Part shown: positions 1 to 64,000 of the stretch, one piece after another | How the letters are laid out: every line of letters starts with the position of its first letter | How positions within the stretch are numbered: position 1 is the stretch's first letter | Source of the DNA: an uncultured Arcobacteraceae bacterium | GTDB taxonomy: Bacteria; Campylobacterota; Campylobacteria; Campylobacterales; Arcobacteraceae | DNA length: 64,000 nt | Direction: 5' to 3' | NCBI GenBank assembly: GCA_964022095.1 | Contig: CAXHZO010000012.1 | Coordinates: 1 to 64,000, forward strand | The notes under the pieces: model-generated | The model's database searches: none | The model's input: the letters and a program-made list of their open reading frames with translations, nothing else | Told to the model about the DNA's origin: nothing | Position numbers and translations under genes: made by a program

Positions 1-112
1 GGGAAAAGATTATCAAGAACTTTATGTCCTATAAAGTGTTGACATTCTAAGTTCTTACTTAAAAAGGAATAATAGGAAGTTCATATGAGCTAAATTATTT
101 ATTATATTTTAA

Positions 113-946
113 TTAATGTAGTTTAACTCTCTTCAAATATTCACTTATTATTGGTATATAATCTTTTCTACAAATCAAGAATGTCTTTAACTCATTTGGA
201 AGCTTTGTAAGGATTAAATCATTTGAATAATCATATTTATCAATAATTCTTTTTGATAGATATGCTTTCCCCATTCCATTTTTTACACAACCAAGCATTA
301 CTTCATAGTTTTCAATAAAAATTGTTTTAAAATTTTCATTACCTCTATTTTTTTCATATTCAACTAAAAACTTATAATGAGTGCTATCTTTTTTGTATCC
401 AAATAAACAATTATCATATTCTTGTTTTTTTGGTTCTACCATATACAAATCATCATTAAAACTATTTAAAATCATTAAATCTTTATGACTAGGAGCACCT
501 GTAAGAAATGCAATATCAAGTTTATAGTCCAATATTTTTTCTAATATTTGAGGATTAGCATCTGCATAGAGTTCTAATTGCATATTTGGATATTTTTTAT
601 TTAATTTATTTATAAATGGTAATAATCTTAATGCAACATTTGCTTGACCAGAGCCAATACGAAGTATTTCTTGATGAGTTATATTTTGCATTTTATATTG
701 TGCTATTTCAACTTTTTTTATAATCTCAACAGCCATAGGATAGAGTTTTTCTCCCTCTTTTGTCAAAATAACACCAGATGGCACTCTATGAAAAAGGAGG
801 TATCCTAAACTCTTTTCTAATTGCTTAATTCTATTAGTTGCATTTGATTGGGTAAAGTTTAAATCAACTGCTGCTAAAGAGATACTTTTTTTATTTGCAA
901 CTGCTACAAAAACTTTTAACAGTGATGTTTCCATATATCTATCCAT
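113..946 (-). CDS. LysR-family transcriptional regulator
   Basis: N-terminal LysR HTH (LKVFVAVANKKSISLAAVDLNFTQSNATNRIKQLEKSLG) plus substrate-binding domain; divergent from a transporter. Confidence 0.95.
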   Translation of the reverse strand: MDRYMETSLLKVFVAVANKKSISLAAVDLNFTQSNATNRIKQLEKSLGYLLFHRVPSGVILTKEGEKLYPMAVEIIKKVEIAQYKMQNITHQEILRIGSGQANVALRLLPFINKLNKKYPNMQLELYADANPQILEKILDYKLDIAFLTGAPSHKDLMILNSFNDDLYMVEPKKQEYDNCLFGYKKDSTHYKFLVEYEKNRGNENFKTIFIENYEVMLGCVKNGMGKAYLSKRIIDKYDYSNDLILTKLPNELKTFLICRKDYIPIISEYLKRVKLH

Positions 947-1020
947 TATATAGTTTATAACTTTATATTATTTGACATTATACAGTAAATAGTTTATAGT
1001 TTCAAAAAATATAAGGATTT

Positions 1021-1899
1021 ATGTTGATTGATTTATTATTTACTAAACTAATGCCAATAGTTATACTTATTGTTATTGGATTTTATTGGAAGAAAAAAGA
1101 ACTACCATTTGATAAAGATATGATTAGTTCACTTCTTATGAATCTTGGAACTCCAGCTCTTTTAATAGCATCAATTAACAACAAGGATTTAACAGTAGAT
1201 AATATGCTAACAATTCTTATTTATGGTACATCTTTAATTATTGTATGTACTGTACTGACAACAGTTTATTTAAAAATTGAAGGCAAAGAAGTAAGACCTT
1301 TTTTACAAAGTTTTATTTTCCCAAATACAGGAGGATTAGGTATTCCAATTGTTTATGTATTACTTGGTGAAACTGCCTTTGTATATGCTATTACATTTTC
1401 AATTTTAATCAATATTTACCACTTTACTATTGGCTTATGGTTAGCAAATAATTCACTAAATATTAAAAAAGCACTTCAAACACCAGTATTATATGCTCTT
1501 GTTGCAGCACTTTTATTTAAAGGTACTAACACTGAAGTACCATCTGTATTAGAAGATGTTTGTAAAATGCTTGGTGGAATAGTTATTCCACTAATGCTTA
1601 TCGCATTTGGTTCTTCCCTTGTTGGTATAAAAATTGGTGAGAATCTAAAAGCAATTAGAATGGGAATAGCAAGGGTAATAATTGGTTTTTTAGTAGTTTA
1701 TATGGCATATATCCTTGGTGATTTTGAGCATATGATTATTGCAACTTTACTAATTCAATACTCAATGCCAATTGCAACTACGAGTTATCTTTTTGCATTT
1801 AAATTTAATGGTCCTGACAAAGAAATAGCCGTTATGACTGCGTCAAGTACAGTTACCATACTATTTTTACTGCCTGTGATTATTTATCTAGTAAAATAA
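1021..1899 (+). CDS. AEC (auxin efflux carrier) family transporter
   Basis: Highly hydrophobic; FPNTGGLGIP and SMPIA motifs typical of the AEC/malate permease family. Confidence 0.9.
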   Translation: MLIDLLFTKLMPIVILIVIGFYWKKKELPFDKDMISSLLMNLGTPALLIASINNKDLTVDNMLTILIYGTSLIIVCTVLTTVYLKIEGKEVRPFLQSFIFPNTGGLGIPIVYVLLGETAFVYAITFSILINIYHFTIGLWLANNSLNIKKALQTPVLYALVAALLFKGTNTEVPSVLEDVCKMLGGIVIPLMLIAFGSSLVGIKIGENLKAIRMGIARVIIGFLVVYMAYILGDFEHMIIATLLIQYSMPIATTSYLFAFKFNGPDKEIAVMTASSTVTILFLLPVIIYLVK

Positions 1900-1912
1900 G
1901 TTATGAACAAAT

Positions 1913-2012
1913 TCCACAACCTGTAATATTTGGCACAAAATTGACTAAGTAAGATTAACTATGCTAAAACTCCAGGACTATCAGTTGCTGATACAAAACT
2001 CTAAACAGTTTC
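1913..2012 (+). mobile_element. Right end of an IS256-type element (terminal IR plus conserved subterminal region); left end lies outside the window
   Basis: Reverse complement matches 51791-51890 at 80/100 positions with no gaps; ends ...GATACAAAACTCTAAACAGTTTC. Confidence 0.85.
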
Positions 2013-2182
2013 ATTGATTGTGTACATAAAACTAGAATTTAATCTAATATATTCATCAAGTGGTAATTTTTACTAGCGATGTGTAATTAAAATTTTATTA
2101 TAATAAAAATCTAAGGAAGTTTTGTCTTTCTAGAAGTTCCGTCAAAAGAACTATATCTGAGATATTATATATAGTTTAAAAT

Positions 2183-2204
2183 AAAGGAGAGTTTTTTCTC
2201 CTTT
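2183..2204. terminator. Intrinsic terminator-like hairpin downstream of the 2208-2723 gene
   Basis: AAAGGAGA-GTTTTT-TCTCCTTT perfect 8-bp stem with A/T flanks. Confidence 0.7.
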
Positions 2205-2207
2205 GTT

Positions 2208-2723
2208 TTATTTCCAAAAACCTTTATAATTCATTATTTCTTCGTGTTCTTGAATTAAAATATAACATTCAATCATAGACAAATTTTCTTCAATAAAATT
2301 ACTAATTTGTTTTTGATTATTTTTATTAATTATACTTACTTCTAAGCCTTTTATTCTATCTAAAATACTTTCTTTAGCATTTTCAATAGTAAACTTTTTC
2401 TTATCTTGTGAAAGATCTTTTAATATTTTTATTAAATATTTTTTAGGAATCATTTTATTAGTCCAGTCAAAGAAAGAGCCATCCGTATAATTTCTAATTT
2501 TATCTCTAAGTTGATATTTGACATGATCCATAAATATATTTATATTATTTGGATTATTTTCTTTTTCCAAAGATATGACTGAACCATTTTCAAGAAATTC
2601 ATAAATCATTTCTTCAGTAAAATACTCTTCAAGTAGTGCAATTAATTCGATATGAGATTTATTTTTCCAAACATAATATGTTCTTTCATTTATACCGCAT
2701 AATTTACTTATTGCTTTTCTCAT
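2208..2723 (-). CDS. Putative HTH DNA-binding protein/repressor of the mobile element
   Basis: N-terminal HTH-like segment (KAISKLCGINERTYYVWK); divergent from the alpA-like gene; AAGGA RBS upstream. Confidence 0.6.
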   Translation of the reverse strand: MRKAISKLCGINERTYYVWKNKSHIELIALLEEYFTEEMIYEFLENGSVISLEKENNPNNINIFMDHVKYQLRDKIRNYTDGSFFDWTNKMIPKKYLIKILKDLSQDKKKFTIENAKESILDRIKGLEVSIINKNNQKQISNFIEENLSMIECYILIQEHEEIMNYKGFWK

Positions 2724-2859
2724 ATTTAAATCCTTTTTATAATGATGTATATGAGAATAGATGAACTATATAAGTTGGATGATAAACTTGAGTTAGACTT
2801 AAGAAAAAAGAAACTTAGATTATCATTCTTTAAATAAAATAAAGATGGAAGGATTAAAA

Positions 2860-3096
2860 TTGACGTTATTCGAACTCGATCAAATATTAGAAGATAAATA
2901 TAAACATTGTGCTTGTTTAAATGAATCAACTGTAGCAAAAATTATTGGTGTTTCTCCAAGCACTTTGGGAAACTATAGGAATCAAGCTACTGGACCAAAA
3001 TGGTTTTCTGTAGGAAAAGGGAAAAGACCACGCATTATGTATAGTAAGACTTCAATTCTTGAGTTTATCAACGATAATGAAGTAAAAACATTGTAG
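2860..3096 (+). CDS. AlpA/excisionase-like HTH protein
   Basis: LNESTVAKIIGVSPSTLGNYRNQATGPKW...RIMYSKTSILEFI is an AlpA/HTH_17-type pattern; in-frame TTG at 2860 follows an AAGGA RBS (ORF track starts at 2845). Confidence 0.8.
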   Translation: MTLFELDQILEDKYKHCACLNESTVAKIIGVSPSTLGNYRNQATGPKWFSVGKGKRPRIMYSKTSILEFINDNEVKTL

Positions 3097-3097
3097 T

Positions 3098-3135
3098 CCC
3101 ACTTTTAAGTAGTTTTGGCGAACGTTAAAAGTGGG
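3098..3135 (+). terminator. Stem-loop between the alpA-like and rep genes (terminator/attenuator candidate)
   Basis: CCCACTTTTAA...TTAAAAGTGGG perfect 11-bp stem; 16-nt loop GTAGTTTTGGCGAACG; only a short T run follows. Confidence 0.5.
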
Positions 3136-3210
3136 TTTAACACACTAAGAAAATAGGTGATATGAATATTATCATATCTTTCATATATGAATATTGAAAA
3201 TAGGAAAAAT

Positions 3211-3909
3211 ATGGCAAAGAAAAAAGATGCATATTACTTTTCTCATGATTCTAATGCAAAAGATGATTTTAAGTGTATGTTATTGATAGAAGAACTAGGA
3301 CTAGAAGGGTACGGGATATTTTGGGTTCTAGTTGAAACTTTACGAGAGCAAGATAATTATAAATATCCTATCAAATTACTATCAGTTTTGGCTAGAAAAT
3401 ATAATACAACTGTTGCAAAAATGGAAGTAGTAGTAAAAAATTATAATTTGTTCAAAATAGAGGATGATATTTTCTTCTTTTCTGAAAGTTTGAATCATCG
3501 TATGGAGATTATGAACAAGGCAAAAGAACAGAGAACAATTGCCGGAAAAATAAGTGCTGCAAAAAGAAAAAAGAAACAAGAAGAGCAGTTAAAACAACTT
3601 GAAATTCACTTGAGTCAAAGTGACTCAAGTGAACGATCGTTGAACGATTGCTCAACGAGTGTTCAACAAATGAAAGAAAATAAAATAAAAGAAAAAGAAA
3701 AGAAAGAAAAAATAAAAAAAGATATTGAAATTTTTTCGCAACTTCAAAAACAAAATTTAACAGCACAGGAAATTGCAAAAATTGAAATAGATAAATTAGG
3801 TTTGAGTGAATTCTCAAAAAACTACTTAAAAACTAAAACATTAAGTGAAGTAATAAATTTAACTATAGATCATCAATCATATTTGAATTTAGTCTTAGTT
3901 AACTCATAA
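3211..3909 (+). CDS. Phage-type replication initiator-like protein (DUF4373/Lin1244-like N-terminal domain)
   Basis: YYFSHDSNAKDD...GLEGYGIFWVLVETL...FFSESLNHRM pattern; ATG 3211 follows an AGGA RBS; contains an internal iteron-like array. Confidence 0.75.
   Translation: MAKKKDAYYFSHDSNAKDDFKCMLLIEELGLEGYGIFWVLVETLREQDNYKYPIKLLSVLARKYNTTVAKMEVVVKNYNLFKIEDDIFFFSESLNHRMEIMNKAKEQRTIAGKISAAKRKKKQEEQLKQLEIHLSQSDSSERSLNDCSTSVQQMKENKIKEKEKKEKIKKDIEIFSQLQKQNLTAQEIAKIEIDKLGLSEFSKNYLKTKTLSEVINLTIDHQSYLNLVLVNS
3605..3720. repeat. Putative replication origin inside the rep gene: 13-bp perfect IR, four 11-bp tandem repeats and an A-tract
   Basis: TTCACTTGAGTCA-AAG-TGACTCAAGTGAA (3605-3633); TGAACGATCGT/TGAACGATTGC/TCAACGAGTGT/TCAACAAATGA (3630-3673); then an almost purely A/G stretch. 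Confidence 0.6.
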
Positions 3910-3918
3910 AGGAAAAAA

Positions 3919-4350
3919 ATGAAAGGTATAAAATTTAGATACTCAACAAAAATTGTTAAAAAAGAAAGAAATCTTAGATTTTATAAATCAGATCAATCTC
4001 TTTTCAATCTTATTTTTGAAGATCAAAAAATCAAGTTGTATGCAAATGCAAATGAAGAGTTTTTAGATCTTCATTCAATCAAAACTAATAGAGTAATTAT
4101 CCCTCATGTAGGTTCTTTTAAATATTTTCAAAATAAATTATATGTTTTTGAAATTTTACTTTTAAGAAAAAATCAAACTCCAAAAATAAAAAATGAATTG
4201 AATAATTTGAAAAAAGAATTATCAAATGCTTTTAAAATCAATTTGAATAATAAAATAGCTCTTTACAGGTTGATAATTAAATTTACAAATTTTACAACAT
4301 TTGATCAAATAGATTTTTATTTAGAAAATGATGAAAGGATAGCAGCATGA
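3919..4350 (+). CDS. Hypothetical protein of the mobile element
   Basis: 143-aa basic ORF with AAGGA RBS; ATGA overlap with trbJ. Confidence 0.7.
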   Translation: MKGIKFRYSTKIVKKERNLRFYKSDQSLFNLIFEDQKIKLYANANEEFLDLHSIKTNRVIIPHVGSFKYFQNKLYVFEILLLRKNQTPKIKNELNNLKKELSNAFKINLNNKIALYRLIIKFTNFTTFDQIDFYLENDERIAA

Positions 4351-5141
4351 AGAAATTATTAGTATCAATAACAACAGCAGCTACTTTAGCAATAAACAGT
4401 TATGCTGGTGCTGCAGCTGGTGGAGCTACAGAAATTACACAAATTTTGAATAATGCTCAATTAATGGGGATTTATTCAGAAGAGGTTATGCAATATAAAA
4501 CAATGATTGATCAATTGACTACTCAAATGAATCAATTGCAACAAGATATTATGTCTGTACAGATGATGACACAAAATTTACAAAATCTTAGTAATTTTAA
4601 TTGGCAAGATTTCGCAATGAGTGTATCAGGTTTACAAAATGTTATGAATGCTGCAAATGGAATATCATACGCAATGTCAAACTATGACAATATGTTTAAT
4701 AATCAATTCAAAGGTTATAACAATTGGTATTCAATTGCAAATAATAATTCATTAACTCCAGGGCAAAAAGTAAATAGCTTTTCACAACAGTATCAAACTA
4801 TAAATCAAACTACAAGAGATACAGTTAAAGGGACTTTAGACTCATTAAATTTACAAATGAATGATTTTCAAAATGAAGCAGCAACAATTAACACTCTTAA
4901 AAACAATTCAGCTGGAGCAGCTGGGAACAAAGCAGTTATTCAAGCTGCTAACGATATCGCTCTTTTTCAAGTTGATCAATTAAGAAAAATGAGATTAACA
5001 ATGATGAATCAGATTAATATGACTTCTCAATTTATGGCTGCAGAGAATGAAAGAAGAGAAATAGGGCAAAGTATTTTAGATAGCAGTAAAAGTATTAATA
5101 AACCTACTAGAACAGATAACAATTACAATTGGGGGTTCTGA
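4347..5141 (+). CDS. trbJ: P-type conjugative transfer protein TrbJ (VirB5-like)
   Basis: Signal peptide, GATEITQILNN motif, Gln/Asn-rich coiled coil, GNKAVIQAANDIA motif. Confidence 0.9.
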   Translation: MKKLLVSITTAATLAINSYAGAAAGGATEITQILNNAQLMGIYSEEVMQYKTMIDQLTTQMNQLQQDIMSVQMMTQNLQNLSNFNWQDFAMSVSGLQNVMNAANGISYAMSNYDNMFNNQFKGYNNWYSIANNNSLTPGQKVNSFSQQYQTINQTTRDTVKGTLDSLNLQMNDFQNEAATINTLKNNSAGAAGNKAVIQAANDIALFQVDQLRKMRLTMMNQINMTSQFMAAENERREIGQSILDSSKSINKPTRTDNNYNWGF

Positions 5142-5143
5142 TT

Positions 5144-5401
5144 ATGAGAAAATTAGTTTTATTTACTTTTGCAGTTCTTCTTTTTCTGTCTGGTTGTAAT
5201 GATAAAAATAAAGCACCAAGAACAGAAGAATTCTTTTCTAAGAATATCGCATTAGCAAAAGAATTAAATAAAGAATGTTTAAAAAATGGTATATCAAAAA
5301 ATGATTTTGAAAGGTCAGAGTGTATAAATGCTTCAAATGCAGTTATGAAAAATATAAAAAAACCAAATCGCAACGATAACAATTATAAAATGGGGTTTTA
5401 A
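5144..5401 (+). CDS. Entry-exclusion lipoprotein (TrbK/EexN-like)
   Basis: Lipobox LSGC, two further Cys (EC...ECINA), located between trbJ and trbL. Confidence 0.8.
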   Translation: MRKLVLFTFAVLLFLSGCNDKNKAPRTEEFFSKNIALAKELNKECLKNGISKNDFERSECINASNAVMKNIKKPNRNDNNYKMGF

Positions 5402-5402
5402 T

Positions 5403-6492
5403 ATGAAAAAGATATTTTTATTATTTGGAGTTTTTTTATTTATCACTCCTTTGTTTGCAGATATTGATACAAATAATCAAGCTAAAGATTTGTTTTTTTT
5501 ATTTAAAAATTCTATTGATTTTTGGCTTCCTAAAATATTAGAAGTTGCTACTTGGTTATTTTGGGCTTTTGTAACGATTGATTGGGTCTTAACTTTTGGA
5601 TATATGGCTTTAAAAGGTACGGATTTCGCAGAGATATTTGGAGAGCTTATAAGAAAAGTGATTCTTATTGGATTTTTTATGATGTTTTTTACATTTACAA
5701 GTTGGTTAAACACAATTCCTCAATCTTTTTCACAGTTAGCAGATATAGCAAATGGTACATCTATTTCAATTACAGTAGATTCCATTCTAGAGGAAGCAGT
5801 TAATATTTTCTGGGCTTTTGTACAAGGTTTTTCTATTACTAATTTAGTAAACTCTTTAGCTTTATTTTTTTGTGCTTTGATATCTGCAGTTCTTTTAGCA
5901 TATATTGGTGGTAGATTATTTGTAGTTCAATTATCTTTGTATATTAAAATAACTCTTGCACCTTTGATATTTTCATTAGCTGGATTAACTCAAACTAGAC
6001 AGATGGCTGTTAACCCATTCTTTTCGATAATTAAAGGTGGTTTTGAATTATTTTTATTGAAGCTATTTTTAGGATTGTCTTTAACGATATTTATACAATT
6101 TTCAAATGAAGTTCAACCAGATTTACAAAGTGCAATTATGGTTGTATTGGTCCCAATTTTAATTGCAATGTTAATAACAAATATCCCATCTATAGTTGAA
6201 AGCTTATTAAGTGGTAGTTTAAGCTAGTTCTAATATGAGACCAAGTGGAACTATGGCTGCTGCTGGATTAATGGGAGGAGCTGCTGGGGCAACTTTAGGT
6301 TTTGTAAGTGGAGCTGCTGGAGGAGCAATTGGAGCAAAAAGTGCAATTAATGCAGCGAAAGATTTATCTGCAGCTGGAGAGGGTACAACTTTTAAGAATT
6401 TAAGAAAAGCAGCAAGTGCAGATACGGTTAATTCTATTACAGGAGCTAATAAATATGCAGCTGGTAATAAAGGGGTAAGAATGGCTAACAGT
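5403..6492 (+). pseudogene. trbL: TrbL/VirB6-like protein, frameshifted near 6221
   Basis: Multi-TM VirB6-like ORF stops at 6227; removing one A at 6221-6222 joins it in frame to the Gly/Ala-rich TrbL tail of ORF 6235-6852; could also be a sequencing indel. Confidence 0.75.
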
Positions 6493-6852
6493 ATGAATCA
6501 AAAATCAGATATCTTAAGAGTTAATGAAATTGAAGAAAAAAAACTTGTCTCAAATTCCGATAGTTTTGGATTAAAAATACCAGGATATTTAAGATCATTA
6601 GGTCTTAATTATCCTGTTAAAACTATAGTTGATGAAAAGGCAGTTGCAAATCTTCTAAAAGTAAATGCAGATATGGGAAGACTTGGAGGACTATTTAAAT
6701 TATGGTTATCAGATAATAGATTTGATAAGTTTGATTTTAGCTCTACTAGATCATACAAAGATATTGATAATCTTGTAGATGAAATAGAAAGAACTCAAAA
6801 AGTTTTAAAAGATCAAGCATTGAATATAATGCAAAAGAATTATGATAGTTAA
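6493..6852 (+). CDS. traJ: TraJ/MobC-type relaxosome accessory protein, in frame with the TrbL tail with no stop between them
   Basis: GYLRSLGLNYPVKTIVD...LLKVNADMGRLGGLFKLWL is the IncP TraJ signature; overlaps the relaxase start; true start uncertain. Confidence 0.8.
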   Translation: MNQKSDILRVNEIEEKKLVSNSDSFGLKIPGYLRSLGLNYPVKTIVDEKAVANLLKVNADMGRLGGLFKLWLSDNRFDKFDFSSTRSYKDIDNLVDEIERTQKVLKDQALNIMQKNYDS

Positions 6853-8428
6853 AAAAGTACCAGCAAAAAAAGCTACAAAATCAAGCTATAAAGCACTTGC
6901 TAATTACATACTTGATAAGTCAAATGATATGGAAAAAGTAGAGTCATATTGGTTTACAAATTGTTCTTATACTGAAATAGATCATAATGTACTTGAAATT
7001 GAAAATATGCAGCAGCTTAACCAAAGAGCAAAGCAAGATAAAACATATCATTTGATTGTTTTATTCCAGGAAGATGAAAATCCAAATGATGAAATAATAC
7101 AAAATATAGAAAATGAACTTTTAAAATCAATTGGTCTTGAAGATTGTCAAAGACTAAGTGTAATTCATAATAACACTAATCATAAACATATTCATATTGC
7201 TGTAAATTTAGTAGATCCATTGACACTAAAAATGAAAAATCTATCTTTTGATAAATTAACTTTACAAAGAAAAGCTGCAGAACTTGAAAAGAAACATAAT
7301 CTAAAAATTACAAATCATTTAAAAACAACTAATGAACCAAAAGAAAAAAAGATTGATGATAAAACTATTCATACTGGAGTTATAAATTTTAAAGATTGGG
7401 TTAAAGAAACTGCATTAGAAGATATTAAGACAGTTATTGCAGATGATAAGAGTACCTGGAAAGATTTTTATACAGTATTCGCTAAGTATGATTTAGAATT
7501 AAGAGATAGAGCAAATGGATATGTAATATCAAGTAGATCTAGAAAACTATTTATAAAAGCTTCTGATGTACATAGAGAGCTTTCAAAAGCAAAACTTGAC
7601 AAAAGGTATGGATTTAGAGATAAAAGCGTTTTAAAAGCATTTATAGCTCAAATTGAGCCCAAATATAAATTTGAATTAAAACCAAACCTTGGTTCTAATC
7701 TTTGGGATGAGTATAGACAAGTAGAAAAACAAAAAGAGTTAGAGAAAATAAAACTACTAGATCAAGAAAAATTTCAAAGAGAAGAAACTAAAGCAAAAGT
7801 GCTTAAAAAATGGCAACTTTATAGAGAAAAAACGATGAAAGATAGAACTATTTCTAGAACAGAAAAACAAAAGATTTATAAAATGATTAGTATTTCTAGG
7901 AAAAATGAATTAAACAATATACAATCAAAATTTAAAGATCAAAGAATGGATATCTTTTCACAACATAGAAAACTTTCATATAAAGATTTTTTGATGAATA
8001 AATCTTTAGCTGGAGATGAAAAAGCCCTGGAATTATTAAGAAAAAAAGAAACTAAAACAAAGCAGTCCGGAAATACTATAGGTAAAGAGACTGAGAGTAA
8101 TCATAAGGTATTTAATTCTTTTGAAAAAAGAGTAAGTAAGGATGGTGTAGTTAGTTATATTTTGGATAATGAAAGTAGGGTACTAGACAAAGGAGATCAT
8201 TTTAAAATCAATATTAAAAATAATAGATCTCAAGAAATATTAACTGTTTTAAAAATGGCAATTGCAAAATATGGTAATGAGTTAGATATTACAGGAACAG
8301 AAGATTTTAAAAGAGAAGTTTTAAAAGCTGCAAAAGAGCATAATCTAAATATTAAATTTAAAGATGAAAAAATGCAGTTGATTAGAGATATCCAAAGTAG
8401 AAAAATAGGAAATGGATACTCTTATTAG
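6842..8428 (+). CDS. traI: MOBP-family relaxase (TraI-like) with C-terminal LPD7-like domain
   Basis: Motif I Tyr (LANYI), motif II YHLIV, motif III HNNTNHKHIH; C-terminal KYGNELDITGTEDFKREV. Confidence 0.9.
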   Translation: MIVKKVPAKKATKSSYKALANYILDKSNDMEKVESYWFTNCSYTEIDHNVLEIENMQQLNQRAKQDKTYHLIVLFQEDENPNDEIIQNIENELLKSIGLEDCQRLSVIHNNTNHKHIHIAVNLVDPLTLKMKNLSFDKLTLQRKAAELEKKHNLKITNHLKTTNEPKEKKIDDKTIHTGVINFKDWVKETALEDIKTVIADDKSTWKDFYTVFAKYDLELRDRANGYVISSRSRKLFIKASDVHRELSKAKLDKRYGFRDKSVLKAFIAQIEPKYKFELKPNLGSNLWDEYRQVEKQKELEKIKLLDQEKFQREETKAKVLKKWQLYREKTMKDRTISRTEKQKIYKMISISRKNELNNIQSKFKDQRMDIFSQHRKLSYKDFLMNKSLAGDEKALELLRKKETKTKQSGNTIGKETESNHKVFNSFEKRVSKDGVVSYILDNESRVLDKGDHFKINIKNNRSQEILTVLKMAIAKYGNELDITGTEDFKREVLKAAKEHNLNIKFKDEKMQLIRDIQSRKIGNGYSY

Positions 8429-8460
8429 AAAGGTAAGAATTGATTTCTTACCTTTTCTTA
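8429..8460 (+). terminator. Intrinsic terminator after traI
   Basis: AAAGGTAAGAA-TTGAT-TTCTTACCTTT perfect 11-bp stem directly after the stop, T-rich tail. Confidence 0.8.
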
Positions 8461-8638
8461 TCACTTAAGTGTTATTAGTTGGTAGCTAATATCATTAATA
8501 TTCGTCCTATCGAATATGAACATAGTCCATGGATGTATTTTAGTGTATATTTAATAAAAATTAATAATTCTTAAAACTAAATTGTAATTGATAATATAAT
8601 AGCAATTAATTAAAAAAAGAATATATACTTATTATTTA

Positions 8639-8777
8639 TTTAGTATATATGCTAAATTATAAGCTATAAATTATAATAAACTCATTGTTTTAATAATATT
8701 TAGTATATAAACTAAATATAAAGTTAATATTAATTTTATTGCATATATAATTAGTCATATTTAACTTATATACTAAA
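8639..8777. promoter_or_regulatory. Three palindromic operators TTTAG-N8-CTAAA upstream of the hipB-like gene
   Basis: 8639-8656 TTTAG-TATATATG-CTAAA; 8699-8716 TTTAG-TATATAAA-CTAAA; 8760-8777 TTTAA-CTTATATA-CTAAA; spaced 60 and 61 bp. Confidence 0.75.
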
Positions 8778-8800
8778 TAAGAGTGTAAAAAAGAGAAAAA

Positions 8801-9013
8801 ATGGAATTAACAGTTAATAGAATAGGTAAAATTATAAAGAATAGAAGAAAAGAGTTAAATCTTGAATTAAAAGATTTACAAGATTATTCTGGTGTAAATT
8901 ATGTATCAATTTCTGATATTGAAAATGGTAAATCAAATCCCACAATTAAAACTTTAGAAAAACTTTTAGATGTATTAGGAATGCAAATAAATATTGATGT
9001 GGTAAGTAAATAA
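8801..9013 (+). CDS. HipB-like XRE HTH antitoxin/regulator
   Basis: IKNRRKELNL...SISDIENGKSNPTIKTLEKLL HTH_3 pattern; first gene of the hip operon. Confidence 0.9.
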   Translation: MELTVNRIGKIIKNRRKELNLELKDLQDYSGVNYVSISDIENGKSNPTIKTLEKLLDVLGMQINIDVVSK

Positions 9014-9339
9014 TGCAAAAAGCTAAAGTTTATAGAAATAATATACTTGCTGGTTATCTTATAAAATATAGTGATAGTGAATATAGCTTTATTTATGATA
9101 GTGAGTATTTGAAAATGCCAAATATAAAACCTATTAGTTTGACCTTACCATTACAAGAAAATGAATTTAAATCAAATCATCTATTTCCATTTTTTTATAA
9201 TTTATTAGCTGAAGGAAAATTAAAAGATATTCAGTGTCGTGAACTTAGAATAGATAAAAGTGATGATTTTTCTAGATTAATTCTTACAACAAAAGAAAAT
9301 ACAATTGGTTCTATTACAATTGAAAAAGAAGAGATATAA
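9013..9339 (+). CDS. HipA N-terminal-domain protein (HipS-like)
   Basis: AGYL...YSFIYD...PISLTLPL...LFPFFYNLLAEG, the HipA N-terminal coupled-domain pattern. Confidence 0.9.
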   Translation: MQKAKVYRNNILAGYLIKYSDSEYSFIYDSEYLKMPNIKPISLTLPLQENEFKSNHLFPFFYNLLAEGKLKDIQCRELRIDKSDDFSRLILTTKENTIGSITIEKEEI

Positions 9340-9341
9340 AT

Positions 9342-10343
9342 ATGGAAAATAACAGTTGTTTAGGTTGTTTAGCAACTAATAAGAAACTTACTAATAATTA
9401 TTGTTCAAAGTGTATAAAAGAACTATTTGCTGGAACTATACCAAATCCTCTAAATTTTGACAAAGTTGAATTTACTAAAAAAAGAGCTGAATTGTCTTCG
9501 AGAATGTCTATCTCTGGAGTACAAGATAAAATTTCTTTAGCTTTTGAAAAAAAAGATTTAGTTCCAACTGCAACAAATGGAAAATATATACTTAAACCAA
9601 TTACAAGTGGTGAGGGGCATATCAATAATGAAAAAGATACAGCTGCAAATGAACATGTATCAATGCTTATCTCTAAAAATATATTCAATATACCAACAGC
9701 AAACTGTGGATTAATAGAATTTAGTGATAAAGAACTTGCATATATCACTAAAAGATTTGATTATGATGAAGCAGGAATGAAATATGATCAAGAAGATTTT
9801 GCTGGAGTATTAGGAGTATCTCCTTTTACTCATGGAGAAAACTATAAATATGATGCTTGTACTTATGTAGATTGTGCAAGAATGATAAAAAAACATGTTG
9901 CTACAAGTATTGTTTCAATAGAAGATTTCTTTAAAAGAATAGTTTTAAACTATCTAATTTGTAATGGTGATGCTCATCTTAAAAACTTCTCACTATATAG
10001 TAAATCAAATTCAAATGAATATTTTTTAACTCCAAATTATGATTTATTAAATACTAGGTTCCATGTAAATGAAAAATATGGAGATATGGCAATAGAACTA
10101 CTTGATGATTATACATCTACTTATGAAGCATATGGATATTACACATATGATGATTTTAAAACTTTTGCAAAATATATTGATCTACCAGAAGTTAGATTTA
10201 ATAAAATCATGCAGTTTATAGAAGATTCTTTTTCTAAGGTTGAAGAACTGATTAATAAATCATTTTTGAGACCAGATGCAAAAGAGTTTTATATAGAAAA
10301 CTATAAAGACAGAATGAAGAGATTAAGAATTAAAAAATCATAA
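9342..10343 (+). CDS. HipA-family Ser/Thr kinase toxin (HipT-like)
   Basis: Gly-rich loop MSISGVQDK, YITKRFD, NGDAHLKNFS catalytic motif, PNYDLL. Confidence 0.92.
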   Translation: MENNSCLGCLATNKKLTNNYCSKCIKELFAGTIPNPLNFDKVEFTKKRAELSSRMSISGVQDKISLAFEKKDLVPTATNGKYILKPITSGEGHINNEKDTAANEHVSMLISKNIFNIPTANCGLIEFSDKELAYITKRFDYDEAGMKYDQEDFAGVLGVSPFTHGENYKYDACTYVDCARMIKKHVATSIVSIEDFFKRIVLNYLICNGDAHLKNFSLYSKSNSNEYFLTPNYDLLNTRFHVNEKYGDMAIELLDDYTSTYEAYGYYTYDDFKTFAKYIDLPEVRFNKIMQFIEDSFSKVEELINKSFLRPDAKEFYIENYKDRMKRLRIKKS

Positions 10344-10383
10344 AATATCTTCTTCTTTTTTTATTGCTTTTTCAATATTAAAA

Positions 10384-10419
10384 AAATGAGTCATTTCTGA
10401 GACATTTATTAGCTATAAT
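10384..10419 (+). promoter_or_regulatory. sbcD promoter: imperfect palindrome next to a TATAAT -10 box
   Basis: AAATGAGTCA-TTTC-TGAGACATTT (10384-10407; 8/10 arms); TATAAT at 10414-10419. Confidence 0.5.
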
Positions 10420-10449
10420 AAAATAACAATAAATAATATCAGGTTTTAT

Positions 10450-11664
10450 ATGAAGATACTCCATACCTCAGACTGGCACTTAGGTCAAAACTTTATGGGA
10501 AAAAGTAGAGTTGATGAACACTCATCTTTCCTAGATTGGCTTTTAAAAATAATAAAAGAACAAAACATCCAAGTACTTTTAGTAGCAGGAGATATTTTTG
10601 ATACTGGAACACCACCAAACTATGCATTAGAGCTTTACTATAACTTTCTAAAAGAGTTAGCAAACATAAAAACTCTAAAAAACACTATCATAACAGCTGG
10701 AAATCACGACTCAATCTCTACACTAAAAGCACCAAAACAACTACTTGAAGTTTTAAATGTAAATGTCATAACTACAGGAGATGTTGATGAAAACATAATT
10801 ATACCAATAAAGCAAGATGATAAAATCCAAGCTATCGTATGTGCAGTTCCATTTTTAAGAGATAGTGTTATAAGAGAGTCAATCTCTGGACAAACAATAA
10901 GTGATAAAGAAAAAGTAGCAAATAGTGGTATAAAAAACTTCTATGAAAACACATATAAAAAAGCACTTGAACTAAAACCAAGTGAAAACACACCACTAAT
11001 AGCTATGGGACATCTTACAACTGTAGGAAGTAGAACTAGTGAAAGTGAAAGGGATATCTATATAGGAGGTACACTTGATATTGGTGGGGATTATTTAGGC
11101 TCACTATTTGACTATGTGGCTTTAGGGCATCTTCATATCAATCAAACAGTTGGAGCTAATCATGTTCGATACTCAGGCTCTCCAATACCTCTTAGTTTTT
11201 CAGAATGTAAAAACACTCAAAAAGTAAATATCGTAAGTTTTGATAACAATACAGATGAAAAAAATATAGAAGTTCAAGAGTTAGAAATCCCATTAAAAAG
11301 AAAACTTCAAATTATCAAAGGTGATTTGGAAGCTGTAAAAAAAGAGTTAGAAAATATCACAGATAAAAACACATGGATAGAAGTGCAACTAAAAGATGAT
11401 AATCCAATGTTTGCAAACACTGAAATAAGAGAACTAGCTACAAAACTAGAGCTGATACTATTAGCAGTGAAGATAGAAAAAAGTGAAAAACAACTAAGAG
11501 CCAAAGAGCTAAAAGCCATAAGCTTAGATGAACTAAGTATCGATGAAGTTTTTGCAAAAAGAATTGACCTTGAAAACATAGATGATAAAGATTTTGAGCA
11601 AGAACTTATAACAAACTTCAAACAAGTAGTTTCAAAAGTGCAAGATAGTGGAGCTGCACAATGA
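10450..11664 (+). CDS. sbcD: Exonuclease SbcCD subunit D (Mre11-like)
   Basis: HTSDWHLG, AGDIFD, AGNHD, ALGHLH and RYSGSP metallophosphoesterase motifs. Confidence 0.97.
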   Translation: MKILHTSDWHLGQNFMGKSRVDEHSSFLDWLLKIIKEQNIQVLLVAGDIFDTGTPPNYALELYYNFLKELANIKTLKNTIITAGNHDSISTLKAPKQLLEVLNVNVITTGDVDENIIIPIKQDDKIQAIVCAVPFLRDSVIRESISGQTISDKEKVANSGIKNFYENTYKKALELKPSENTPLIAMGHLTTVGSRTSESERDIYIGGTLDIGGDYLGSLFDYVALGHLHINQTVGANHVRYSGSPIPLSFSECKNTQKVNIVSFDNNTDEKNIEVQELEIPLKRKLQIIKGDLEAVKKELENITDKNTWIEVQLKDDNPMFANTEIRELATKLELILLAVKIEKSEKQLRAKELKAISLDELSIDEVFAKRIDLENIDDKDFEQELITNFKQVVSKVQDSGAAQ

Positions 11665-14600
11665 AAATACTAAAAGTAAAATCACTAAATATAAACTCCC
11701 TAAAAGGTGAGTTTGAAATAGACTTTGAAAAGTTTTTACAAGATGAATCACTTTTTGCTATTACAGGACCTACTGGTGCTGGTAAAAGTACTATCTTAGA
11801 TATCATAACTTGTGCTATGTATGGACGAACTGCAAGACTTCAAAGCCCACCAAATGAACTTATGAGTAGACACACGGGTGAGTGTCTTTGTGAAGTTGAG
11901 TTTGAAGTAAAAAATCAAAAATATAGAAGTTCATGGAGTCAAAAAAGAGCTAGAAAAAGTGCAGATGGAAACTTCCAAACTGCAAAGATGGAAATAGTAG
12001 AAATATCTACAAACAAAGTAATAGAATCAAAACTTAGAGTTGTTCCAAAATATATAGAAAACTTATCGGGACTTGATTTTGATAGATTTATTCAATCTAT
12101 GATGTTAGCCCAAGGAAGTTTTGATGCATTTTTAAAAGCAAAAGAAAATGAGCGTTCAAGTTTACTTGAAAAAATCACGGGAACATATATCTATAAACAA
12201 ATCTCAAAAGAGATTTACGATACATATTCACAAAAAAACAAAGAGATAGAAAACGATACTATCGCAATAGGAAGTATCGAGTTATTAGATTCTGAAATAT
12301 TGGAAGAAAAAACAAAACACCTAAATGAACACAAAACAAAAAAACAAGAACTAGACAAAAAAGAAAAAGAGCTAAAAACTATATCTTCATGGCTTGAAAA
12401 CCTGCAAAAACTAGAAGCCGATGATATAAAATATACTTTTGAGTTCGAGCAAATATCAAAAGAAAAAGAAGATAAAAAAGAAGACTTCTTACGCCTTGAG
12501 TTATCTCAAAAAGCCCTAAGAATACAACCAATAAGCCAAGAGAAAAACTCACTTGAAATCTCTATAAATCAAGACAAAAATAGACTTCAAACTCTAAGTA
12601 CTGAACAAACAAGTTTAAAAGAAACACTAAAAAACACAAAAATAGAGCAAAACGCTACAAATGAACTTTTGCAAAAAGAAAAAATATCATTTGAGAAAAA
12701 TAGTACCAAACTAAAAGAGCTAAGAGATATACAATCTCAAATCAAAAGTAAAACAAATCAAAACCAAGAACTACAAAACAAACTTTTAAAACTAAAGCAA
12801 GATTTAGCCAATCTATTTGGTATAGATATAAATAGTTTATTATCAGATGACACCTTGATAAATCAAAATCTAAATAAACAAAACCAAGAACTACAAACTC
12901 TTAAAACAAACCTAGAATCAATAACAAGCAAATACAAGCAAATAGAAGAAAAAACATCAAGCCTAACACTTCAAGAGAGTAAAACAAGATCAAAACTTAG
13001 ACAACTAGAAGAGCTTTTAAAATCACTTGATGAATACAATATTTTAGTAGAAAATATAAAATCAGAACAAGAACTACAAAAACAGTACTTACAAGAAACA
13101 GACTCAATAAAAGCCATAAATACTCAAAAAGAAAAACTAATAAACCAAATAAACCAAACCTTAGAAACACTAAAAGAAAAAAGAGACACAGAACTTCTAA
13201 TAAAAAACTACGAAGAAGATAGAGCCAAACTAAAAGATAATCAAGAGTGCTTTTTATGTGGCTCAAAAGAGCATCCATATGTAAACCATAGTTTACAAAT
13301 AGATACAGATGCCACAACACAAAAAATCAAAGAGCAAGAAACACTATTATCAAGTGAAAATGATGAACTAAACGAAAGCAAAATAAACCTAGCCAAACTA
13401 AACTCAAAACTAGAATCATCTACTCTAGAAGTAGAAAAAATCAAAACCAAAAAAGATGAAATAGAAGAGTTTTTTACTACTTGTAGATTCAAACAAGATG
13501 ATGACTCAAAAGCAAAACTACTTGAAGAAATAGAGCAAAAAGAAAAAGAGTTAGAACAAATAGTAGTATTAAGAGAGCAAAAAGATAGCTTATCACTACA
13601 AAAAGAGAATCTACAAGCTAAATACAACTCTTTAGAGCAATCACAACTAAAAACAAAAACTCTAATCACTTCAAACAATGACTTACAAATAGAACTAACA
13701 ACAATAAGCGATGAGATACAAAACTTGCAAAACAAAAGCAAGAGTATCTTAGATATAGATGATATAAATAGTTTTGAAGTCTCTATTACCAAAAGTTTTA
13801 ATTCAATACAAGAAAAACACAACACAATACAAAACACACTATCAACACTAAACTCAAAAGATGAGTCACTAGTAAAACAAATAGAAGAGCTAAACACAAA
13901 AAAACAAAACGATAGCAAAACACTAATAGAACTAGAAGGGAAGTTTCAAGCTGCACTACAAGAGTATAACTTCACTTCAAAGCAAGAGTTTGAAAAAAAT
14001 CTCATACCAAAAGATGAATACGAAAAACTAAACCAGTCATGCAAAAGCATAGAAGACAGATACACACAAATAAATACACTAAAAACAGACACAACAAACA
14101 AACTAAAAGAGCAAAAAGAACTAAAACTAAGTATTAGAAAACTAGAAGAAGTAAATGAAGAGTTAAACACACTACAAACTTCAATAGATGAACTTCAAAA
14201 ATCAATAGGAAGTATCGAAACACAACTAGAAATAAACGCTACAAATAGAAAAAAACACGAAGATAAAATAGCCCAACTAGAAAAGAAAAAAGAGTCTTTT
14301 AAAGTATGGGTAAAACTAAATGAAATGATAGGCTCAAGCCAAGGGGACAAGTTCGCAAAATTTGCTCAAGGTATCACACTAGACCAGCTAATCTACCTAG
14401 CAAACAAACACCTAAAAATCTTAAGCCCAAGATATGAACTCCAAAGAGCCACAGAATCAAATAAACTACTAGAAATAGAGATAATCGACGGTTTCCAAGG
14501 TGATGTATCAAGACCTGTAAGTACACTATCAGGAGGGGAGGGCTTCATAGTAAGTCTATCTTTAGCCTTAGGATTATCAAGTCTAGCAAGTCAAAAGATA

Positions 14601-14807
14601 AGTATAGATTCACTTTTCTTAGATGAAGGGTTTGGAACACTAGATAGCGATAGCTTAGAGTTAGCACTAAATGCACTAAATCAACTACAAAGTTCAGGAA
14701 AGATGGTAGGTGTGATTTCCCATGTGGAAGCACTAAAAGAGCGAATTCCATTGCAGATAAAGGTTGAGCCTAAAGGTGATGGGACGAGTGGGTTGGATTT
14801 GAATTAG
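11661..14807 (+). CDS. sbcC: Exonuclease SbcCD subunit C (Rad50-like SMC ATPase)
   Basis: Walker A GPTGAGKS, zinc hook CFLCGS, signature LSGGE, Walker B LFLDEGFG, long coiled coil. Confidence 0.97.
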   Translation: MKILKVKSLNINSLKGEFEIDFEKFLQDESLFAITGPTGAGKSTILDIITCAMYGRTARLQSPPNELMSRHTGECLCEVEFEVKNQKYRSSWSQKRARKSADGNFQTAKMEIVEISTNKVIESKLRVVPKYIENLSGLDFDRFIQSMMLAQGSFDAFLKAKENERSSLLEKITGTYIYKQISKEIYDTYSQKNKEIENDTIAIGSIELLDSEILEEKTKHLNEHKTKKQELDKKEKELKTISSWLENLQKLEADDIKYTFEFEQISKEKEDKKEDFLRLELSQKALRIQPISQEKNSLEISINQDKNRLQTLSTEQTSLKETLKNTKIEQNATNELLQKEKISFEKNSTKLKELRDIQSQIKSKTNQNQELQNKLLKLKQDLANLFGIDINSLLSDDTLINQNLNKQNQELQTLKTNLESITSKYKQIEEKTSSLTLQESKTRSKLRQLEELLKSLDEYNILVENIKSEQELQKQYLQETDSIKAINTQKEKLINQINQTLETLKEKRDTELLIKNYEEDRAKLKDNQECFLCGSKEHPYVNHSLQIDTDATTQKIKEQETLLSSENDELNESKINLAKLNSKLESSTLEVEKIKTKKDEIEEFFTTCRFKQDDDSKAKLLEEIEQKEKELEQIVVLREQKDSLSLQKENLQAKYNSLEQSQLKTKTLITSNNDLQIELTTISDEIQNLQNKSKSILDIDDINSFEVSITKSFNSIQEKHNTIQNTLSTLNSKDESLVKQIEELNTKKQNDSKTLIELEGKFQAALQEYNFTSKQEFEKNLIPKDEYEKLNQSCKSIEDRYTQINTLKTDTTNKLKEQKELKLSIRKLEEVNEELNTLQTSIDELQKSIGSIETQLEINATNRKKHEDKIAQLEKKKESFKVWVKLNEMIGSSQGDKFAKFAQGITLDQLIYLANKHLKILSPRYELQRATESNKLLEIEIIDGFQGDVSRPVSTLSGGEGFIVSLSLALGLSSLASQKISIDSLFLDEGFGTLDSDSLELALNALNQLQSSGKMVGVISHVEALKERIPLQIKVEPKGDGTSGLDLN

Positions 14808-14817
14808 AAGGAAATGA

Positions 14818-16746
14818 ATGTATTTAAAAAGTCTTAAGATAGAGAATTTTAGAAAATTTGAAAAAATAAATGTAGAGTTTACAAAAGGTTTAAATCTTCT
14901 TGTAGGTGAAAATGATGCAGGAAAGACAGCAATTATAGATTCAATTAAATATGTTTTGCAGACTCAAAGTTTTGATTATATTAGACCTTCTTATGAAGAT
15001 TTTTATCTAAAGCCTGAAGACAACGAAATTAATAGAACAAATGAATTTTATATTGAATGTATTTTTGAAGATTTAAAACCTTATGAAGCAAGTAGTTTTT
15101 TAGAGTGGCTAGGACTTGATGATGAAGGGAAAAGCTATTTAAAAATTTGGCTAATAGCAAAAAGAAATGATAGAAAAATATCTTATGAAATTAGAGCGGG
15201 AGCAGATGATGAAGGAAATCAATTAAATGGTGAATCACGAGATTATCTGAGAGTAATATATTTAAAAGCATTAAGAGATGCAGAAAGTGAGCTAACTCCT
15301 AAAAAAGGTTCAAGACTTTCTCAAATACTTGATAGTCACGAACATTTTGAAAATAAAGAAGAACATAAGCTAAAAGAAATAATGGAAAAGACTAATGAAG
15401 AAATTGAAAAATACTTTTCTGAAGAAGACGGTAAAGAATTATTAGAAGATTTAAACACTTATTTAAAAAGTTTCTCATTATCAACAAATGAATTAAAAAG
15501 TAAATTCTTAATGAGTGGCAGTTCTTTAAAATCTATTCTTGAAAAACTTTCATTAAAACTTTTTAATCATGAAGTTTCTGAAAATAACTCTCAAGGTTTA
15601 GGTTCTCATAATTTGTTATATATTGCAGCAGAGCTTTTATTACTGAAGAAATTAGATTATGCAGGATTAAAATTAGGACTTGTAGAAGAAATTGAAGCAC
15701 ATCTTCATCCTCAAACTCAAATTAAACTTATTGAAGCAATTCAAGATATTGGAGAATCTAATGATATTCAATTTATTATGACGACACATAGTCCAAATTT
15801 AGCTTCGAAAATAAAACTTAGTAATTTGATTATTGTAAGAAATGGGAATACTTATTCTATGGGTAGTAGTTTTACTAAACTTGAAAAAGGAGATTATTAC
15901 TTTTTAGAAAGATTTTTAGATTCAACTAAGGCAAACTTATTTTTTGCAAATGGAGTAATATTAGTCGAAGGTGATGCAGAAAATATATTATTACCAACAA
16001 TAGCAAAATTGATGGGTAAAAGTTTATCTAATTATGGAGTTAGTATAGTTAATGTTGGAAGTGTTGCATTTTTACGATATTCGAATATTTTTCTAAGACA
16101 GTCAGAACCACATTTTATTACTCCTATTGCAGTAGTAACTGATGTAGATGTAAAACCATTTAAAAGTAAAGAAAAACTTTCTTTAAAAATAGAAAAAATA
16201 AGTAACTTTTCAATATCTGATAAGTTATTGATTTTGCCCCAAAAAATAGTAAGGAAAAAAACAAAATTTTATATTGAACGTGATTACAAATTTGAAGAAG
16301 TTGAAATTAAAAGAAATAATACTATAGCGGAAAAAAATACAAAATATGACGAAGAAAAAGTTAAATCTTTTATCGCACCATTTTGGACACTAGAATATAC
16401 ACTAGCTTTAAGTAATTTATCACCATTATTTTATCGAGCAGTATATATTTGTAAAAAAACAAAGTCACGAGATTATGTTTATACAAATGTAGAAAAAACA
16501 ACTTTTATACAAGAATCGGATATTGAATATGATGGATGGATAACATCTGGAAAAAATATAGAAGAAATTGCTTTTATAATTTATAATGATACTATGATAA
16601 AAAAAACTAATCCTCTTTCAAAAGCAGTTGTTGCTCAAGTATTTGCTCAAATTTTAGATGAAACAGATTTAACTTTATACGATATAAACTCAGATGATAA
16701 ATTAAAGTATTTAGTTGATGCAATAAACTATGTAACTGGAAGTTGA
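14818..16746 (+). CDS. gajA: OLD-family ATP-dependent endonuclease (Gabija GajA-like)
   Basis: Walker A GENDAGKT, EEIEAHLHP, TTHSP; TOPRIM ILVEGDAE and DVD; TLE motif; followed by a UvrD helicase. Confidence 0.88.
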   Translation: MYLKSLKIENFRKFEKINVEFTKGLNLLVGENDAGKTAIIDSIKYVLQTQSFDYIRPSYEDFYLKPEDNEINRTNEFYIECIFEDLKPYEASSFLEWLGLDDEGKSYLKIWLIAKRNDRKISYEIRAGADDEGNQLNGESRDYLRVIYLKALRDAESELTPKKGSRLSQILDSHEHFENKEEHKLKEIMEKTNEEIEKYFSEEDGKELLEDLNTYLKSFSLSTNELKSKFLMSGSSLKSILEKLSLKLFNHEVSENNSQGLGSHNLLYIAAELLLLKKLDYAGLKLGLVEEIEAHLHPQTQIKLIEAIQDIGESNDIQFIMTTHSPNLASKIKLSNLIIVRNGNTYSMGSSFTKLEKGDYYFLERFLDSTKANLFFANGVILVEGDAENILLPTIAKLMGKSLSNYGVSIVNVGSVAFLRYSNIFLRQSEPHFITPIAVVTDVDVKPFKSKEKLSLKIEKISNFSISDKLLILPQKIVRKKTKFYIERDYKFEEVEIKRNNTIAEKNTKYDEEKVKSFIAPFWTLEYTLALSNLSPLFYRAVYICKKTKSRDYVYTNVEKTTFIQESDIEYDGWITSGKNIEEIAFIIYNDTMIKKTNPLSKAVVAQVFAQILDETDLTLYDINSDDKLKYLVDAINYVTGS

Positions 16747-16747
16747 A

Positions 16748-18643
16748 ATGATTCAGATTACAGATAATCATATAGAAGAATTTGAAAATAGATTTGAAAA
16801 CTTATCTTTTGATGCTGAAAGTAGAGCATTTATAAAATGTATAGAGTCAAAGGATATACAAGCTTGCCCAGGAGCCGGAAAAACTACTTCCTTAGTTGCT
16901 AAGCTAGATATTATTGCTTCACAAATGCCTTTTAAAGATAATAGTGGTGTTTTGGTGTTAACTCATACAAATGTTGCAGTTGATGAAATAAAAAAGAAAT
17001 TAGGATTAAATGCAAAAATATTACTTTCCTATCCGAATCATATTGGGACATTTCAATCTTTTGTCAATAAGTTTTTAGCGATACCTATGTATGTAAATAT
17101 TTTTGGAAAAAAGCCTGAAAGAATAGATTATGATTTATTTAATGAAAAACTATTACATAAACTCAATAAATATTATTTAAATAACTTTATACCTCAAAGT
17201 GCAGAAGCAAATAAGTATACGAGTTTAGAAGGTTTTATTAATGCCTTAACTGTAGAAGAAAATAGAATTAGTTTACCTCAGGCAGGAGGAAGAAGTAAAA
17301 CTATCGTAAATAGAGGAAAGCCTTCTTTTAGAAATATTAAAAGAGCAAAAGATGAAAATATAATAAGGCAAGTTGTATCAGATGGCTATTTAGCTTATCA
17401 TCATTGCTATGATTTAGCTAACAAATATTTGGATGACTATTCTAATATGAAAGAAGTTTTTCAAAAAAGATTTAAATATGTATTTATTGATGAAGTGCAA
17501 GATACTGATAATAATCAATTTGAAATCATAGATAAACTATTTTCAGGTAGTGATGTGATTATTCAAAAAATTGGTGACAAAAATCAAGAAATATTTTCAA
17601 ATTTAAAAACACAAGCTAATGGTTGGGAAGTGGGAAGTGATGCTTTAGAAATAAAAAATACTAAAAGATTATCGTCTATTATATCTGAGAAAGTAAGTCA
17701 TTTTGCAATTAATCCCCAAGAATTAAATGGTAATAACGAAATACAGATTCAACCCAGAATACTACTATTTGATGAGAAAAATATTGGAGAATTAGTTCTT
17801 CAAAAATTTGGTGATTTAATTTTTGAAAATAATTTACAAGATTTGAGTAATTCAAAGTTTAAAGCAATTGGTGCAGTAGGTAAAGTCCATGAAAGTAAGA
17901 TTACAATACCTGATTATTTTCCTTCTTTTAGTAAAAATGACAATAGGTCTTTAGAATATGAAACTTTAGTTGAAAAGATAGATTTGTTTGACAAAAAAAA
18001 GATACGAGTAAAAGACTACAGGAAAATTTTGCTAGATGTTATTATTGAGTATCTTAAAACTGAAGATATTAAATATAATGATAAATACTTTTCAAAAAAT
18101 TTGTTATTGAACTATTTAAAAGAGAAAGATAAACTACAATACAAGCTTTTCAAGTTAAAGCTATTTGAAGGTGTTAAAAAACTTTCAATAAGTGAATGTG
18201 TGTTTGATATTCTAAAAGAAAAAGTAGAAATAGTATTAGAATTATTAGGAAGTAGTTTTAATGAATCTGTCTTAGTAAATATAATAAAAAACTACAAAAT
18301 AGATTTATTACAAAAAACAACTCAAGATAAATATATTTATAGTAATTCAGATACTACATTTGATATTGAAATATCAACTATTCATAAAGTTAAAGGCGAA
18401 ACACATACTGCAACATTAATACTTGAATCTTTTAATAGAACATATGATTTACAACAACTCTTAAAATTATTAAAAGGACTGTCATTAAGAACTAGTAATA
18501 CGATTGATTTAAAAAAGAAATTACTATATGTAGCTATGTCTCGACCCACACATTTATTGTGTTTTGCAATGAATAAAGAACATGTTAAAAGTAATGATAT
18601 TAGTGAGCTTGAAGAGTGTGGATTTATAATAGAGGAAATTTAA
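16748..18643 (+). CDS. gajB: UvrD/Rep-family helicase (Gabija GajB-like)
   Basis: ACPGAGKT, LTHTN, IDEVQD, IGDKNQ, TIHKVKGETH, LYVAMSR; starts 1 nt after the gajA-like stop. Confidence 0.88.
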   Translation: MIQITDNHIEEFENRFENLSFDAESRAFIKCIESKDIQACPGAGKTTSLVAKLDIIASQMPFKDNSGVLVLTHTNVAVDEIKKKLGLNAKILLSYPNHIGTFQSFVNKFLAIPMYVNIFGKKPERIDYDLFNEKLLHKLNKYYLNNFIPQSAEANKYTSLEGFINALTVEENRISLPQAGGRSKTIVNRGKPSFRNIKRAKDENIIRQVVSDGYLAYHHCYDLANKYLDDYSNMKEVFQKRFKYVFIDEVQDTDNNQFEIIDKLFSGSDVIIQKIGDKNQEIFSNLKTQANGWEVGSDALEIKNTKRLSSIISEKVSHFAINPQELNGNNEIQIQPRILLFDEKNIGELVLQKFGDLIFENNLQDLSNSKFKAIGAVGKVHESKITIPDYFPSFSKNDNRSLEYETLVEKIDLFDKKKIRVKDYRKILLDVIIEYLKTEDIKYNDKYFSKNLLLNYLKEKDKLQYKLFKLKLFEGVKKLSISECVFDILKEKVEIVLELLGSSFNESVLVNIIKNYKIDLLQKTTQDKYIYSNSDTTFDIEISTIHKVKGETHTATLILESFNRTYDLQQLLKLLKGLSLRTSNTIDLKKKLLYVAMSRPTHLLCFAMNKEHVKSNDISELEECGFIIEEI

Positions 18644-18644
18644 T

Positions 18645-18950
18645 ATGAATTTATCTAAATCCTTCTACACAAAAGGCATCCAATGCCCCAAAGCACTTTG
18701 GCTTAAAAAATACAAGCCAAGTGTACTAACTCCACCTGATGAAAAAGCCCAAGCTATATTTGACACAGGAAATGTAGTAGGAAACTTAGCTTGCGAGCTT
18801 TTCCCTGATGGAAAAGAAGTACTATACACTACAAAGTATGATGAAATGATATCAACTACAAAAGAGTGGACAGATGTGGGTGTACCAAATATCTATGAAG
18901 CTACTTTTAGCTATAAGGGTATACTTATCATGGTAGATATTTTAAGATAA
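18645..18950 (+). pseudogene. N-terminal fragment of a DUF2779-type protein
   Basis: LSKSFYTKGIQCPKALWL...IYEATF...MVDIL; stops right after the Asp of the expected nuclease motif, so it looks truncated. Confidence 0.7.
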
Positions 18951-19107
18951 AAAGGATAGGTGTCTTTTTTCTATTTTTTCTATAAAAATTTTGATATTGC
19001 AAAGTGTAATACTTTTAAATAAAAATACTTTTTAATGTTATTATACTTTATCGTTTTGCCAATATTAGGAAAACGATGATGTATTTATTTCAAATTAGGG
19101 TTGTGAT

Positions 19108-19843
19108 ATGAATGAATTGATAATCGATGAAGATATAAAAATAAAATATATACCATAAGAGGTATGCAAGTTATTTTGGATAGAGACTTAGCAGAGTTGT
19201 ATCAAGTAAAAGCGATAAGGCTTAGGGAACAAGTAAAAAGAAATATTGAGCGTTTTCCAGAAGATTTCATGTTTCAACTTACAGAGAAGGAAGTAGAAAC
19301 CATGGTATCGCAAAATGCGATACCTTCAAAACAACACTTGGGTGGTAGTTTGCCTTATGCATTCACAGAACAAGGCGTTTCTATGTTAAGTGCAGTACTT
19401 AAAAGTGATATAGCAATAAAAATAAGTGTAGAAATAATAAGAACCTTTGTTAATATGAGAAAAGTTATCTCAACTAATAGTTTGATATATCAAAGATTGG
19501 ATACCCTAGAAAAGAAACAAATATCAAATGATGAAAAATTCGAGAAACTACTTAATGCTTTAGAAGATAAGTCTTTAAAACCAAAGCAAGGGATTTTTTA
19601 CGATGGACAAATGTTTGATGCTTATACTTTAAACAATTGAATCTCGACCTTAAAAAGTATAATTCTCAATATAAAAAAATACAAATAAAAAAGTTTGAAA
19701 ATTCTCATGATAGATTTTTGATATTAGATGATAATGAAATTTATCATATAGGAGCAAGTCTAAAAGACTTAGGCAAAAAATGGTTTGCTTTTTCTAAGAT
19801 GGATTTAAAAAGTTTTGATGTTTTAGAAAGATTGGAAAAGTAA
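19108..19843 (+). pseudogene. ORF6N-domain DNA-binding protein, frameshifted and internally deleted
   Basis: ATG 19108 frame joins IYTIRGMQVILDRDLAELY only if one A is added near 19140; the break at ~19630 jumps from FDAYT to the C-terminal HDRFLILD...HIGASLKDLG segment in another frame. Confidence 0.8.
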
Positions 19844-19902
19844 GAGAAGTTGAAAAAACTTTAAAAGCAAATTATAATATACTTCCATAAAAAAGGAATC
19901 CT

Positions 19903-20184
19903 ATGCCAAAAGCATCAGCACGACATATCTTAGTAAACAGTGAAAAATTAGCTAAAAAACTAAAAAAAGAGATTATCAAAGATGAAATCACTTTTGAAAA
20001 AGCTGCTAAAAAGTTCTCAAAATGTCCTTCGAAAAAAAGTGGTGGAAATCTAGGTACATTTTCAAAAGGTGAGATGGTAAAAGAGTTTGATACTGTTGTA
20101 TTCAAAGAGGATTTACATAGAGTTCATGGCCCAATCAAAACAGAGTTTGGTTTTCACTTGATTGAAATATTAGCTAGATATTAA
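19903..20184 (+). CDS. ppiC: Parvulin-type peptidyl-prolyl isomerase
   Basis: ASARHILV, CPS..SGGNLG.F..GEMV.EFD, TEFGFHLI. Confidence 0.95.
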   Translation: MPKASARHILVNSEKLAKKLKKEIIKDEITFEKAAKKFSKCPSKKSGGNLGTFSKGEMVKEFDTVVFKEDLHRVHGPIKTEFGFHLIEILARY

Positions 20185-20289
20185 ACAAATAAAGAAGTTA
20201 CCATAAAAAAACTATTTGCATATATTATAACTATACCGCCATTTATTATTTGGCTTCTTTTTTGTTTTGTTTTATCTATCATTGGTGCT

Positions 20290-20667
20290 TTGTTTTCCAA
20301 AAGAAAAATAGATATTGATTTACAAAGAGTAAAACAAAGAGAGACTATTTGTAGTGTACTTCACAAAAAAAACTTACTAACCACTAGTGAATATGAGTTT
20401 GAAACTGTCGATGTGGCTTCTTGGTATGATGAACTTACTTTTAGGGGCTACTTATTTGTTTTAGCTCCTGTGATTTTTTTATTAAAATATTTTTCTTTTG
20501 CTGATAGTTTTGTGTTGTATGTAGTTAAAAAATGGATCAAAATACACTACTATCAAAAAAAATATAATACCAAACCAAATACTTTTTTTAGCTTTTTAAT
20601 GAGTTTTTGTATTTTATTAGCTAATTTACTTGGTCAAGTTTTATATCGCTTAGATAAAACAAAATGA
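20290..20667 (+). CDS. Hypothetical membrane protein
   Basis: Hydrophobic segments; frame stays open upstream to an ATA at 20203, so the start is uncertain. Confidence 0.5.
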   Translation: MFSKRKIDIDLQRVKQRETICSVLHKKNLLTTSEYEFETVDVASWYDELTFRGYLFVLAPVIFLLKYFSFADSFVLYVVKKWIKIHYYQKKYNTKPNTFFSFLMSFCILLANLLGQVLYRLDKTK

Positions 20668-20670
20668 AAA

Positions 20671-21000
20671 CTATTCTATAGTCTCAATATTTACAAGTTC
20701 GATATGAGAATGATCTTTTTTTATTAGTTTTTTCGCTGTTGCATCTTCTTCTGCTAGTGTTAGTAAGTCTGCGTAATCATCTTTATTTACTTCTAGTTCA
20801 TATAACTCTTTTTTAGTCTCAATTAGAATTTTACTATTTGTCTCTTTTGTAAATAAATCTAAGTTTCTAATTCCTTTAGCAAACTCATTTTTTATCGCTC
20901 TTGCAACTTTTTCATTTGATAGAAGTTTATTTAGTGTTAGCTCTAAATTAAAATCTTTTTTTGATACTACTTTATACGTCACCATAATTTTACCATCCAT
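20671..21000 (-). CDS. Hypothetical protein
   Basis: 109-aa ORF with a strong AGGAG RBS. Confidence 0.75.
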   Translation of the reverse strand: MDGKIMVTYKVVSKKDFNLELTLNKLLSNEKVARAIKNEFAKGIRNLDLFTKETNSKILIETKKELYELEVNKDDYADLLTLAEEDATAKKLIKKDHSHIELVNIETIE

Positions 21001-21086
21001 TTATATTCTCCTTATTGATACTTTGAATCTATACTGAATATTAACAAAAAAAATTATGATGACTAAAAAGTATTACAATTTGTAAA

Positions 21087-21443
21087 TTAAATTGCAAATT
21101 CTAATAAAATTTCCTTATCAACAATTTTTGTTGCTTGACTAGAAGTAGCTTTTGGATCGATTTTTGGAGCATATCCTGCTTTGTGTGCTTCTTTCCATCT
21201 TTGTGCGCATAGGCACCATTTATCACCATCTTTTAAGCCTTCAAATCCAAATTCAGGAATTGGAGTTGTCAAATCATTCCCCATTGCTTTTGAATAACCT
21301 AAAAATTCATCTGTAACTATTGCACATACACTGTGACTTGCTACATCTTCTGTAGATGTTCTACATGTACCATCTCTATAAAACCCTGTAAGGGGTGAAG
21401 TTGAACATACTTGAAGTGGTTCACCAAATAAATTTGTTTGCAT
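21087..21443 (-). CDS. DUF2237 family protein
   Basis: PLTGFYRDG.C...H.VCA...GNDL.TP.PEF.F.GLK.GDKWCLCA.RW. Confidence 0.92.
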   Translation of the reverse strand: MQTNLFGEPLQVCSTSPLTGFYRDGTCRTSTEDVASHSVCAIVTDEFLGYSKAMGNDLTTPIPEFGFEGLKDGDKWCLCAQRWKEAHKAGYAPKIDPKATSSQATKIVDKEILLEFAI

Positions 21444-21606
21444 AATAAATCCTTAAATATATATTTTATTTTAATTTGAATTTTTAATTGTATCACGTAG
21501 AAATAAAATTTGTCATAATCAAAACTTATATGGGAGTTTATTCATCCTATTTTTAGCTTCTGTTGGATAATATATCTATATTAAAGATTAATTTAGTGGA
21601 TAAATA

Positions 21607-22641
21607 ATGACTGTAAAAATAGACCTTCCAAATAACAATTCATATGATATATTTATTGAAGAGTTAAAAGACTTATATTTCGATACAAAAGTTGTAGTTG
21701 TGACAAACCCAACTGTAGCTGGGTATCATTTAGATTACTTAGAATCAAAGCTTGATGCAAAAGAGTTTAGTGTGGTTACAATTCCTGATGGGGAAGAGTA
21801 CAAAAATATGCAAACAATCGATATGATTTTAGATCATTGTTTTGAAAAAAGACTTGATAGAAAATCTCTTTTAGTTGCATTTGGTGGAGGAGTGATTGGT
21901 GATATGACTGGCTTTGCTGCGTCAATTTACCAAAGAGGTATCAATTTTGTACAAATACCAACTACACTTCTTTCTCAAGTAGATGCAAGTGTTGGTGGAA
22001 AAACAGGTATAAATAATAAATACGGGAAAAATCTAATTGGAGCTTTTCATCAACCAAAAGCTGTTCATATTGATCCTTCTATGCTAAAAACTCTTCCTAA
22101 AAGAGAGTTTGGTGCTGGAGTTGCAGAGATAGTAAAGATGGCAGTTACTTTCAACAAAGACTTTTTTGAGTGGTTAGAACAAAATGATTTAAATGTTGAA
22201 GAAAATATCCAAATAGCAATCGCAAAATCAGTAGAAACAAAAGCATATGTAGTATCTCAAGACGAAAAAGAGCATGGAATTAGAGCTGCATTAAACTATG
22301 GTCATACATTTGGACATGTTGTTGAAAATGAAACAAACTACAACACATACTTACATGGAGAAGCAGTAGGTATTGGTATGATGATGGCAAATAAACTTGC
22401 AGTAAAACTTGGAATGATGAGTGAAGAGCAAGAAAAAAGAGTCAAACTATTATTAGAAAAATATGATATTCCAACATCTTATAAAATAAAAGATGTTGAA
22501 GATTTCTATGAGCACTTTTTCTTAGATAAAAAGTCTTTAGACAATAAGATTAAATTTATTTTACCAGTTGGAATTGGTGATTGTAAAATCACTGATGAAG
22601 TTTCAAAAAATGATGTTATCGAAATACTAAAAGGGTTCTAG
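21607..22641 (+). CDS. aroB: 3-dehydroquinate synthase
   Basis: GGGVIGD, PTTLLSQVDASVGGKTGIN, LNYGHTFGH, LHGEAV. Confidence 0.98.
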   Translation: MTVKIDLPNNNSYDIFIEELKDLYFDTKVVVVTNPTVAGYHLDYLESKLDAKEFSVVTIPDGEEYKNMQTIDMILDHCFEKRLDRKSLLVAFGGGVIGDMTGFAASIYQRGINFVQIPTTLLSQVDASVGGKTGINNKYGKNLIGAFHQPKAVHIDPSMLKTLPKREFGAGVAEIVKMAVTFNKDFFEWLEQNDLNVEENIQIAIAKSVETKAYVVSQDEKEHGIRAALNYGHTFGHVVENETNYNTYLHGEAVGIGMMMANKLAVKLGMMSEEQEKRVKLLLEKYDIPTSYKIKDVEDFYEHFFLDKKSLDNKIKFILPVGIGDCKITDEVSKNDVIEILKGF

Positions 22642-24378
22642 GTGATAAAGAGTTTTTTAACTTTAGTTTTTATTGTTAGTTTTAGTTTTGGTGCTTCTAG
22701 TATTGATATTATTGATAGCAAAGATAAAGCAGAAATAAAACAAATTGAGCAAAAAATCATTGAAGAAAAATATGCTGAAGCTCAAAAAGAGTTAGAAGAG
22801 AAAAAAGCTCAAGAAATTGCTGAGCAAAAAGTTAAAGACTTAAATATGCAAAATCTTGCACAAGTTGAGCTTTTAAAAAAGAACATTTCAAAAATTGAAA
22901 ATGATTTAAGAAACAACATTCTTTTAAAAAGATATTCAAACTATGTATCATATAGTAAAATCTCAGCTGAACTTGCTAACTTGCAAGACTCTTTAAAGAA
23001 AAAAAGAAATGTATCAGATGAGCATATTTATCAATTACACAATAAAATTAGAGTTAAAGAAAATGAGTTAGAATTAATCCAAGAGTATAGAGGTTCTCCT
23101 ATTGGAGGATTAATAAATCCACCAGAAATAGAAAAGTACCAGCATATATCTAATCCTTTTGGAATCATAAATGCTTTATCTCAAATAAAAAAACTTGAAA
23201 ACAACCAAAAACAATTTAAACAACTAGAAACAAGTTTAGAAGAGCTAACAACTCTTTTAGATGAAGAATTAATGTTTTATTTAGAGCTTTTCAATCTTGA
23301 CCAACAAGCAGCTTATAAAGAAAAAATCACTTTTTTAGATAAACAGAAAAAAGATTTCAATATGGTTTTAGAAATTGTTGCAACTACAGAAGAGGTTTAT
23401 TCTAGAAAAATAGAACAAGTTATTTTAGAGATCAAAAACCAAATTCAAGATCAAGGTCAAAAAATTCTTTTTATTTTAACTATTATTATAGTTTTATCAC
23501 TATTAGCATTTTTAGTTAAATTAACTCTAAAAAAATACTTCTCTCAAAATGAGAGTTATTACATGACAAACAAAATCATCAACTTTACAGTTGTATTTTT
23601 GATTGTTATGGTTTTACTGTTTTCATATATTGATAATGTTTCATACTTAGTTACTATCCTTGGGTTTGCATCTGCTGGTATTGCTATTGCATTAAAAGAT
23701 TGGTTTATGTCTATTTTTGGATGGATGGTTATTGTAACTTCTGGTTCTATTCAAGTTGGAGATAGAATCAAGGTTACAAGAAATGGTCTTGAAACTGTTG
23801 GTGATGTACTTGATATTTCACTATTTAAAATTACTATTAGAGAAGATATTACTTTAACTTCATATACAGTAAATAGAAGAACAGGAAGAATTTTCTTCAT
23901 CCCAAATAACTACATTTTTTCTGAAATGATTGCAAACTATACTCACTCAGGACTTAGAACAGTTTGGGATGGTATTGATATTACAATTACTTTTGATTCA
24001 AACCATAAAAAAGCTCAAAAAATTGCAAGAGATATTTTAAAGCATTATTCAAAAGGTTATACAGATATCACTAGAAAACAGCTTTCAAAAATGAGAAGTA
24101 AGTACCAGCTAAGAGCAACAGGTGTTGAGCCTAGAGTATTTACTTTTGTAGAGCCACATGGTATTGTTATTTCTTCATGGTATTTAACAAACTCTTATGC
24201 AGCACTTGTTTTAAGAAGTACAATGAGTCCAGAGATATTAGAGGCATTTATGAAAGAAGATGATATTCATATTGCATATCCTACTCAACAAATTAATATT
24301 AATGATACAGAAAATGGTTATGGACCTTCTAGAAAAAAAGTTATCAAAGATTTAGAAGATGAAATCATTCAAAGATAG
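22642..24378 (+). CDS. Mechanosensitive ion channel (MscS family) with large periplasmic N-terminus
   Basis: LGFASAGIAIALKD, IQVGDRI, FIPN; conserved position after aroB in Campylobacterota. Confidence 0.9.
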   Translation: MIKSFLTLVFIVSFSFGASSIDIIDSKDKAEIKQIEQKIIEEKYAEAQKELEEKKAQEIAEQKVKDLNMQNLAQVELLKKNISKIENDLRNNILLKRYSNYVSYSKISAELANLQDSLKKKRNVSDEHIYQLHNKIRVKENELELIQEYRGSPIGGLINPPEIEKYQHISNPFGIINALSQIKKLENNQKQFKQLETSLEELTTLLDEELMFYLELFNLDQQAAYKEKITFLDKQKKDFNMVLEIVATTEEVYSRKIEQVILEIKNQIQDQGQKILFILTIIIVLSLLAFLVKLTLKKYFSQNESYYMTNKIINFTVVFLIVMVLLFSYIDNVSYLVTILGFASAGIAIALKDWFMSIFGWMVIVTSGSIQVGDRIKVTRNGLETVGDVLDISLFKITIREDITLTSYTVNRRTGRIFFIPNNYIFSEMIANYTHSGLRTVWDGIDITITFDSNHKKAQKIARDILKHYSKGYTDITRKQLSKMRSKYQLRATGVEPRVFTFVEPHGIVISSWYLTNSYAALVLRSTMSPEILEAFMKEDDIHIAYPTQQININDTENGYGPSRKKVIKDLEDEIIQR

Positions 24379-24396
24379 ATTAAGGAATAAGTTTTA

Positions 24397-25665
24397 ATGA
24401 ATTTTTCAAATAATAAACCAAAGGTATATTTTAAAACATTTGGTTGTAGAACAAACGTTTTTGATACTCAAGTAATGATGAGTAATCTAAAAGATTTTGA
24501 AATAACACAAGATGAGAAAACAGCAGATGTAGTTGTAATAAACTCATGTACAGTTACAAATGGTGCAGATAGTACTGCTCGTGGATATATAAATGGACTT
24601 AAGAAGCTTCCAAAAGACCCAAGAGTTGTATTTACTGGATGTGGTGTTTGGACAAAGGGTGAGAGTCTATTTAAAGAAGAAAAAATAGATTCACTTTTTG
24701 GTCATAGCGAAAAAGAAAATATCAATGAATTACTAAAAAGTGAAGAGAGATTTTTCCAAGCTGGTGATTTAGAACATATTGATGAAACTATCGTTGAAGA
24801 GTTTGTTGGTAAAAGTAGGGCATTTATCAAAATCCAAGAAGGATGTGACTTTAGATGTTCATATTGTATTATTCCTTATGTAAGAGGTGATGCAAGAAGT
24901 TATAAAGAAGATAAAATTTTAGAGCAAGTTACAACACTAGCAGCTAATGGTTTTGGTGAATTTATTTTAACGGGAACAAATGTAGGAAGTTATGGTAAAA
25001 AACAACACACTTCTTTAGCAAAACTTCTTAAAAAAATGTCTCAAATAAAAGGTGTTAGACGTATACGAATGGGAAGTATTGAACCTATTCAAATTGATGA
25101 TGAGTTCAAAGAAATCATTAATGAACCATTTATGGCAAAACACCTTCATATCGCACTTCAACATACTTCTAAAGATATGTTGAAAATTATGAATAGAAGA
25201 AATAAAGTTTTATCTGACTTAGAATTATTTGAATTTTTAAGAGACAATGGATATGCCTTAGGGACAGATTTTATAGTTGGGCATCCAGGTGAAACTGATG
25301 AATTATGGAAAGAAGCTATGGAAAATCTTCATAAATTTCCATTAACTCATGTTCATGCCTTTACTTATTCAAAAAGAGATGGAACACCAAGTGCAACAAT
25401 GAAACCAGAAATTAGAGGTGATGTTGCTAAAATTAGATACAATGAACTAACGAAAATAATTGAACAGAAAAATATAGATTTTAGAAAAAATAATACTAAA
25501 ACACTAGAAGTTTTAATAGAACAAGAAAAAAATGGAAAATATATAGGATTAGATCAATTCTTTAATCAAATAGAAGTGGAATCACCAGTTGATATAACAG
25601 GAGATTGGATTTTTATTGATGATTACGAAGTAAAGAGTGATAAAAATGTTGCAAAATTCAAATAA
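24397..25665 (+). CDS. mtaB: tRNA (t6A37) methylthiotransferase MtaB
   Basis: TFGCRTN, INSCTVT, radical SAM CDFRCSYC, HAFTYS.R.GT. Confidence 0.93.
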   Translation: MNFSNNKPKVYFKTFGCRTNVFDTQVMMSNLKDFEITQDEKTADVVVINSCTVTNGADSTARGYINGLKKLPKDPRVVFTGCGVWTKGESLFKEEKIDSLFGHSEKENINELLKSEERFFQAGDLEHIDETIVEEFVGKSRAFIKIQEGCDFRCSYCIIPYVRGDARSYKEDKILEQVTTLAANGFGEFILTGTNVGSYGKKQHTSLAKLLKKMSQIKGVRRIRMGSIEPIQIDDEFKEIINEPFMAKHLHIALQHTSKDMLKIMNRRNKVLSDLELFEFLRDNGYALGTDFIVGHPGETDELWKEAMENLHKFPLTHVHAFTYSKRDGTPSATMKPEIRGDVAKIRYNELTKIIEQKNIDFRKNNTKTLEVLIEQEKNGKYIGLDQFFNQIEVESPVDITGDWIFIDDYEVKSDKNVAKFK

Positions 25666-27127
25666 CAAAAACGATAATAAGAACATAGACAAAAACTTTA
25701 AACTTATGGCTTTATCTGCCATAGTTTTATTGATTTTATTTTTATATACAATTTATAAAAGTAGTGTACATATACAAAGTAGTTCATACTATGTGGGTGT
25801 ACTGTTTTTATTTATTTTACTTTTTTTAGCATTGGTTTTAAAAGCTAATCAAGATAAAGTAAGAAAGTTTTTAAATAAAGGCAAGCCTACAAAGTCTGCT
25901 TTTAACGAAGAGCTTGTAAAAACACGAGCTTCTGTTTCAAATGAAGAGTTAAATACTTCTATCTCTTCTGTAACTTCAAACGTAACTTTTAAAGATATTG
26001 CAGGAATTGGTGAGATAAAAGAAGAACTAGAAGAAGTAGTTGAATTTTTAAATGAACCTAGTAAATATTTAAAATATGGTGTAAAATTACCAAAAGGTGT
26101 ACTTCTTGTAGGACCTCCAGGTGTTGGTAAAACACTTATAGCAAGAGCAGTAGCAGGTGAGGCTGATGTTCCGTTTTTCTATCAAAGTGGTGCTAGTTTT
26201 GTACAAATCTATGTTGGAATGGGTGCAAAAAAAGTACGTGAACTTTTTGCAAAAGCAAAACAAAGTGCCCCTGCAATAGTATTTATTGATGAAATCGATG
26301 CAGTTGGAAAAGCAAGAAGTGGTAAGTCAAATGATGAAAGAGAAGCTACTTTAAATGAACTATTAACTCAAATGGATGGATTTGATGGCGATAGTGGTGT
26401 TATTGTAATTGCGGCAACTAATAAGATTGAAGTACTTGATGATGCACTTTTAAGAGCAGGTAGATTTGATAGAAGATTACATGTTGGATTACCTAATGTT
26501 GAAGATAGAAAGAAGATTTTAGAACTATATTTACAAAATAAAAACCATGAATTAGATTTACATAAATTAGTAAATGACACAGCTGGATTTAGTTCAGCTG
26601 CACTTGCTACACTTATAAATGAATCAATGTTAAATATGATTAAAAGAGATTCAAAAATCTTAGATATGGATGATATAGAAGTAGCTAAAAATAAACTTGA
26701 ATTTGGTAAAAAACAAGTAAAAATTTTAGATGAAAAACAAAAAGAGATTTTATCTATTTATCAAGCAAGTAAAGCATATATTTCTAAAACAAAGGTAGCC
26801 TTATTTGATGAAAGTGTTGCTAAAAATAATTCAACTTATCCCTCTTATCAAGAGTTATGTGAAAATATAAAAAGAGATTTAGCAGGAATCATTGGTGTAG
26901 AAGTTCTTAAAAAAGAGAAATACGCAATAAATGAAAAAGATTTACAAAATGCAAAAAAAACCGCAACTGATATAGTTCAAACTTATGATATGGCAAATAG
27001 TATTGAAGATTTATTAGATGGTATAAAAAATGAACTTAGAGCTGAACTGTCTCAAAATAGTGCAGAAGTTAATAGATTAAAAAATATTATGATTCAAAAT
27101 GAGGTGATAACCCTTGAAGATATCTAA
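25637..27127 (+). CDS. Membrane-bound FtsH-like AAA ATPase lacking the HExxH protease motif
   Basis: Two TM helices, GPPGVGKT, FIDEIDAVG, LRAGRFDR; YQASK where FtsH has HEAGH. Confidence 0.88.
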   Translation: MIKMLQNSNNKNDNKNIDKNFKLMALSAIVLLILFLYTIYKSSVHIQSSSYYVGVLFLFILLFLALVLKANQDKVRKFLNKGKPTKSAFNEELVKTRASVSNEELNTSISSVTSNVTFKDIAGIGEIKEELEEVVEFLNEPSKYLKYGVKLPKGVLLVGPPGVGKTLIARAVAGEADVPFFYQSGASFVQIYVGMGAKKVRELFAKAKQSAPAIVFIDEIDAVGKARSGKSNDEREATLNELLTQMDGFDGDSGVIVIAATNKIEVLDDALLRAGRFDRRLHVGLPNVEDRKKILELYLQNKNHELDLHKLVNDTAGFSSAALATLINESMLNMIKRDSKILDMDDIEVAKNKLEFGKKQVKILDEKQKEILSIYQASKAYISKTKVALFDESVAKNNSTYPSYQELCENIKRDLAGIIGVEVLKKEKYAINEKDLQNAKKTATDIVQTYDMANSIEDLLDGIKNELRAELSQNSAEVNRLKNIMIQNEVITLEDI

Positions 27128-27632
27128 AAGATATTTTAGTGGATTTTGCTTCAAAAACGAGAGTGAACTTTTTGAAGAGTATAGTATTCAAAATGATTTT
27201 ACAATAAGTGGTTTTTCTTATGGTGCTATAAAAGCATTTGAAGAGGTTTTAAACTCAAATCAAAGAGTTGATAAACTTCAACTTTTCTCACCAGCTTTTT
27301 TTCAAACTCAAGATAAAAAATATAAAAGAATGCAACTAATGTTTTTTAAGAAAGATTCAAATGTTTATTGTGAAAATTTTTTAAAAAATGTTGTAACTCC
27401 TTCAAATAAAGATATTTCAAAATATTTTAATATAGGCACTTATGAAGAGCTTGATGAGTTACTAAACTATGAGTGGAGTGAAGAAAAACTTCAAAATTTA
27501 GTTGATAGAGGTACAAAAATAGAAGTCTATTTAGGAAGTGATGATAAGATTATTGATTCACTAAAAGCTAAAGAGTTTTTTGTTAAGTTTTCAACTGTAT
27601 ATTTTATAAAAGAAAAAGGACATATTTTATGA
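27114..27632 (+). CDS. bioV: Pimeloyl-ACP methyl ester esterase BioV-like
   Basis: FSGFCF.NE..LF, GFSYG nucleophile elbow, DKIID, C-terminal GHIL. Confidence 0.8.
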   Translation: MKISKRYFSGFCFKNESELFEEYSIQNDFTISGFSYGAIKAFEEVLNSNQRVDKLQLFSPAFFQTQDKKYKRMQLMFFKKDSNVYCENFLKNVVTPSNKDISKYFNIGTYEELDELLNYEWSEEKLQNLVDRGTKIEVYLGSDDKIIDSLKAKEFFVKFSTVYFIKEKGHIL

Positions 27633-28168
27633 GCGAACAAATTGCAAGAATTGGAATAATCACTGCAAGTGATAGAGCAAGTGCTGGAGTTTATGAAGAT
27701 TTATCTGGTAAAGCTATTATTGATACTATGAACGACTATTTAACATCATCTTGGGAACCAGTTTATAGATGTATTGAAGATGATCAAACTACTATTGAAA
27801 ATACTATGAAAGAGTTAGTTGATAATGAAAATTGTTGTTTAGTTGTAACTACTGGTGGAACAGGTCCTTCTAAAAGAGATGTAACACCAGAAGCAACTGA
27901 AGCTGTATGTGATAGAATGATGCCAGGTTTTGGTGAGCTAATGAGAGCAGAATCACTTAAGTTTGTTCCAACTGCAATTTTATCAAGGCAAACAGCAGGT
28001 TTAAGAGGAAGTTCACTAATAGTAAATCTTCCAGGAAAACCAAAATCAATAAGAGAGTGTTTAGATGCAGTTTTCCCTGCGATTCCATATTGTATTGATT
28101 TAATGGAAGGACCATTTTTAGTTTGTGATGAAGAGGTTATAAAACCTTTTAGACCTAAGAAAAAGTAA
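27629..28168 (+). CDS. mog: Molybdopterin adenylyltransferase
   Basis: SDRAS.GVYED.SG, TTGGTG...RDVTPEAT, NLPGKPKSI. Confidence 0.97.
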   Translation: MSEQIARIGIITASDRASAGVYEDLSGKAIIDTMNDYLTSSWEPVYRCIEDDQTTIENTMKELVDNENCCLVVTTGGTGPSKRDVTPEATEAVCDRMMPGFGELMRAESLKFVPTAILSRQTAGLRGSSLIVNLPGKPKSIRECLDAVFPAIPYCIDLMEGPFLVCDEEVIKPFRPKKK

Positions 28169-28179
28169 ACTAATTAGAT

Positions 28180-29514
28180 ATGCTAAAATATATCTTACCT
28201 TTAGTTTTATCATTAGCAACATATTTCCTAGCTGGTTTAGCTTTTGAACCAATTCATGCAACACTTTTATCTATAATAGTGTTGCTTGTTGTTTTATGGA
28301 CAAATGAAGCTTTACCAATAGGAGTTGTATCTTTACTTCCTATTTTACTTTTCCCATCTTTTGATATTTTAAGTACTAATGCAACAACTGCAAATTATTC
28401 TAAATCTATAATATTTTTATTTTTAGGTGGATTTATGATTGCAATTGCAACAGAAAAAACAAATTTACATAAATTTATATCAAATAAGCTATTAACACTA
28501 TTTCCTAGTACTACGGTTGGAGTTTTATATTCTCTTTCCATTACTTCAGCATTTTTAAGTTCACTAATTTCAAATACTACAACAGCACTATTGTTAATCC
28601 CTATTGCAATGTTTTTAACAAATGATTTGAAGTTAAAACTTAGACTTGTTTTAGCTATTGCTTATGGTGCAAGTATTGGAGGTATTGTTACTCCAATAGG
28701 AACTCCACCAAATTTGATTTTAATGGGCTTTATGGAACAACACTCAATGCAAACAGTTTCATTTATAAATTGGATGATTTTAACACTTCCTTTAGCTGTG
28801 ATTATGTTATGTATTATTCCTTTTATTTTATCACTTGGTGCAAAAGATTTAAAATTTGATGTTGATTTAGATGAGAAAAAAAGTTTAAGTAGTGAACAAA
28901 AAAGATTACTATATATTTTAGGTTCATTAGTTGTGTTTTTACTAGCTAATTCTAAAATAGAACCTTATTACTCAGGGCTTGGAATAAATGAAAAAGGAAT
29001 ACTTCTTGGGTATGGATTACTAATGTTAGTTCCAAAAATTGGTTTTTTAACATGGGAAGATACAAAGAAGATTCCATATGAGATTATATTTTTATTTGGT
29101 GCAGGTTTTTCTATTGCTACAGCTTTTTCTCAAACAGGGCTTGCAAAAGAAATAGCAAATTATTTACTGGTTTTAACAGATTTATCTCCGATATTATTGA
29201 TTCTTCTTGTTGCCTCTTTAATTACTTTTACTACTGAGATTACTTCAAATACTGCATTAATCTCAATTGCTTTACCAATAATTTATTCACTTTCTCAAGT
29301 TTCAAATATTGATCCTATGTTAATACTTCTTGTAGCAACTATTTGTGCTTCTTATGCCTTTATGCTTCCAATAGCAACTCCACCAAATGCAATAGCTATG
29401 AGTAGTGGTGCTGTAAAAGTTAAAGAAATGGCAAAGTTTGGTTTTGTATTCAATATATTAGGGATTTTATCAGTAACTGCAATTGCACTTATTTATTGGC
29501 AGAATTATTTATAA
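28180..29514 (+). CDS. SLC13/DASS sodium:anion symporter
   Basis: SNTTT, TPIGTPPN, TSNTA and FMLPIATPPNA motifs. Confidence 0.93.
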   Translation: MLKYILPLVLSLATYFLAGLAFEPIHATLLSIIVLLVVLWTNEALPIGVVSLLPILLFPSFDILSTNATTANYSKSIIFLFLGGFMIAIATEKTNLHKFISNKLLTLFPSTTVGVLYSLSITSAFLSSLISNTTTALLLIPIAMFLTNDLKLKLRLVLAIAYGASIGGIVTPIGTPPNLILMGFMEQHSMQTVSFINWMILTLPLAVIMLCIIPFILSLGAKDLKFDVDLDEKKSLSSEQKRLLYILGSLVVFLLANSKIEPYYSGLGINEKGILLGYGLLMLVPKIGFLTWEDTKKIPYEIIFLFGAGFSIATAFSQTGLAKEIANYLLVLTDLSPILLILLVASLITFTTEITSNTALISIALPIIYSLSQVSNIDPMLILLVATICASYAFMLPIATPPNAIAMSSGAVKVKEMAKFGFVFNILGILSVTAIALIYWQNYL

Positions 29515-29518
29515 AAGT

Positions 29519-29540
29519 ATTATAGCCTTTTGGCTATAAT
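29519..29540 (+). promoter_or_regulatory. Palindrome containing a -10 box just upstream of mutS2
   Basis: ATTATAGCC-TTTT-GGCTATAAT; TATAAT ends 6 nt before ATG 29547; no Shine-Dalgarno. Confidence 0.55.
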
Positions 29541-29546
29541 CCCGCC

Positions 29547-31751
29547 ATGCAAGATATATTAAAAAAACTAGACCTACAAGACTATATAGAGTCATTCTCA
29601 AAACTATTAGCAAGAGAAAAAGCTATTGTTTTAGAAGGTGATATAAATATTCACCATAGATTAATAAATGAATTATCAAAATATGATATAAAACAGCCAA
29701 CAAATGTTGCAAACTTAGATACTGCATTAGTGCATATTCAAAAGCAAGGTATTTTAAAAGTTGATGATATTTTTGAATTTATTAAAATCATTAAATACTT
29801 CTCTTACTTAAAAAGATTTAACTTTGAAGGTAAATTAGCAGAGTGGATTGATAAAATCATTATCCCAAATGAAATAGAAAAAACAACTCAATACTTTGAT
29901 GACAAAGCAAATTTAAAAGATGGTGTAAATGAAGATTACGACCAAGTTAAGTATGCAATTTCAAAAAACAAAGAGCAAATAAAACAAAGTTTATATAAAA
30001 GTATTAATTCACCTAAAATAAGAAGTTATTTAGTTGATTCTCAAGTACACTTTATAAACGGTGAAGAGTGTATACTAGTAAGAGGTGGATTTAACCATGT
30101 ACTAAAAGCCTCTGTTATTGATAGATCAAACTCAGGGTTTTTCTATGTAATACCACATAGTGTTAGTGAATTAAAACAAAAGCAAAGTGATTTAAGAAAT
30201 AAACAAGAAGAGATAGTTTTAAAAATCTGTAGAGAAATAAGTGCTTTATTTGAAAAAAACTTATTATTTTTAAAGTTTTTAAATAAAGAGTTTGATAGAT
30301 TTGATCATTATCAAGCAAGATTGTTTTTTGCAAAAGTTGGAGATAAGAACTTTATTATTCCTTCTAAGAAAAACCAAAACAAATTAGTAGATTTTGCACA
30401 TCCAGCATTACATGACCCAAAACCAATTACAATTGATTTTACAAAATCAGTAATTATGATAACAGGTGTTAATGCAGGTGGTAAAACTATGATGTTAAAA
30501 TCTATTTTAAGTGCAGTGTTTTTATCAAAATATCTTATTCCATTCAAAGCTCATAAAGATACAAAAATAGGTTACTTTAAATCTATAAATGCAGTACTAG
30601 ATGATCCACAAAGTGTTAAAAACGATATTTCTACTTTTGCTGGACGTATGGTAGAATTTTCTAAACTGTTTGCTGCAAAATCTGCAATTGTTGGGGTTGA
30701 TGAAATTGAACTGGGAACTGATTCAGATGAAGCTGCTAGCTTATTTAAAGTAATAATTGAAGATTTAATTCAAAGAGATATAAAAATCATTATCACAACT
30801 CACCATAAAAGATTAGCATCCTTAATGGCTGCAAATGAAAATGTAGAATTAATAGCAGCACTTTACGATGAAGAGAATCAAAAGCCAACTTATGAGTTTT
30901 TACAAGGAACTATTGGTAGATCATATGCCTTTGAAACAGCAAGTAGATATGGAATTCCATTTAATGTAGTAAAAAGAGCTAAAGAAGTTTATGGTGATGA
31001 TAAAGATAAGTTAAATGGTCTTATTGAAAGAAGTAGTTCTTTAGAGAGAGATTATCAACTAAAACTTGCAAAACTTGAAGATGAAATATCAAAAATGGAG
31101 AGATTAACAAAAAATCTTGAAGAGCAAAAAGAGAAATTAGATGATCATATATACTCAGAAAAATCAAAACTTCATAAAGAGTATAAAGATGCTAGAGATG
31201 AAGCTAAGAAAGCTATTAAAGCTAAATTAGTAAAAGAATCACACCAGCATTTAAATATTGCCCACAAAAAAGCAAGTGAGATTAAAACAGAAAAAGTCCA
31301 AGAAGTTGGTGAGTTAAAAGTAGGGGATAGAGTTAAGTATAGAAATACAAAAGGAAGTATAGTTTCAATAAAAGGTAAAAAAGCCTTTATTGAAAATGAT
31401 ATGGGAATGAAAGTACAAGTTCTTCTTGTAGATTTAACTAGAAGTGGAAATCCACCAATACCAAAAGTAAAACCTAAAAAAGCAACTCTTAGTGTTCAAA
31501 AACCTGATTCTGGTCATGTAAAACTTGATTTACATGGTCAAAGAAGTGATGAGGCTGTAGAAAACCTTGACAAGTTTTTAAGTGATGCTTTAATTGCAGG
31601 TTTTGATGAAGTGTTAGTTTATCATGGAATTGGAACTGGTAAGTTAGCATATGCTGTAAAAGAGTTTTTAAGAACTCATCCAAGTGTAAGAGGTTTTGAA
31701 GATGCTCCTGCAAACCAAGGTGGTTTTGGAGCTAAGATTATAAAACTTTAA
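29547..31751 (+). CDS. mutS2: Endonuclease MutS2
   Basis: GVNAGGKT, ISTFAG, DEIELGTD, TTHH; C-terminal Smr domain LDLHG...HGIGTG. Confidence 0.96.
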   Translation: MQDILKKLDLQDYIESFSKLLAREKAIVLEGDINIHHRLINELSKYDIKQPTNVANLDTALVHIQKQGILKVDDIFEFIKIIKYFSYLKRFNFEGKLAEWIDKIIIPNEIEKTTQYFDDKANLKDGVNEDYDQVKYAISKNKEQIKQSLYKSINSPKIRSYLVDSQVHFINGEECILVRGGFNHVLKASVIDRSNSGFFYVIPHSVSELKQKQSDLRNKQEEIVLKICREISALFEKNLLFLKFLNKEFDRFDHYQARLFFAKVGDKNFIIPSKKNQNKLVDFAHPALHDPKPITIDFTKSVIMITGVNAGGKTMMLKSILSAVFLSKYLIPFKAHKDTKIGYFKSINAVLDDPQSVKNDISTFAGRMVEFSKLFAAKSAIVGVDEIELGTDSDEAASLFKVIIEDLIQRDIKIIITTHHKRLASLMAANENVELIAALYDEENQKPTYEFLQGTIGRSYAFETASRYGIPFNVVKRAKEVYGDDKDKLNGLIERSSSLERDYQLKLAKLEDEISKMERLTKNLEEQKEKLDDHIYSEKSKLHKEYKDARDEAKKAIKAKLVKESHQHLNIAHKKASEIKTEKVQEVGELKVGDRVKYRNTKGSIVSIKGKKAFIENDMGMKVQVLLVDLTRSGNPPIPKVKPKKATLSVQKPDSGHVKLDLHGQRSDEAVENLDKFLSDALIAGFDEVLVYHGIGTGKLAYAVKEFLRTHPSVRGFEDAPANQGGFGAKIIKL

Positions 31752-31761
31752 TCCAAAAGGA

Positions 31762-32157
31762 TTAAAGTTTATACTCTTTTAATGATTTAATAAACTCTTC
31801 CATTGTTTTATTTGCCATATCATTTGGCGCTTCTAAGAAGTTTAATATAAATTTGTCTTTCGTTTCACAAACACCAATACTTCTAGGTCTTACTGCTAAA
31901 ACTTCAGGTGTTGGTAACTCTTTACCAAAACAAAATATTATATTTTTAGCTGCAAGTATATCGGGGTTTATCTCTCCATTTAGTGAATTAGTATGGTTAT
32001 ATTGGTCAAATATAGCGATAAAAGAAACAACACTATGAACATCAATTCTATCTTTTAATGCTTCAATAATTTCATCTACATTTTTATATTTTAGTTCATC
32101 TTTGTTGTACTCAATCTCAAATATATGATACTTATCTTTAAATATTTTTTGTTTCAT
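31762..32157 (-). CDS. Conserved hypothetical protein
   Basis: 131-aa ORF with IIFCFGKELP..EVLAVRPRSIGV; RBS upstream. Confidence 0.75.
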   Translation of the reverse strand: MKQKIFKDKYHIFEIEYNKDELKYKNVDEIIEALKDRIDVHSVVSFIAIFDQYNHTNSLNGEINPDILAAKNIIFCFGKELPTPEVLAVRPRSIGVCETKDKFILNFLEAPNDMANKTMEEFIKSLKEYKL

Positions 32158-32158
32158 T

Positions 32159-32707
32159 TTACTTTCCTTTTAGTGTTATAAATGATTCAATCGCACAATC
32201 CATTCTTTCTTGTACATCTTTAGCATTAATAAAAGAGTAGTCTGTTTGTATTTTATAAATTAATTTATTGGCATATTTAAAATCAAACATCAAATATCCA
32301 GCATAGCCCTTTGCTTTGTCATTATTTTTTGATTTGTCTTCTTTGTCATTTTCATATAAATAGTATTCTATTGTTGTACTCTTATCATCATTAGTTTGAA
32401 CTTCTTTTGCATATTTTTCAATAGTACTAGATAATAACCTATCTAAGTCTTCTATATAAATACTTTCTTTGATATTACTTTTCATATATTTCGAGTATTC
32501 AATATGTGATTTTATAATATAGTTTTTATTTTGAAGTGCTTCAATACCTTCTTTTATAGGACCTTCGGCAAATACTCTTTCAAAAGTAGTTGTTTTAGCT
32601 TGACAATCTAATCTTTTTATTTTTAAACTTTTAGTTGACTCTTTATATATTGCATAAAAAATAGTAGAAAAGACAATTAAAATTATAAGCGGTAAAATTT
32701 TTTTCAT
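32159..32707 (-). CDS. Hypothetical exported/membrane-anchored protein
   Basis: N-terminal hydrophobic segment; AGGAG RBS. Confidence 0.7.
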   Translation of the reverse strand: MKKILPLIILIVFSTIFYAIYKESTKSLKIKRLDCQAKTTTFERVFAEGPIKEGIEALQNKNYIIKSHIEYSKYMKSNIKESIYIEDLDRLLSSTIEKYAKEVQTNDDKSTTIEYYLYENDKEDKSKNNDKAKGYAGYLMFDFKYANKLIYKIQTDYSFINAKDVQERMDCAIESFITLKGK

Positions 32708-32804
32708 AATTCTCCTTGGTGTTATTAGTTAACTCAATAAGAATTATAATATAATATTAATTAGAGTTTAATAAAATATAGTTATATTTAATTATAACTA
32801 TATC

Positions 32805-35800
32805 TTATAATTTACTAATTTTTAAATCAATATTAGAAGTTTTAGAAGATTGTGTTTTGACGTCGATTTTTTTAATAACTTTAATTTGTTTACTTGGAAT
32901 AGATTTGTCTTTTACTAAGTAGTTCTTGATATTTTCAACTCTATTTTTTGCCATTATTTCTAAGTCTTTTTGAGTAATATTTTGTTTAGCAATAATAAAC
33001 TCTTCTAAGGCTTTTTTATATGCTTTTAAATCTAAATTATCATTTTTAGTATAGCTTTGTTTTAAGTCATCAGCATCTTTATCAAAGTCTTCATATAAAT
33101 CTTTTAGTAAATCTATATAATCCTCTTCATAATCTTTATTGCTTTTATCTGGAATTTCATTATTTACTATTTTTTCAAAATTTGCTTTTTTTAGTGCATA
33201 TAAATCTTTTTGTTTATCATATGATGGAGCTAATTCTAAAACAAGATCTTGTTTTTTTGTTAGTATATTTGTAATTTTATCTAAAGTCTCTTTTTGTATT
33301 GGAGTGATGTCATTTTTACCAAAATCGAAATCAACACTATTTATCTCATTTGGGTCATATCCAAACACAGCTCCAAGTAAAGAAAATGGTGCAGTAACAG
33401 CTTTCATAATTAAATTAACAAAGGCTTTAAATACAATAGGTGCAATTGAGAACTGAGGATCATCTACATTTCCACTTACTGGTAAGTTTAAATCAATCAC
33501 ACCATTTGAGTCTTCAAGTAAAGCAATGGCTAATTCAAGTGGTAAAGAAACAGCATCTTCACTTTTTACCTCATCACCTAATTTTAATTGTTTTATTAAA
33601 ACATTATTTTGTGCTTCAAGATTTGATTTTTCAATATTATATTTTAAATCTAAGTCAAGTCTTCCACTTGCTAGTTCTCTTCCTATAAATTTACCAGTAT
33701 ATGGAGTGAAGTTTTGCATTGCAATATTTTTAAATATCATATTAATATCAGTTAAAACTTTAATACTATTTGGATTTACAACACCTGTAATTTTTGTAGT
33801 TCCATATTTATTTACAATACCATTAACGCTTAGTTTTGAAGTACTTGATTTTTCACTTCTAAATTCACTAATCTTTCCATTTAGTTTTGATACTGTTGTT
33901 TTAAATGCAATTGGTAAGTTCTTATCTTCAAAATTAAGTTGACCATTTTTTATATCAATTGGGCCAATATCTATTTTTTTTGTATTGTTATTACTTGTTG
34001 TTTCTTTTTTAACAACTTTTGGTTCTTCTTCTTTTTTTGTATTAGTAGATTTTGGAAGTATTACACTAATAGTTGGTTTATTTAAAACTGTTTTTGTAAC
34101 CTTAAGTAGTTTATTAGAGTTGTAAATTCCAGATACACTAAGATCAATATTGCTTGCTTGAATATTTGTTTTATCTTTAGTATTTAAAAAGTTTACTCTT
34201 GGTTGAACTACTCTTATAGCATTTATATTTAAGCCAGAGGCTTTTTGTGATAATTTATTTACGTATATTTGTAAATCATTTGTTTTTAATGATATATTGT
34301 TTTTTCTATCATTAAAGTTTATATCAGGACGACTTAGTTTAATAGTTTTTATATCTATATTAGAACCATTTAAAGCTAAACTATTTAGATCTATATTTGT
34401 CGATTTTACTAAAACACTCATTGCATTTTTTTTATCAGTTAAATTTAGATTTGGTGTATTTACTGCAATTTTATTAATATTGATTTTAGAACCATTTATC
34501 TTTAAATTGCTTGCATTGATTTTTGATTGATTTACTTTTATATTAAGTTTTGATTGTATCTCATCAAAGTTGATATTTGAAAGTGTCGTATTAAGTGAAT
34601 TAACACTAATATTTGAGCCATCTATATTTATATTATTTGCATTAATGGCATTTGAAGTTGTATTTACTCTTATACTAGACTTATCTTTAAAATTTAAGGC
34701 ATTTGTATTTAGTTTTATACTATTAATAGAAGTTTTATTATCTACTAAGTTTAGTTTGTCAAGATTTATTCCAATTTTATTTGTAATTACACTTAAAGAG
34801 TTTTTTCTATCTTCAAAACTTACTTTTGGAGTATTTAGTGATAATTGATTTAAATCTATATTTGAATTTGCAATTTTTAGAGATGATAGTTTTGTATCTA
34901 TATTTTGTGTTTTTACACTAAGAGCATTTTTATTATCACTAAATGAAATACTTGGGGCATTTAAACTAAAGTTTTTTAAATCTATATTTGAACCATTTAT
35001 ATCTAAAGATGCTAATTTACTATTATTGTTTTGTGTTGATACAGTCATATTATTTACTGTATCACTATACTTAGCGTTTAGGTTTTTTAGATTTGTATTA
35101 TTTAGTTTTACAATCCAAGGTTTAGTGTTTGTAGTTTCTTCTTTTGTTTCATTAGTATTACTTTTTACTAAGTTTGCAAAGTTTAAACCTGTTTTATTTT
35201 GTATCAGGTTTAGATTTAATGAATCAATTGTAGGAGTATCTAGATATATTGATTGTTTAACTAAATCAAAATCAAACTTTGAAATATCAAACTTTTTTAA
35301 GCTCGCAATATCTGTACCATCTTGACTTAGCTTTAGATTGTTTATATTTATATTTGTAGAATTAAGTTTTATATCTATTTGTTTACTTGTATCAATATTA
35401 AAATCTAAATCTATATTTACATTTGCTTCTTTATTAAGTGCAAAATTAAAACTACTCATATCATAATCAAGTACTTCTTTTACTCTAAGATCTTCAAGTT
35501 TAGTTTTACCATACATTTTAAAAGGTACTAGTCTAAATGCACCTTCTACTGATAACTTTGTAAATTCGTTTATTTTTAATTCCAAGTCATTTGATGATAA
35601 TGAGTCTTCAAATGTACCTAAATCTCTTAGTTTATAATTTAGGTCATGTATTGTTATCTTATAAGATTTGTCATTTTTTAGTTTTGTAAAATCAATCTTA
35701 GAATTTTCTAAAAATATCTTAGAAACTAAAAACTTTATATCACTTGATGATTCTTGTTTTTCAGGCCCTTGTTTTGTAGTTGATGGTTTAACTAATTGTG

Positions 35801-36155
35801 TTAAGTTAAAAGTACCATCTTTATTTTCTACTACATTTAAATATAGTTTTTCTAATTTTACTTCTTGTACATTTGCATGTAAATCTGTAATAGATCTAAG
35901 TAAACCTAAGTCTAAAGTTAATTTATCAAATGAAGCAGTAGGGTTTTGTAGCCCTAATTTATAGTTGTATATTCTTGCAGTTAAAGAATAAGGATTAAAT
36001 TCTACTTTTTCTATACTACTTTTTAGTGTTAGATTTTCATCTAAATTTTTTATTAATTGGTCTTTTAAAACACCAGGTATTACCTTGAATCCAATAGTAG
36101 TGTATATTGCTAATATAAAGCAAAGCCACCAAAATGTTTTTTCTATTTTTCCCAT
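32805..36155 (-). CDS. DUF748/AsmA-like envelope protein with internal 42-aa repeats
   Basis: N-terminal TM, FNPYSL, C-terminal FTPYTGKFIG...LPLELAIALLEDSNGVIDLNLPVSGNVDDPQFS. Confidence 0.88.
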   Translation of the reverse strand: MGKIEKTFWWLCFILAIYTTIGFKVIPGVLKDQLIKNLDENLTLKSSIEKVEFNPYSLTARIYNYKLGLQNPTASFDKLTLDLGLLRSITDLHANVQEVKLEKLYLNVVENKDGTFNLTQLVKPSTTKQGPEKQESSSDIKFLVSKIFLENSKIDFTKLKNDKSYKITIHDLNYKLRDLGTFEDSLSSNDLELKINEFTKLSVEGAFRLVPFKMYGKTKLEDLRVKEVLDYDMSSFNFALNKEANVNIDLDFNIDTSKQIDIKLNSTNININNLKLSQDGTDIASLKKFDISKFDFDLVKQSIYLDTPTIDSLNLNLIQNKTGLNFANLVKSNTNETKEETTNTKPWIVKLNNTNLKNLNAKYSDTVNNMTVSTQNNNSKLASLDINGSNIDLKNFSLNAPSISFSDNKNALSVKTQNIDTKLSSLKIANSNIDLNQLSLNTPKVSFEDRKNSLSVITNKIGINLDKLNLVDNKTSINSIKLNTNALNFKDKSSIRVNTTSNAINANNINIDGSNISVNSLNTTLSNINFDEIQSKLNIKVNQSKINASNLKINGSKININKIAVNTPNLNLTDKKNAMSVLVKSTNIDLNSLALNGSNIDIKTIKLSRPDINFNDRKNNISLKTNDLQIYVNKLSQKASGLNINAIRVVQPRVNFLNTKDKTNIQASNIDLSVSGIYNSNKLLKVTKTVLNKPTISVILPKSTNTKKEEEPKVVKKETTSNNNTKKIDIGPIDIKNGQLNFEDKNLPIAFKTTVSKLNGKISEFRSEKSSTSKLSVNGIVNKYGTTKITGVVNPNSIKVLTDINMIFKNIAMQNFTPYTGKFIGRELASGRLDLDLKYNIEKSNLEAQNNVLIKQLKLGDEVKSEDAVSLPLELAIALLEDSNGVIDLNLPVSGNVDDPQFSIAPIVFKAFVNLIMKAVTAPFSLLGAVFGYDPNEINSVDFDFGKNDITPIQKETLDKITNILTKKQDLVLELAPSYDKQKDLYALKKANFEKIVNNEIPDKSNKDYEEDYIDLLKDLYEDFDKDADDLKQSYTKNDNLDLKAYKKALEEFIIAKQNITQKDLEIMAKNRVENIKNYLVKDKSIPSKQIKVIKKIDVKTQSSKTSNIDLKISKL

Positions 36156-36264
36156 TTTAAATCTCGTTAAATTTTATTTTATTATCAATTGTAGTATATT
36201 AATCTTACTTGTTAATTAAATAAATAGGATTAAATGTTATATAAATATACATGTAAGAGGTTTT

Positions 36265-37065
36265 ATGAATAATATAAAAAAACAATTTTTAGGGTTTTAC
36301 TATACACCATCACTTTTTGAAAATATACTAGGTATAAATCAGTTTGAATTTGAAAATATAGATATAGGTAATATAAATATAGATATACAAATACAAAAGA
36401 AACTTCCATTAGGTAAAAGAATAGAGTATTTTTTTGAAGAGTATATAAAGCATAGTAGTAAATATGAATTAAAGTATAAGAATATACAAGTAATAAAAGA
36501 TAAAAATACATTAGGTGAAATTGATTTTATTTTATATGATAAAGCTAATAAGAAGTATATACACACAGAACTTGTATACAAATACTACTTATATGATACT
36601 AGTTTTGAAAATGAGATAGATAGGTATATAGGGCCAAATAGAAATGATACATTAGTCAAGAAACTAAATAAACTAAAAGAAAAACAGTTCCCACTACTTT
36701 TTAATGATCAAACTAAACAGTATATAGATATAGACTTTAGCAATATATATCAAAATAACTCTTTTAAGGCAAATATATATCTTCCATACAAAAAAGATGT
36801 AAATATAAATATAGTTAATAAAAAGTGTGTAAAAGGTTTTTATATAAATTTTGAACAGTTTAAGAAAGAAGATGAGTTTAAAAACTATAAATACTATTTA
36901 CCACATAGATATGATTGGGTTAGTAGTATAGATAAACAAATACAATACATAGAGTATGAAGAGTCATTAAAGTATATAGAGTATTTCTTAAATCTTAAAA
37001 AATCACCATTAGTATGGCTAAAAGATGATGAGGTATACAAAGAGTTCTTTATTACTTGGTGGTAG
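36265..37065 (+). CDS. DUF1853 family protein (PD-(D/E)XK-like)
   Basis: LGKRIEYFF, TLGEIDF, HTELVYKYYL, IGPNRND. Confidence 0.85.
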   Translation: MNNIKKQFLGFYYTPSLFENILGINQFEFENIDIGNINIDIQIQKKLPLGKRIEYFFEEYIKHSSKYELKYKNIQVIKDKNTLGEIDFILYDKANKKYIHTELVYKYYLYDTSFENEIDRYIGPNRNDTLVKKLNKLKEKQFPLLFNDQTKQYIDIDFSNIYQNNSFKANIYLPYKKDVNINIVNKKCVKGFYINFEQFKKEDEFKNYKYYLPHRYDWVSSIDKQIQYIEYEESLKYIEYFLNLKKSPLVWLKDDEVYKEFFITWW

Positions 37066-37133
37066 ATTAGGTTAAATTAACAATAATTGTTTATTAGATA
37101 CAATCCATATAGAATAAGAAGGATGAATATATT

Positions 37134-38234
37134 ATGACAGTTATAGAATTATTTCAAAAATTATTAAGATTTAAATCTGTTACACCTGATGATGATGGAG
37201 CATTTGATTTTATACAGGAGTATCTAGGTGATACTTGGGAATGTATCAGTGTTGATATGGAAGGTGTTAAAAATAGATTTTATTATAAAAAATTTAATGA
37301 CAATCCTCAGCACTTATGTTTTGCAGGACATATAGATGTAGTACCTCCAGGTGAAGGTTGGGATGTAGATCCATTTGCAGCTGATATTGTTGATGGAGTT
37401 ATTACTGCACGTGGTACACAAGATATGAAAAGTGGAGATGCTGCTTTTTTATATGCTTGTAAGCATGCAGTTAATTTTGATGGGACACTTAGTATTCTTA
37501 TGACTTCTGATGAAGAAGGTGAAGGAACATATGGAACTATCAAGATGTTAGAACATCTAAAAGAAATAGATTTTATTCCTCAATATGCAGTAGTAGCAGA
37601 ACCAACTTGTGAAGAAGTTTTTGGAGATGCTATTAAAGTAGGGCGAAGAGGTAGTATAAATGGATATATTACTATAAAAGGTAAACAAGGACATGCAGCT
37701 TACCCTGAGAAGTGTATAAATCCAGTACATAACTTCGCTGAGGTTTTACCAAGAATTGCAGGGCATAACTTAGATAATGGAGATGAATATTTTTCACCTA
37801 GTAAAATGGTTATGACAGATATTAGAGGTGGAATGGAAGTTACAAATGTAACTCCACCAAACCTAAAACTAATGTTCAATGTGAGAAATTCAACAAATAC
37901 TACAAGAGAAAGTGTTGAAGAGTTTATTCATAAAAACCTAGAAGGTTTAGAATATGACTTTAGAACAACTCAAGGTTCATTTCCTTTTGTTACAAATAAA
38001 GAGTCAAAAGTAGTAAAAGCAATGGAAAATTCAATCAAAGAAATAACAGGTGTTACTACAAAACATAGTACAGCAGGTGGAACTAGTGATGCTAGATATT
38101 TTGGTAGCTTTGGAATAGAAGCTATTGAATTTGGTGTTATAAATGATACTATTCATAGTGTTGGTGAAAGAACTACTGTAAAAGAAGTAGAAGACTTAAC
38201 AGCTGTTTATGTGGATTTGATTGAGAAGTTTTAA
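37134..38234 (+). CDS. dapE: Succinyl-diaminopimelate desuccinylase
   Basis: FAGHIDVVP, RGTQDMK, SDEEG, VGRRGS, QGHAAYP, GGTSDAR. Confidence 0.97.
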   Translation: MTVIELFQKLLRFKSVTPDDDGAFDFIQEYLGDTWECISVDMEGVKNRFYYKKFNDNPQHLCFAGHIDVVPPGEGWDVDPFAADIVDGVITARGTQDMKSGDAAFLYACKHAVNFDGTLSILMTSDEEGEGTYGTIKMLEHLKEIDFIPQYAVVAEPTCEEVFGDAIKVGRRGSINGYITIKGKQGHAAYPEKCINPVHNFAEVLPRIAGHNLDNGDEYFSPSKMVMTDIRGGMEVTNVTPPNLKLMFNVRNSTNTTRESVEEFIHKNLEGLEYDFRTTQGSFPFVTNKESKVVKAMENSIKEITGVTTKHSTAGGTSDARYFGSFGIEAIEFGVINDTIHSVGERTTVKEVEDLTAVYVDLIEKF

Positions 38235-38246
38235 GAGGAATAGAAA

Positions 38247-38645
38247 ATGGAAGATAACTTAACAAGATGTAGACAAAGATTTACAAACTATGAAAAATCA
38301 TTGAGACATCTTGAAACTACTGTTGAAAAAGATGTTTTGAACGAGATAGAAAAAGCAGGATTAATACAGTTTTTTGAGGTAACTTTCGAGTTAGCTTGGA
38401 AAGTAATGAAAGATTTTCTCACAGCTGAGGGATATGAAGTAAAAAGTCCAAGAGCTAGTATAAAAACAGCCTTTGAATACGGACTAATAGAAAATGGAAC
38501 TTTATGGCTTGAAGCTCTTGAAAAAAGAAATCTTGCATCACACACTTATGATGACCAAATACTTGATGAACTAGAAGAGTTGATAATAAACTCTTACTAT
38601 CATATCTTAGAAGAGTTCAAAGAAGCTATAAAGAAAAAGCTATGA
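38247..38645 (+). CDS. HEPN-domain nucleotidyltransferase substrate-binding protein (HI0074-like)
   Basis: GLIQFFEVTFELAWK, SPR, HEPN R-X4-H motif RNLASHTY. Confidence 0.92.
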   Translation: MEDNLTRCRQRFTNYEKSLRHLETTVEKDVLNEIEKAGLIQFFEVTFELAWKVMKDFLTAEGYEVKSPRASIKTAFEYGLIENGTLWLEALEKRNLASHTYDDQILDELEELIINSYYHILEEFKEAIKKKL

Positions 38646-38938
38646 TAGGACTTACACAAAAAGAGCTAGAGGTATTAGAAAAAGTATTTAAAAAGTTTAA
38701 TAAACTAGAAGAAATAATACTTTTTGGCTCAAGAGCTTTAGGTACACATAAAAAAGCTTCTGATATAGACCTAGCAATAAAAGGTGATGTAGATATAAAT
38801 ACCTTGGCAAAACTAAAATACACACTTGAAGAAGATACTTTACTTCCATACTTCTTTGATATAGTTATATATGATAATCTTGAAAATGAAGAGCTTAGAA
38901 AGCATATTGATGAGTTTGGAAAAGTTATATTTAAATAA
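38642..38938 (+). CDS. Minimal nucleotidyltransferase (MNT, HI0073-like)
   Basis: LFGSRALG...SDIDLAI and FDIV motifs; ATGA overlap with the HEPN gene. Confidence 0.92.
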   Translation: MIGLTQKELEVLEKVFKKFNKLEEIILFGSRALGTHKKASDIDLAIKGDVDINTLAKLKYTLEEDTLLPYFFDIVIYDNLENEELRKHIDEFGKVIFK

Positions 38939-38966
38939 AATGATAAGTATTTAAAGGTAGTCTATA

Positions 38967-41900
38967 ATGAATAATTATATCGTTCAAAATATGACAAGAT
39001 ATTTGAATATAGAACATTTTTCTCAAATATTTAATAATGACTATGTATCTTATTTTGATGAAAGAATAACTAAACCAGATTTTAAAGAATTATATAATTC
39101 TAAATATTTAATGCTTGTTGCTGAACCAGGTTATGGAAAAACAAGACTTTTTAAAGAACTTGTTTTAAGAGCAAATGAAAATGACCTAAAAGTATTTTTC
39201 ATTGATGCAAAACAAATTAAAAATTCAATAAAAGAAAATATAGAAAAATGCAAAGTTATTGAATCTAATATTTCTGAAGAAAAATTACAAAAAAAGATTT
39301 ATTTTTGCAATAAAGAAGATTATATATTAGATGATAAAACTATTATTTGTTTAGATGCTCTTGATGAATTACCTTTTTCAAACCTTTATAGTTTTTTTGA
39401 GCAAGTTGAAGAGTTTATAATTGATAATCCAAATATAAAAGTATTTTTATCTTGTAGAACCCATCATTTAAATAAGATAGAATATGATTTATCCAACATT
39501 TCATTTGAATATTTAACTTTAGACAAATTTTATGGAAAACAAGTTTTTAATTATCTAAAAAATAAAAATATTGATGATGAAACAATTGAAAAAATAAAAG
39601 AAAAAACAAAATTAGGAAATCTATTTGATTTTTTATTAATTCCAAGATTTTTATACTATTTTAGTGAATTAATTCAAAATAAAAACATTGAAGAGATAAT
39701 AAACTTATCAAGAAGTGAAATTTTTGAAGATTTTATATATAGAAAAATTGATAAAGAAAGAGATAAAAAGTATCCAGAATCTGAAAATCATACTATAAAA
39801 AGAGTTTTAGAAGAATTAGCATTAGTAATGAAGATTTTTCAAGTTTCTCAAATCAGTAAAGATGATTTTTTTACAATCTTTAAAGAGCTTAATCTAGGAA
39901 ATATTTTTACAGGAAAAGGACTAATAGAGAAACTATGTGATAAAAGTCTTCTAAAAGATAATATAGACTATTTAGAATTTGAAAACCAAGAGTTTTTAGA
40001 TTATTTGGCTTCAAAAGAATTGAGACGTTATGAAAAAGTTGAACAAGTTTTTTTTGATATTGCACTAGAACCATACCTGAAAGAAATATATACACCTTGG
40101 TTTTATGTAATGCCTTTTGTATTAGAACAAAATCTAAATATGGTAAGCATCCTTTTGGATTTTTTAGAGAAAAACTCTAATAAAATTTTACAAGAAGAAT
40201 ATTTTAAAATATTAATAAGTGTTGATAGTAAATTCTTAGACGTAAAGACTAGATTAAAAATATTTGATTTAGTTTTTAATTACAACATTGAACATAATCA
40301 GTGGATGTACCCTTATTTAGATAATTTAATCTATTTTTATGATGAGAAAGAACACTATCAAAAAATAATAGATTCAATAAATGGTGATGTTGAAACTAAT
40401 AATATAAAAATCCGAAATTCAATAGATATAATTGAGAGTTTGTGTAAAAAAGAGCTTATTAAAGCTGAACAAATAGAGTTTTGGAAAGAAAAGTTTTTAG
40501 AATGGCTAAGGCTTGATGTAAAAAAATTTAGGAATTTACATCAAGCGATAGTTTCAAGTTGTCCAGCAATTATGAAAAATGATTTTGATTGGATAAAAAA
40601 GATATATTTTATATTTGAAACAGGTATAAATGTACAATATGAATACGCAAGAACTTGTTATAAAATTGCTCCAAATGATAATTTAAGTATAGATATATAT
40701 TTTAATTGTGAAAAACAATTTAAAAAAAATAAGATAGATAATATTGGAAGAATTGATGGTAATGTAAAATATATTTCAAAAGTGGATAGTTTAGATGGAA
40801 TAAGGTATATTTTAGAAAAATTGACTTCATCAAATTGGAAAGAATATTTAAGTTATATTTTTAGTACAAGTTATAGAAGTAAATTTCAAGATGATTTAGA
40901 GCAATTGATTTTAAACATTAGAAGTAATCTAAATGATGAAATTATTGAATTATTAAAAATTTTATTGATAAAAATTGTGAAATTAAAAATTAAATATGAA
41001 GAATATAGTAAATATTTACTTCAACAAATATTTAAAATTTTAATTGAGAAAGAAATAAATTTCTTAAGTTTATTTATTGATGAACTTTATAAATTATATG
41101 AAAACAAAGAATTATATTATTTTGATTTTGAATATATTATTGAGACAGAATTATCAAAATATTTTAATAATAAAAATTTTGATGAAATATACAAAAAATT
41201 AATAACTTTTAAATTTGAAAAAAGAAATATTGATGATTTACTTATTTACTCACTTTTTTTTAATGAAAGAGTTAATAAAAAAGTAAAAAATAAAATTGAA
41301 AAAATTTATAAAAAAGAATTAAAAGTAATTGAAAAAGATAGAGAAAAGTTAAAAAATAAAAATGCACGAGATTTAAAAAATAAACAATTAGGTTTATTTA
41401 GACAGTGGGAACATAAATTAGAACCAGAAGTAGGAAAATTTGTTAAAGATTTATTTGAATTTTACATAAAGAATAAAGAAGCTTTAGAAAAATATGAGAA
41501 GTTTGAAGAGAATAGAACTAAAACTATTTTATGGGCTAAAAAAGTTATAAAGAATAATAATCCGTTAAATGGTAAAGTTGAAAAAAGTGGAAATAGCTCA
41601 ACTGTTTTTGGAATACTTTTTTATAAAGATGCCATAGAACTTTTATCTAAAGAAAATATTGAATTCACTACTGATGAACAAAATTTGATAGACAATGTAT
41701 TTAGGTACTTACCTTTTGATATAAATCGTGAATATGAAAGTACATTAAAACTTGCAAAAAAACCTTCACCACAAGCTATACAAGATATATTAGATGTTTA
41801 TGCTGGAGAAAAAAGGAAAGATAACTTAGATATATATCATCCTCAAAATTTTTTAGAAATTTATAAACAAACTAATATAAAGGAAGCAGAACCTATACTT

Positions 41901-43061
41901 TTAAAAATGCTTGAGAATTCTGAAATAGATGAATATATTCGTAAAGAAATTATTCAGGTCCTACCTAAAGAAATATTAACTCAAGATATTATAGTTAAGT
42001 ATATAAAACAAAATGGTGAATCAGATATTTTATATGAAAAATTATTGATAAATTTAATTAAAAAATTTAATGATAAAGAATCAATCAGAAAAACATTTGA
42101 AATAGTTACTAAAAAAGGTAAAGAAACTAATATACCTGAATACCAAACTAATCTATTTGGAAGTGCATTAGACTTAGAATATGGATATTCAAATGAATTA
42201 GCACTAGAACTCACTCAAATAAATTATGATATTGAAGAAGATAAAAAGTTACTAGAAATAGCTTTAGACTTAAGGAATAAAGGTAAACATGTTAATGGAT
42301 ATTTTTTTGAAGAGATTGTATTTAGACATATAAAATATTTAAATCATAAAAAAACATTTGAACCTTTAATTGAAATTGAAAAGTTCCTTCAAGAAAAAAG
42401 TTCTCATAAAAACTTATATTCTTTTGAATATAGGTTCAAAGAATTAAAACAAATATATTTAGATAATTTATCAAAACCGAAACATATAATGGAAGCAATT
42501 AAAGCATATAAAAAATCAAAAAAGAGTGAATATATTACGGTTAATTCTTCTTTACATTTATTAGAGATTGTAAAAGATAGTATTTCAAATGAAATTAGAA
42601 ATTGGATTGAAGTTGAAGGTGCTTATAAACATATTGGAGAATTATCAAAAAAAGATACAAATACAAATGCTGAAGATTTTATACAAAAAACAATAAAAAC
42701 TCAAATTGAACTAGGTTTAGTAAAAAAAGGTTTAAGACATACAGATATTAAAATTAAAAGGGAAGAACAAACTTTAGATGATAAAAGAGCAGATTTTACA
42801 ATAAATTATGGTTTTATTGGTCAAGTATTATTAGAATTAAAATTATCACATAATTCAGAATCAAAACCAACACGAAAAGATGGAAAAGATTATAAAGAAA
42901 AATTAATTAAGTATATAGGTGCTACAAATTCTGATTATGGGTTATTTATAATTTTTAACACTAAAGAAAATAAAATAGTTTTTGAAAGACAAATAAAAGC
43001 TTTAGTAAAATTTTATGAAGATAATGAAAATATATTTGTATTAGGAATTAATTGCTTATAA
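38967..43061 (+). CDS. STAND/NACHT-like NTPase with C-terminal PD-(D/E)XK-type nuclease domain
   Basis: Walker A AEPGYGKT, Walker B CLDALDE, sensor LSCR, winged-helix FENQEFLDYLAS; C-terminal AEDFIQ...KRADF...LLELK. Confidence 0.8.
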   Translation: MNNYIVQNMTRYLNIEHFSQIFNNDYVSYFDERITKPDFKELYNSKYLMLVAEPGYGKTRLFKELVLRANENDLKVFFIDAKQIKNSIKENIEKCKVIESNISEEKLQKKIYFCNKEDYILDDKTIICLDALDELPFSNLYSFFEQVEEFIIDNPNIKVFLSCRTHHLNKIEYDLSNISFEYLTLDKFYGKQVFNYLKNKNIDDETIEKIKEKTKLGNLFDFLLIPRFLYYFSELIQNKNIEEIINLSRSEIFEDFIYRKIDKERDKKYPESENHTIKRVLEELALVMKIFQVSQISKDDFFTIFKELNLGNIFTGKGLIEKLCDKSLLKDNIDYLEFENQEFLDYLASKELRRYEKVEQVFFDIALEPYLKEIYTPWFYVMPFVLEQNLNMVSILLDFLEKNSNKILQEEYFKILISVDSKFLDVKTRLKIFDLVFNYNIEHNQWMYPYLDNLIYFYDEKEHYQKIIDSINGDVETNNIKIRNSIDIIESLCKKELIKAEQIEFWKEKFLEWLRLDVKKFRNLHQAIVSSCPAIMKNDFDWIKKIYFIFETGINVQYEYARTCYKIAPNDNLSIDIYFNCEKQFKKNKIDNIGRIDGNVKYISKVDSLDGIRYILEKLTSSNWKEYLSYIFSTSYRSKFQDDLEQLILNIRSNLNDEIIELLKILLIKIVKLKIKYEEYSKYLLQQIFKILIEKEINFLSLFIDELYKLYENKELYYFDFEYIIETELSKYFNNKNFDEIYKKLITFKFEKRNIDDLLIYSLFFNERVNKKVKNKIEKIYKKELKVIEKDREKLKNKNARDLKNKQLGLFRQWEHKLEPEVGKFVKDLFEFYIKNKEALEKYEKFEENRTKTILWAKKVIKNNNPLNGKVEKSGNSSTVFGILFYKDAIELLSKENIEFTTDEQNLIDNVFRYLPFDINREYESTLKLAKKPSPQAIQDILDVYAGEKRKDNLDIYHPQNFLEIYKQTNIKEAEPILLKMLENSEIDEYIRKEIIQVLPKEILTQDIIVKYIKQNGESDILYEKLLINLIKKFNDKESIRKTFEIVTKKGKETNIPEYQTNLFGSALDLEYGYSNELALELTQINYDIEEDKKLLEIALDLRNKGKHVNGYFFEEIVFRHIKYLNHKKTFEPLIEIEKFLQEKSSHKNLYSFEYRFKELKQIYLDNLSKPKHIMEAIKAYKKSKKSEYITVNSSLHLLEIVKDSISNEIRNWIEVEGAYKHIGELSKKDTNTNAEDFIQKTIKTQIELGLVKKGLRHTDIKIKREEQTLDDKRADFTINYGFIGQVLLELKLSHNSESKPTRKDGKDYKEKLIKYIGATNSDYGLFIIFNTKENKIVFERQIKALVKFYEDNENIFVLGINCL

Positions 43062-43194
43062 TGATAATTTTACTTTACATTTTCCCAAAAAATTCTATAA
43101 AAGATAAGTAGCTTTATCATACTAGACGCTTAATATCAAACTAACATAATATAAGTTAGTATTTTTATTATTTAATCATCAAAAAGGAAATACT

Positions 43195-43605
43195 ATGAAG
43201 TCATTAAGTCCAAATCTAGCCGTAAAAGATATAAAACAAACTGTAGCATACTATCAAGATAATTTTGGTTTTGAAATTGAGATGCTTGTTGATTCCTTAC
43301 AAGAAGATTTTAGTCCACAAATTAAAAAAGAAAAAGATTATATTTGGGCACTTATAAAAAATGGTGACGTTTCTGTAATGCTACAAGAAGAAAATAGTAT
43401 AAAAGAAGATATTGGTGAATTTTATAAAGATATTGGAGCTTCAATTAGTTTATATATTGAAGTAGATGATGCAGACTTCTTATACGAAAAAGTAAAAGAA
43501 AATGTTGAAGTATTGAAGCCTATTTATACAACATGGTATGGACAAAAAGAATTCTATATAAAAGATATAAATGGGTATATTTTAGCTTTTAGTTCAAAAG
43601 TTTAA
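43195..43605 (+). CDS. VOC/glyoxalase family protein
   Basis: LSPNLAVKD...YYQDNFGF; WYGQKEFYIKDINGYIL. Confidence 0.9.
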   Translation: MKSLSPNLAVKDIKQTVAYYQDNFGFEIEMLVDSLQEDFSPQIKKEKDYIWALIKNGDVSVMLQEENSIKEDIGEFYKDIGASISLYIEVDDADFLYEKVKENVEVLKPIYTTWYGQKEFYIKDINGYILAFSSKV

Positions 43606-43636
43606 ATGAGAATTGATAAGATAAACATGTTAAAAA

Positions 43637-44107
43637 ATGCAAATAATAGAATATGATAAAAAATACCAAAAAGTGATACCTGAACTTTTTACTAATACTA
43701 TACATAAAACATGCAACAAAGATTATTCAAAAGAGCAATTAAATGTTTGGGCTAATATTCATATTGATTATAAAGCTTGGCATAATAGATTAAATAAAAC
43801 AAAACCATATTTAGCAATAATTGATGAGAAACTTGTAGGTTTTGTAGAGTTTTATGATGATTACATTGATTGTTTTTATGTACACAATGAATATCAAGGA
43901 AAAGGTGTAGGAAAAATGCTTATGAATCATATTTTTAAACTAGCTAAACAGAAAGAACAATCTCTTTTAAGAGTAGATGTAAGTATTACTGCAAAAGCAT
44001 TTTTTGAAAAGTTTGGTTTTACTGAAGTTAAAAAAAACATACTAAAAAGACAGAATATTCAGCTGATTAATTATAGTATGGAAAATAAAATAAATAATAT
44101 AAATTAG
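43637..44107 (+). CDS. GNAT acetyltransferase (YafP-like)
   Basis: DYSKEQL..WA, FYVHNEYQGKGVG, FFEKFGF. Confidence 0.92.
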   Translation: MQIIEYDKKYQKVIPELFTNTIHKTCNKDYSKEQLNVWANIHIDYKAWHNRLNKTKPYLAIIDEKLVGFVEFYDDYIDCFYVHNEYQGKGVGKMLMNHIFKLAKQKEQSLLRVDVSITAKAFFEKFGFTEVKKNILKRQNIQLINYSMENKINNIN

Positions 44108-44115
44108 GGTTTAGT

Positions 44116-44931
44116 ATGCAATTAAAAATATATCAAATTGATGCGTTTACAGACAAAATATTCAAAGGTAATTCTGCCGCAGTAGTTATTTTAGATGATT
44201 GGTTAGGAGAAAATATTATGCAATCAATCGCTATTGAAAATAATTTATCTGAAACTGCATTTGCAAAAAGAGTTAATAATGATACTTATGAGATAAGATG
44301 GTTTTCTCCTATAACTGAAATTGATTTTTGTGGTCATGCAACATTGGCTACGGCATTTGTTTTATTTGAACAAAATAATACATTAAAAGAAGTTACTTTT
44401 TTAGCAAAAGCTGTTGGAAGTTTAAAAGTTAGCCAATTAGATAATGAATATATTGAAATGGTATTTCCAAATAGAAAACCGCAAAAAGTCGATTTTATTC
44501 CAGAAGAGTTAAAAAGAGGTCTTTCTATTGAACCAAAAGATGTTTTGATAAATCAGCAAGCATATTTTGTAGTTTATGAAAATGAAGAAGATGTATATAA
44601 TGTACAAGTAAATCTAGACGAAATAAAAAAATTAGGCCCTTTAGATGTTACAGTTACTGCAAAATCTAAAGAATATGATTTTATTTCAAGATACTTTTGG
44701 CCTGCAAATGGTGGCATTGAAGATCCAGTTACAGGCTCAATGCATACAGGAGCAGCTCCCTTGTGGGCAGAAAGACTGAATAAGTATGAATTAAAAGCTT
44801 ATCAGGCATCACAGCGGGGTGGTTTCTTAATATGTAAAGTAGAAAATGAAAAAGTAATTATTTTAGGTAAAGCTGTTAAATATTTAGAAGGTTATATAAA
44901 TATAGAAGAAAATAAAAAGGCTATGTTGTGA
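44116..44931 (+). CDS. PhzF-family isomerase
   Basis: DAFT..FKGNSA, NLSETAF, FCGHATLA, EDPVTGS. Confidence 0.95.
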   Translation: MQLKIYQIDAFTDKIFKGNSAAVVILDDWLGENIMQSIAIENNLSETAFAKRVNNDTYEIRWFSPITEIDFCGHATLATAFVLFEQNNTLKEVTFLAKAVGSLKVSQLDNEYIEMVFPNRKPQKVDFIPEELKRGLSIEPKDVLINQQAYFVVYENEEDVYNVQVNLDEIKKLGPLDVTVTAKSKEYDFISRYFWPANGGIEDPVTGSMHTGAAPLWAERLNKYELKAYQASQRGGFLICKVENEKVIILGKAVKYLEGYINIEENKKAML

Positions 44932-45620
44932 AAACTATTGGATTACTTGGTGGTATGAGTTGGGAAAGTACGGCTTTATATTATAAACTGATAAATGAAG
45001 AAGTGAAAAATCAACTCGGAAGTTTACACAGCGCTAAAATAGTTTTATATAGTGTTGATTTTGATGAGATAGAAAAACTTCAACATAAAGGTGACTGGGA
45101 TAAAACAGCTGAAATTTTATTCAACGCTTCTAAAAATATTGAAGATGCAAGTGCAGATTTTATAGTTTTATGTACTAATACCATGCACAAAGTATTACCT
45201 CAAATTGAAGATAAAATAGGTATTCCTTTTTTACATATTGCAGATGCTACTGGAAATGTTTTAAGTGAATGTAATATTAAAAAAGTAGGCTTATTAGGAA
45301 CTGCTTTTACGATGCAACAAGATTTTTATAAAAATCGTATAATAGAAAACTTTGGTATTAATGTAATAGTACCAAATGAACAAGAAATGAATATAGTTCA
45401 TAAAATTATATATGATGAGTTATGTTTAGGAATAGTAAAAGAAGAATCAAAAAAACTGTACTTGAAAATAATTGATAACCTTATTTTAAATGGAGCAGAA
45501 GGTATTATCTTAGGATGTACTGAAATTGGAATGTTAGTTAAACAAGAAGATACAGATGCAAAATTATTTGATACAACATATATTCATTCAATTCAAGCTG
45601 TTAAGGAGGCTTTAAAATGA
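44928..45620 (+). CDS. Asp/Glu racemase family protein (YgeA-like)
   Basis: IGLLGGMSWEST, CTNTMH, ILGCTEI. Confidence 0.95.
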   Translation: MKTIGLLGGMSWESTALYYKLINEEVKNQLGSLHSAKIVLYSVDFDEIEKLQHKGDWDKTAEILFNASKNIEDASADFIVLCTNTMHKVLPQIEDKIGIPFLHIADATGNVLSECNIKKVGLLGTAFTMQQDFYKNRIIENFGINVIVPNEQEMNIVHKIIYDELCLGIVKEESKKLYLKIIDNLILNGAEGIILGCTEIGMLVKQEDTDAKLFDTTYIHSIQAVKEALK

Positions 45621-46549
45621 ATAAGTTTGAAGAAGCTTTAAAAAAACAAAAAGCAATCATTATTGATGGAGCTTTAGGAACACAAATACAAAGAAATGGT
45701 CATAATGTAAATGATTCATTATGGTCAGCTAAGTTTTTAGATGAAAATCCAAAAGTTATAAAAGATGTGCATATACAGTATTTAAACGCTGGTGCAGATA
45801 TTATCATTACTTCATCTTATCAAGCTAGTTTTGAAGGATTTTTAAAAAAAGGTTTTACTCAAGAAAAAGCTGTTGAACTACTAAAATTATCTATAAATAT
45901 TGCTATTGAAGCTAGAGATGACTTTTGGGAAAAATGTGATCAGCAAAATAGAATAAAACCTTTAGTTGCAGCTTCAATTGGACCTTATGGTGCATATCTA
46001 GCTGATGGTTCAGAGTATAGTGGAGATTATAAAATAAGTGACATTGAGTTAAAGGATTTTCATAAAAAAAGACTTGAAGTATTAATTCAAACAAAACCAG
46101 ATATTTATGCTTTTGAAACTATTCCATCAAAAAATGAAGCAAAGATTTTGTGTGACTTAATTGAAGATTTTAATATAAAAAACTCTTGGATAAGTTTTAG
46201 TGCAAAAAATGAAAACTTTACAAATGCCCATGATGAAATCGTTGAAGCTATAAAATATCTTAACAATTGTCATTCATTAGGTGCAGTTGGAATAAACTGT
46301 ACAGCACCTCAGTATATTCCACAACTAATTGAGAATATAAAATCTTCTACAAATAAACCTATTGTTATTTATCCAAATGGTGGTTCTAAATATAATCCTA
46401 TAACTAAAAATTGGGAAAAAGGAGAAATCTCACCAATTGAATATTCAAAGATGGCTCATTTATGGTTTGAAAAAGGTGCAACAATAATTGGAGGATGTTG
46501 CGAAACTGGACCTGAAGAGATAAAACAAATTAGAAATATTTTATCTTAA
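45617..46549 (+). CDS. mmuM: Homocysteine S-methyltransferase
   Basis: DGALGT, LWSA, GPYGAYLADGSEY, GINC, GGCC. Confidence 0.93.
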   Translation: MNKFEEALKKQKAIIIDGALGTQIQRNGHNVNDSLWSAKFLDENPKVIKDVHIQYLNAGADIIITSSYQASFEGFLKKGFTQEKAVELLKLSINIAIEARDDFWEKCDQQNRIKPLVAASIGPYGAYLADGSEYSGDYKISDIELKDFHKKRLEVLIQTKPDIYAFETIPSKNEAKILCDLIEDFNIKNSWISFSAKNENFTNAHDEIVEAIKYLNNCHSLGAVGINCTAPQYIPQLIENIKSSTNKPIVIYPNGGSKYNPITKNWEKGEISPIEYSKMAHLWFEKGATIIGGCCETGPEEIKQIRNILS

Positions 46550-46561
46550 AAAGAGTAAATA

Positions 46562-47194
46562 GTGAATGCAATAGAATATTTAAAAAGACACCATAGTAAT
46601 GATACTATTATTACAAAAGATATAACTTTAGCAAAGTTTTGTACAGTTCAAAACAATTATAAACACAAATTTATCATCCCTTCTAATCTGTTAAATGTAG
46701 TATATAGTGGTAAAAAAATACTTCATACAGTAAATGGTGATATTGAAGTAAAAGCTGGTGAGGCTTTTTTTATGACTAAGGGTGAGTATGTGATGAGTGA
46801 AGTTATAGGTGAAGAGGATTATGAGTGTTTATTAATCTTTTTTGATCATCATGCAACTAGAAAACTAATTTCAGAGTTACCTTTTAGATTAAATATTAAT
46901 AATTCAAAAGTTTTATGGAATCAAACTATGAAAAAGATTTAAGCCTTGAAGAGTTTGCTAGGCTTAGTGGTAGAAGCCTAAGTGGCTTTAAAAATGAGTT
47001 TAAATCAATATTTGATGAAAACTCCTATGAAGTGGATTTTGAAAAAAAGAGTACAGAAAGGTAGATTTCTTATTCAAGAACTTGGTTATGATGTTGGAAC
47101 TGCTGCATTAAGTGTAGGATTTAAAACACATGCTCACTTTACTAGAATATATAAAGAACAATATAATTCAGCGCCTAGCTTTACAGATAAATGA
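46562..47194 (+). pseudogene. AraC-family regulator, internally deleted and frameshifted
   Basis: N-terminal domain 46562-~46910; HTH FMESNYEKDLSLEEFARLSGRSLSGFK in another frame; second shift at ~47018 into TPMKWILKKR...VGFKTHAHF. Confidence 0.85.
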
Positions 47195-47263
47195 TTAGAC
47201 TTTTTAGATAAACAATAAAGTAAAAATTATGGTTATAATACTTGAAATATAAAAGGAGTTTAT

Positions 47264-48112
47264 ATGAAGAAAATTACATTAACACTATTATCAACTGCTA
47301 TTTTAGGTCTTGCAAGTACTATTACAATAGATGGTTTTAGTTCACCTGAAAGTATGATAACAAATAATAAAAACTTGTATGTATCAAATGTAGGAAAAGA
47401 GTTGAAACCTACACAAAAAGATGGAGATGGTTTTATTTCAAAACTATCTAAAGATGGAAAAGTAGAATCTTTACATTTTATAGATGGGTTAAATGCACCG
47501 AAAGGTATGGGTATAGTAAATAATACTCTTTATGTAGCAGATATTGATACGTTAAGAGGGTTTGATTTAAATACGAAAAAAGAGGTATTTTCTTTAATAT
47601 TTAATGGAATCAGTTTTTTAAATGATATTACTGTTAAAGATAGTAATACACTATTTGTAGGTGCAAGTGATAAAGAAGCTATTTATGAAGTGAATATCGC
47701 AGAAAAAAGTTATAAAAAACTAATAGACTTTACAACTGCAAATGGACTTTTCTATGAAAATAATATTTTATACGCAGCGCAGCTTGGAAGTAGTGCAAAG
47801 TCTATGTTTGATGGAAAAGGTAGACTATTTATGATTGAGTTAGATAACAATAATAAATTAACTCAATTAGGAACTTTCCAAGGTGTTTTAGATGGTGTTA
47901 CTAAAGTAGGGGATAATGTTTTTGTAAGTGATTGGGGTAATGGCAAAGATACAGGTATTGTAAGAGTTTATAACCTTAAAACAAAAAAAGAAGATATCTT
48001 AAAACTTGAACCATTTATGGGTGCAGCTGATTTTTGGATAGATGACAATAAATTGTATTTACCTCAAATGATTGGTGGAAAAATTAGTATCATAAATCTT
48101 CCAGCTTTATAG
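47264..48112 (+). CDS. Exported beta-propeller protein (SMP-30/gluconolactonase-like)
   Basis: Signal peptide; GFSSPES, DGFISKL, GLNAPKGM, FLNDI, NGL and LDG repeats. Confidence 0.8.
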   Translation: MKKITLTLLSTAILGLASTITIDGFSSPESMITNNKNLYVSNVGKELKPTQKDGDGFISKLSKDGKVESLHFIDGLNAPKGMGIVNNTLYVADIDTLRGFDLNTKKEVFSLIFNGISFLNDITVKDSNTLFVGASDKEAIYEVNIAEKSYKKLIDFTTANGLFYENNILYAAQLGSSAKSMFDGKGRLFMIELDNNNKLTQLGTFQGVLDGVTKVGDNVFVSDWGNGKDTGIVRVYNLKTKKEDILKLEPFMGAADFWIDDNKLYLPQMIGGKISIINLPAL

Positions 48113-48692
48113 TTTTTCTTATTCTACTTAAATGAGTTGGTGATATACCAAGATATGAAGCAATATGATATTGCGAAAGTCTTGAAAGTATATGACCAAA
48201 CTCTTGTAAAAATCTTTCATATCTTTTCCTAGCATCTTCTAAAACTAAAGAGTAAGTACTATCATCTTTTTGCATAATCCAGTGTTTTTCTAAATACAAA
48301 ATATGATACATCTTTAAATCTTCAAATTTATAAAGCAATTGTCTGTATTTATCATGTTGTATATCAATTACAATAGAATCTTCAATCGCTTGAACACTAG
48401 AATTAGCAGAAGTATTTGTCAAAAGTGCAACTATAGGACCATAGATTCTATTTTCCCAAAAGAAATTTTTTGTATATTCATCACCATTTTCATTTATTGT
48501 AAATGTTCTAAATAAGCCTTTATATACATATGATATTGCATTTACATTGTCATATAGATCAAAGGCGTAGGCATCTTTTTTTATTTCTTTTATTGTACAA
48601 ATTTGTTTTAATTCATTCCATGTTTCTTTACTAAGTGAAAAGTAAGAGTTTATTGTTTGTTTTAAACTATCAAATATTTTATCTTCATTCAT
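48090..48692 (-). CDS. Crp/Fnr-family regulator
   Basis: cNMP-binding domain plus C-terminal IASYLGISPTHLSRIR HTH. Confidence 0.92.
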   Translation of the reverse strand: MNEDKIFDSLKQTINSYFSLSKETWNELKQICTIKEIKKDAYAFDLYDNVNAISYVYKGLFRTFTINENGDEYTKNFFWENRIYGPIVALLTNTSANSSVQAIEDSIVIDIQHDKYRQLLYKFEDLKMYHILYLEKHWIMQKDDSTYSLVLEDARKRYERFLQEFGHILSRLSQYHIASYLGISPTHLSRIRKTIKLEDL

Positions 48693-48713
48693 TTTTGAAG
48701 ATTATCAAAAAAA

Positions 48714-48727
48714 TCAACATATGTAAA
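48714..48727. promoter_or_regulatory. Possible operator between the Crp/Fnr gene and the DMT gene
   Basis: Imperfect palindrome TCAACATATGTAAA in the divergent intergenic region. Confidence 0.35.
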
Positions 48728-48777
48728 TGACAAAATAAGTTTATTTATATAAACTTTCAATAAAAACAAGGTTTACA

Positions 48778-49677
48778 ATGACAGAAAAACAAAAAGCACA
48801 TATTTTAGTGCTTATCGCTACTGTTTTAATAGCATTATCTTTTATTGTTTCAGGTAAATTATCAGGGCTTATTAATCCTATATCTTTAACTTTATTTAGA
48901 TTTGTATTGGCATTTATTGTTTTGTTACCATTTATTTTAGTAATAAAAAAAAATAGAGTTAAAATTAAAAAAAGTTTTATGAAAGGCCTTAAAATAAGTC
49001 TTTTTTATAGTTTGTATTTTATTCTTTTATTCAAAGCTTTAGAGTACACAACAGCTTTAAATACAGCTACTTTATTTACTCTTGTTCCTTTATTAACAGC
49101 AATTTTAGCTGGTTTTATTTTCAAAGATAAATTAAATATTTTCAAAATCAGTATCTATTTATTAGGAATGATAGGAACATTAGTAGTAATATTTGATGGA
49201 AGTATAGATGCTTTTGTAAAATTAACTTTTAATTATGGAGATATTATATTTTTATTTGCCATTGTTTCAATGGCATTTTACTCTATTAGTACAAAATACT
49301 TTTATGAAGAAGATGATGAAGTTTTAGTATTAACTTTAATGACACTATTTGGCGGAATCATTTGGATGGCATTAGTTTTAGTTGCTTTTGATATACCATT
49401 ACAGTGGGAGAAGATTGAAGGTAAGTATTTTAATTATATGATTTATTTAAGTATTGGTGCAACACTTTTTACTGTGTTTTTATACCAAAAAGCAACAGTA
49501 ATTCTTGGTCCAAATAAAGTTATGTCTTATGTTTATTTAAATCCGGCGGTTGTAGCAATTATTATGTATTTATTTGAAAGTCAAACTATAAATCAAAAAG
49601 TTTTCATAGGTATATTATTATCAGTTTTTGCTACAATTATTTTACTGAAACAAAATAAAAAGATAAAGAAGAATTAA
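48778..49677 (+). CDS. DMT/EamA family transporter
   Basis: About ten TM segments; LFRF, ALEYTTA, YVYLNP. Confidence 0.92.
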   Translation: MTEKQKAHILVLIATVLIALSFIVSGKLSGLINPISLTLFRFVLAFIVLLPFILVIKKNRVKIKKSFMKGLKISLFYSLYFILLFKALEYTTALNTATLFTLVPLLTAILAGFIFKDKLNIFKISIYLLGMIGTLVVIFDGSIDAFVKLTFNYGDIIFLFAIVSMAFYSISTKYFYEEDDEVLVLTLMTLFGGIIWMALVLVAFDIPLQWEKIEGKYFNYMIYLSIGATLFTVFLYQKATVILGPNKVMSYVYLNPAVVAIIMYLFESQTINQKVFIGILLSVFATIILLKQNKKIKKN

Positions 49678-50120
49678 TGAAAGTTACAAGAATAAAAAAA
49701 CTAATGATTTCAGGTCTTAGTACTATTACAAACAATGAACTAGAAATGAGTGAAGAAAACGGTAAGATCCCAACACTGTGGAATGATTACTTCGAAAAAG
49801 AGATTTATAAAAAGACTTTTAATAAAGCAAATAAAGATTATATGTATGGAGTATATAGTGATTATGAAAGTGATGTAAATGGAGATTATAAAATAACAGT
49901 TGGTGTGGAGGTTACAAAACCAAAAAATGCAATTGTTATTGAAGATAAAAAGTATTTAGTTTTTGATAAACAAGGTGATATTTCTGAAATTGTTATAGAT
50001 TTATGGAAAGAGATTTGGGACTATTTTGAAAAAGAGACTACATATGAAAGAGCTTATGGTGTTGATTTTGAAAAATATGTAGCCGAAGAAGAGATCGAAA
50101 TCTACATATCAATCAAATAA
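49677..50120 (+). CDS. GyrI-like small-molecule-binding protein
   Basis: GKIPTLW, YGVYSDYESD, W..IW.YF...RAY..DFEKY. Confidence 0.88.
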   Translation: MKVTRIKKLMISGLSTITNNELEMSEENGKIPTLWNDYFEKEIYKKTFNKANKDYMYGVYSDYESDVNGDYKITVGVEVTKPKNAIVIEDKKYLVFDKQGDISEIVIDLWKEIWDYFEKETTYERAYGVDFEKYVAEEEIEIYISIK

Positions 50121-50870
50121 TAAAGGATTTTCGTATTTATATTTAAATCCTAATTTTGTGATCTTACTACCGTCAATAATTCTATTTTTTTTAGATATGT
50201 CTAAAAAAATAGAAGGTTCAAAATTATGTTTAATACTGTTGTTTTTATAAACTTCTTTTTTTGTTGGAGTTATTGAAGCTGTGAGGTTAAATACTCCATT
50301 TATATTATTTTGGATTACAAAATTCGTAGCTGATATTATATCATCTCTGTGAATATGATTTACTAAAGAGTTACTATCTTTTACTTCTTTTGCTGATAGT
50401 CTTTTACCTGCAATTCTATTCCCTCCAATTAAGCCTGAACATCTAAATATAACATCTGTTTTATCTTTTATAGCTATTTCTGCATCAAATACTTTTTGAG
50501 AAGTTGGAGTATTTATAACACTATTTTCATCATATACTCCATCTTCTTTTGGGTAAACAGATGTTGAACTTATGAAAAAGATTTTTTCTATATCTTTTAT
50601 CTTTTCATATGAGTAAATAGTATTTAAAAACTCAACATAGTTATCAAATTTTGATGGAGGAAAATTTATAAACAGATAATTACAATCTAAAAGCTTATCT
50701 AAATTATTTGTCTGTTTTTCATTTAAAACATATGTTTCAAAGCCTAACTCTTCGTAAAAAGAGATTTTCTCTTTTGTTCTTGAAGAGACTTTTATTTTGT
50801 ATTGATTTTGTAAAGATTTAGCTAGTTCTAATCCTAACCAACCAGTTCCTAGTATTGTAAATGTTTTCAT
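50109..50870 (-). CDS. NAD(P)-dependent epimerase/oxidoreductase (YeeZ-like)
   Basis: ILGTGWLG, FISSTSVY, VNHIHRDD. Confidence 0.9.
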   Translation of the reverse strand: MKTFTILGTGWLGLELAKSLQNQYKIKVSSRTKEKISFYEELGFETYVLNEKQTNNLDKLLDCNYLFINFPPSKFDNYVEFLNTIYSYEKIKDIEKIFFISSTSVYPKEDGVYDENSVINTPTSQKVFDAEIAIKDKTDVIFRCSGLIGGNRIAGKRLSAKEVKDSNSLVNHIHRDDIISATNFVIQNNINGVFNLTASITPTKKEVYKNNSIKHNFEPSIFLDISKKNRIIDGSKITKLGFKYKYENPLLFD

Positions 50871-50945
50871 GATTTGATAATATCATAAATTAAACCTTTT
50901 TATAATTATGATATTATTAAAAATAAAAAATTATTAGGAAAAAAT

Positions 50946-51161
50946 ATGCCAATAATAAATGTAAAAATGACACATGAAGATGGTGGCGCTACAAAAGAGC
51001 AAAAAGAAGAGTTAGCAAAAGGTATAACAGAGCTTTTTGCAAAAGTATTTAATGGTAGAGGGGCTAAAAGTGCAGTTGTAGTAATAGAAGAAATCTCAAC
51101 TGATAATTATGCAATTGGTGGCGAAACTATTTCAAATATTAGAAAAAAAGTATCAAAGTAG
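50946..51161 (+). CDS. 4-oxalocrotonate tautomerase family protein
   Basis: N-terminal catalytic Pro (MPIINVK), TKEQKEEL, VVIEE...YAIGG. Confidence 0.93.
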   Translation: MPIINVKMTHEDGGATKEQKEELAKGITELFAKVFNGRGAKSAVVVIEEISTDNYAIGGETISNIRKKVSK

Positions 51162-51162
51162 T

Positions 51163-51792
51163 ATGTATTTAGAAAAGTTAAAAGATTTAGAATCAGAGTT
51201 TTTATATCAATATCCAGAAGGTTTTAAAGATGAACATTTTTTCCCTACAATGAAAAAATTTAAGCCTGAAAAACTTGAAGAGTTTGCAAAAGAGGCTTTA
51301 AAAAAAGAGAATTTTTCAAATCCAAACTTGATTGTTGAAGGCTTTTTTAAAACAGTTCAAAAATCAGTTATGGTTTCACTGTTTGATAAACTAAAATTAA
51401 AAGATGCCTTAGCTAGTTTAAATTCATATGAAAAAGATATGTTAAGTATCGAAATATATGAACTTTTATATGGAAACCAAAAAGAGGGCTTTGAGGGCTT
51501 AGTTGAGTTTCTAGAACAATATAAATTAGCTAAATGGACTATTGTTAGTATAGTTCCTTATAGTATAAATAGACAGACACAATATTTTATAAAACCAACA
51601 ACAACTAAAAATATAATCAAATACTTGGAGTTAAAAGATGTTGTGTATAAACCAAAACCAACTTATGAGTTTTATAAAAATTACACAGGATATTTAGATG
51701 AGATGAAAAAAGAAGTAAGTGATACTTTAACTTTCGATAATGCAGCATTTACAGCATTTTTTAAAATTGCAATTGAAATGTGTGAGGTTTGA
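51163..51792 (+). CDS. Conserved hypothetical protein; stop codon completed by the inserted element
   Basis: ATG 51163 just after the tautomerase stop; FLYQYPEGF, LAKWT, FIKPTTTK; TGA uses the first bases of the element. Confidence 0.8.
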   Translation: MYLEKLKDLESEFLYQYPEGFKDEHFFPTMKKFKPEKLEEFAKEALKKENFSNPNLIVEGFFKTVQKSVMVSLFDKLKLKDALASLNSYEKDMLSIEIYELLYGNQKEGFEGLVEFLEQYKLAKWTIVSIVPYSINRQTQYFIKPTTTKNIIKYLELKDVVYKPKPTYEFYKNYTGYLDEMKKEVSDTLTFDNAAFTAFFKIAIEMCEV

Positions 51793-52061
51793 GACTGTTC
51801 AGAGTTTTGTGTCAAAGTTTGATAGTCCTAGAGTTTTAGTATAGTTAATCTTATTAATCCTAATTTGTGCCAAAACTTACAGTTTGTTGAACTTTCTATT
51901 TTAACTTAGAATCTTTTAAATTCTGAGTATGAATTTAAATTACCACTCCAAATAAATAATGGCTCTTGGGGTAGACCTTATTCTGAAAATTAGAGTTTTT
52001 TAATTATGGTTCTTGATGTTAAGTGATTCTGCTATAAAATCAAATTTGAAAAAGGAAAAAA

Positions 52062-52478
52062 ATGGAATTACCATCAATAAATTTATTCTCTTTTATTTTT
52101 AATTTAAAAAAAGAAAAACCAAAAAATGGATATTTTTTAGAATTTAATAAAAAAGGATCTGAAAATTCTAGACATCATATATTTAAAGAGAACAAAGTGA
52201 TAGACTCAAGAATAGATTTAAAAAATATTTCTATGGGTGTTCTTTGGGGATACAATGGTGCTGGTCCAAGACAAGCTGCACTAGCAATACTAGCTGATTA
52301 TAAGAATGATGAATTTGCCTTAAAACATTATGAGCAGTTTGCTATTGATGTTATCAATAAATTAAAACATGATAGAAATGATTTTTTGAAATTTACTACT
52401 ATCCAAGATTGGATTGACAATGTTCATTTTACAGCTGATTATGCTGAATTAGAAGATGATAAAAGTGAGCAATGCTAA
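52062..52478 (+). CDS. DUF6166-like protein (cargo)
   Basis: WGYNGAGPRQAALAILAD resembles the WGYxGSGPAQLALA motif; AAGGA RBS. Confidence 0.65.
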   Translation: MELPSINLFSFIFNLKKEKPKNGYFLEFNKKGSENSRHHIFKENKVIDSRIDLKNISMGVLWGYNGAGPRQAALAILADYKNDEFALKHYEQFAIDVINKLKHDRNDFLKFTTIQDWIDNVHFTADYAELEDDKSEQC

Positions 52479-52636
52479 ATAAGTATTGGAAAGAAGGAAT
52501 TCTGGGAAGGGTATTCATATTTAATTACTTAGTCAATTTAGTAACGTGTCCTCGAAATTAAGTGTCTTAAAAATAATTAATCAAATATTTAAATAAATTA
52601 TTATATTATTAAATAAATTATTTCTAGGAAATTTAT

Positions 52637-53392
52637 TTGAAAAATGCAAAAAATAGAATATCAAGAGCAGAAAGAAAATTTATAGAATTAAAAAAATTTA
52701 TATTGAATAATCCCCCTTATATTTATACTTTTGAAGTTGACTTAAATAAAAAAGAATGTTGTACTTATGCAAAAGGTAATGAATCTAATATTGATGAAAT
52801 TAAAATGGAAATTGGAGATTTAATACATCAAATTAGAATTACTTTAGATAATGCATATTGGGATTGTGTTTCACCTTTTGTTAATGAAATTGAACATCGA
52901 AGTATTCAATTTCCAATTGGTAGAAGTAAAAGTGGTTATGAAAATAATCTTAAGAGTAGATTGGCTGCAAAAGTTAGTGATGATTTTTTTAATAAAATGA
53001 AAAGAATAAAAGCATATCCAGATGAAGATGGAAATAAAATTTTATGTTTAATTAATGAACTTGATATAACAGATAAACATAAATTCCCTAATCCAATTAT
53101 TGATTATACCACTGTATCAACTTCTCAATTAAAAGAACAAATCAATAATTTTCCTGAAAATATAAATATTGATAATATGATTATTAGTAATTGCCATAGA
53201 CATATATGTTGGAGTATTAATAATTACCAAATTACTAAAGAATTTATATCCATACCACCTACAACATTTCTATATGAAAAGGAATTAAATATAAATATTG
53301 GAATTAATATTAAAGATGGATTACCATTATTAGAAACTTTACATAAAATGATTAATGAAGTAAAAAACACTATTTCAATATTATCTGAGTAG
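52637..53392 (+). CDS. Hypothetical protein, possibly HEPN-like (cargo)
   Basis: GDLIHQIRITLD...QFPI...LINELDITDKHK pattern; TTG start after AGGA. Confidence 0.6.
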   Translation: MKNAKNRISRAERKFIELKKFILNNPPYIYTFEVDLNKKECCTYAKGNESNIDEIKMEIGDLIHQIRITLDNAYWDCVSPFVNEIEHRSIQFPIGRSKSGYENNLKSRLAAKVSDDFFNKMKRIKAYPDEDGNKILCLINELDITDKHKFPNPIIDYTTVSTSQLKEQINNFPENINIDNMIISNCHRHICWSINNYQITKEFISIPPTTFLYEKELNINIGINIKDGLPLLETLHKMINEVKNTISILSE

Positions 53393-53447
53393 CATACTAG
53401 TATATATATGTTTGAAACAATAAAAAATATATTTAAAAGGAACTAAT

Positions 53448-54317
53448 ATGAAAAGAGGAATTGTAGCGACACCTGGAATTTTACATAAATTACCTCAGGG
53501 TATTCAAATGGAAAGAAGTTTAAATTTTGATGAACTTAAATATTACATATTATATTTTAATAAAGTAGTGATTCCTTCTAATAATGGTTTATATATTGGG
53601 CTACCCAATGAGAAAGAGTTAATCGAATCTAATCTTATTAAAAGACCAAACTATAATGTTTCAGGATTAATAGATTATGCATTATTAACAAAAATACAGA
53701 CTACTGAATTAGAAAGATTACAAAAAATAAATGATAATACTTACTGGAATTTACATCAAATAGGTGGAGACTCAATTATTGCCTCTAATGAAGATCTTGT
53801 AAGAAAAGAAACAATAAAATTTAAGTTATTAAATGTTCTTCCAGTTCCTTCAGAAGATGTGAGTATTGATGAGCTTTCAATATTTAAAGAAAAGAGAAGT
53901 GACGAATTTAATTCACTACATGAAACAATTGATAATCTTTATCTTGATATATTAAAATCTCCGGATCAAGTATTCTCTGAAAGAAAAATAATAATTCAAC
54001 TTCAGAATGATATTGGAAATATTCAAAAGGTTTCATCAGAGAAATGGAAAATCTTTAAAGGATATAGTTTGGATTATGACTTTACAATAGCTACTGAATT
54101 ATCAACTTCAGGATTAATTGCAGGTGGTGGGGCAGGATATGTATTTGATCAAGCTCTTTTTGGTACGACATTTCCAATAGGTACAATTATAGGAGCAGCT
54201 GTTAAGGGTATTGATATTAAAGTATTACCTAGCATGACATTAAAAAAAGAGACTCCAAACCACCAATTATCATATATATCGCATGGAATTAAGAATGGAA
54301 TTATAAAGACTGTTTAA
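53448..54317 (+). CDS. DUF6236-like protein (cargo)
   Basis: ELKYYILYFNKVVIP, LNVLPVPSEDVSIDELSIFKEKRSDE; Gly-rich hydrophobic C-terminal hairpin. Confidence 0.65.
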   Translation: MKRGIVATPGILHKLPQGIQMERSLNFDELKYYILYFNKVVIPSNNGLYIGLPNEKELIESNLIKRPNYNVSGLIDYALLTKIQTTELERLQKINDNTYWNLHQIGGDSIIASNEDLVRKETIKFKLLNVLPVPSEDVSIDELSIFKEKRSDEFNSLHETIDNLYLDILKSPDQVFSERKIIIQLQNDIGNIQKVSSEKWKIFKGYSLDYDFTIATELSTSGLIAGGGAGYVFDQALFGTTFPIGTIIGAAVKGIDIKVLPSMTLKKETPNHQLSYISHGIKNGIIKTV

Positions 54318-54613
54318 TTTAAACTAAAGAGTCTGAATATCATTAAATCAAAAATGATAAAGGAATCTAGTTACGGTACTTAATAGAAAAGAGGAGTATA
54401 TACTATATAGATATATTTCATTACTCATAATACATGAATCTAATGACTAAAATCATGTCCAATTTTTTACTTAAAGGAATAAGAACAAAGAATATAGCTA
54501 GATATAAAAGCTTTTATTTCTTTATTTTACAGTAATTAGAGAAAGGAATGTATTATCATAATAGACACGTATGTTAATCTTCCAAGTTACAGCAATTTCT
54601 TGATTCAATTTAA

Positions 54614-54641
54614 TGTTCTAAAACCACTAGTTTTTAGAACA
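54614..54641. repeat. 28-bp palindrome (res site I-like, or a terminator)
   Basis: TGTTCTAAAA-CCACTAGT-TTTTAGAACA with perfect 10-bp arms. Confidence 0.5.
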
Positions 54642-54730
54642 CAAACACTTATTAGTATTTTATGTTCAATAAAGTGTTCAAAATGCAAAAATCTTAATTC
54701 CCACAAAGCCTTAAGAGTTTTTGAATACTT

Positions 54731-54893
54731 TTAAAACAAACTCTTACACTCAACTTCCTGATCTCTTAGCTTATTTCCTTTGGTCTTAAGTCCAATAGTA
54801 TTCTCATAGTAGGAACACCTCTCATACTTCTTCTCTTTGTTAAGTAGGATCTTCCAGAAGCCACTAGGAACAGATATCTTATTTCTTCCTATG
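54731..54893 (-). pseudogene. C-terminal fragment of a DNA/RNA non-specific endonuclease
   Basis: IGRNKISVPSGFWKIL...C.YYEN resembles the C-terminus of beta-beta-alpha-Me non-specific nucleases; abuts the truncated transposase. Confidence 0.6.
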
Positions 54894-55280
54894 CAAATGG
54901 ATAAATTGACTCTAATGGTCTTTGTTTCCATTCTTTGAGTAATGGTATAACCTTATCTGTAAAATCACTTATTGTTGCTTTTGAAAATTTCATACCAAAT
55001 TTTTCAATGTGTTCAGCTATTTGGCTATAACTATTACCTAAAGCATATAAAGATAAAATCTTTTGTTCTATATGATCTGACATATGGGTTTGGTGTTTTT
55101 TAACAATATGAGGTTCGTAAGATCCCCTTCCTGTCTCTTGGAACTTCTAACTCAATTCACCAACACTACTTTTCATAGTTTTTAAAGATTTACCATTCTT
55201 TCTATTTTTATTTATCTCAGAAGTTAGATGAGATTTTAACTCTGCTTCTAATGCAGCTTTAATTCATTCAAGTGCATCTG
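54889..55280 (-). pseudogene. IS256-family transposase, 5' remnant with frameshifts
   Basis: AALEAEL.SHL...NRKNG...VPRDR...EP.IVKKHQ...ILSLYALG.S...I...FTDKV...EWKQRPLESIYP; DDE core missing. Confidence 0.92.
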
Positions 55281-55340
55281 TTCAATCCTTTAGAATAAAT
55301 TATATAAGACTGACACAAAATTTCTAACACTCCCTGAGGT

Positions 55341-56696
55341 TTAGTTTTTACACTCCTTACATACTTTTGCAAACTCTTTTATAGCTTGTATTATTTCATC
55401 TTCTTTAAATCCACCAAATCCCATAGCATATAAATCATCTTTTCTATTATATATTTTTATATTTACTTTTTGAGTTTCTTTTAAAAGTAATTCTTTATTA
55501 ATATTACTATTTAATTTTATAAGGATATTTAAGCCACTTCCTTCTCTTATGATTTCCATTTCATCTTTTAACTCTTTTTTTAAAGACTCTTTCATTAGAT
55601 TGTGTTTTTTTCTATTTAGAGTTCTTACTTTTCTTATATGTTTGATAAAATACTCTTCTTTTAAAAATAGCTCTAATGTTTTTTGTATATCAATAGAAAT
55701 ACCTGAAAATGGATAGTCAAAACACTCTTTGTATTTTGAAATTAAGCTTTTTGGTAATATTAAGTATCCCACTCTTAGAGCTGGAGAAAATGATTTTGAG
55801 ACAGTTCCAAAATATATTACTCTATCATTATTGTTTATTCCTTGAAGGGCAGGAATTGGTTTGTTGTAATAACTTAATTCACTATCATAGTCATCTTCTA
55901 TTATATAGCTATTTGTTTTTTGTGCCCATTGAAGGATTTTTATTCTATTTGCTATTGGTATTGTAACACCAGTTATATATTGATGTGCAGGAGTTAGATA
56001 TATTAGTTTTGATTTGATTTTTTCAAGGTCATTTAAATCTATTCCTTGTTTTGTCATTGAAAGGTACTTTATATCATAAGACATTTGTGTAAATACTTTT
56101 TTTGCAACCCTATAAATATCCCCTTCAATAGCAATACTACTTGTAAAGTCTTTTAATAATAAAGAAACAATAAACATTGCATCTGAAAAACCACTACAAA
56201 GAACTATTTGATCTTCACTACAATTAACTCCCCTTGAAGACCTTAAATATTTTTTTAACTCAATTCTTAATGATTCTAATCCTTGTGTATTTACATATGA
56301 GCCAAAATCAATATCTTCTTTTAATACTTTGTTATAAACTTTATTCCATGCTTTTATAGGAAAAGTATCGCTACTTAGTTTTGCTGGATAAAAATCATAT
56401 TTATATTTTTTAGTACTTGTATTTTTGTTTTGTTCATCAATAGGTTTAGTTAAGTCTTGATATAAATCTTCACTTACATAATAACCTTTTTGAGCAATAC
56501 TATCTATGTACCCTTCTGCATATAGTTGATTATAAGCATTTTGTACAGTATTTTTACTAAGATTATATTCATTTGCTAAAGTTCTAATAGAAGGTAGTTT
56601 TTCTCCAGCTTTTCTTGTGCCATCTTTTATTCTTTCTTTTATTTGTTCATACAATTGAATATAAAGTGGTATGTCAGATTTTATAAATTTATACAT
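55341..56696 (-). CDS. MocR/PdxR-family PLP-dependent regulator (GntR HTH plus aminotransferase domain)
   Basis: PLYIQLY, KLPSIRTLA, YNQLYAEGY, IEDDYDSE, GTVSKS; ATG 56696 preferred over 56738. Confidence 0.95.
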   Translation of the reverse strand: MYKFIKSDIPLYIQLYEQIKERIKDGTRKAGEKLPSIRTLANEYNLSKNTVQNAYNQLYAEGYIDSIAQKGYYVSEDLYQDLTKPIDEQNKNTSTKKYKYDFYPAKLSSDTFPIKAWNKVYNKVLKEDIDFGSYVNTQGLESLRIELKKYLRSSRGVNCSEDQIVLCSGFSDAMFIVSLLLKDFTSSIAIEGDIYRVAKKVFTQMSYDIKYLSMTKQGIDLNDLEKIKSKLIYLTPAHQYITGVTIPIANRIKILQWAQKTNSYIIEDDYDSELSYYNKPIPALQGINNNDRVIYFGTVSKSFSPALRVGYLILPKSLISKYKECFDYPFSGISIDIQKTLELFLKEEYFIKHIRKVRTLNRKKHNLMKESLKKELKDEMEIIREGSGLNILIKLNSNINKELLLKETQKVNIKIYNRKDDLYAMGFGGFKEDEIIQAIKEFAKVCKECKN

Positions 56697-56785
56697 AACT
56701 GTCCCTATAAAAAATTTATTTTTTGTATCTTGTGGCAAGTACAGTTTAATGATATAGTACCATAATTATTTAAAAAGGAGCTAGA

Positions 56786-57388
56786 ATGTTATTTCTTGGT
56801 ATGACAAAAAATAAAGAGCTAATAGAAGAAGTTTTAACAGAAGTTGAGTATGGAACACTTGCTTTATGTAAAGATAATATTCCATATAGTCTTCCTATAA
56901 ATTTTATATATGAAAAGGGTGCTATATATTTTCATGGTTCAAAAAAAGGTAAGAAAAAAGAGTATATAAATAATAATAAATATGCCTCTTTTAGTATTGT
57001 TGAACCATACTCTGTGATACAATCATATTTTAGTAGTGATAGTGAATTGTCTTGTCCTGCAACACATTTTTTTAGATCTGTTAGTTGTGATGGTCTTATG
57101 ATTATAGTTCAAGATTATGATGAAAAAGTAAAAGCACTAGAACTTTTAATGAAAAAATTACAACCAGAAGGTAAATATATACCTATGGAAAATAAAGAAA
57201 TATATGAAAAAAAGATAAATGGTGTTGAAGTTTTTAAACTAAATATAGAAAATATCAGTGGGAAATTAAAATTAGGTCAAAACCTACCTAAAAAGAGATT
57301 TGAAATGGTTTTAAACTACCTTGAAAAAAGAGGTTATGATATAGATAGACAAACTATTTCAAAAATGAAGGAGTATAGAAATGATTAA
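56786..57388 (+). CDS. Pyridoxamine 5'-phosphate oxidase-like flavin-binding protein
   Basis: YGTLAL...PYSLP...IYFHGSKKGKK, FRSV, GKLKLGQ; divergent from the MocR regulator. Confidence 0.88.
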   Translation: MLFLGMTKNKELIEEVLTEVEYGTLALCKDNIPYSLPINFIYEKGAIYFHGSKKGKKKEYINNNKYASFSIVEPYSVIQSYFSSDSELSCPATHFFRSVSCDGLMIIVQDYDEKVKALELLMKKLQPEGKYIPMENKEIYEKKINGVEVFKLNIENISGKLKLGQNLPKKRFEMVLNYLEKRGYDIDRQTISKMKEYRND

Positions 57389-57947
57389 ATATAAAATTGC
57401 AGATCTTAGTGATATAGATGATGTATTAAAACTACATAAAAGATATCAAGTTGATACTATTAATGAAGAAGATAAAAAAGATGGTTTTATTACAACTTCA
57501 TTTTCTAAAGAGTTACTTGAAAAATTAATTAATGAAGAGCAAGGTCTTTTTATAGCAAAAAAAGATGATAATATAGTTGCTTATGCGATGAGTGCTTCAT
57601 GGCAGTTTTGGTCTATTTGGCCAATGTTTGTACATATGATTAATGATTTAGAAAATTTAAACTATTTAGGTCAAAAACTTACTGTGGAAAACTCTTATCA
57701 ATACGGTCCAGTTTGCGTGGATAAAGAAGTTAGAGGGAAGGGGATATTGGAAGATTTATTTGATTTTGCAAGAGTTGAAATGAATAAAAGATATCCTATT
57801 TTAGTAACATTTATAAACAAAATTAATCCAAGATCATATGAGGCTCACACTAGAAAACTAGGATTAGAAGTTATTCAAGAGTTTGAGTTTAACAATAACA
57901 ATTACTATGAATTAGTTTATGACACATCAAAAAGTAAAATATTGTAA
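57381..57947 (+). CDS. GNAT-family acetyltransferase
   Basis: YQYGPVCVDKEVRGKG, NPRSYEAH. Confidence 0.85.
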   Translation: MIKYKIADLSDIDDVLKLHKRYQVDTINEEDKKDGFITTSFSKELLEKLINEEQGLFIAKKDDNIVAYAMSASWQFWSIWPMFVHMINDLENLNYLGQKLTVENSYQYGPVCVDKEVRGKGILEDLFDFARVEMNKRYPILVTFINKINPRSYEAHTRKLGLEVIQEFEFNNNNYYELVYDTSKSKIL

Positions 57948-57951
57948 GGGG

Positions 57952-57981
57952 ATCAAATCTTAACAATAGTTAAGATTTGAT
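57952..57981. terminator. Hairpin between convergent genes (bidirectional terminator)
   Basis: ATCAAATCTTAAC-AATA-GTTAAGATTTGAT perfect 13-bp stem. Confidence 0.75.
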
Positions 57982-57988
57982 TATAATT

Positions 57989-58408
57989 TTATTTTTTATC
58001 TACACTTAATTTACCTGCTCCAATAAACATCAATGCAATTGCTGATAACATGAATAATAATGGCAATTCTATAGCTAATCCACCAGTCTTATCATTTATT
58101 GATAGTATTTCTGAAGAGTGTACTAAATAAATAGCAAATGCCATAGTTGATGCAAATATTAGACTACTAATTCTTGTATACAATCCTATTATTAACATAA
58201 TTGGTATAATGATTTCTCCTAAATAAACTCCATAAGCTAAAAATTCTGGTAATCCATTATTTACAACTAAAGCTTTTATACCATCAATTCCATGAGTAGC
58301 TTTACTAACTCCATGAAATAGCATTAAAAAACCAAGTGTTAGTCTAAGTATAAGTTTTCCTAAATCAGGGCATAGTATTTGACCTAAAAAATTTTCTATT
58401 TTATTCAT
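57989..58408 (-). CDS. DoxX family membrane protein
   Basis: LILRLTLG.LMLFHG..K, GLYTR, GAGKLSVD. Confidence 0.92.
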   Translation of the reverse strand: MNKIENFLGQILCPDLGKLILRLTLGFLMLFHGVSKATHGIDGIKALVVNNGLPEFLAYGVYLGEIIIPIMLIIGLYTRISSLIFASTMAFAIYLVHSSEILSINDKTGGLAIELPLLFMLSAIALMFIGAGKLSVDKK

Positions 58409-58566
58409 TTTTTCTCATCCTTTATAATAAGTATTATCATTATAGTAAAATAAATTTAAAAAGATATTACTAATTAGTATAATAATTAATATTTTTTTAA
58501 TTATGAAACTAGACAAAAAGTAAAGTTATTGTATAATGGTACCTATTATAAAAGTAAAGGAACTTA

Positions 58567-58914
58567 ATGGAACAATTACCAAACTGTCCAAAATGTGGAA
58601 GTGAATACACTTATGAAGATGGAGATTTATTTATCTGCCCTGAGTGTGCACATGAGTGGTCACAAGATTCATCTTTAGAAGCAGATGATGATACTTTAGT
58701 AGTAAAAGATGCAAATGGAACATTACTACAAGATGGAGATGATGTAACAGTTATTAAAGACTTAAAAGTTAAAGGTAGTTCTTCTGGTATAAAAGTTGGT
58801 ACTAAAATTAAAGGTATTAGGTTAGTTGATGGTCATGATGGTCATAACATCGATTGTAAAGTTCCAGGTGTTGGAGCTATTAAGTTAAAACAAGAGTTTG
58901 TTAAAAAGTCTTAA
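58567..58914 (+). CDS. Zinc-ribbon protein YjdM/PhnA family
   Basis: [12 protein letters not shown]...[29 protein letters not shown]. Confidence 0.95.
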
Positions 58915-58916
58915 TT

Positions 58917-59753
58917 ATGAAATATCTAATTTCCAATGAAAATATTAAAGTACCTAATATGATTTATGGTACTGCTTGGAAAAAAGATAATACAACACAC
59001 CTAGTTAAAACTGCTATTAAAAGTGGTTTTAAAGGTGTAGATACTGCATGTCAACCTAGGCACTATCAAGAAGATTTAGTAGGAATTGCACTAAAAGAGT
59101 GTTTTGATGAGGGTATTTTACGTAATGATATTTTCATCCAAACAAAGTTTACTCCTCTTAGTGGGCAAGATCAAAATAACATGCCATATAAGGTAACTGA
59201 TAGTTTAAAAGAGCAAGTTCAAAAATCATTTGAAAAATCAAAGAAAAATTTAAATTTACAGTATATAGATTCGTACATTCTTCATACTCCAATATTACCT
59301 ATAGCACATACTTTAACAGTATGGGAACAAATGCAAGAGTTTTATTATAATAGAGAAATAGGACAATTGGGAATTTCGAACTGTTATGATTTAGAAACAC
59401 TTCAATATTTATACAATAATTCAGATATTAAACCTTCAGTAGTTCAAAATAGGTTTTATAATCATACTAACTATGATAAGGATATTAGAATTTGGTGTAA
59501 TGAAAATGGAATTATTTATCAAAGTTTCTGGTCACTGACTGCTAATCCACATTTATTAAATAGTAATATAATTAAAAATTTATCTTCAAAATATAAAAAA
59601 ACTGTTGAGCAAGTTTTCTATAAATATTTAAATAGTATTAATATTATTCCTCTAAATGGAACAACATCAAAAGAACATATGAAGAAAGATTTAGATTTAG
59701 ATAGTTTTGAGTTACCCCAAAATGAAGTTGATTTAATCAATGAAATTTTGTAA
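58917..59753 (+). CDS. Aldo/keto reductase
   Basis: YGTAWK, GFKGVDTA...Y, QTKF, LGISN, VVQNRFY. Confidence 0.9.
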   Translation: MKYLISNENIKVPNMIYGTAWKKDNTTHLVKTAIKSGFKGVDTACQPRHYQEDLVGIALKECFDEGILRNDIFIQTKFTPLSGQDQNNMPYKVTDSLKEQVQKSFEKSKKNLNLQYIDSYILHTPILPIAHTLTVWEQMQEFYYNREIGQLGISNCYDLETLQYLYNNSDIKPSVVQNRFYNHTNYDKDIRIWCNENGIIYQSFWSLTANPHLLNSNIIKNLSSKYKKTVEQVFYKYLNSINIIPLNGTTSKEHMKKDLDLDSFELPQNEVDLINEIL

Positions 59754-59763
59754 GATAGAAAAT

Positions 59764-60495
59764 CTATCTTACGTCTATTCCATATTTCTTTAAAATATTA
59801 ACCCAAACAATTTTATTTCCTTTTGGATCAAACATTGCAGGTGTTCCTTGAACTCCCATTTGTAGTGCTAATTCAATATTTTCATCTAATTTTTTAGTTA
59901 GTTTTTCTTTTTCACCAGCTTTAAACTTATGATTTTTAAACTTATCATCTTTTGCAGTTACATTTAGCATCGCATTAACTTTATCTTGTGGTGTTTTTTG
60001 ACTCATTACATATAAAGATAAGTCATATGCATTTTTATGAAAATCAAGAGGATAATAGAAAACTCTAATTTTTACTTTATCTTCAATTTGAGGGAAATAT
60101 GACTCAAACTTTCTACAATAAGGACACTCAGGATCAGTAAATAGAATATATTCATCACTTCCTGTCCCAAATGTGAAGGCTTCTTTTCCTTTTAATATTG
60201 AAACATCAACTGGCATTGATAATGGCATACCATTATTAACATCTAATACGTCACCTGAAATTAAATATTTTTTATCTTTTGATAAATAGATTGTATCAAC
60301 TGCATTTTGAGCTTTGATATTTAAAATATATAAAGAATCAGCATCGATACCTTTTGTAATAGAAATTCCAGATTTTTTAAAGATATTTAGTTCTTCCATC
60401 TTCTTAATATCTGATTTTGATAATTCACTTTGTGCAAATAATGTACTTGCAAGTAAAGTTGAGCCTATTACTAATTTTTTTGTATTATTAAACAT
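59764..60495 (-). CDS. DsbC-family thiol:disulfide interchange protein
   Basis: Signal peptide, FTDPECPYC, GVQGTP. Confidence 0.9.
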   Translation of the reverse strand: MFNNTKKLVIGSTLLASTLFAQSELSKSDIKKMEELNIFKKSGISITKGIDADSLYILNIKAQNAVDTIYLSKDKKYLISGDVLDVNNGMPLSMPVDVSILKGKEAFTFGTGSDEYILFTDPECPYCRKFESYFPQIEDKVKIRVFYYPLDFHKNAYDLSLYVMSQKTPQDKVNAMLNVTAKDDKFKNHKFKAGEKEKLTKKLDENIELALQMGVQGTPAMFDPKGNKIVWVNILKKYGIDVR

Positions 60496-60554
60496 TTATT
60501 ATCCTATTGAAAATTTATATTATGATACTATTTAATTGTTAACCAAACGTAAAA

Positions 60555-61712
60555 TCAAATATTTTTTAATTGTTCTTTCATATTTTTAGCTGCAAGTGCA
60601 TACCCACCATTTGAAGAATCTACAAAATGAATATGTTTTCCGTGCCTTTCAAATATTATGCAAGTCATTAAAGCTGAATCAGTTTTATGAATACCATAAA
60701 CTATATTGTTCTTTTTAAACTCTTCTTCTAAATACTCTTCAAGTTTTTTTGTAGAGTCTTTATTTAATGATACTACCATTCTAATCATATCATCAAATTT
60801 TTCAGTGTCTGTTGTTCTTAGAATTCTATTTTTATAATCAGACCACTGTCCTGAATCTTTTTTCATTAAAAAGTACCCAATTGTATTTTCTAATATCATT
60901 TGGGAAAATTTAAATATTTTTTGAAAAAAGTTATTAGAAAATAGTGAAGCTTCTGCATTTAGTTCCATTAGGTTATAACTTAGACTTAAATTTGAACTAT
61001 CTAAAATAGGGTGTCTTAAGTCATAAGAACCTGTTATGTCTTCTATTGATTTAATTATATTTTTATAAATAAGTTTTGAACTATCATCATCTTTTATAGC
61101 TTTAATTAATATAGATAAAGTTTCATCTTTTGGTGAAGGAATATTTTGCCATCTACACTCTAAGCCATCAAAGCTAGAGATATATTCTGATTCAAACTCA
61201 TCTTTAATTGCATATTTCTCTTCATCTTTTTTTAGTAGTTCTTCTGCTAGTTCTAAACCATTTCCTCTAATAATTGCTTGTGAATGTTCTTTAGATAAGG
61301 ATAGTTTAGAAATTTCAATTTTAGTTCCATTCTCTTTTAACTCTTTTACACTTATAATTCCAATTCTAAGCTCTAAATCATAACTTTCTTTGGCTTTTTT
61401 TTGTGAATCAATTAAAACTTTTTTAGCTTCGCTGATTATAGAATTTGGTATCAAAACACTAGCTCCATCTCCACCAAAAGAAAATGGTAAATCAAGCTTT
61501 CTATTTATATTCAACACTCCAATAATAAGGAGTGATGCTACAAAGTTTACTTGTTTGTACATACCAGATTCAATAGATTTTGTAGAGTTTTTTATATCAC
61601 TAACTACTACACACCAATCATCAGGTACTTCTATAAAGTACTTATCTTCAGTGATTTGTGAAAAACTTGTAAAGGTGTTTAAATTTTTATAAAAATCTAT
61701 TGTATTTTTCAT
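60555..61712 (-). CDS. DUF3095 family protein
   Basis: VPDDW...SDI..ST..I..G.YK.VN, FGGDGA, GLECRW, KFDD, HFVD...GGYA.AA. Confidence 0.88.
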   Translation of the reverse strand: MKNTIDFYKNLNTFTSFSQITEDKYFIEVPDDWCVVVSDIKNSTKSIESGMYKQVNFVASLLIIGVLNINRKLDLPFSFGGDGASVLIPNSIISEAKKVLIDSQKKAKESYDLELRIGIISVKELKENGTKIEISKLSLSKEHSQAIIRGNGLELAEELLKKDEEKYAIKDEFESEYISSFDGLECRWQNIPSPKDETLSILIKAIKDDDSSKLIYKNIIKSIEDITGSYDLRHPILDSSNLSLSYNLMELNAEASLFSNNFFQKIFKFSQMILENTIGYFLMKKDSGQWSDYKNRILRTTDTEKFDDMIRMVVSLNKDSTKKLEEYLEEEFKKNNIVYGIHKTDSALMTCIIFERHGKHIHFVDSSNGGYALAAKNMKEQLKNI

Positions 61713-62608
61713 GTTATAAACTCAAATATTATTGCAGTTGTTAAAAATGATATTAAAATACCATAACCAACAATTGCTGAACTAAGTCTAGGCGCAAGTC
61801 CTGCCATTGATGCAATTGCACCAGCTGTAATCATAGGAGCCATTCCAGCTTCCATAATAGATACTATTGAAGCTTGATTATTCCATCCGAAAATAAAACA
61901 TATCCCAAAAGCAATTAATGGTGCAATAATAAGTTTTATACTCAAAGCAACACTAAAAGGCTTTATATCTTCTTTTTGTAATTTTAGTTGTAGTTGTAAT
62001 CCAACTGCGACTAAAGCAATAGGAACTATTGTACTAGAAAAAGCTTCTAAAACCTTTGAAATAGTCTCATTAAACTCTACCCCAATTAAAAAAAGTGCAA
62101 TTAGAAGTGAAATGAAAGGAGGAAAAGTTAGAACTTTTACTAAAATTATTTTAAAACTTAGTTCACTTTTATTAGAGTAATACGAAGCAATAAATGTTCC
62201 ATAAGTAGCAAGAGCTATAAAAGTACCAAGTTGATCATAAACCAAAACGTAAGGTAGCGCAGAATCTCCCATATAGGCATTTAGTATTGGAATACCCATA
62301 AATGATGAGTTTGTTAAAATAGATACTAAAAGAAGAGAACCTGTAATTTCCCTTGAGAAATTAAAAAATTTACTAAGCCCTAAGACAATAAATACACTAA
62401 TAGTCATTACTAACCATGATACAACTATGGGAATAATTGCATCTACTGAGAAGTTTAATTTTGGTATTTGTAATAGTATCATTGCTGGTAAAGATATATA
62501 TATTACAAATAAGTTAAGTATTGCAGGTGCTTCTTTTGAAAATATTTTTAATCTATTAAGGCCATAACCTATTGTTATGGCTAAAAGTATTAATATGAAA
62601 TTTTCCAT
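61709..62608 (-). CDS. AEC family transporter
   Basis: ISLPA, NSSFMGIP, YDQLG, EAGMAPM. Confidence 0.9.
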   Translation of the reverse strand: MENFILILLAITIGYGLNRLKIFSKEAPAILNLFVIYISLPAMILLQIPKLNFSVDAIIPIVVSWLVMTISVFIVLGLSKFFNFSREITGSLLLVSILTNSSFMGIPILNAYMGDSALPYVLVYDQLGTFIALATYGTFIASYYSNKSELSFKIILVKVLTFPPFISLLIALFLIGVEFNETISKVLEAFSSTIVPIALVAVGLQLQLKLQKEDIKPFSVALSIKLIIAPLIAFGICFIFGWNNQASIVSIMEAGMAPMITAGAIASMAGLAPRLSSAIVGYGILISFLTTAIIFEFIT

Positions 62609-62626
62609 ATAATTTCTTATATATTA

Positions 62627-62989
62627 TTATTTCGTATCACACTGAATTTCTCCAGTTATTGAGCCAAACTCTTCAACATAATCTATCCCCCATTTGTACA
62701 TTTCATCTAAAATAGGTTTTAATCTTTTTCCTGCACTACTTAAAGAGTAAACAACTTTTGGAGGAACTTGGGCAAATACTTCTCTTACTATAATATTTTT
62801 TTCCTCTAATTCTTTTAATTTTATTGTTAAAGTTTTTTGTGTAATTTCACTAATCTCATGATGTAAATCTTTGAATCTTTTATCTCCATCAAGTAAGTGC
62901 CAAATAATTGCTAATTTCCATCTATCATTAAATATATCTAATGTTACAGAGACTGAACATTTGTACTCTTTATCATTTATTATATACAT
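62627..62989 (-). CDS. HxlR-family winged-helix regulator
   Basis: C.V.VTLDI...RWKLAII..L...KRF, L...LKELE, VPPKVVYSL. Confidence 0.93.
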   Translation of the reverse strand: MYIINDKEYKCSVSVTLDIFNDRWKLAIIWHLLDGDKRFKDLHHEISEITQKTLTIKLKELEEKNIIVREVFAQVPPKVVYSLSSAGKRLKPILDEMYKWGIDYVEEFGSITGEIQCDTK

Positions 62990-63039
62990 TATTAAATCCT
63001 TTATTAATTAAATTATATCATAAAAGAATTAAATTCTTA

Positions 63040-63061
63040 TTACTTACCTAAAGTAAAGTAA
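63040..63061. promoter_or_regulatory. Possible HxlR-type operator
   Basis: Imperfect palindrome TTACTTAC-CTAAA-GTAAAGTAA between the divergent hxlR-like and mdaB-like genes. Confidence 0.4.
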
Positions 63062-63112
63062 GAGAAAATTAAGTTTATAGAGATTATAATTTTCATCTTA
63101 AAAGGAGTTAAT

Positions 63113-63700
63113 TTGAAAAATGTATTAATAATTAATGGTCATCAATACTATGAAAATATTGCAGAAGGGAATTTAACAAATAGTATTATTGAAAAAACTA
63201 AATATTTTTTAGAACAAAATAATTTTAATGTAAAAATTTCAAATATTGATAAAGGGTTTGATAAAAAAGAAGAGGGTGATAATCTGTTATGGGCAAATTA
63301 TGTAATCTTACAATATCCAGTTTACTGGATGGGACTTCCATGGATTACAAAAAAATATTTTGATGAAGTTTTAGCTCAAGGTGTACATTATTTAAGTGAT
63401 GGAAGAAGTAGAACTGATAGCTCTAAACTTTATGGAAGCGGAGGACTACTAAAAGGAAAGTATATGCTATCTTTAACATATAACTGTCCAGAAAGTGAGT
63501 TTGGAGATATAGAAGGTTTTTTTGAGGGTTTAACTCTTGATCAAGCTAATATTGCAACTCATAAAATATTTCAGTTTTTAGGTTTACAGAAGATGAAAAG
63601 CTTCAGTATTCATGATATATTTAAAGGAAATTTAGATATAAATATTGAAATGAAAAAATTAGAAAATAGATTAAAAGAAAACTTTAACATTGGAGAATAA
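63113..63700 (+). CDS. mdaB: NAD(P)H-dependent quinone oxidoreductase (MdaB-like)
   Basis: LIING, QYPVYWMGLPW..KKY.DEV, DGRSR...YGSGGL, YMLSLTYN.P. Confidence 0.85.
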   Translation: MKNVLIINGHQYYENIAEGNLTNSIIEKTKYFLEQNNFNVKISNIDKGFDKKEEGDNLLWANYVILQYPVYWMGLPWITKKYFDEVLAQGVHYLSDGRSRTDSSKLYGSGGLLKGKYMLSLTYNCPESEFGDIEGFFEGLTLDQANIATHKIFQFLGLQKMKSFSIHDIFKGNLDINIEMKKLENRLKENFNIGE

Positions 63701-63702
63701 AT

Positions 63703-64000
63703 ATGGACAAAACATTTATGGAAGCTATGGATTTTAGACATGCTTGTAAGATTTTCGATGAAAATAAGAAAATATCAGATGAAGATATGGATTTTATTTT
63801 AGAAACAGGTGTAAAATCACCTAGTTCTTTTGGTCAAGAGCCTTGGAAGTTTCTAGTTATAACTAATGAAGAGTTAAAAGCTAAAATTAGGCCATTTTGT
63901 TGGGATCAACCACAAATTACTACATGTTCACATCTGGTAATAATTTTAGCCGCTATTGATGCTGTTAGACCCGAATCTGGTTTAGTTGAGAAAAAATTAG
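63703..64000 (+). CDS. Nitroreductase-family oxidoreductase (partial, runs off the window)
   Basis: MDFRHACKIFD...SPSSFGQEPWKFLVI; frame open to the window end; not in the ORF track. Confidence 0.9.
   Translation, partial: MDKTFMEAMDFRHACKIFDENKKISDEDMDFILETGVKSPSSFGQEPWKFLVITNEELKAKIRPFCWDQPQITTCSHLVIILAAIDAVRPESGLVEKKL

Follow-up and report, generated by a model that had tools for sequence, protein, structure and literature searches.

A probable right end of a cargo-carrying IS256-family transposon and its relatives with a fixed cargo slot in Campylobacterota

Passenger-carrying derivatives of insertion sequences (IS) and unit transposons are both known. Mobile insertion cassettes (MICs), derived from IS231 in the Bacillus cereus group, are non-autonomous elements in which IS ends surround passenger genes and the transposase acts in trans, and transposons of the Tn402 and Tn21 types carry class 1 integrons. 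Published accounts describe transporter IS (tIS) and unit transposons as elements whose passenger genes are integral to the moving unit (PMC9330008, PMC7986276), with Tn21 as a carrier of an integron (PMC9330008). The IS256 family is described as moving by copy-out/paste-in and producing 8-bp AT-rich target duplications; in its member ISCth4 the inverted repeats differ in their first 14 bp, and the N-terminal domain of the transposase binds bp 14-25 (PMC7780238). IS organisation was the only one found in a 2014 survey of 109 IS256-family elements (PMC3942029).

The DNA analysed here is a window of 64 kb (the whole stretch, C12:1-64000, so that the window start is also the contig start). The initial annotation had noted an ungapped match of about 100 nt between the reverse complement of 1913-2012 and 51791-51890, with similarity breaking off near 1912/51891, and had proposed a family of elements derived from IS256 whose right-end module is fixed while the passengers differ. 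The match was confirmed at 80% over 105 nt, and its limit falls at about 1908-1912 and 51891-51895. By MAFFT and a repeat search of the window, the inverted arms are 1909-2013 and 51790-51894 (105 nt, ungapped, 80% complementary), and the next-longest inverted pair in the 64-kb window measures 60 nt at 73%. When the 2.57-Mb assembly that includes the window (genome G000) was searched with the module, copy B (51791-51895) matched copy A (1908-2012) with an E of 3.9e-21; a third significant copy (C3:147544-147579, 36 nt, 89%, E 9.6e-7) comprised the tip only, and the remaining 23 of the 26 matches listed had E values of at least 0.5. Absence of a transposase 3' end beside either copy, also claimed earlier, was borne out (none of the 64 scanned window ORFs matched Transposase_mut). 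The proposal of a family is upheld by related genomes, in which the same ends bracket intact IS256 transposases together with varied cargo. On the evidence set out below, window positions 1908-2012 on the minus strand very probably form the right terminus of an IS256-family transposon that carries cargo.

The second module copy belongs to an insertion with both ends in the window (element B, 51791-55334), whose features are as follows.

51783-51790, no strand: left copy of the target duplication, TGAGGTTT (perfect, 8/8)
51791-51895, plus strand: copy B of the module, consisting of the right inverted repeat (IRR, 51791-51826) and a subterminal part (S), from alignments
52062-52478, plus strand: cargo, DUF6166 protein (Pfam)
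52637-53392, plus strand: cargo, 251-aa protein of no known family (no Pfam, NCBIfam or PADLOC match)
53448-54317, plus strand: cargo, DUF6236 protein (Pfam; no NCBIfam or PADLOC match)
54663-54725, minus strand: D-region remnant (64 nt at 77% identity to the D region of genome G001; row L070 in the D alignment)
54894-55259, minus strand: decayed 5' part of an IS256-family transposase gene (81-84% to two transposase gene copies on C3)
55279-55334, minus strand: left end, consisting of the left inverted repeat (IRL, reverse complement GGGAGTGTTAGAAATTTTGTGTCAG..., tip at 55334) and the leader to the former start codon (IRL versus IRR 18/24)
55335-55342, no strand: right copy of the target duplication, TGAGGTTT (perfect, 8/8)

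Since its ends are paired and the flanking 8 bp are identical, element B is a 3,544-bp insertion that brought its three cargo genes. Two convergent genes face the insertion, which falls precisely between their stop codons. The transposase remnant has internal deletions and contains no ORF of at least 90 aa, and element B is a complete insertion whose transposase is dead. Of the cargo labels given in the initial annotation for the two loci, LysR, AEC transporter, DUF6166 and DUF6236 stood by Pfam, but "HEPN-like" did not: the 251-aa ORF so named had no match in Pfam, NCBIfam or PADLOC.

The module consists of the IRR (36 nt, tip GAGACTGTTCAGAGTTTTGTGTCA) and about 70 nt of conserved subterminal DNA (S). 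At 18 of its outer 24 nt (GAGACTGTTCAGAGTTTTGTGTCA) it matches 55311-55334 in inverted orientation (reverse complement GGGAGTGTTAGAAATTTTGTGTCA). The two inverted repeats of element B differ only within bp 1-14 and share TTTTGTGTCA at bp 15-24; an IRL reads GGGAGTGTTAG... Alignment of 39 rows from related genomes shows a sharp tip boundary, which falls between a variable N and GAGAC. The module as a whole is an imperfect palindrome (ACTGT..TTTTGTGTCA ... TGYGCCAAAA..ACAGT). In some copies the module is followed by a hairpin.

It is hardly credible that the module represents a small RNA gene, or a 3'-UTR or terminator common to two loci. Its tip does lie 0-45 nt past a same-strand ORF in about 24 of 41 loci by our own reading, and some copies are followed by a hairpin, but a location after ORFs is expected of tolerated intergenic insertions, and the module folds no better than shuffled sequences. 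The 64-kb window gave no Rfam match at gathering score, and the tip has its partner in an IS256 left end, with target duplications present.

The search of the genome and its relatives that had been suggested earlier gave a broad distribution: of 184 genomes of the bacterial family, 55 contain the long module, representing 11 of 22 genera, and 58 contain the D region. Genomes with the titles Sulfurimonas and Sulfurovum also contain the exact end sequence. The DNA to either side of the module varies from locus to locus. In the sister species G001, the 5' part of a transposase gene and an IRL lie 2-14 kb from each module in the same orientation. The transposase of intact relatives (400 aa) was assigned to the IS256 family by NCBIfam (transpos_IS256 NF033543, 415.4 bits, cutoff 150) and contains the Pfam domain Transposase_mut (PF00872, 7e-108). 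Elements with both ends are 1,248-14,651 bp long; those that in addition have an intact transposase gene are 2,021-14,651 bp long, and all of these carry cargo. Fourteen elements with both ends were inspected for target duplications. Nine have perfect 8-bp duplications (element B (winB), the ars element on C3 of G000, three elements of G001, G057_C31, G157_C2, G114_C12 and L094), two match at 7 of 8 positions (L099, L104) and three have none (G001_1806k, G145_C163, G143_C282).

The initial annotation had named as its own refutation a module that is just the normal 3' UTR plus IRR of an intact IS256, with random breakpoints among copies. The breakpoints are instead fixed among copies. Transposase_mut was found in none of 44 inner-flank ORFs at 33 module loci, and the distance from the transposase stop codon to the tip is 762-13,389 nt in nine elements with a full transposase gene and IRR. 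In three simple multi-copy relatives (72-75% amino acid identity) with 8- or 9-bp duplications (by eye), the stop codon lies 45-64 nt from the tip. In the copies examined the transposase gene thus never lies beside the module, in contrast to the 45-64 nt of the simple relatives, and the scenario of a normal 3' UTR does not apply. The intact transposase gene of G000 (C3:236197-237396) is not followed by the module, and no right end was found for it.

The elements share one layout, which reads IRL, transposase gene (400 aa), a D region of about 155 nt directly after the stop codon, cargo, and the module (S and IRR). The D region was defined from an alignment of 26 copies, and four candidates per genome were scored in the census. 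For 36 of 59 long modules a D region lies in convergent geometry on the same contig within 30 kb, at a distance of 762-16,348 nt (median about 3.6 kb); the other 23 have no D partner in the tables, and some of these are at contig ends. Each element has only one transposase gene and one IRL, its right side being the 105-bp module, and is not a composite transposon with two complete IS copies around the cargo.

Cargo thus lies in a slot between D and the module, and its boundaries (...TTTTGTTCCAAAA..TAGAGGTT, cargo, AACCTGTA..TTTTGGCRCAAA...) form an imperfect inverted repeat of 24-35 nt. Across 320 pairs, anchored at the boundaries and compared after the motif had been noticed, a mean of 16.6 of 24 positions were identical; 30,000 random 24-mers ending in KTT (GTT or TTT) gave 8.5 +/- 2.2, and 0.11% of them reached 17. 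Local alignment of the whole D with the whole module was not significant against shuffles (z 1.3-3.0, and -0.4 in one of seven elements). The slot motif resembles the subterminal part of the inverted repeats (TTTTGTGTCA). In Sulfurimonas copies the motif was kept while the intervening S diverged, which points to a role in cis, possibly as an extra binding site for the transposase. RNAalifold on the 26 D regions predicted seven pairs with no compensatory change, and on this ground no RNA structure is claimed for D despite hairpins seen by eye.

The resemblance of both slot boundaries to IR-type ends with their tips toward the cargo, the palindromic character of the module itself and an IRR-like sequence after the D end in three copies would also suit a module that is a MITE or composite partner, so that an IS (IRL, transposase gene and D) and a 105-bp MITE independently flank chromosomal DNA and move it as a composite transposon. 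We regard this as quite unlikely. An 8-bp duplication around the module alone was found exactly in 0 of 39 cases, and with one mismatch in 4 of 39 within a search range of 85 nt, and all seven D-type copies with an intact transposase gene have a downstream module. No empty D-module junction was found among 185,579 species genomes, where the exact pattern for an empty slot (TTCCAAAWNTWRAGRTT-N{0,30}-AAMCTGTANNWTTTGG) had no match; with an exact pattern this is weak evidence. A candidate for an empty site in genus g5, the sole LRR homologue without a module (G057, 57% identity), lies in a different context and is of no use for comparison.

Two groups of relatives bear on which parts of the putative transposon are needed for it to move. 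In a sister lineage (transposases 88-92% identical; the ars elements of G000 and G001, G057_C31, and the ars right end at five other flanks), cargo and perfect duplications occur with the 36-nt IRR only, without D or S, and S (about 70 nt) is therefore dispensable for movement. Among 20 further D-side loci, 14 keep an IRL, none keeps a full transposase gene and eight show only remnants of it. In several D-side loci without a transposase gene the IRL lies within about 70-150 nt of D. Three D-side loci have both ends (1,248, 2,050 and 5,269 bp) and duplications of 8/8, 7/8 and 7/8, respectively. The family is, as read from these loci, a set of autonomous forms together with many transposase-less, cargo-bearing forms.

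The first module copy closes a locus at the very start of the window (element A).

1-112, no strand: left edge of the cargo (G001 match; end of a run contig)
113-946, minus strand: cargo, LysR-type regulator, 277 aa (Pfam HTH_1 and LysR_substrate)
1021-1899, plus strand: cargo, AEC-type membrane transporter, 292 aa (Pfam Mem_trans, 1.8e-21)
1908-1976, minus strand: subterminal part S of copy A, ending at the cargo boundary with ...TTTTGTGCCAAATATTACAGGTT(GTGGAAT) (alignments)
1977-2012, minus strand: IRR of copy A, 36 nt, tip at 2012, GAAACTGTTTAGAGTTTTGTATCA... (28/36 identical to the IRR of copy B; sharp tip in 39 rows)
2013-2020, no strand: 8 bp beyond the tip of copy A, ATTGATTG, possibly half of a target duplication (sequence)

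The motif at the inner end of S in copy A is an inverted repeat of the end of the D region, and the 8 bp beyond the tip read ATTGATTG, as given in the initial annotation. The LysR protein is 95-96% identical to the product of the D-adjacent lysR gene in the 14.6-kb element of G001. By local BLAST, window positions 4-201 are 94% identical to this element, from 5 nt past its D end, which places the contig start 1-3 nt after the D/cargo boundary, and at 193-880 a 97% match resumes on the far side of an IS3 insertion carried by the G001 element. On the module side, lysR of G001 is next to a CDF gene, not an AEC gene, and a 26-nt remnant of the inner module end lies beside the CDF gene; the two loci thus have the same backbone and D-side gene with different module-side cargo.

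No other contig of the assembly overlaps the start of C12, and the predicted junction of ATTGATTG and IRL, "ATTGATTGGGGAG", is absent from the assembly, in which C12 begins at window base 1. Logan contigs from four marine or seawater public runs containing this stretch were aligned to the lysR-D-transposase region of G001. A run contig of 5,806 nt (depth 83, in two runs, possibly the source) extends from lysR over the D/cargo boundary. In it, 249 unaligned letters occur where the reference has a 218-nt stretch of D region and stop-proximal transposase gene; 111 nt of the 3' part of the transposase gene follow (18 differences) and then unrelated DNA. An IRL was not found in this contig, which leaves the transposase gene after about 60 codons. 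In another run, a loose end reads ...AAGAGGTTA immediately before window base 1, and a 25-mer from the loose end occurs neither in the window nor in the assembly.

Copy A might accordingly be read as a solo relic, that is, an orphaned right end with lysR and the AEC gene as ordinary chromosomal neighbours. Neither an IRL nor a duplication partner was found for it in the assembly, the run contig shows a transposase gene cut to about 60 codons and then unrelated DNA, and 23 of 59 long modules likewise have no D partner in the tables. This reading is possible but somewhat doubtful, as the same lysR gene directly follows D in a duplication-bounded element of G001 (94-97% DNA identity) and in a run contig the stretch ahead of window base 1 is a D-end sequence. 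Because of these two observations we favour placing element A in the slot between D and the module, where it would sit like other cargo, with its transposase gene apparently cut to about 60 codons. The left part of element A lies beyond the contig start and seems decayed, and the element may be a relic no longer able to move.

Beyond the two window loci, the following contents were found in slots or beside intact copies.

ArsR and ArsP
RND efflux (MFP, AcrB, OEP) and DUF3313, a set shared by G001 and G114 from different genera
Sensor kinase
LysR, CDF, peroxiredoxin and cytochrome bd, together with a resolvase gene and nested copies of IS3, IS1182-like and IS256 elements
PhzF and LysE
HicA and small ORFs (toxin-antitoxin)
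GGDEF-EAL proteins; S24 peptidase; EF-hand protein
A 252-aa Transpeptidase-domain protein of class-D beta-lactamase size
Catalase, ankyrin, LysE and SMR beside the intact G000 copy (right end not found)
An integron in the slots of G056 and G060, with an integrase gene (TIGR02249, 407.9 bits, cutoff 265)

Mobile DNA within the slots comprises IS3, IS1182-like and IS701-like elements, the integron and resolvase genes. The ars element has different target duplications in G000 and G001, and in each of five other genomes, one of them titled Sulfurovum, the ars right end lies beside different DNA. Given that duplications flank whole elements and that the ars unit occupies different sites, the passenger genes move with the ends, as in tIS and unit transposons.

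The integrase gene ends about 30 nt from the inner end of the module in G056 (two ORFs), G058 and G060. In G056 and G060, attC-like sites follow the cassettes, the last site adjoins the D end, and the elements have lost the transposase gene by deletion; in G033 an attC-like site lies at the end of the cargo, next to D. These integrase genes, the attC-like sites abutting the D end in G056, G060 and G033, and a GTTGAAC at the inner end of the module, which fits the GTTRRRY consensus, could be explained if the module were an att or attC-like site of a tyrosine recombinase or integron with DNA loaded at its inner end. Such an origin is very unlikely: an integrase adjoins the module in one genus only (1 of 44 inner-flank ORFs and two further loci), folding of the module on both strands gave z scores of -1.46 to +0.65 against shuffles, and the whole elements have the 8-bp duplications typical of DDE transposition. 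Inspection by eye of intergenic stretches of element B likewise revealed no attC-like sites. A Tn7-like end or an att site of an integrative element had also been considered, prompted by the tyrosine recombinase near the module in G056 and G060, and was dropped because an IS256 left end and target duplications were found.

For the favoured transposon, a route can be proposed whose chemistry is drawn from three papers on known systems (PMC7780238, PMC3942029, PMC7986276). The transposase would pair IRL and IRR and move all DNA between them by copy-out/paste-in; the unit would be copied out as a circle and pasted in with an 8-bp target duplication. Many copies without a transposase gene keep their ends, D and cargo, and an intact copy could act on them in trans; such trans-mobilisation is conceivable given that G000 holds one intact transposase gene. 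The slot would be the sole stretch in which insertions destroy no function in cis or in trans, so that other mobile DNA would accumulate there. Cargo diversity would most likely stem from insertions into the slot, deletions, and homologous exchange through the conserved flanks (the transposase gene with D, and the module), which could amount to the "swapping" of cargo suggested in the initial annotation. An unlikely further possibility is that the pair of slot motifs is a dedicated docking site at which cargo, including whole integrons, would be loaded or exchanged by a site-specific reaction. This reaction might be transposase binding and cleavage at the IR-like internal ends, or the action of an integrase at the AGGTT boundaries, and, if real, would make the slot a modular capture platform of a new kind across Campylobacterota.

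These elements suggest that an IS256-family lineage acts as a gene vehicle, with cargo including arsenic resistance, RND efflux and a class-D-type beta-lactamase-like gene. The fixed ends (IRL, D and module) let annotators delimit islands and trace cargo transfer in marine and animal-associated Campylobacterota, and the conserved slot boundaries are a testable handle on the transition from IS to transposon. None of the titles and abstracts listed in literature searches described this element; ISfinder and TnCentral were outside the scope of this search, and an earlier description is possible. What appears new against the known passenger-carrying systems is an IS256-family lineage with an unusual fixed cargo slot that is widespread in Campylobacterota.

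Compared with the IS256 family and ISCth4, the elements have the same Mutator-type DDE transposase, imperfect inverted repeats that share their subterminal part, and 8-bp AT-rich duplications. Transposase, inverted repeats and target duplication are thus those of the IS256 family, but the organisation is not that of a simple IS: ordinary IS256 elements measure 1.2-1.5 kb and contain the transposase gene alone, whereas here 0.7-13 kb of cargo together with D and S lies between the stop codon and the IRR. One transposase, terminal inverted repeats and integral passengers are shared with tIS and with unit transposons such as the Tn3 family. The transposase family differs from that of Tn3, however, the backbone lacks a resolvase gene and res site (resolvase genes occur only as cargo, in two elements), and the cargo, unlike that of tIS and unit transposons, lies in a single fixed slot with an inverted motif at its borders. 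Fourteen of the 20 D-side loci, which have IRL, D, cargo and module and lack a full transposase gene, resemble MICs, from which they differ in IS family, in the sharing of one slot by autonomous and non-autonomous forms, and in transposase remnants that are usually visible. As in transposons of the Tn402 and Tn21 types, an integron (intI and attC-like cassettes) lies within the slot of G056 and G060; unlike in these, the backbone is of IS256 type and the integron is one among many slot contents.

In some copies of the transposon, the conserved right end extends about 55 nt beyond the module (the 36-nt IRR with its subterminal region of about 70 nt) as TATTTTAACTYAGAAT..TTAAATTCTRAGTATGAATT..TTACCTCTCC, which contains a short hairpin. 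This extension was found at window positions 51896-51950, in the complete insertion at 51791-55334 (element B), and at eight other loci (e.g. L036, L044, L060, and L062). On its outer side, the module tip was preceded within 0-45 nt by the end of a same-strand ORF in about 24 of 41 loci, and the insertion of element B separated two overlapping convergent stop codons in the window. The closeness of tips to ORF ends may reflect a target preference or survivorship.

The tip of the window's other module copy, at position 2012, is adjoined on its outer side by DNA that, judged by sequence, looks like a mobilisable island. Features of the island and other genes of the window are as follows.

Window 2845-19640: mobilisable-looking island
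Window 9013-10343: split HipA pair, within the island
Window 14818-18643: Gabija defence pair, GajA and GajB (PADLOC)
Window 38247-38938: nucleotidyltransferase and substrate-binding pair, MNT-HEPN type

The island encodes NikA-like and MobA/VirD2 relaxases, a TrbL/VirB6 protein, an HTH_17 protein, an ORF6N protein, and an SbcD/SbcC-like pair with a weak match to LmuB; no integrase was seen across the 64-kb window. PADLOC scores for the Gabija pair were 6.7e-214 (GajA) and 1.1e-176 (GajB). Within region 38247-43061, the MNT-HEPN-type pair precedes a protein of 1,364 aa that has only a weak, STAND-like match to NPHP3_N and no PADLOC match.

Elements elsewhere in this assembly (G000) and in related genomes carried diverse cargo.

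L063:1135-4215 (genome G060): chromosomal integron within the cargo slot
L061:1139-4850 (genome G056): chromosomal integron within the cargo slot
G000 contig C3:233000-237414 (L081): locus of an intact 400-aa transposase gene
G001:2531800-2548200 (L079): 14.6-kb element with a perfect duplication
L092:1455-2213 (genome G143, contig 282): 252-aa Transpeptidase-domain protein

The slot integrons consist of intI (407.9 bits to TIGR02249; split into two ORFs in G056), attC-like sites, and two cassettes, one GyrI-like and one of 379 aa. In G000, L081 is the one place where the lineage's 400-aa transposase gene is intact; genes for LysE, ankyrin, catalase, and SMR come after it. The intact gene sits at a contig end that overlaps the start of contig C10 by 55 nt, and no right end for this element was found anywhere in the assembly. 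The L079 element, which looks like the product of stepwise growth by nesting, contains a 26-nt remnant of an inner module end, two IS3-family copies, one IS1182-like copy, one resolvase gene, and a second transposase gene of the IS256 family (47% identical). The 2,267-bp L092 element, for which a target duplication was looked for and not found, has an intact transposase gene and the Transpeptidase-domain protein as its sole cargo, which has the size of a class-D beta-lactamase.

Follow-up and report, generated by a model that had tools for sequence, protein, structure and literature searches.

P0001, the open reading frame at 38967..43061 of the window (the whole stretch of 64,000 nucleotides that was analysed), probably codes for a pattern-recognition receptor of the bacterial NLR/Avs type that acts alone against phages and in which a NACHT NTPase is followed by a helical sensor and a PD-(D/E)xK nuclease; we put the probability of this reading at about 0.7. 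In particular, the protein is a distant cousin of Erebus/Hypnos (Avs10) and a plausible defence gene, and not a new kind of system. The order of its domains looks unusual but is not new, given the experimentally validated precedent of Avs10 in the source data cited below. Judging from sequence comparison, the family to which it belongs is a distinct sensor branch of this known NACHT-sensor-nuclease kind.

Anatomy of the protein and its expected mode of action

The features on which the reading rests are as follows.

38967..43061, + strand: whole ORF P0001, stop codon included (ATG start, 1364 aa; single-gene NACHT-sensor-nuclease protein)
38967..40136, + strand: NACHT NTPase module with helical and winged-helix subdomains, approximately residues 1-390 (AF2, Foldseek, hhalign)
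39120..39143, + strand: Walker A/P-loop AEPGYGKT, residues 52-59 (re-translation; G55, G57 and K58 invariant in 45 sequences)
39342..39368, + strand: extended NACHT-type Walker B IICLDALDE, residues 126-134 (D130, D133 and E134 invariant in 45 sequences)
39450..39458, + strand: SCR, residues 162-164, candidate sensor-1 arginine (R164 invariant in 45 sequences)
Residues 336-352 of P0001: winged-helix-type motif LEFENQEFLDYLASKEL (re-translation)
40137..42536, + strand: all-helical solenoid sensor, approximately residues 391-1190 (AF2 secondary structure)
42537..43058, + strand: C-terminal PD-(D/E)xK-like nuclease domain, approximately residues 1191-1364, candidate effector
42672..42674, + strand: E1236 (in AEDFIQ), acidic residue opening the core helix (invariant; model residue 137, helix 136-154)
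42792..42794, + strand: D1276 (in KRADF), the "D" of the PD motif (invariant; model residue 177, just before strand 178-182)
42834..42842, + strand: E1290-L-K1292 (in LLELK), the ExK motif (invariant; model residues 191-193, strand 187-194)

The models thus suggest a three-module anatomy of NLR-type NACHT, helical sensor and C-terminal PD-(D/E)xK-like domain. When 45 family members with identities down to 25% are aligned, thirteen residues never vary (G55, G57, K58, D130, D133, E134, R164, E1236, R1265, E1266, D1276, E1290 and K1292), and, by this alignment, the invariance of the motifs far exceeds chance; R1265-E1266 is a further C-terminal motif seen in the translation. The gene is also very AT-rich, as the sequence-only reading of this DNA had stated, with 21.2% GC against a mean of 27.4% (sd 3.1) in the other 58 window ORFs of at least 100 aa, just one of which is lower.

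That reading had placed a Walker A motif only about 50 aa from the N-terminus, and AEPGYGKT with its K58 is indeed found there; since this lysine sits 58 aa from the start, an N-terminal effector has no room. The NACHT-type Walker B, sensor and winged-helix motifs that it had listed are likewise all present (IICLDALDE, SCR and LEFENQEFLDYLASKEL), and the P-loop and the extended Walker B conform to the patterns GxxGxGK[ST] and hhhhD[GA]xDE, respectively. Foldseek, which had been proposed as a check, was run on an AF2 model of residues 1-1200 (mean pLDDT 86.3) and returned 100 matches at E <= 1e-3. The list is headed by NLRC4 (E 7.6e-7), Avs3 (8.6e-7) and Avs4 (1.8e-6) and includes NOD2 and NLRP3/9, all at a probability of 1.00 and with E-values of the named matches spanning 7.6e-7 to 1e-4; the NBD-helical-winged-helix fold of solved NLRs is recovered in the same comparison. 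On the strength of this model, the NTPase is an NLR-type NACHT module, and the arginine of SCR, R164, is probably sensor 1, considering its place after a beta strand. Pfam scores run just below or well below the thresholds for the protein itself (PF05729 NACHT, 15.2 bits with a gathering score of 26.7; NPHP3_N, 23.8 bits with a cut-off of 24.8), and among eight homologues the NACHT cut-off is passed by one (P0033, 31.4 bits) and that of nSTAND3 by another (P0070, 37.3 against 27.2 bits).

The claim that a long helical stretch follows holds as to its helical nature (AF2, pLDDT 86.3), while its length comes to some 800 rather than 850 aa: residues 391-1190 are almost wholly helix, with a single beta hairpin at 870-881. 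This is the least conserved module: mean pairwise identity is 28-34% here, 44% in the NACHT module and 50% in the nuclease. In other words, the sensor is the fastest-evolving part of the protein, as expected from an arms race.

The E...D...ExK motif claimed for the C-terminus is there, its AEDFIQ, KRADF and LLELK elements carrying residues invariant in the 45 members. In a structure model of residues 1100-1364 (pLDDT 84.6), helix 136-154 is followed by strands 162-166, 178-182 and 187-194, helix 205-220 and strand 225-232, which is the alpha-beta-beta-beta-alpha-beta core of PD-(D/E)xK enzymes. In that core, E belongs to the first helix, D opens the second strand and (D/E)xK lies in the third; model residues E137, D177, E191 and K193 correspond to E1236, D1276, E1290 and K1292 of the protein. 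In a VIA search, among the matches listed, 31 of 50 cover the C-terminal domain, and 13 of these 31 have a restriction enzyme or nuclease in their title, most of the others presumably being nucleases as well (Can2, Card1, NucC, McrBC, SfsA, SduA, SgrAI). Moreover, E1290-L-K1292 aligns with E1209-C-K1211 of P0086, an EruA-like protein. The C-terminus is a predicted PD-(D/E)xK-like nuclease and a candidate effector, and the NTPase-sensor-nuclease order proposed from the letters agrees with the structure models, the NLR-type Foldseek matches and this C-terminal fold.

If the protein works as its better-studied relatives do, it would rest as a closed, nucleotide-bound monomer with its nuclease kept inactive. 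Upon infection, the helical sensor (approximately residues 391-1190) would wrap a phage-made protein, and this binding would open the NACHT module (K58 of the P-loop, D133/E134 of Walker B), with nucleotide exchange and oligomerisation to follow. Oligomerisation would bring the C-terminal nuclease domains together (E1236, D1276, E1290, K1292), and the clustered nucleases would then cut DNA indiscriminately, stopping the phage and probably killing or arresting the cell (abortive infection). Protein sensing, oligomerisation, DNA cleavage and abortive infection are all carried over here by analogy with Avs1-4, Avs7 and Avs10. The defence role as such is plausible from the homology of both end modules to EruA/HyoA and from the known defence systems beside distant relatives.

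Relation to Erebus/Hypnos (Avs10) and to other known systems

The proteins Erebus, Hypnos and bNACHT64 are reportedly due to van den Berg et al. 2024 and Kibby et al. 2023. We take the NCBIfam families NF058535 (EruA) and NF058534 (HyoA) to stand for Erebus and Hypnos, respectively, going by their names. In a recent report, the three separately named proteins are merged as Avs10 and described as a sensor of major capsid proteins (Nature 2026, PMC13581612). Its source data include an effector-dead control labelled "EhAvs10 E1263A-K1265A", with which survival in the presence of the Pal001 capsid protein is 0.57-0.92, compared with approximately 0.005-0.015 for the wild type (PMC13581612). Residue 1263 is most likely C-terminal, going by the model lengths of 1318 and 1430. 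Since Avs10 is inactivated by this double substitution, a C-terminal ExK effector is already validated, as far as these source data show, and the rarity that the sequence-only reading had implied for the arrangement does not hold.

The detectable kinship of P0001 with these proteins is confined to its two ends. The antiphage_EruA model matches it with E 2.6e-7 and 29.2 bits over residues 38-88 only, and the equivalog cut-off, which lies at 1000 bits or more, is missed both by this score and by those of 38 other members (at most 64.4 bits). For HyoA, with a cut-off of at least 1200 bits, the protein has no match at E <= 0.1 and other members reach at most 63.4 bits. EruA does match 8/8 first-round homologues, and EruA and/or HyoA match 26/30 further representatives of the family; all these matches lie either in the NACHT part or near the C-terminus (EruA 1140-1243 of 1318; HyoA 1239-1388 of 1430), and in none of the 39 members scanned (1 + 8 + 30) is a central part of either model the best-matching stretch. 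Profile-profile comparison with an EruA-like family, represented by P0086 (357.7 bits on EruA), repeats the pattern: hhalign joins the NACHT modules at 98.4% (E 5e-15, 283 columns) and the nucleases at 95.7%, with RE, D and ExK aligned, while sensor-to-sensor comparisons give no profile similarity (probability at most 5.8%). Given a sensor that lacks detectable likeness to the EruA type, we do not assume the major capsid protein to be the trigger of P0001.

The family shares with Avs10 a single large protein (the class of about 1300-1430 aa), a NACHT P-loop close to the start that no effector precedes, a long helical sensor in mid-protein and a C-terminal ExK-type nuclease, with homologous NACHT and nuclease modules; by alignment and models, the architecture is that of a NACHT-type STAND protein with a C-terminal ExK nuclease effector, as in Avs10. 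It differs from EruA/HyoA in scoring far under the equivalog cut-offs and in a sensor devoid of detectable profile similarity, and from the Avs10 proteins of the source, which are described there from enterobacteria, in its hosts, mainly Campylobacterota, Bacteroidota, Patescibacteria and others (PMC13581612). Five homologue accessions were not found in six data files of that source. The assignment of P0001 as an EruA or HyoA equivalog is ruled out (29 bits against a cut-off of 1000, and no HyoA match). A match to an already named system, which had been held to count against the proposal, is present in so far as the protein is related to EruA/HyoA and absent in so far as the family cut-offs stay unreached and PADLOC v2.0 gives no real system match, only mad8 at 13.8 bits (E 0.0073) in the P-loop region.

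Among other systems, Avs1-4 and Avs7, which have nucleases of the Cap4 or Mrr type, have in common with P0001 a STAND NTPase, a helical sensor and a PD-(D/E)xK nuclease, Avs3 and Avs4 being among its best structural matches, and the logic expected for it by analogy would be theirs: protein binding, oligomerisation, DNA cleavage. Their effector is N-terminal (PMC13581612), whereas that of P0001 is C-terminal and its NTPase clade is nearer to NACHT. Eukaryotic NLRs (NLRC4, NOD2, NLRP3) share the NACHT fold, with top Foldseek matches at a probability of 1.00; unlike them, P0001 has no LRRs and no CARD or PYD, and it carries a nuclease effector in cis. Pfam DUF8371 (PF28130, Pfam 38.1) is annotated on most homologues of the P0001 family and of the EruA-like family alike.

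It is possible, if somewhat short of an even bet, that the family is a third, unnamed branch of the Erebus/Hypnos type, with a different sensor fold directed at some conserved phage protein that is not the major capsid protein; in that case, the bacterial pattern-recognition receptors would gain a new trigger-sensor pair. As its sensor has diverged past recognition from the EruA type, the family is a good place to look for a new phage-protein trigger. More generally, the Erebus/Hypnos-type design, whose effector is C-terminal and not N-terminal like that of the previously described Avs proteins, is not limited to enterobacteria and pseudomonads: it makes up a broad family in AT-rich Campylobacterota, on Arcobacter plasmids and in many environmental phyla. 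Entries annotated as "NACHT domain-containing protein" or "hypothetical protein" might be named more precisely as "Avs-like NACHT-nuclease antiphage protein (putative)".

Distribution, neighbourhood and alternative explanations

The 72 full-length-type homologues have identities of 27-89%, and the family comprises no fewer than 323 clusters at 50% identity, whose layout is the same throughout, in phyla that include Campylobacterota, Bacteroidota, Nitrospirota, Planctomycetota, Actinomycetota and the tiny-genome Patescibacteria/Saccharibacteria. Its occurrence is patchy (1/2 genomes of the genus, 4/151 of the family-rank taxon), and two homologues lie on Arcobacter plasmids, adjoining a dGTPase and a PDC-S06 ATPase. 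In 18 distant loci, hand-picked from 79 for long flanks and diverse phyla, the 108 closest ORFs include 27 with a PADLOC match at E <= 1e-8; these fall in 13 of the loci, the other five being without a PADLOC neighbour, and the named systems are SIR2-HerA, HEC-01, DISARM DrmA/B, Olokun and Gabija. Elsewhere in the window, 5/58 ORFs match (one-sided Fisher p = 0.007), a weak control, since a single genome supplied it and a Gabija island lies within the window, 20 kb upstream of the gene. Together with the homology of both ends to EruA/HyoA, these neighbours are in line with the candidate anti-phage function put forward from the letters. A search of 50,697 phage records gave no homologue, which is neutral for the defence reading, and the genome of P0001 itself has no PF05065 capsid gene.

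Immediately upstream of the gene lie the following.

37134..38234: M20-peptidase gene (Pfam)
38247..38645, + strand: HI0074-family HEPN-like gene (Pfam NTase_sub_bind 128.8 bits; TIGR01987 102.9 bits for the pair)
38642..38938, + strand: Pol-beta-type nucleotidyltransferase (Polbeta 56.6 bits; PADLOC candidate PDC-S09)

The insertion after dapE that had been described has to be amended: an M20-peptidase gene, putatively dapE, does lie upstream, and the HI0074/nucleotidyltransferase pair comes between it and the P0001 gene. This pair looks like a HepT/MntA-like toxin-antitoxin pair and not like a part of the P0001 system. Relative to the sole other genome of the genus, collinearity ends at window base 38191 and resumes at 51178, so that some 13 kb are variable and not the P0001 gene alone. 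The immediate neighbours here are the toxin-antitoxin-like pair and metabolic accessory genes, with no named defence systems, and neither a methyltransferase nor a specificity partner was found by Pfam in the neighbouring ORFs. The sister species carries a HipA-type kinase gene at the same spot, and the spot suggests a hotspot gathering independent modules.

Could the protein be something other than a receptor with a sensor of its own? One could argue that it is a functional Avs10 orthologue whose sensor has diverged past sequence recognition, keeps the Avs10 fold and recognises the HK97-fold major capsid protein. Namely, P0001 shares its module order and both end modules with EruA/HyoA and, at 1364 aa, falls in the length class of these models (1318 and 1430), helical-repeat sensors lose sequence signal fast (28-34% mean identity already within the family), and Avs10 is a broad notion, with its three merged proteins (PMC13581612). 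We nonetheless find this unlikely, if worth keeping in mind, as the best sensor-to-sensor probability against the EruA-like family is 5.8% and the central model parts come out best in 0/39 members. An NTP-dependent restriction-like enzyme, in which the C-terminal domain would both read and cut foreign nucleic acid and the helical region would be a scaffold, much as in McrBC or Type ISP enzymes, is highly improbable: by Foldseek the NTPase is an NLR-type NACHT and not a helicase or a McrB-type GTPase, a variable solenoid of 800 aa is what protein-binding sensors typically have, the genes nearby include neither a methyltransferase nor a specificity partner, and the related Avs10 is described as switched on by protein (PMC13581612).

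The metabolic neighbours, the 13-kb variable region free of named defence systems here, the plasmid-borne copies in Arcobacter and the 5/18 distant loci lacking a defence neighbour would also suit a protein with no role against phages, be it a STAND regulator, a module of mobile-element conflict or addiction (e.g. plasmid versus plasmid) or a decaying accessory gene. This is improbable in view of the intact ORF, the catalytic residues invariant in relatives of many phyla, the homology of both end modules to validated antiphage proteins and the Gabija, DISARM, Olokun, SIR2-HerA and HEC-01 systems directly adjoining distant relatives. Finally, we give hardly any credence to a three-gene system of P0001 and the upstream pair, even with the shared strand, the tiny gaps (38234 to 38247, a 4-nt overlap at 38642-38645, 38938 to 38967) and the match of the nucleotidyltransferase to PADLOC candidate PDC-S09. 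Namely, the pair does not accompany the homologues of the four further contexts that were inspected (L018, L019, L020 and plasmid L021), the HipA-type kinase gene of the sister species points to a hotspot of independent modules, and the family architecture is uniform and self-contained.

Architecture of the NACHT-nuclease protein

The motifs of the protein encoded by the NACHT-nuclease gene (P0001) were checked by re-translating each of them, and all those named in the sequence-only reading were found at the positions it had given.

Open reading frame and motifs of P0001
38967..43061, forward strand: open reading frame of 1364 aa, ATG start
Residues 52-59: Walker A, AEPGYGKT
Residues 126-134: Walker B, IICLDALDE
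Residues 162-164: SCR
Residues 336-352: LEFENQEFLDYLASKEL
Nuclease end: E1236, R1265-E1266, D1276, E1290-L-K1292

Across the 45 aligned members of the P0001 family, with identity down to 25%, G55, G57, K58, D130, D133, E134 and R164 are invariant at the NTPase end, as are E1236, R1265, E1266, Q1268, D1276, E1290 and K1292 at the nuclease end. AlphaFold2 modelling of residues 1-1200 (alignment of 45 rows, mean pLDDT 86.3, pTM 0.72) places an alpha/beta NTPase, complete with helical and winged-helix parts, in the first 390 or so residues; a near-pure helical solenoid then extends to about 1190 with a single hairpin at 870-881, which bears out the long helical-looking stretch previously read after the NTPase. 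Foldseek against the PDB gave this model 100 matches at E <= 1e-3, the best being NLRC4 (7.6e-7), Avs3 (8.6e-7) and Avs4 (1.8e-6), with NOD2, NLRP9 and NLRP3 also near the top, all at a probability of 1.00. Searches of solved structures with the single sequence (E 0.24) or with a profile (top match, at 0.015, a designed repeat protein) returned nothing useful. The Pfam scores of P0001 all lie below cut-off (NPHP3_N 23.8 against 24.8; NACHT 15.2 against 26.7), and among eight homologues the cut-off is reached once for NACHT and once for nSTAND3. Because its own scores stay under the cut-offs, it is the modelled fold, the motifs and the relatives that identify the NTPase as a predicted NACHT module.

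Residues 1100-1364 were modelled separately (pLDDT 84.6), and in its own numbering this model runs through a helix (136-154), three strands (162-166, 178-182 and 187-194), a helix (205-220), a strand (225-232) and then a further helix and strand. In particular, E137 begins the first helix, D177 directly precedes the second strand and E191-x-K193 lies within the third, the modelled placement being the classical PD-(D/E)xK layout. In Foldseek, PDB matches to this model all stay above E 0.001, led by Nt.BspD6I (3.2e-3) and then by SfsA, Cas4 SSO0001, BstEII, MUS81 and R.BspD6I. In the VIA structure search, 31 of the 50 rows listed fall on the C-terminal domain; a restriction enzyme or nuclease is named in the titles of 13 of them, and the top rows are Can2 (7.8), VC1899 (7.8), CdiA-CT (7.5), BglII (7.5), BstYI (7.3) and LlaBIII (7.3). 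We accept the fold of a putative nuclease that had been proposed for this end, because besides the structure matches there are four invariant residues of catalytic type, each on the element where it is expected; the scores give this fold moderate support, and the coherence of the evidence good support.

The gene is indeed very AT-rich, as had been claimed: its GC content is 21.2%, against a mean of 27.4% (sd 3.1) in the 58 other ORFs of the window, only one of which lies lower. In DNA of this composition, scans for promoters (45 promoter-like sites, against 59.8 expected) and terminators (0 found) are uninformative. Two weak tandem repeats inside the gene, at 41264-41361 and 42029-42077 with periods of 33 and 24, are Lys-rich, low-complexity helical coding sequence and show no feature of their own.

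Relation to EruA, HyoA and Avs10

The order NACHT-sensor-C-terminal nuclease is already known from EruA, HyoA and, going by published source data, Avs10, and its novelty is therefore lower than the sequence-only reading assumed. Namely, two NCBIfam equivalog models are entitled "NACHT domain-containing antiphage protein", EruA (NF058535, 1318 positions) and HyoA (NF058534, 1430 positions). On the EruA model, whose cut-off is 1000 bits, P0001 gives a weak match of 29.2 bits (E 2.6e-7), and EruA matches occur in all eight first-round homologues, with EruA and/or HyoA matches in 26 of 30 further family representatives; the top score among the 39 proteins scanned, 64.4 bits, is far under the equivalog cut-offs. 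The matched stretches always fall in the N-terminal NACHT part or the C-terminal part (EruA 1140-1243, HyoA 1239-1388), and because the family matches fall at the C-termini of the models, EruA and HyoA each carry a homologous C-terminal domain.

None of 301 Campylobacterota genomes passed the EruA cut-off, the best score in that search being 271 bits; a further search, through 401 genomes of the class to which a MAG labelled Gammaproteobacteria belongs, gave no match and is uninformative, as the genomes are of about 1 Mb. P0086, an EruA-like protein of 1280 aa from another Campylobacterota genome, scores 357.7 bits as a whole protein, the match taking in model positions 8-769 and the C-terminus. 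On plasmids, tblastn with P0086 gave matches to the NACHT region only, at 21-26% identity, all hypothetical or unannotated. When the P0001 family alignment was compared with that of P0086 (25 of 64 hits used), the NACHT modules matched at 98.4% probability (E 5e-15, 283 columns) and the nucleases at 95.7% (E 1e-8, 94 columns), with R-E, D and ExK aligned residue for residue, and the best probability for sensor against sensor was 5.8%. From these region-wise scores, both end modules are, at the level of sequence profiles, common to the two families, and the sensors are not recognisably alike. Pfam PF28130 (DUF8371 in the Atlas) is a precomputed match on both.

A 2026 paper in Nature (PMC13581612) equates "Avs10 (Erebus/Hypnos/bNACHT64)", which senses major capsid proteins, and gives 589 clades and 684 sensor clusters. 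In the source data of its Supplementary Fig. 13, the Avs10 control is labelled "EhAvs10 E1263A-K1265A", and in the presence of the Pal001 capsid protein survival rises from about 0.005-0.015 in the wild type to 0.57-0.92 in this mutant. By these data, Avs10 resembles P0001 in having an ExK motif near the C-terminus and in its size class. Neither five accessions of P0001 homologues together with the word "Avs10" were found in six source-data files of that paper, nor did a literature search return, among the 20 of 35 papers listed, one using EruA or HyoA as antiphage names or equating them with Erebus and Hypnos; "bNACHT64" appeared only in PMC13581612 and its preprints. Judging by the names alone, EruA and HyoA would denote the genes for Erebus and Hypnos.

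Spread and genomic surroundings

Searching 1.84 billion representatives with residues 401-1364 of P0001 (phmmer), we obtained 323 proteins at E <= 1e-3; of these, 266 remain at a threshold of 1e-10 and 128 at one of 1e-30. Among the best 150 of the 323, nearly all long matches (about 1280-1435 aa) stay collinear with P0001 between about residue 400 and its C-terminus, the short ones look like fragments, and no other architecture occurs. A scan of species-representative genomes gave 84 relatives at 79 loci, with titles naming Sulfurimonas, Sulfuricurvum, Arcobacteraceae, Nitrospirota, Planctomycetota, Actinomycetota, Victivallales, Bacteroidota (Pedobacter, Mucilaginibacter, Chitinophaga, Pontibacter) and many Patescibacteria and Saccharibacteria. 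In mean pairwise identity within the family, the nuclease (50%) and the NACHT module (44%) stand above the two sensor halves (28% and 34%), and no column of residues 651-800 reaches 80% conservation. Three longer members of 1402-1427 aa (P0222, P0234, P0283) have an extra helix-turn-helix of ClgR, BldC or excisionase type before the NACHT module.

Closer to home, the gene is carried by one of the two genomes of the genus and 4 of 151 of the family (4 of 133 high-quality ones). Copies at 61-65% identity lie on two 133-kb Arcobacter plasmids; on one (CP129951.1, 2617-17877) the copy is flanked on one side by a defence-type dGTPase (209 bits) and on the other by a DUF3800 protein with a PDC-S06 AAA ATPase (235 bits; PDC denotes PADLOC candidate models), dGTPase and ATPase both within 7 kb, and the stretch looks like a plasmid defence cluster. 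Phage records gave no match to the gene, and its own genome has no capsid gene. In three other Arcobacteraceae genomes, the genes around the homologue are unlike those in the window; two of the three, of the same genus, have flanks in common, and in one of these two an ORF6N protein matching PDC-S05 adjoins the homologue.

Gene order in the window
M20 peptidase gene
38247-38938: HI0074-family HEPN-like and Pol-beta nucleotidyltransferase genes, 4-nt overlap, a toxin-antitoxin pair of type VII, like HepT/MntA, with a match to PADLOC candidate PDC-S09 in the nucleotidyltransferase
NACHT-nuclease gene

The roughly 13 kb after the M20 peptidase gene (38191-51178) have no counterpart in the sister species, and neither a tRNA gene nor an integrase lies at their borders. 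The site behaves as a hotspot, since 38.2-51.2 kb is swapped in the sister species for about 2 kb (6405-8505 of its locus), where a PEBP-family protein and a HipA-like kinase of 405 aa are encoded. Elsewhere in the variable stretch, the products are glyoxalase, GNAT, PhzF, racemase, homocysteine methyltransferase, EamA and the like. A DUF1853 gene (36265-37065, 126 bits), immediately upstream of the gene for the M20 peptidase, belongs to the core flank, being conserved in the sister species.

For the wider neighbourhood, 18 of the 79 loci were picked for the length of both flanks and for diversity of phyla, and the count covers the three nearest ORFs of >= 100 aa on each side of these 18. PADLOC matched 27 of these 108 ORFs at E <= 1e-8, in 13 loci, with no match in the other five; among the matches are SIR2 and HerA, HEC-01A/B, DISARM DrmA/DrmB, Olokun OloA/OloB, Gabija GajA/GajB and a Type II methyltransferase, and for 7 of the 27 ORFs the match is to PDC models only. 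As a rough control, the 58 window ORFs outside 38.2-43.1 kb gave 5 matches, all in one cluster at 11.6-27.1 kb (one-sided Fisher p = 0.007), a weak comparison because the control is a single genome with its own defence island and the relatives are not independent. The excess of defence neighbours is thus supportive, not proof. The island lies about 20 kb upstream of the gene.

Defence island in the window (11661-19637 and 25637-27124)
11661-14804: LmuB-like SMC ATPase, 58 bits
14818-16743: Gabija GajA, 710 bits
16748-18640: Gabija GajB, 588 bits
19164-19637: ORF6N-type PDC-S05 protein, 213 bits
25637-27124: IetA-like AAA ATPase, 149 bits

Candidate mechanism and its alternatives

Fold, motifs and EruA/HyoA homology support the sequence-only reading of an NTPase-sensor-nuclease defence protein of putative activity. 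P0001 belongs, on a distinct sensor branch, to the Erebus/Hypnos/Avs10-type NACHT-nuclease antiphage proteins, with a candidate role in defence. Most likely, at a probability of about 0.68 and on the model of the Avs proteins, its sensor would bind a phage protein, the NACHT module would oligomerise and the C-terminal nucleases, brought together, would cut DNA. Within this reading, the trigger could be a capsid protein as in Avs10, which, set beside the sensor comparison with the P0086 family, seems to us unlikely; we propose tentatively that the family forms a sensor branch of its own, which answers to a new trigger.

Other roles fare worse. A non-defence or inter-element conflict role, to be set beside both the plasmid copies and the defence neighbours, is in our view highly improbable, and direct sensing of nucleic acid by P0001, beside the capsid sensing of Avs10, more improbable still. 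A three-gene system including the adjacent toxin-antitoxin-like pair is barely credible; the pair was rejected as a component because it is missing from all four other contexts examined.

Finally, another EruA-like NACHT protein, P0087 (5920-9945 of locus L015, 1342 aa), scores 86.5 bits on EruA 4-305. As its C-terminus is without the ExK motif and has instead a hydrophobic stretch that looks transmembrane and, after it, low-complexity sequence rich in Asn, it may carry a different effector on the same chassis.
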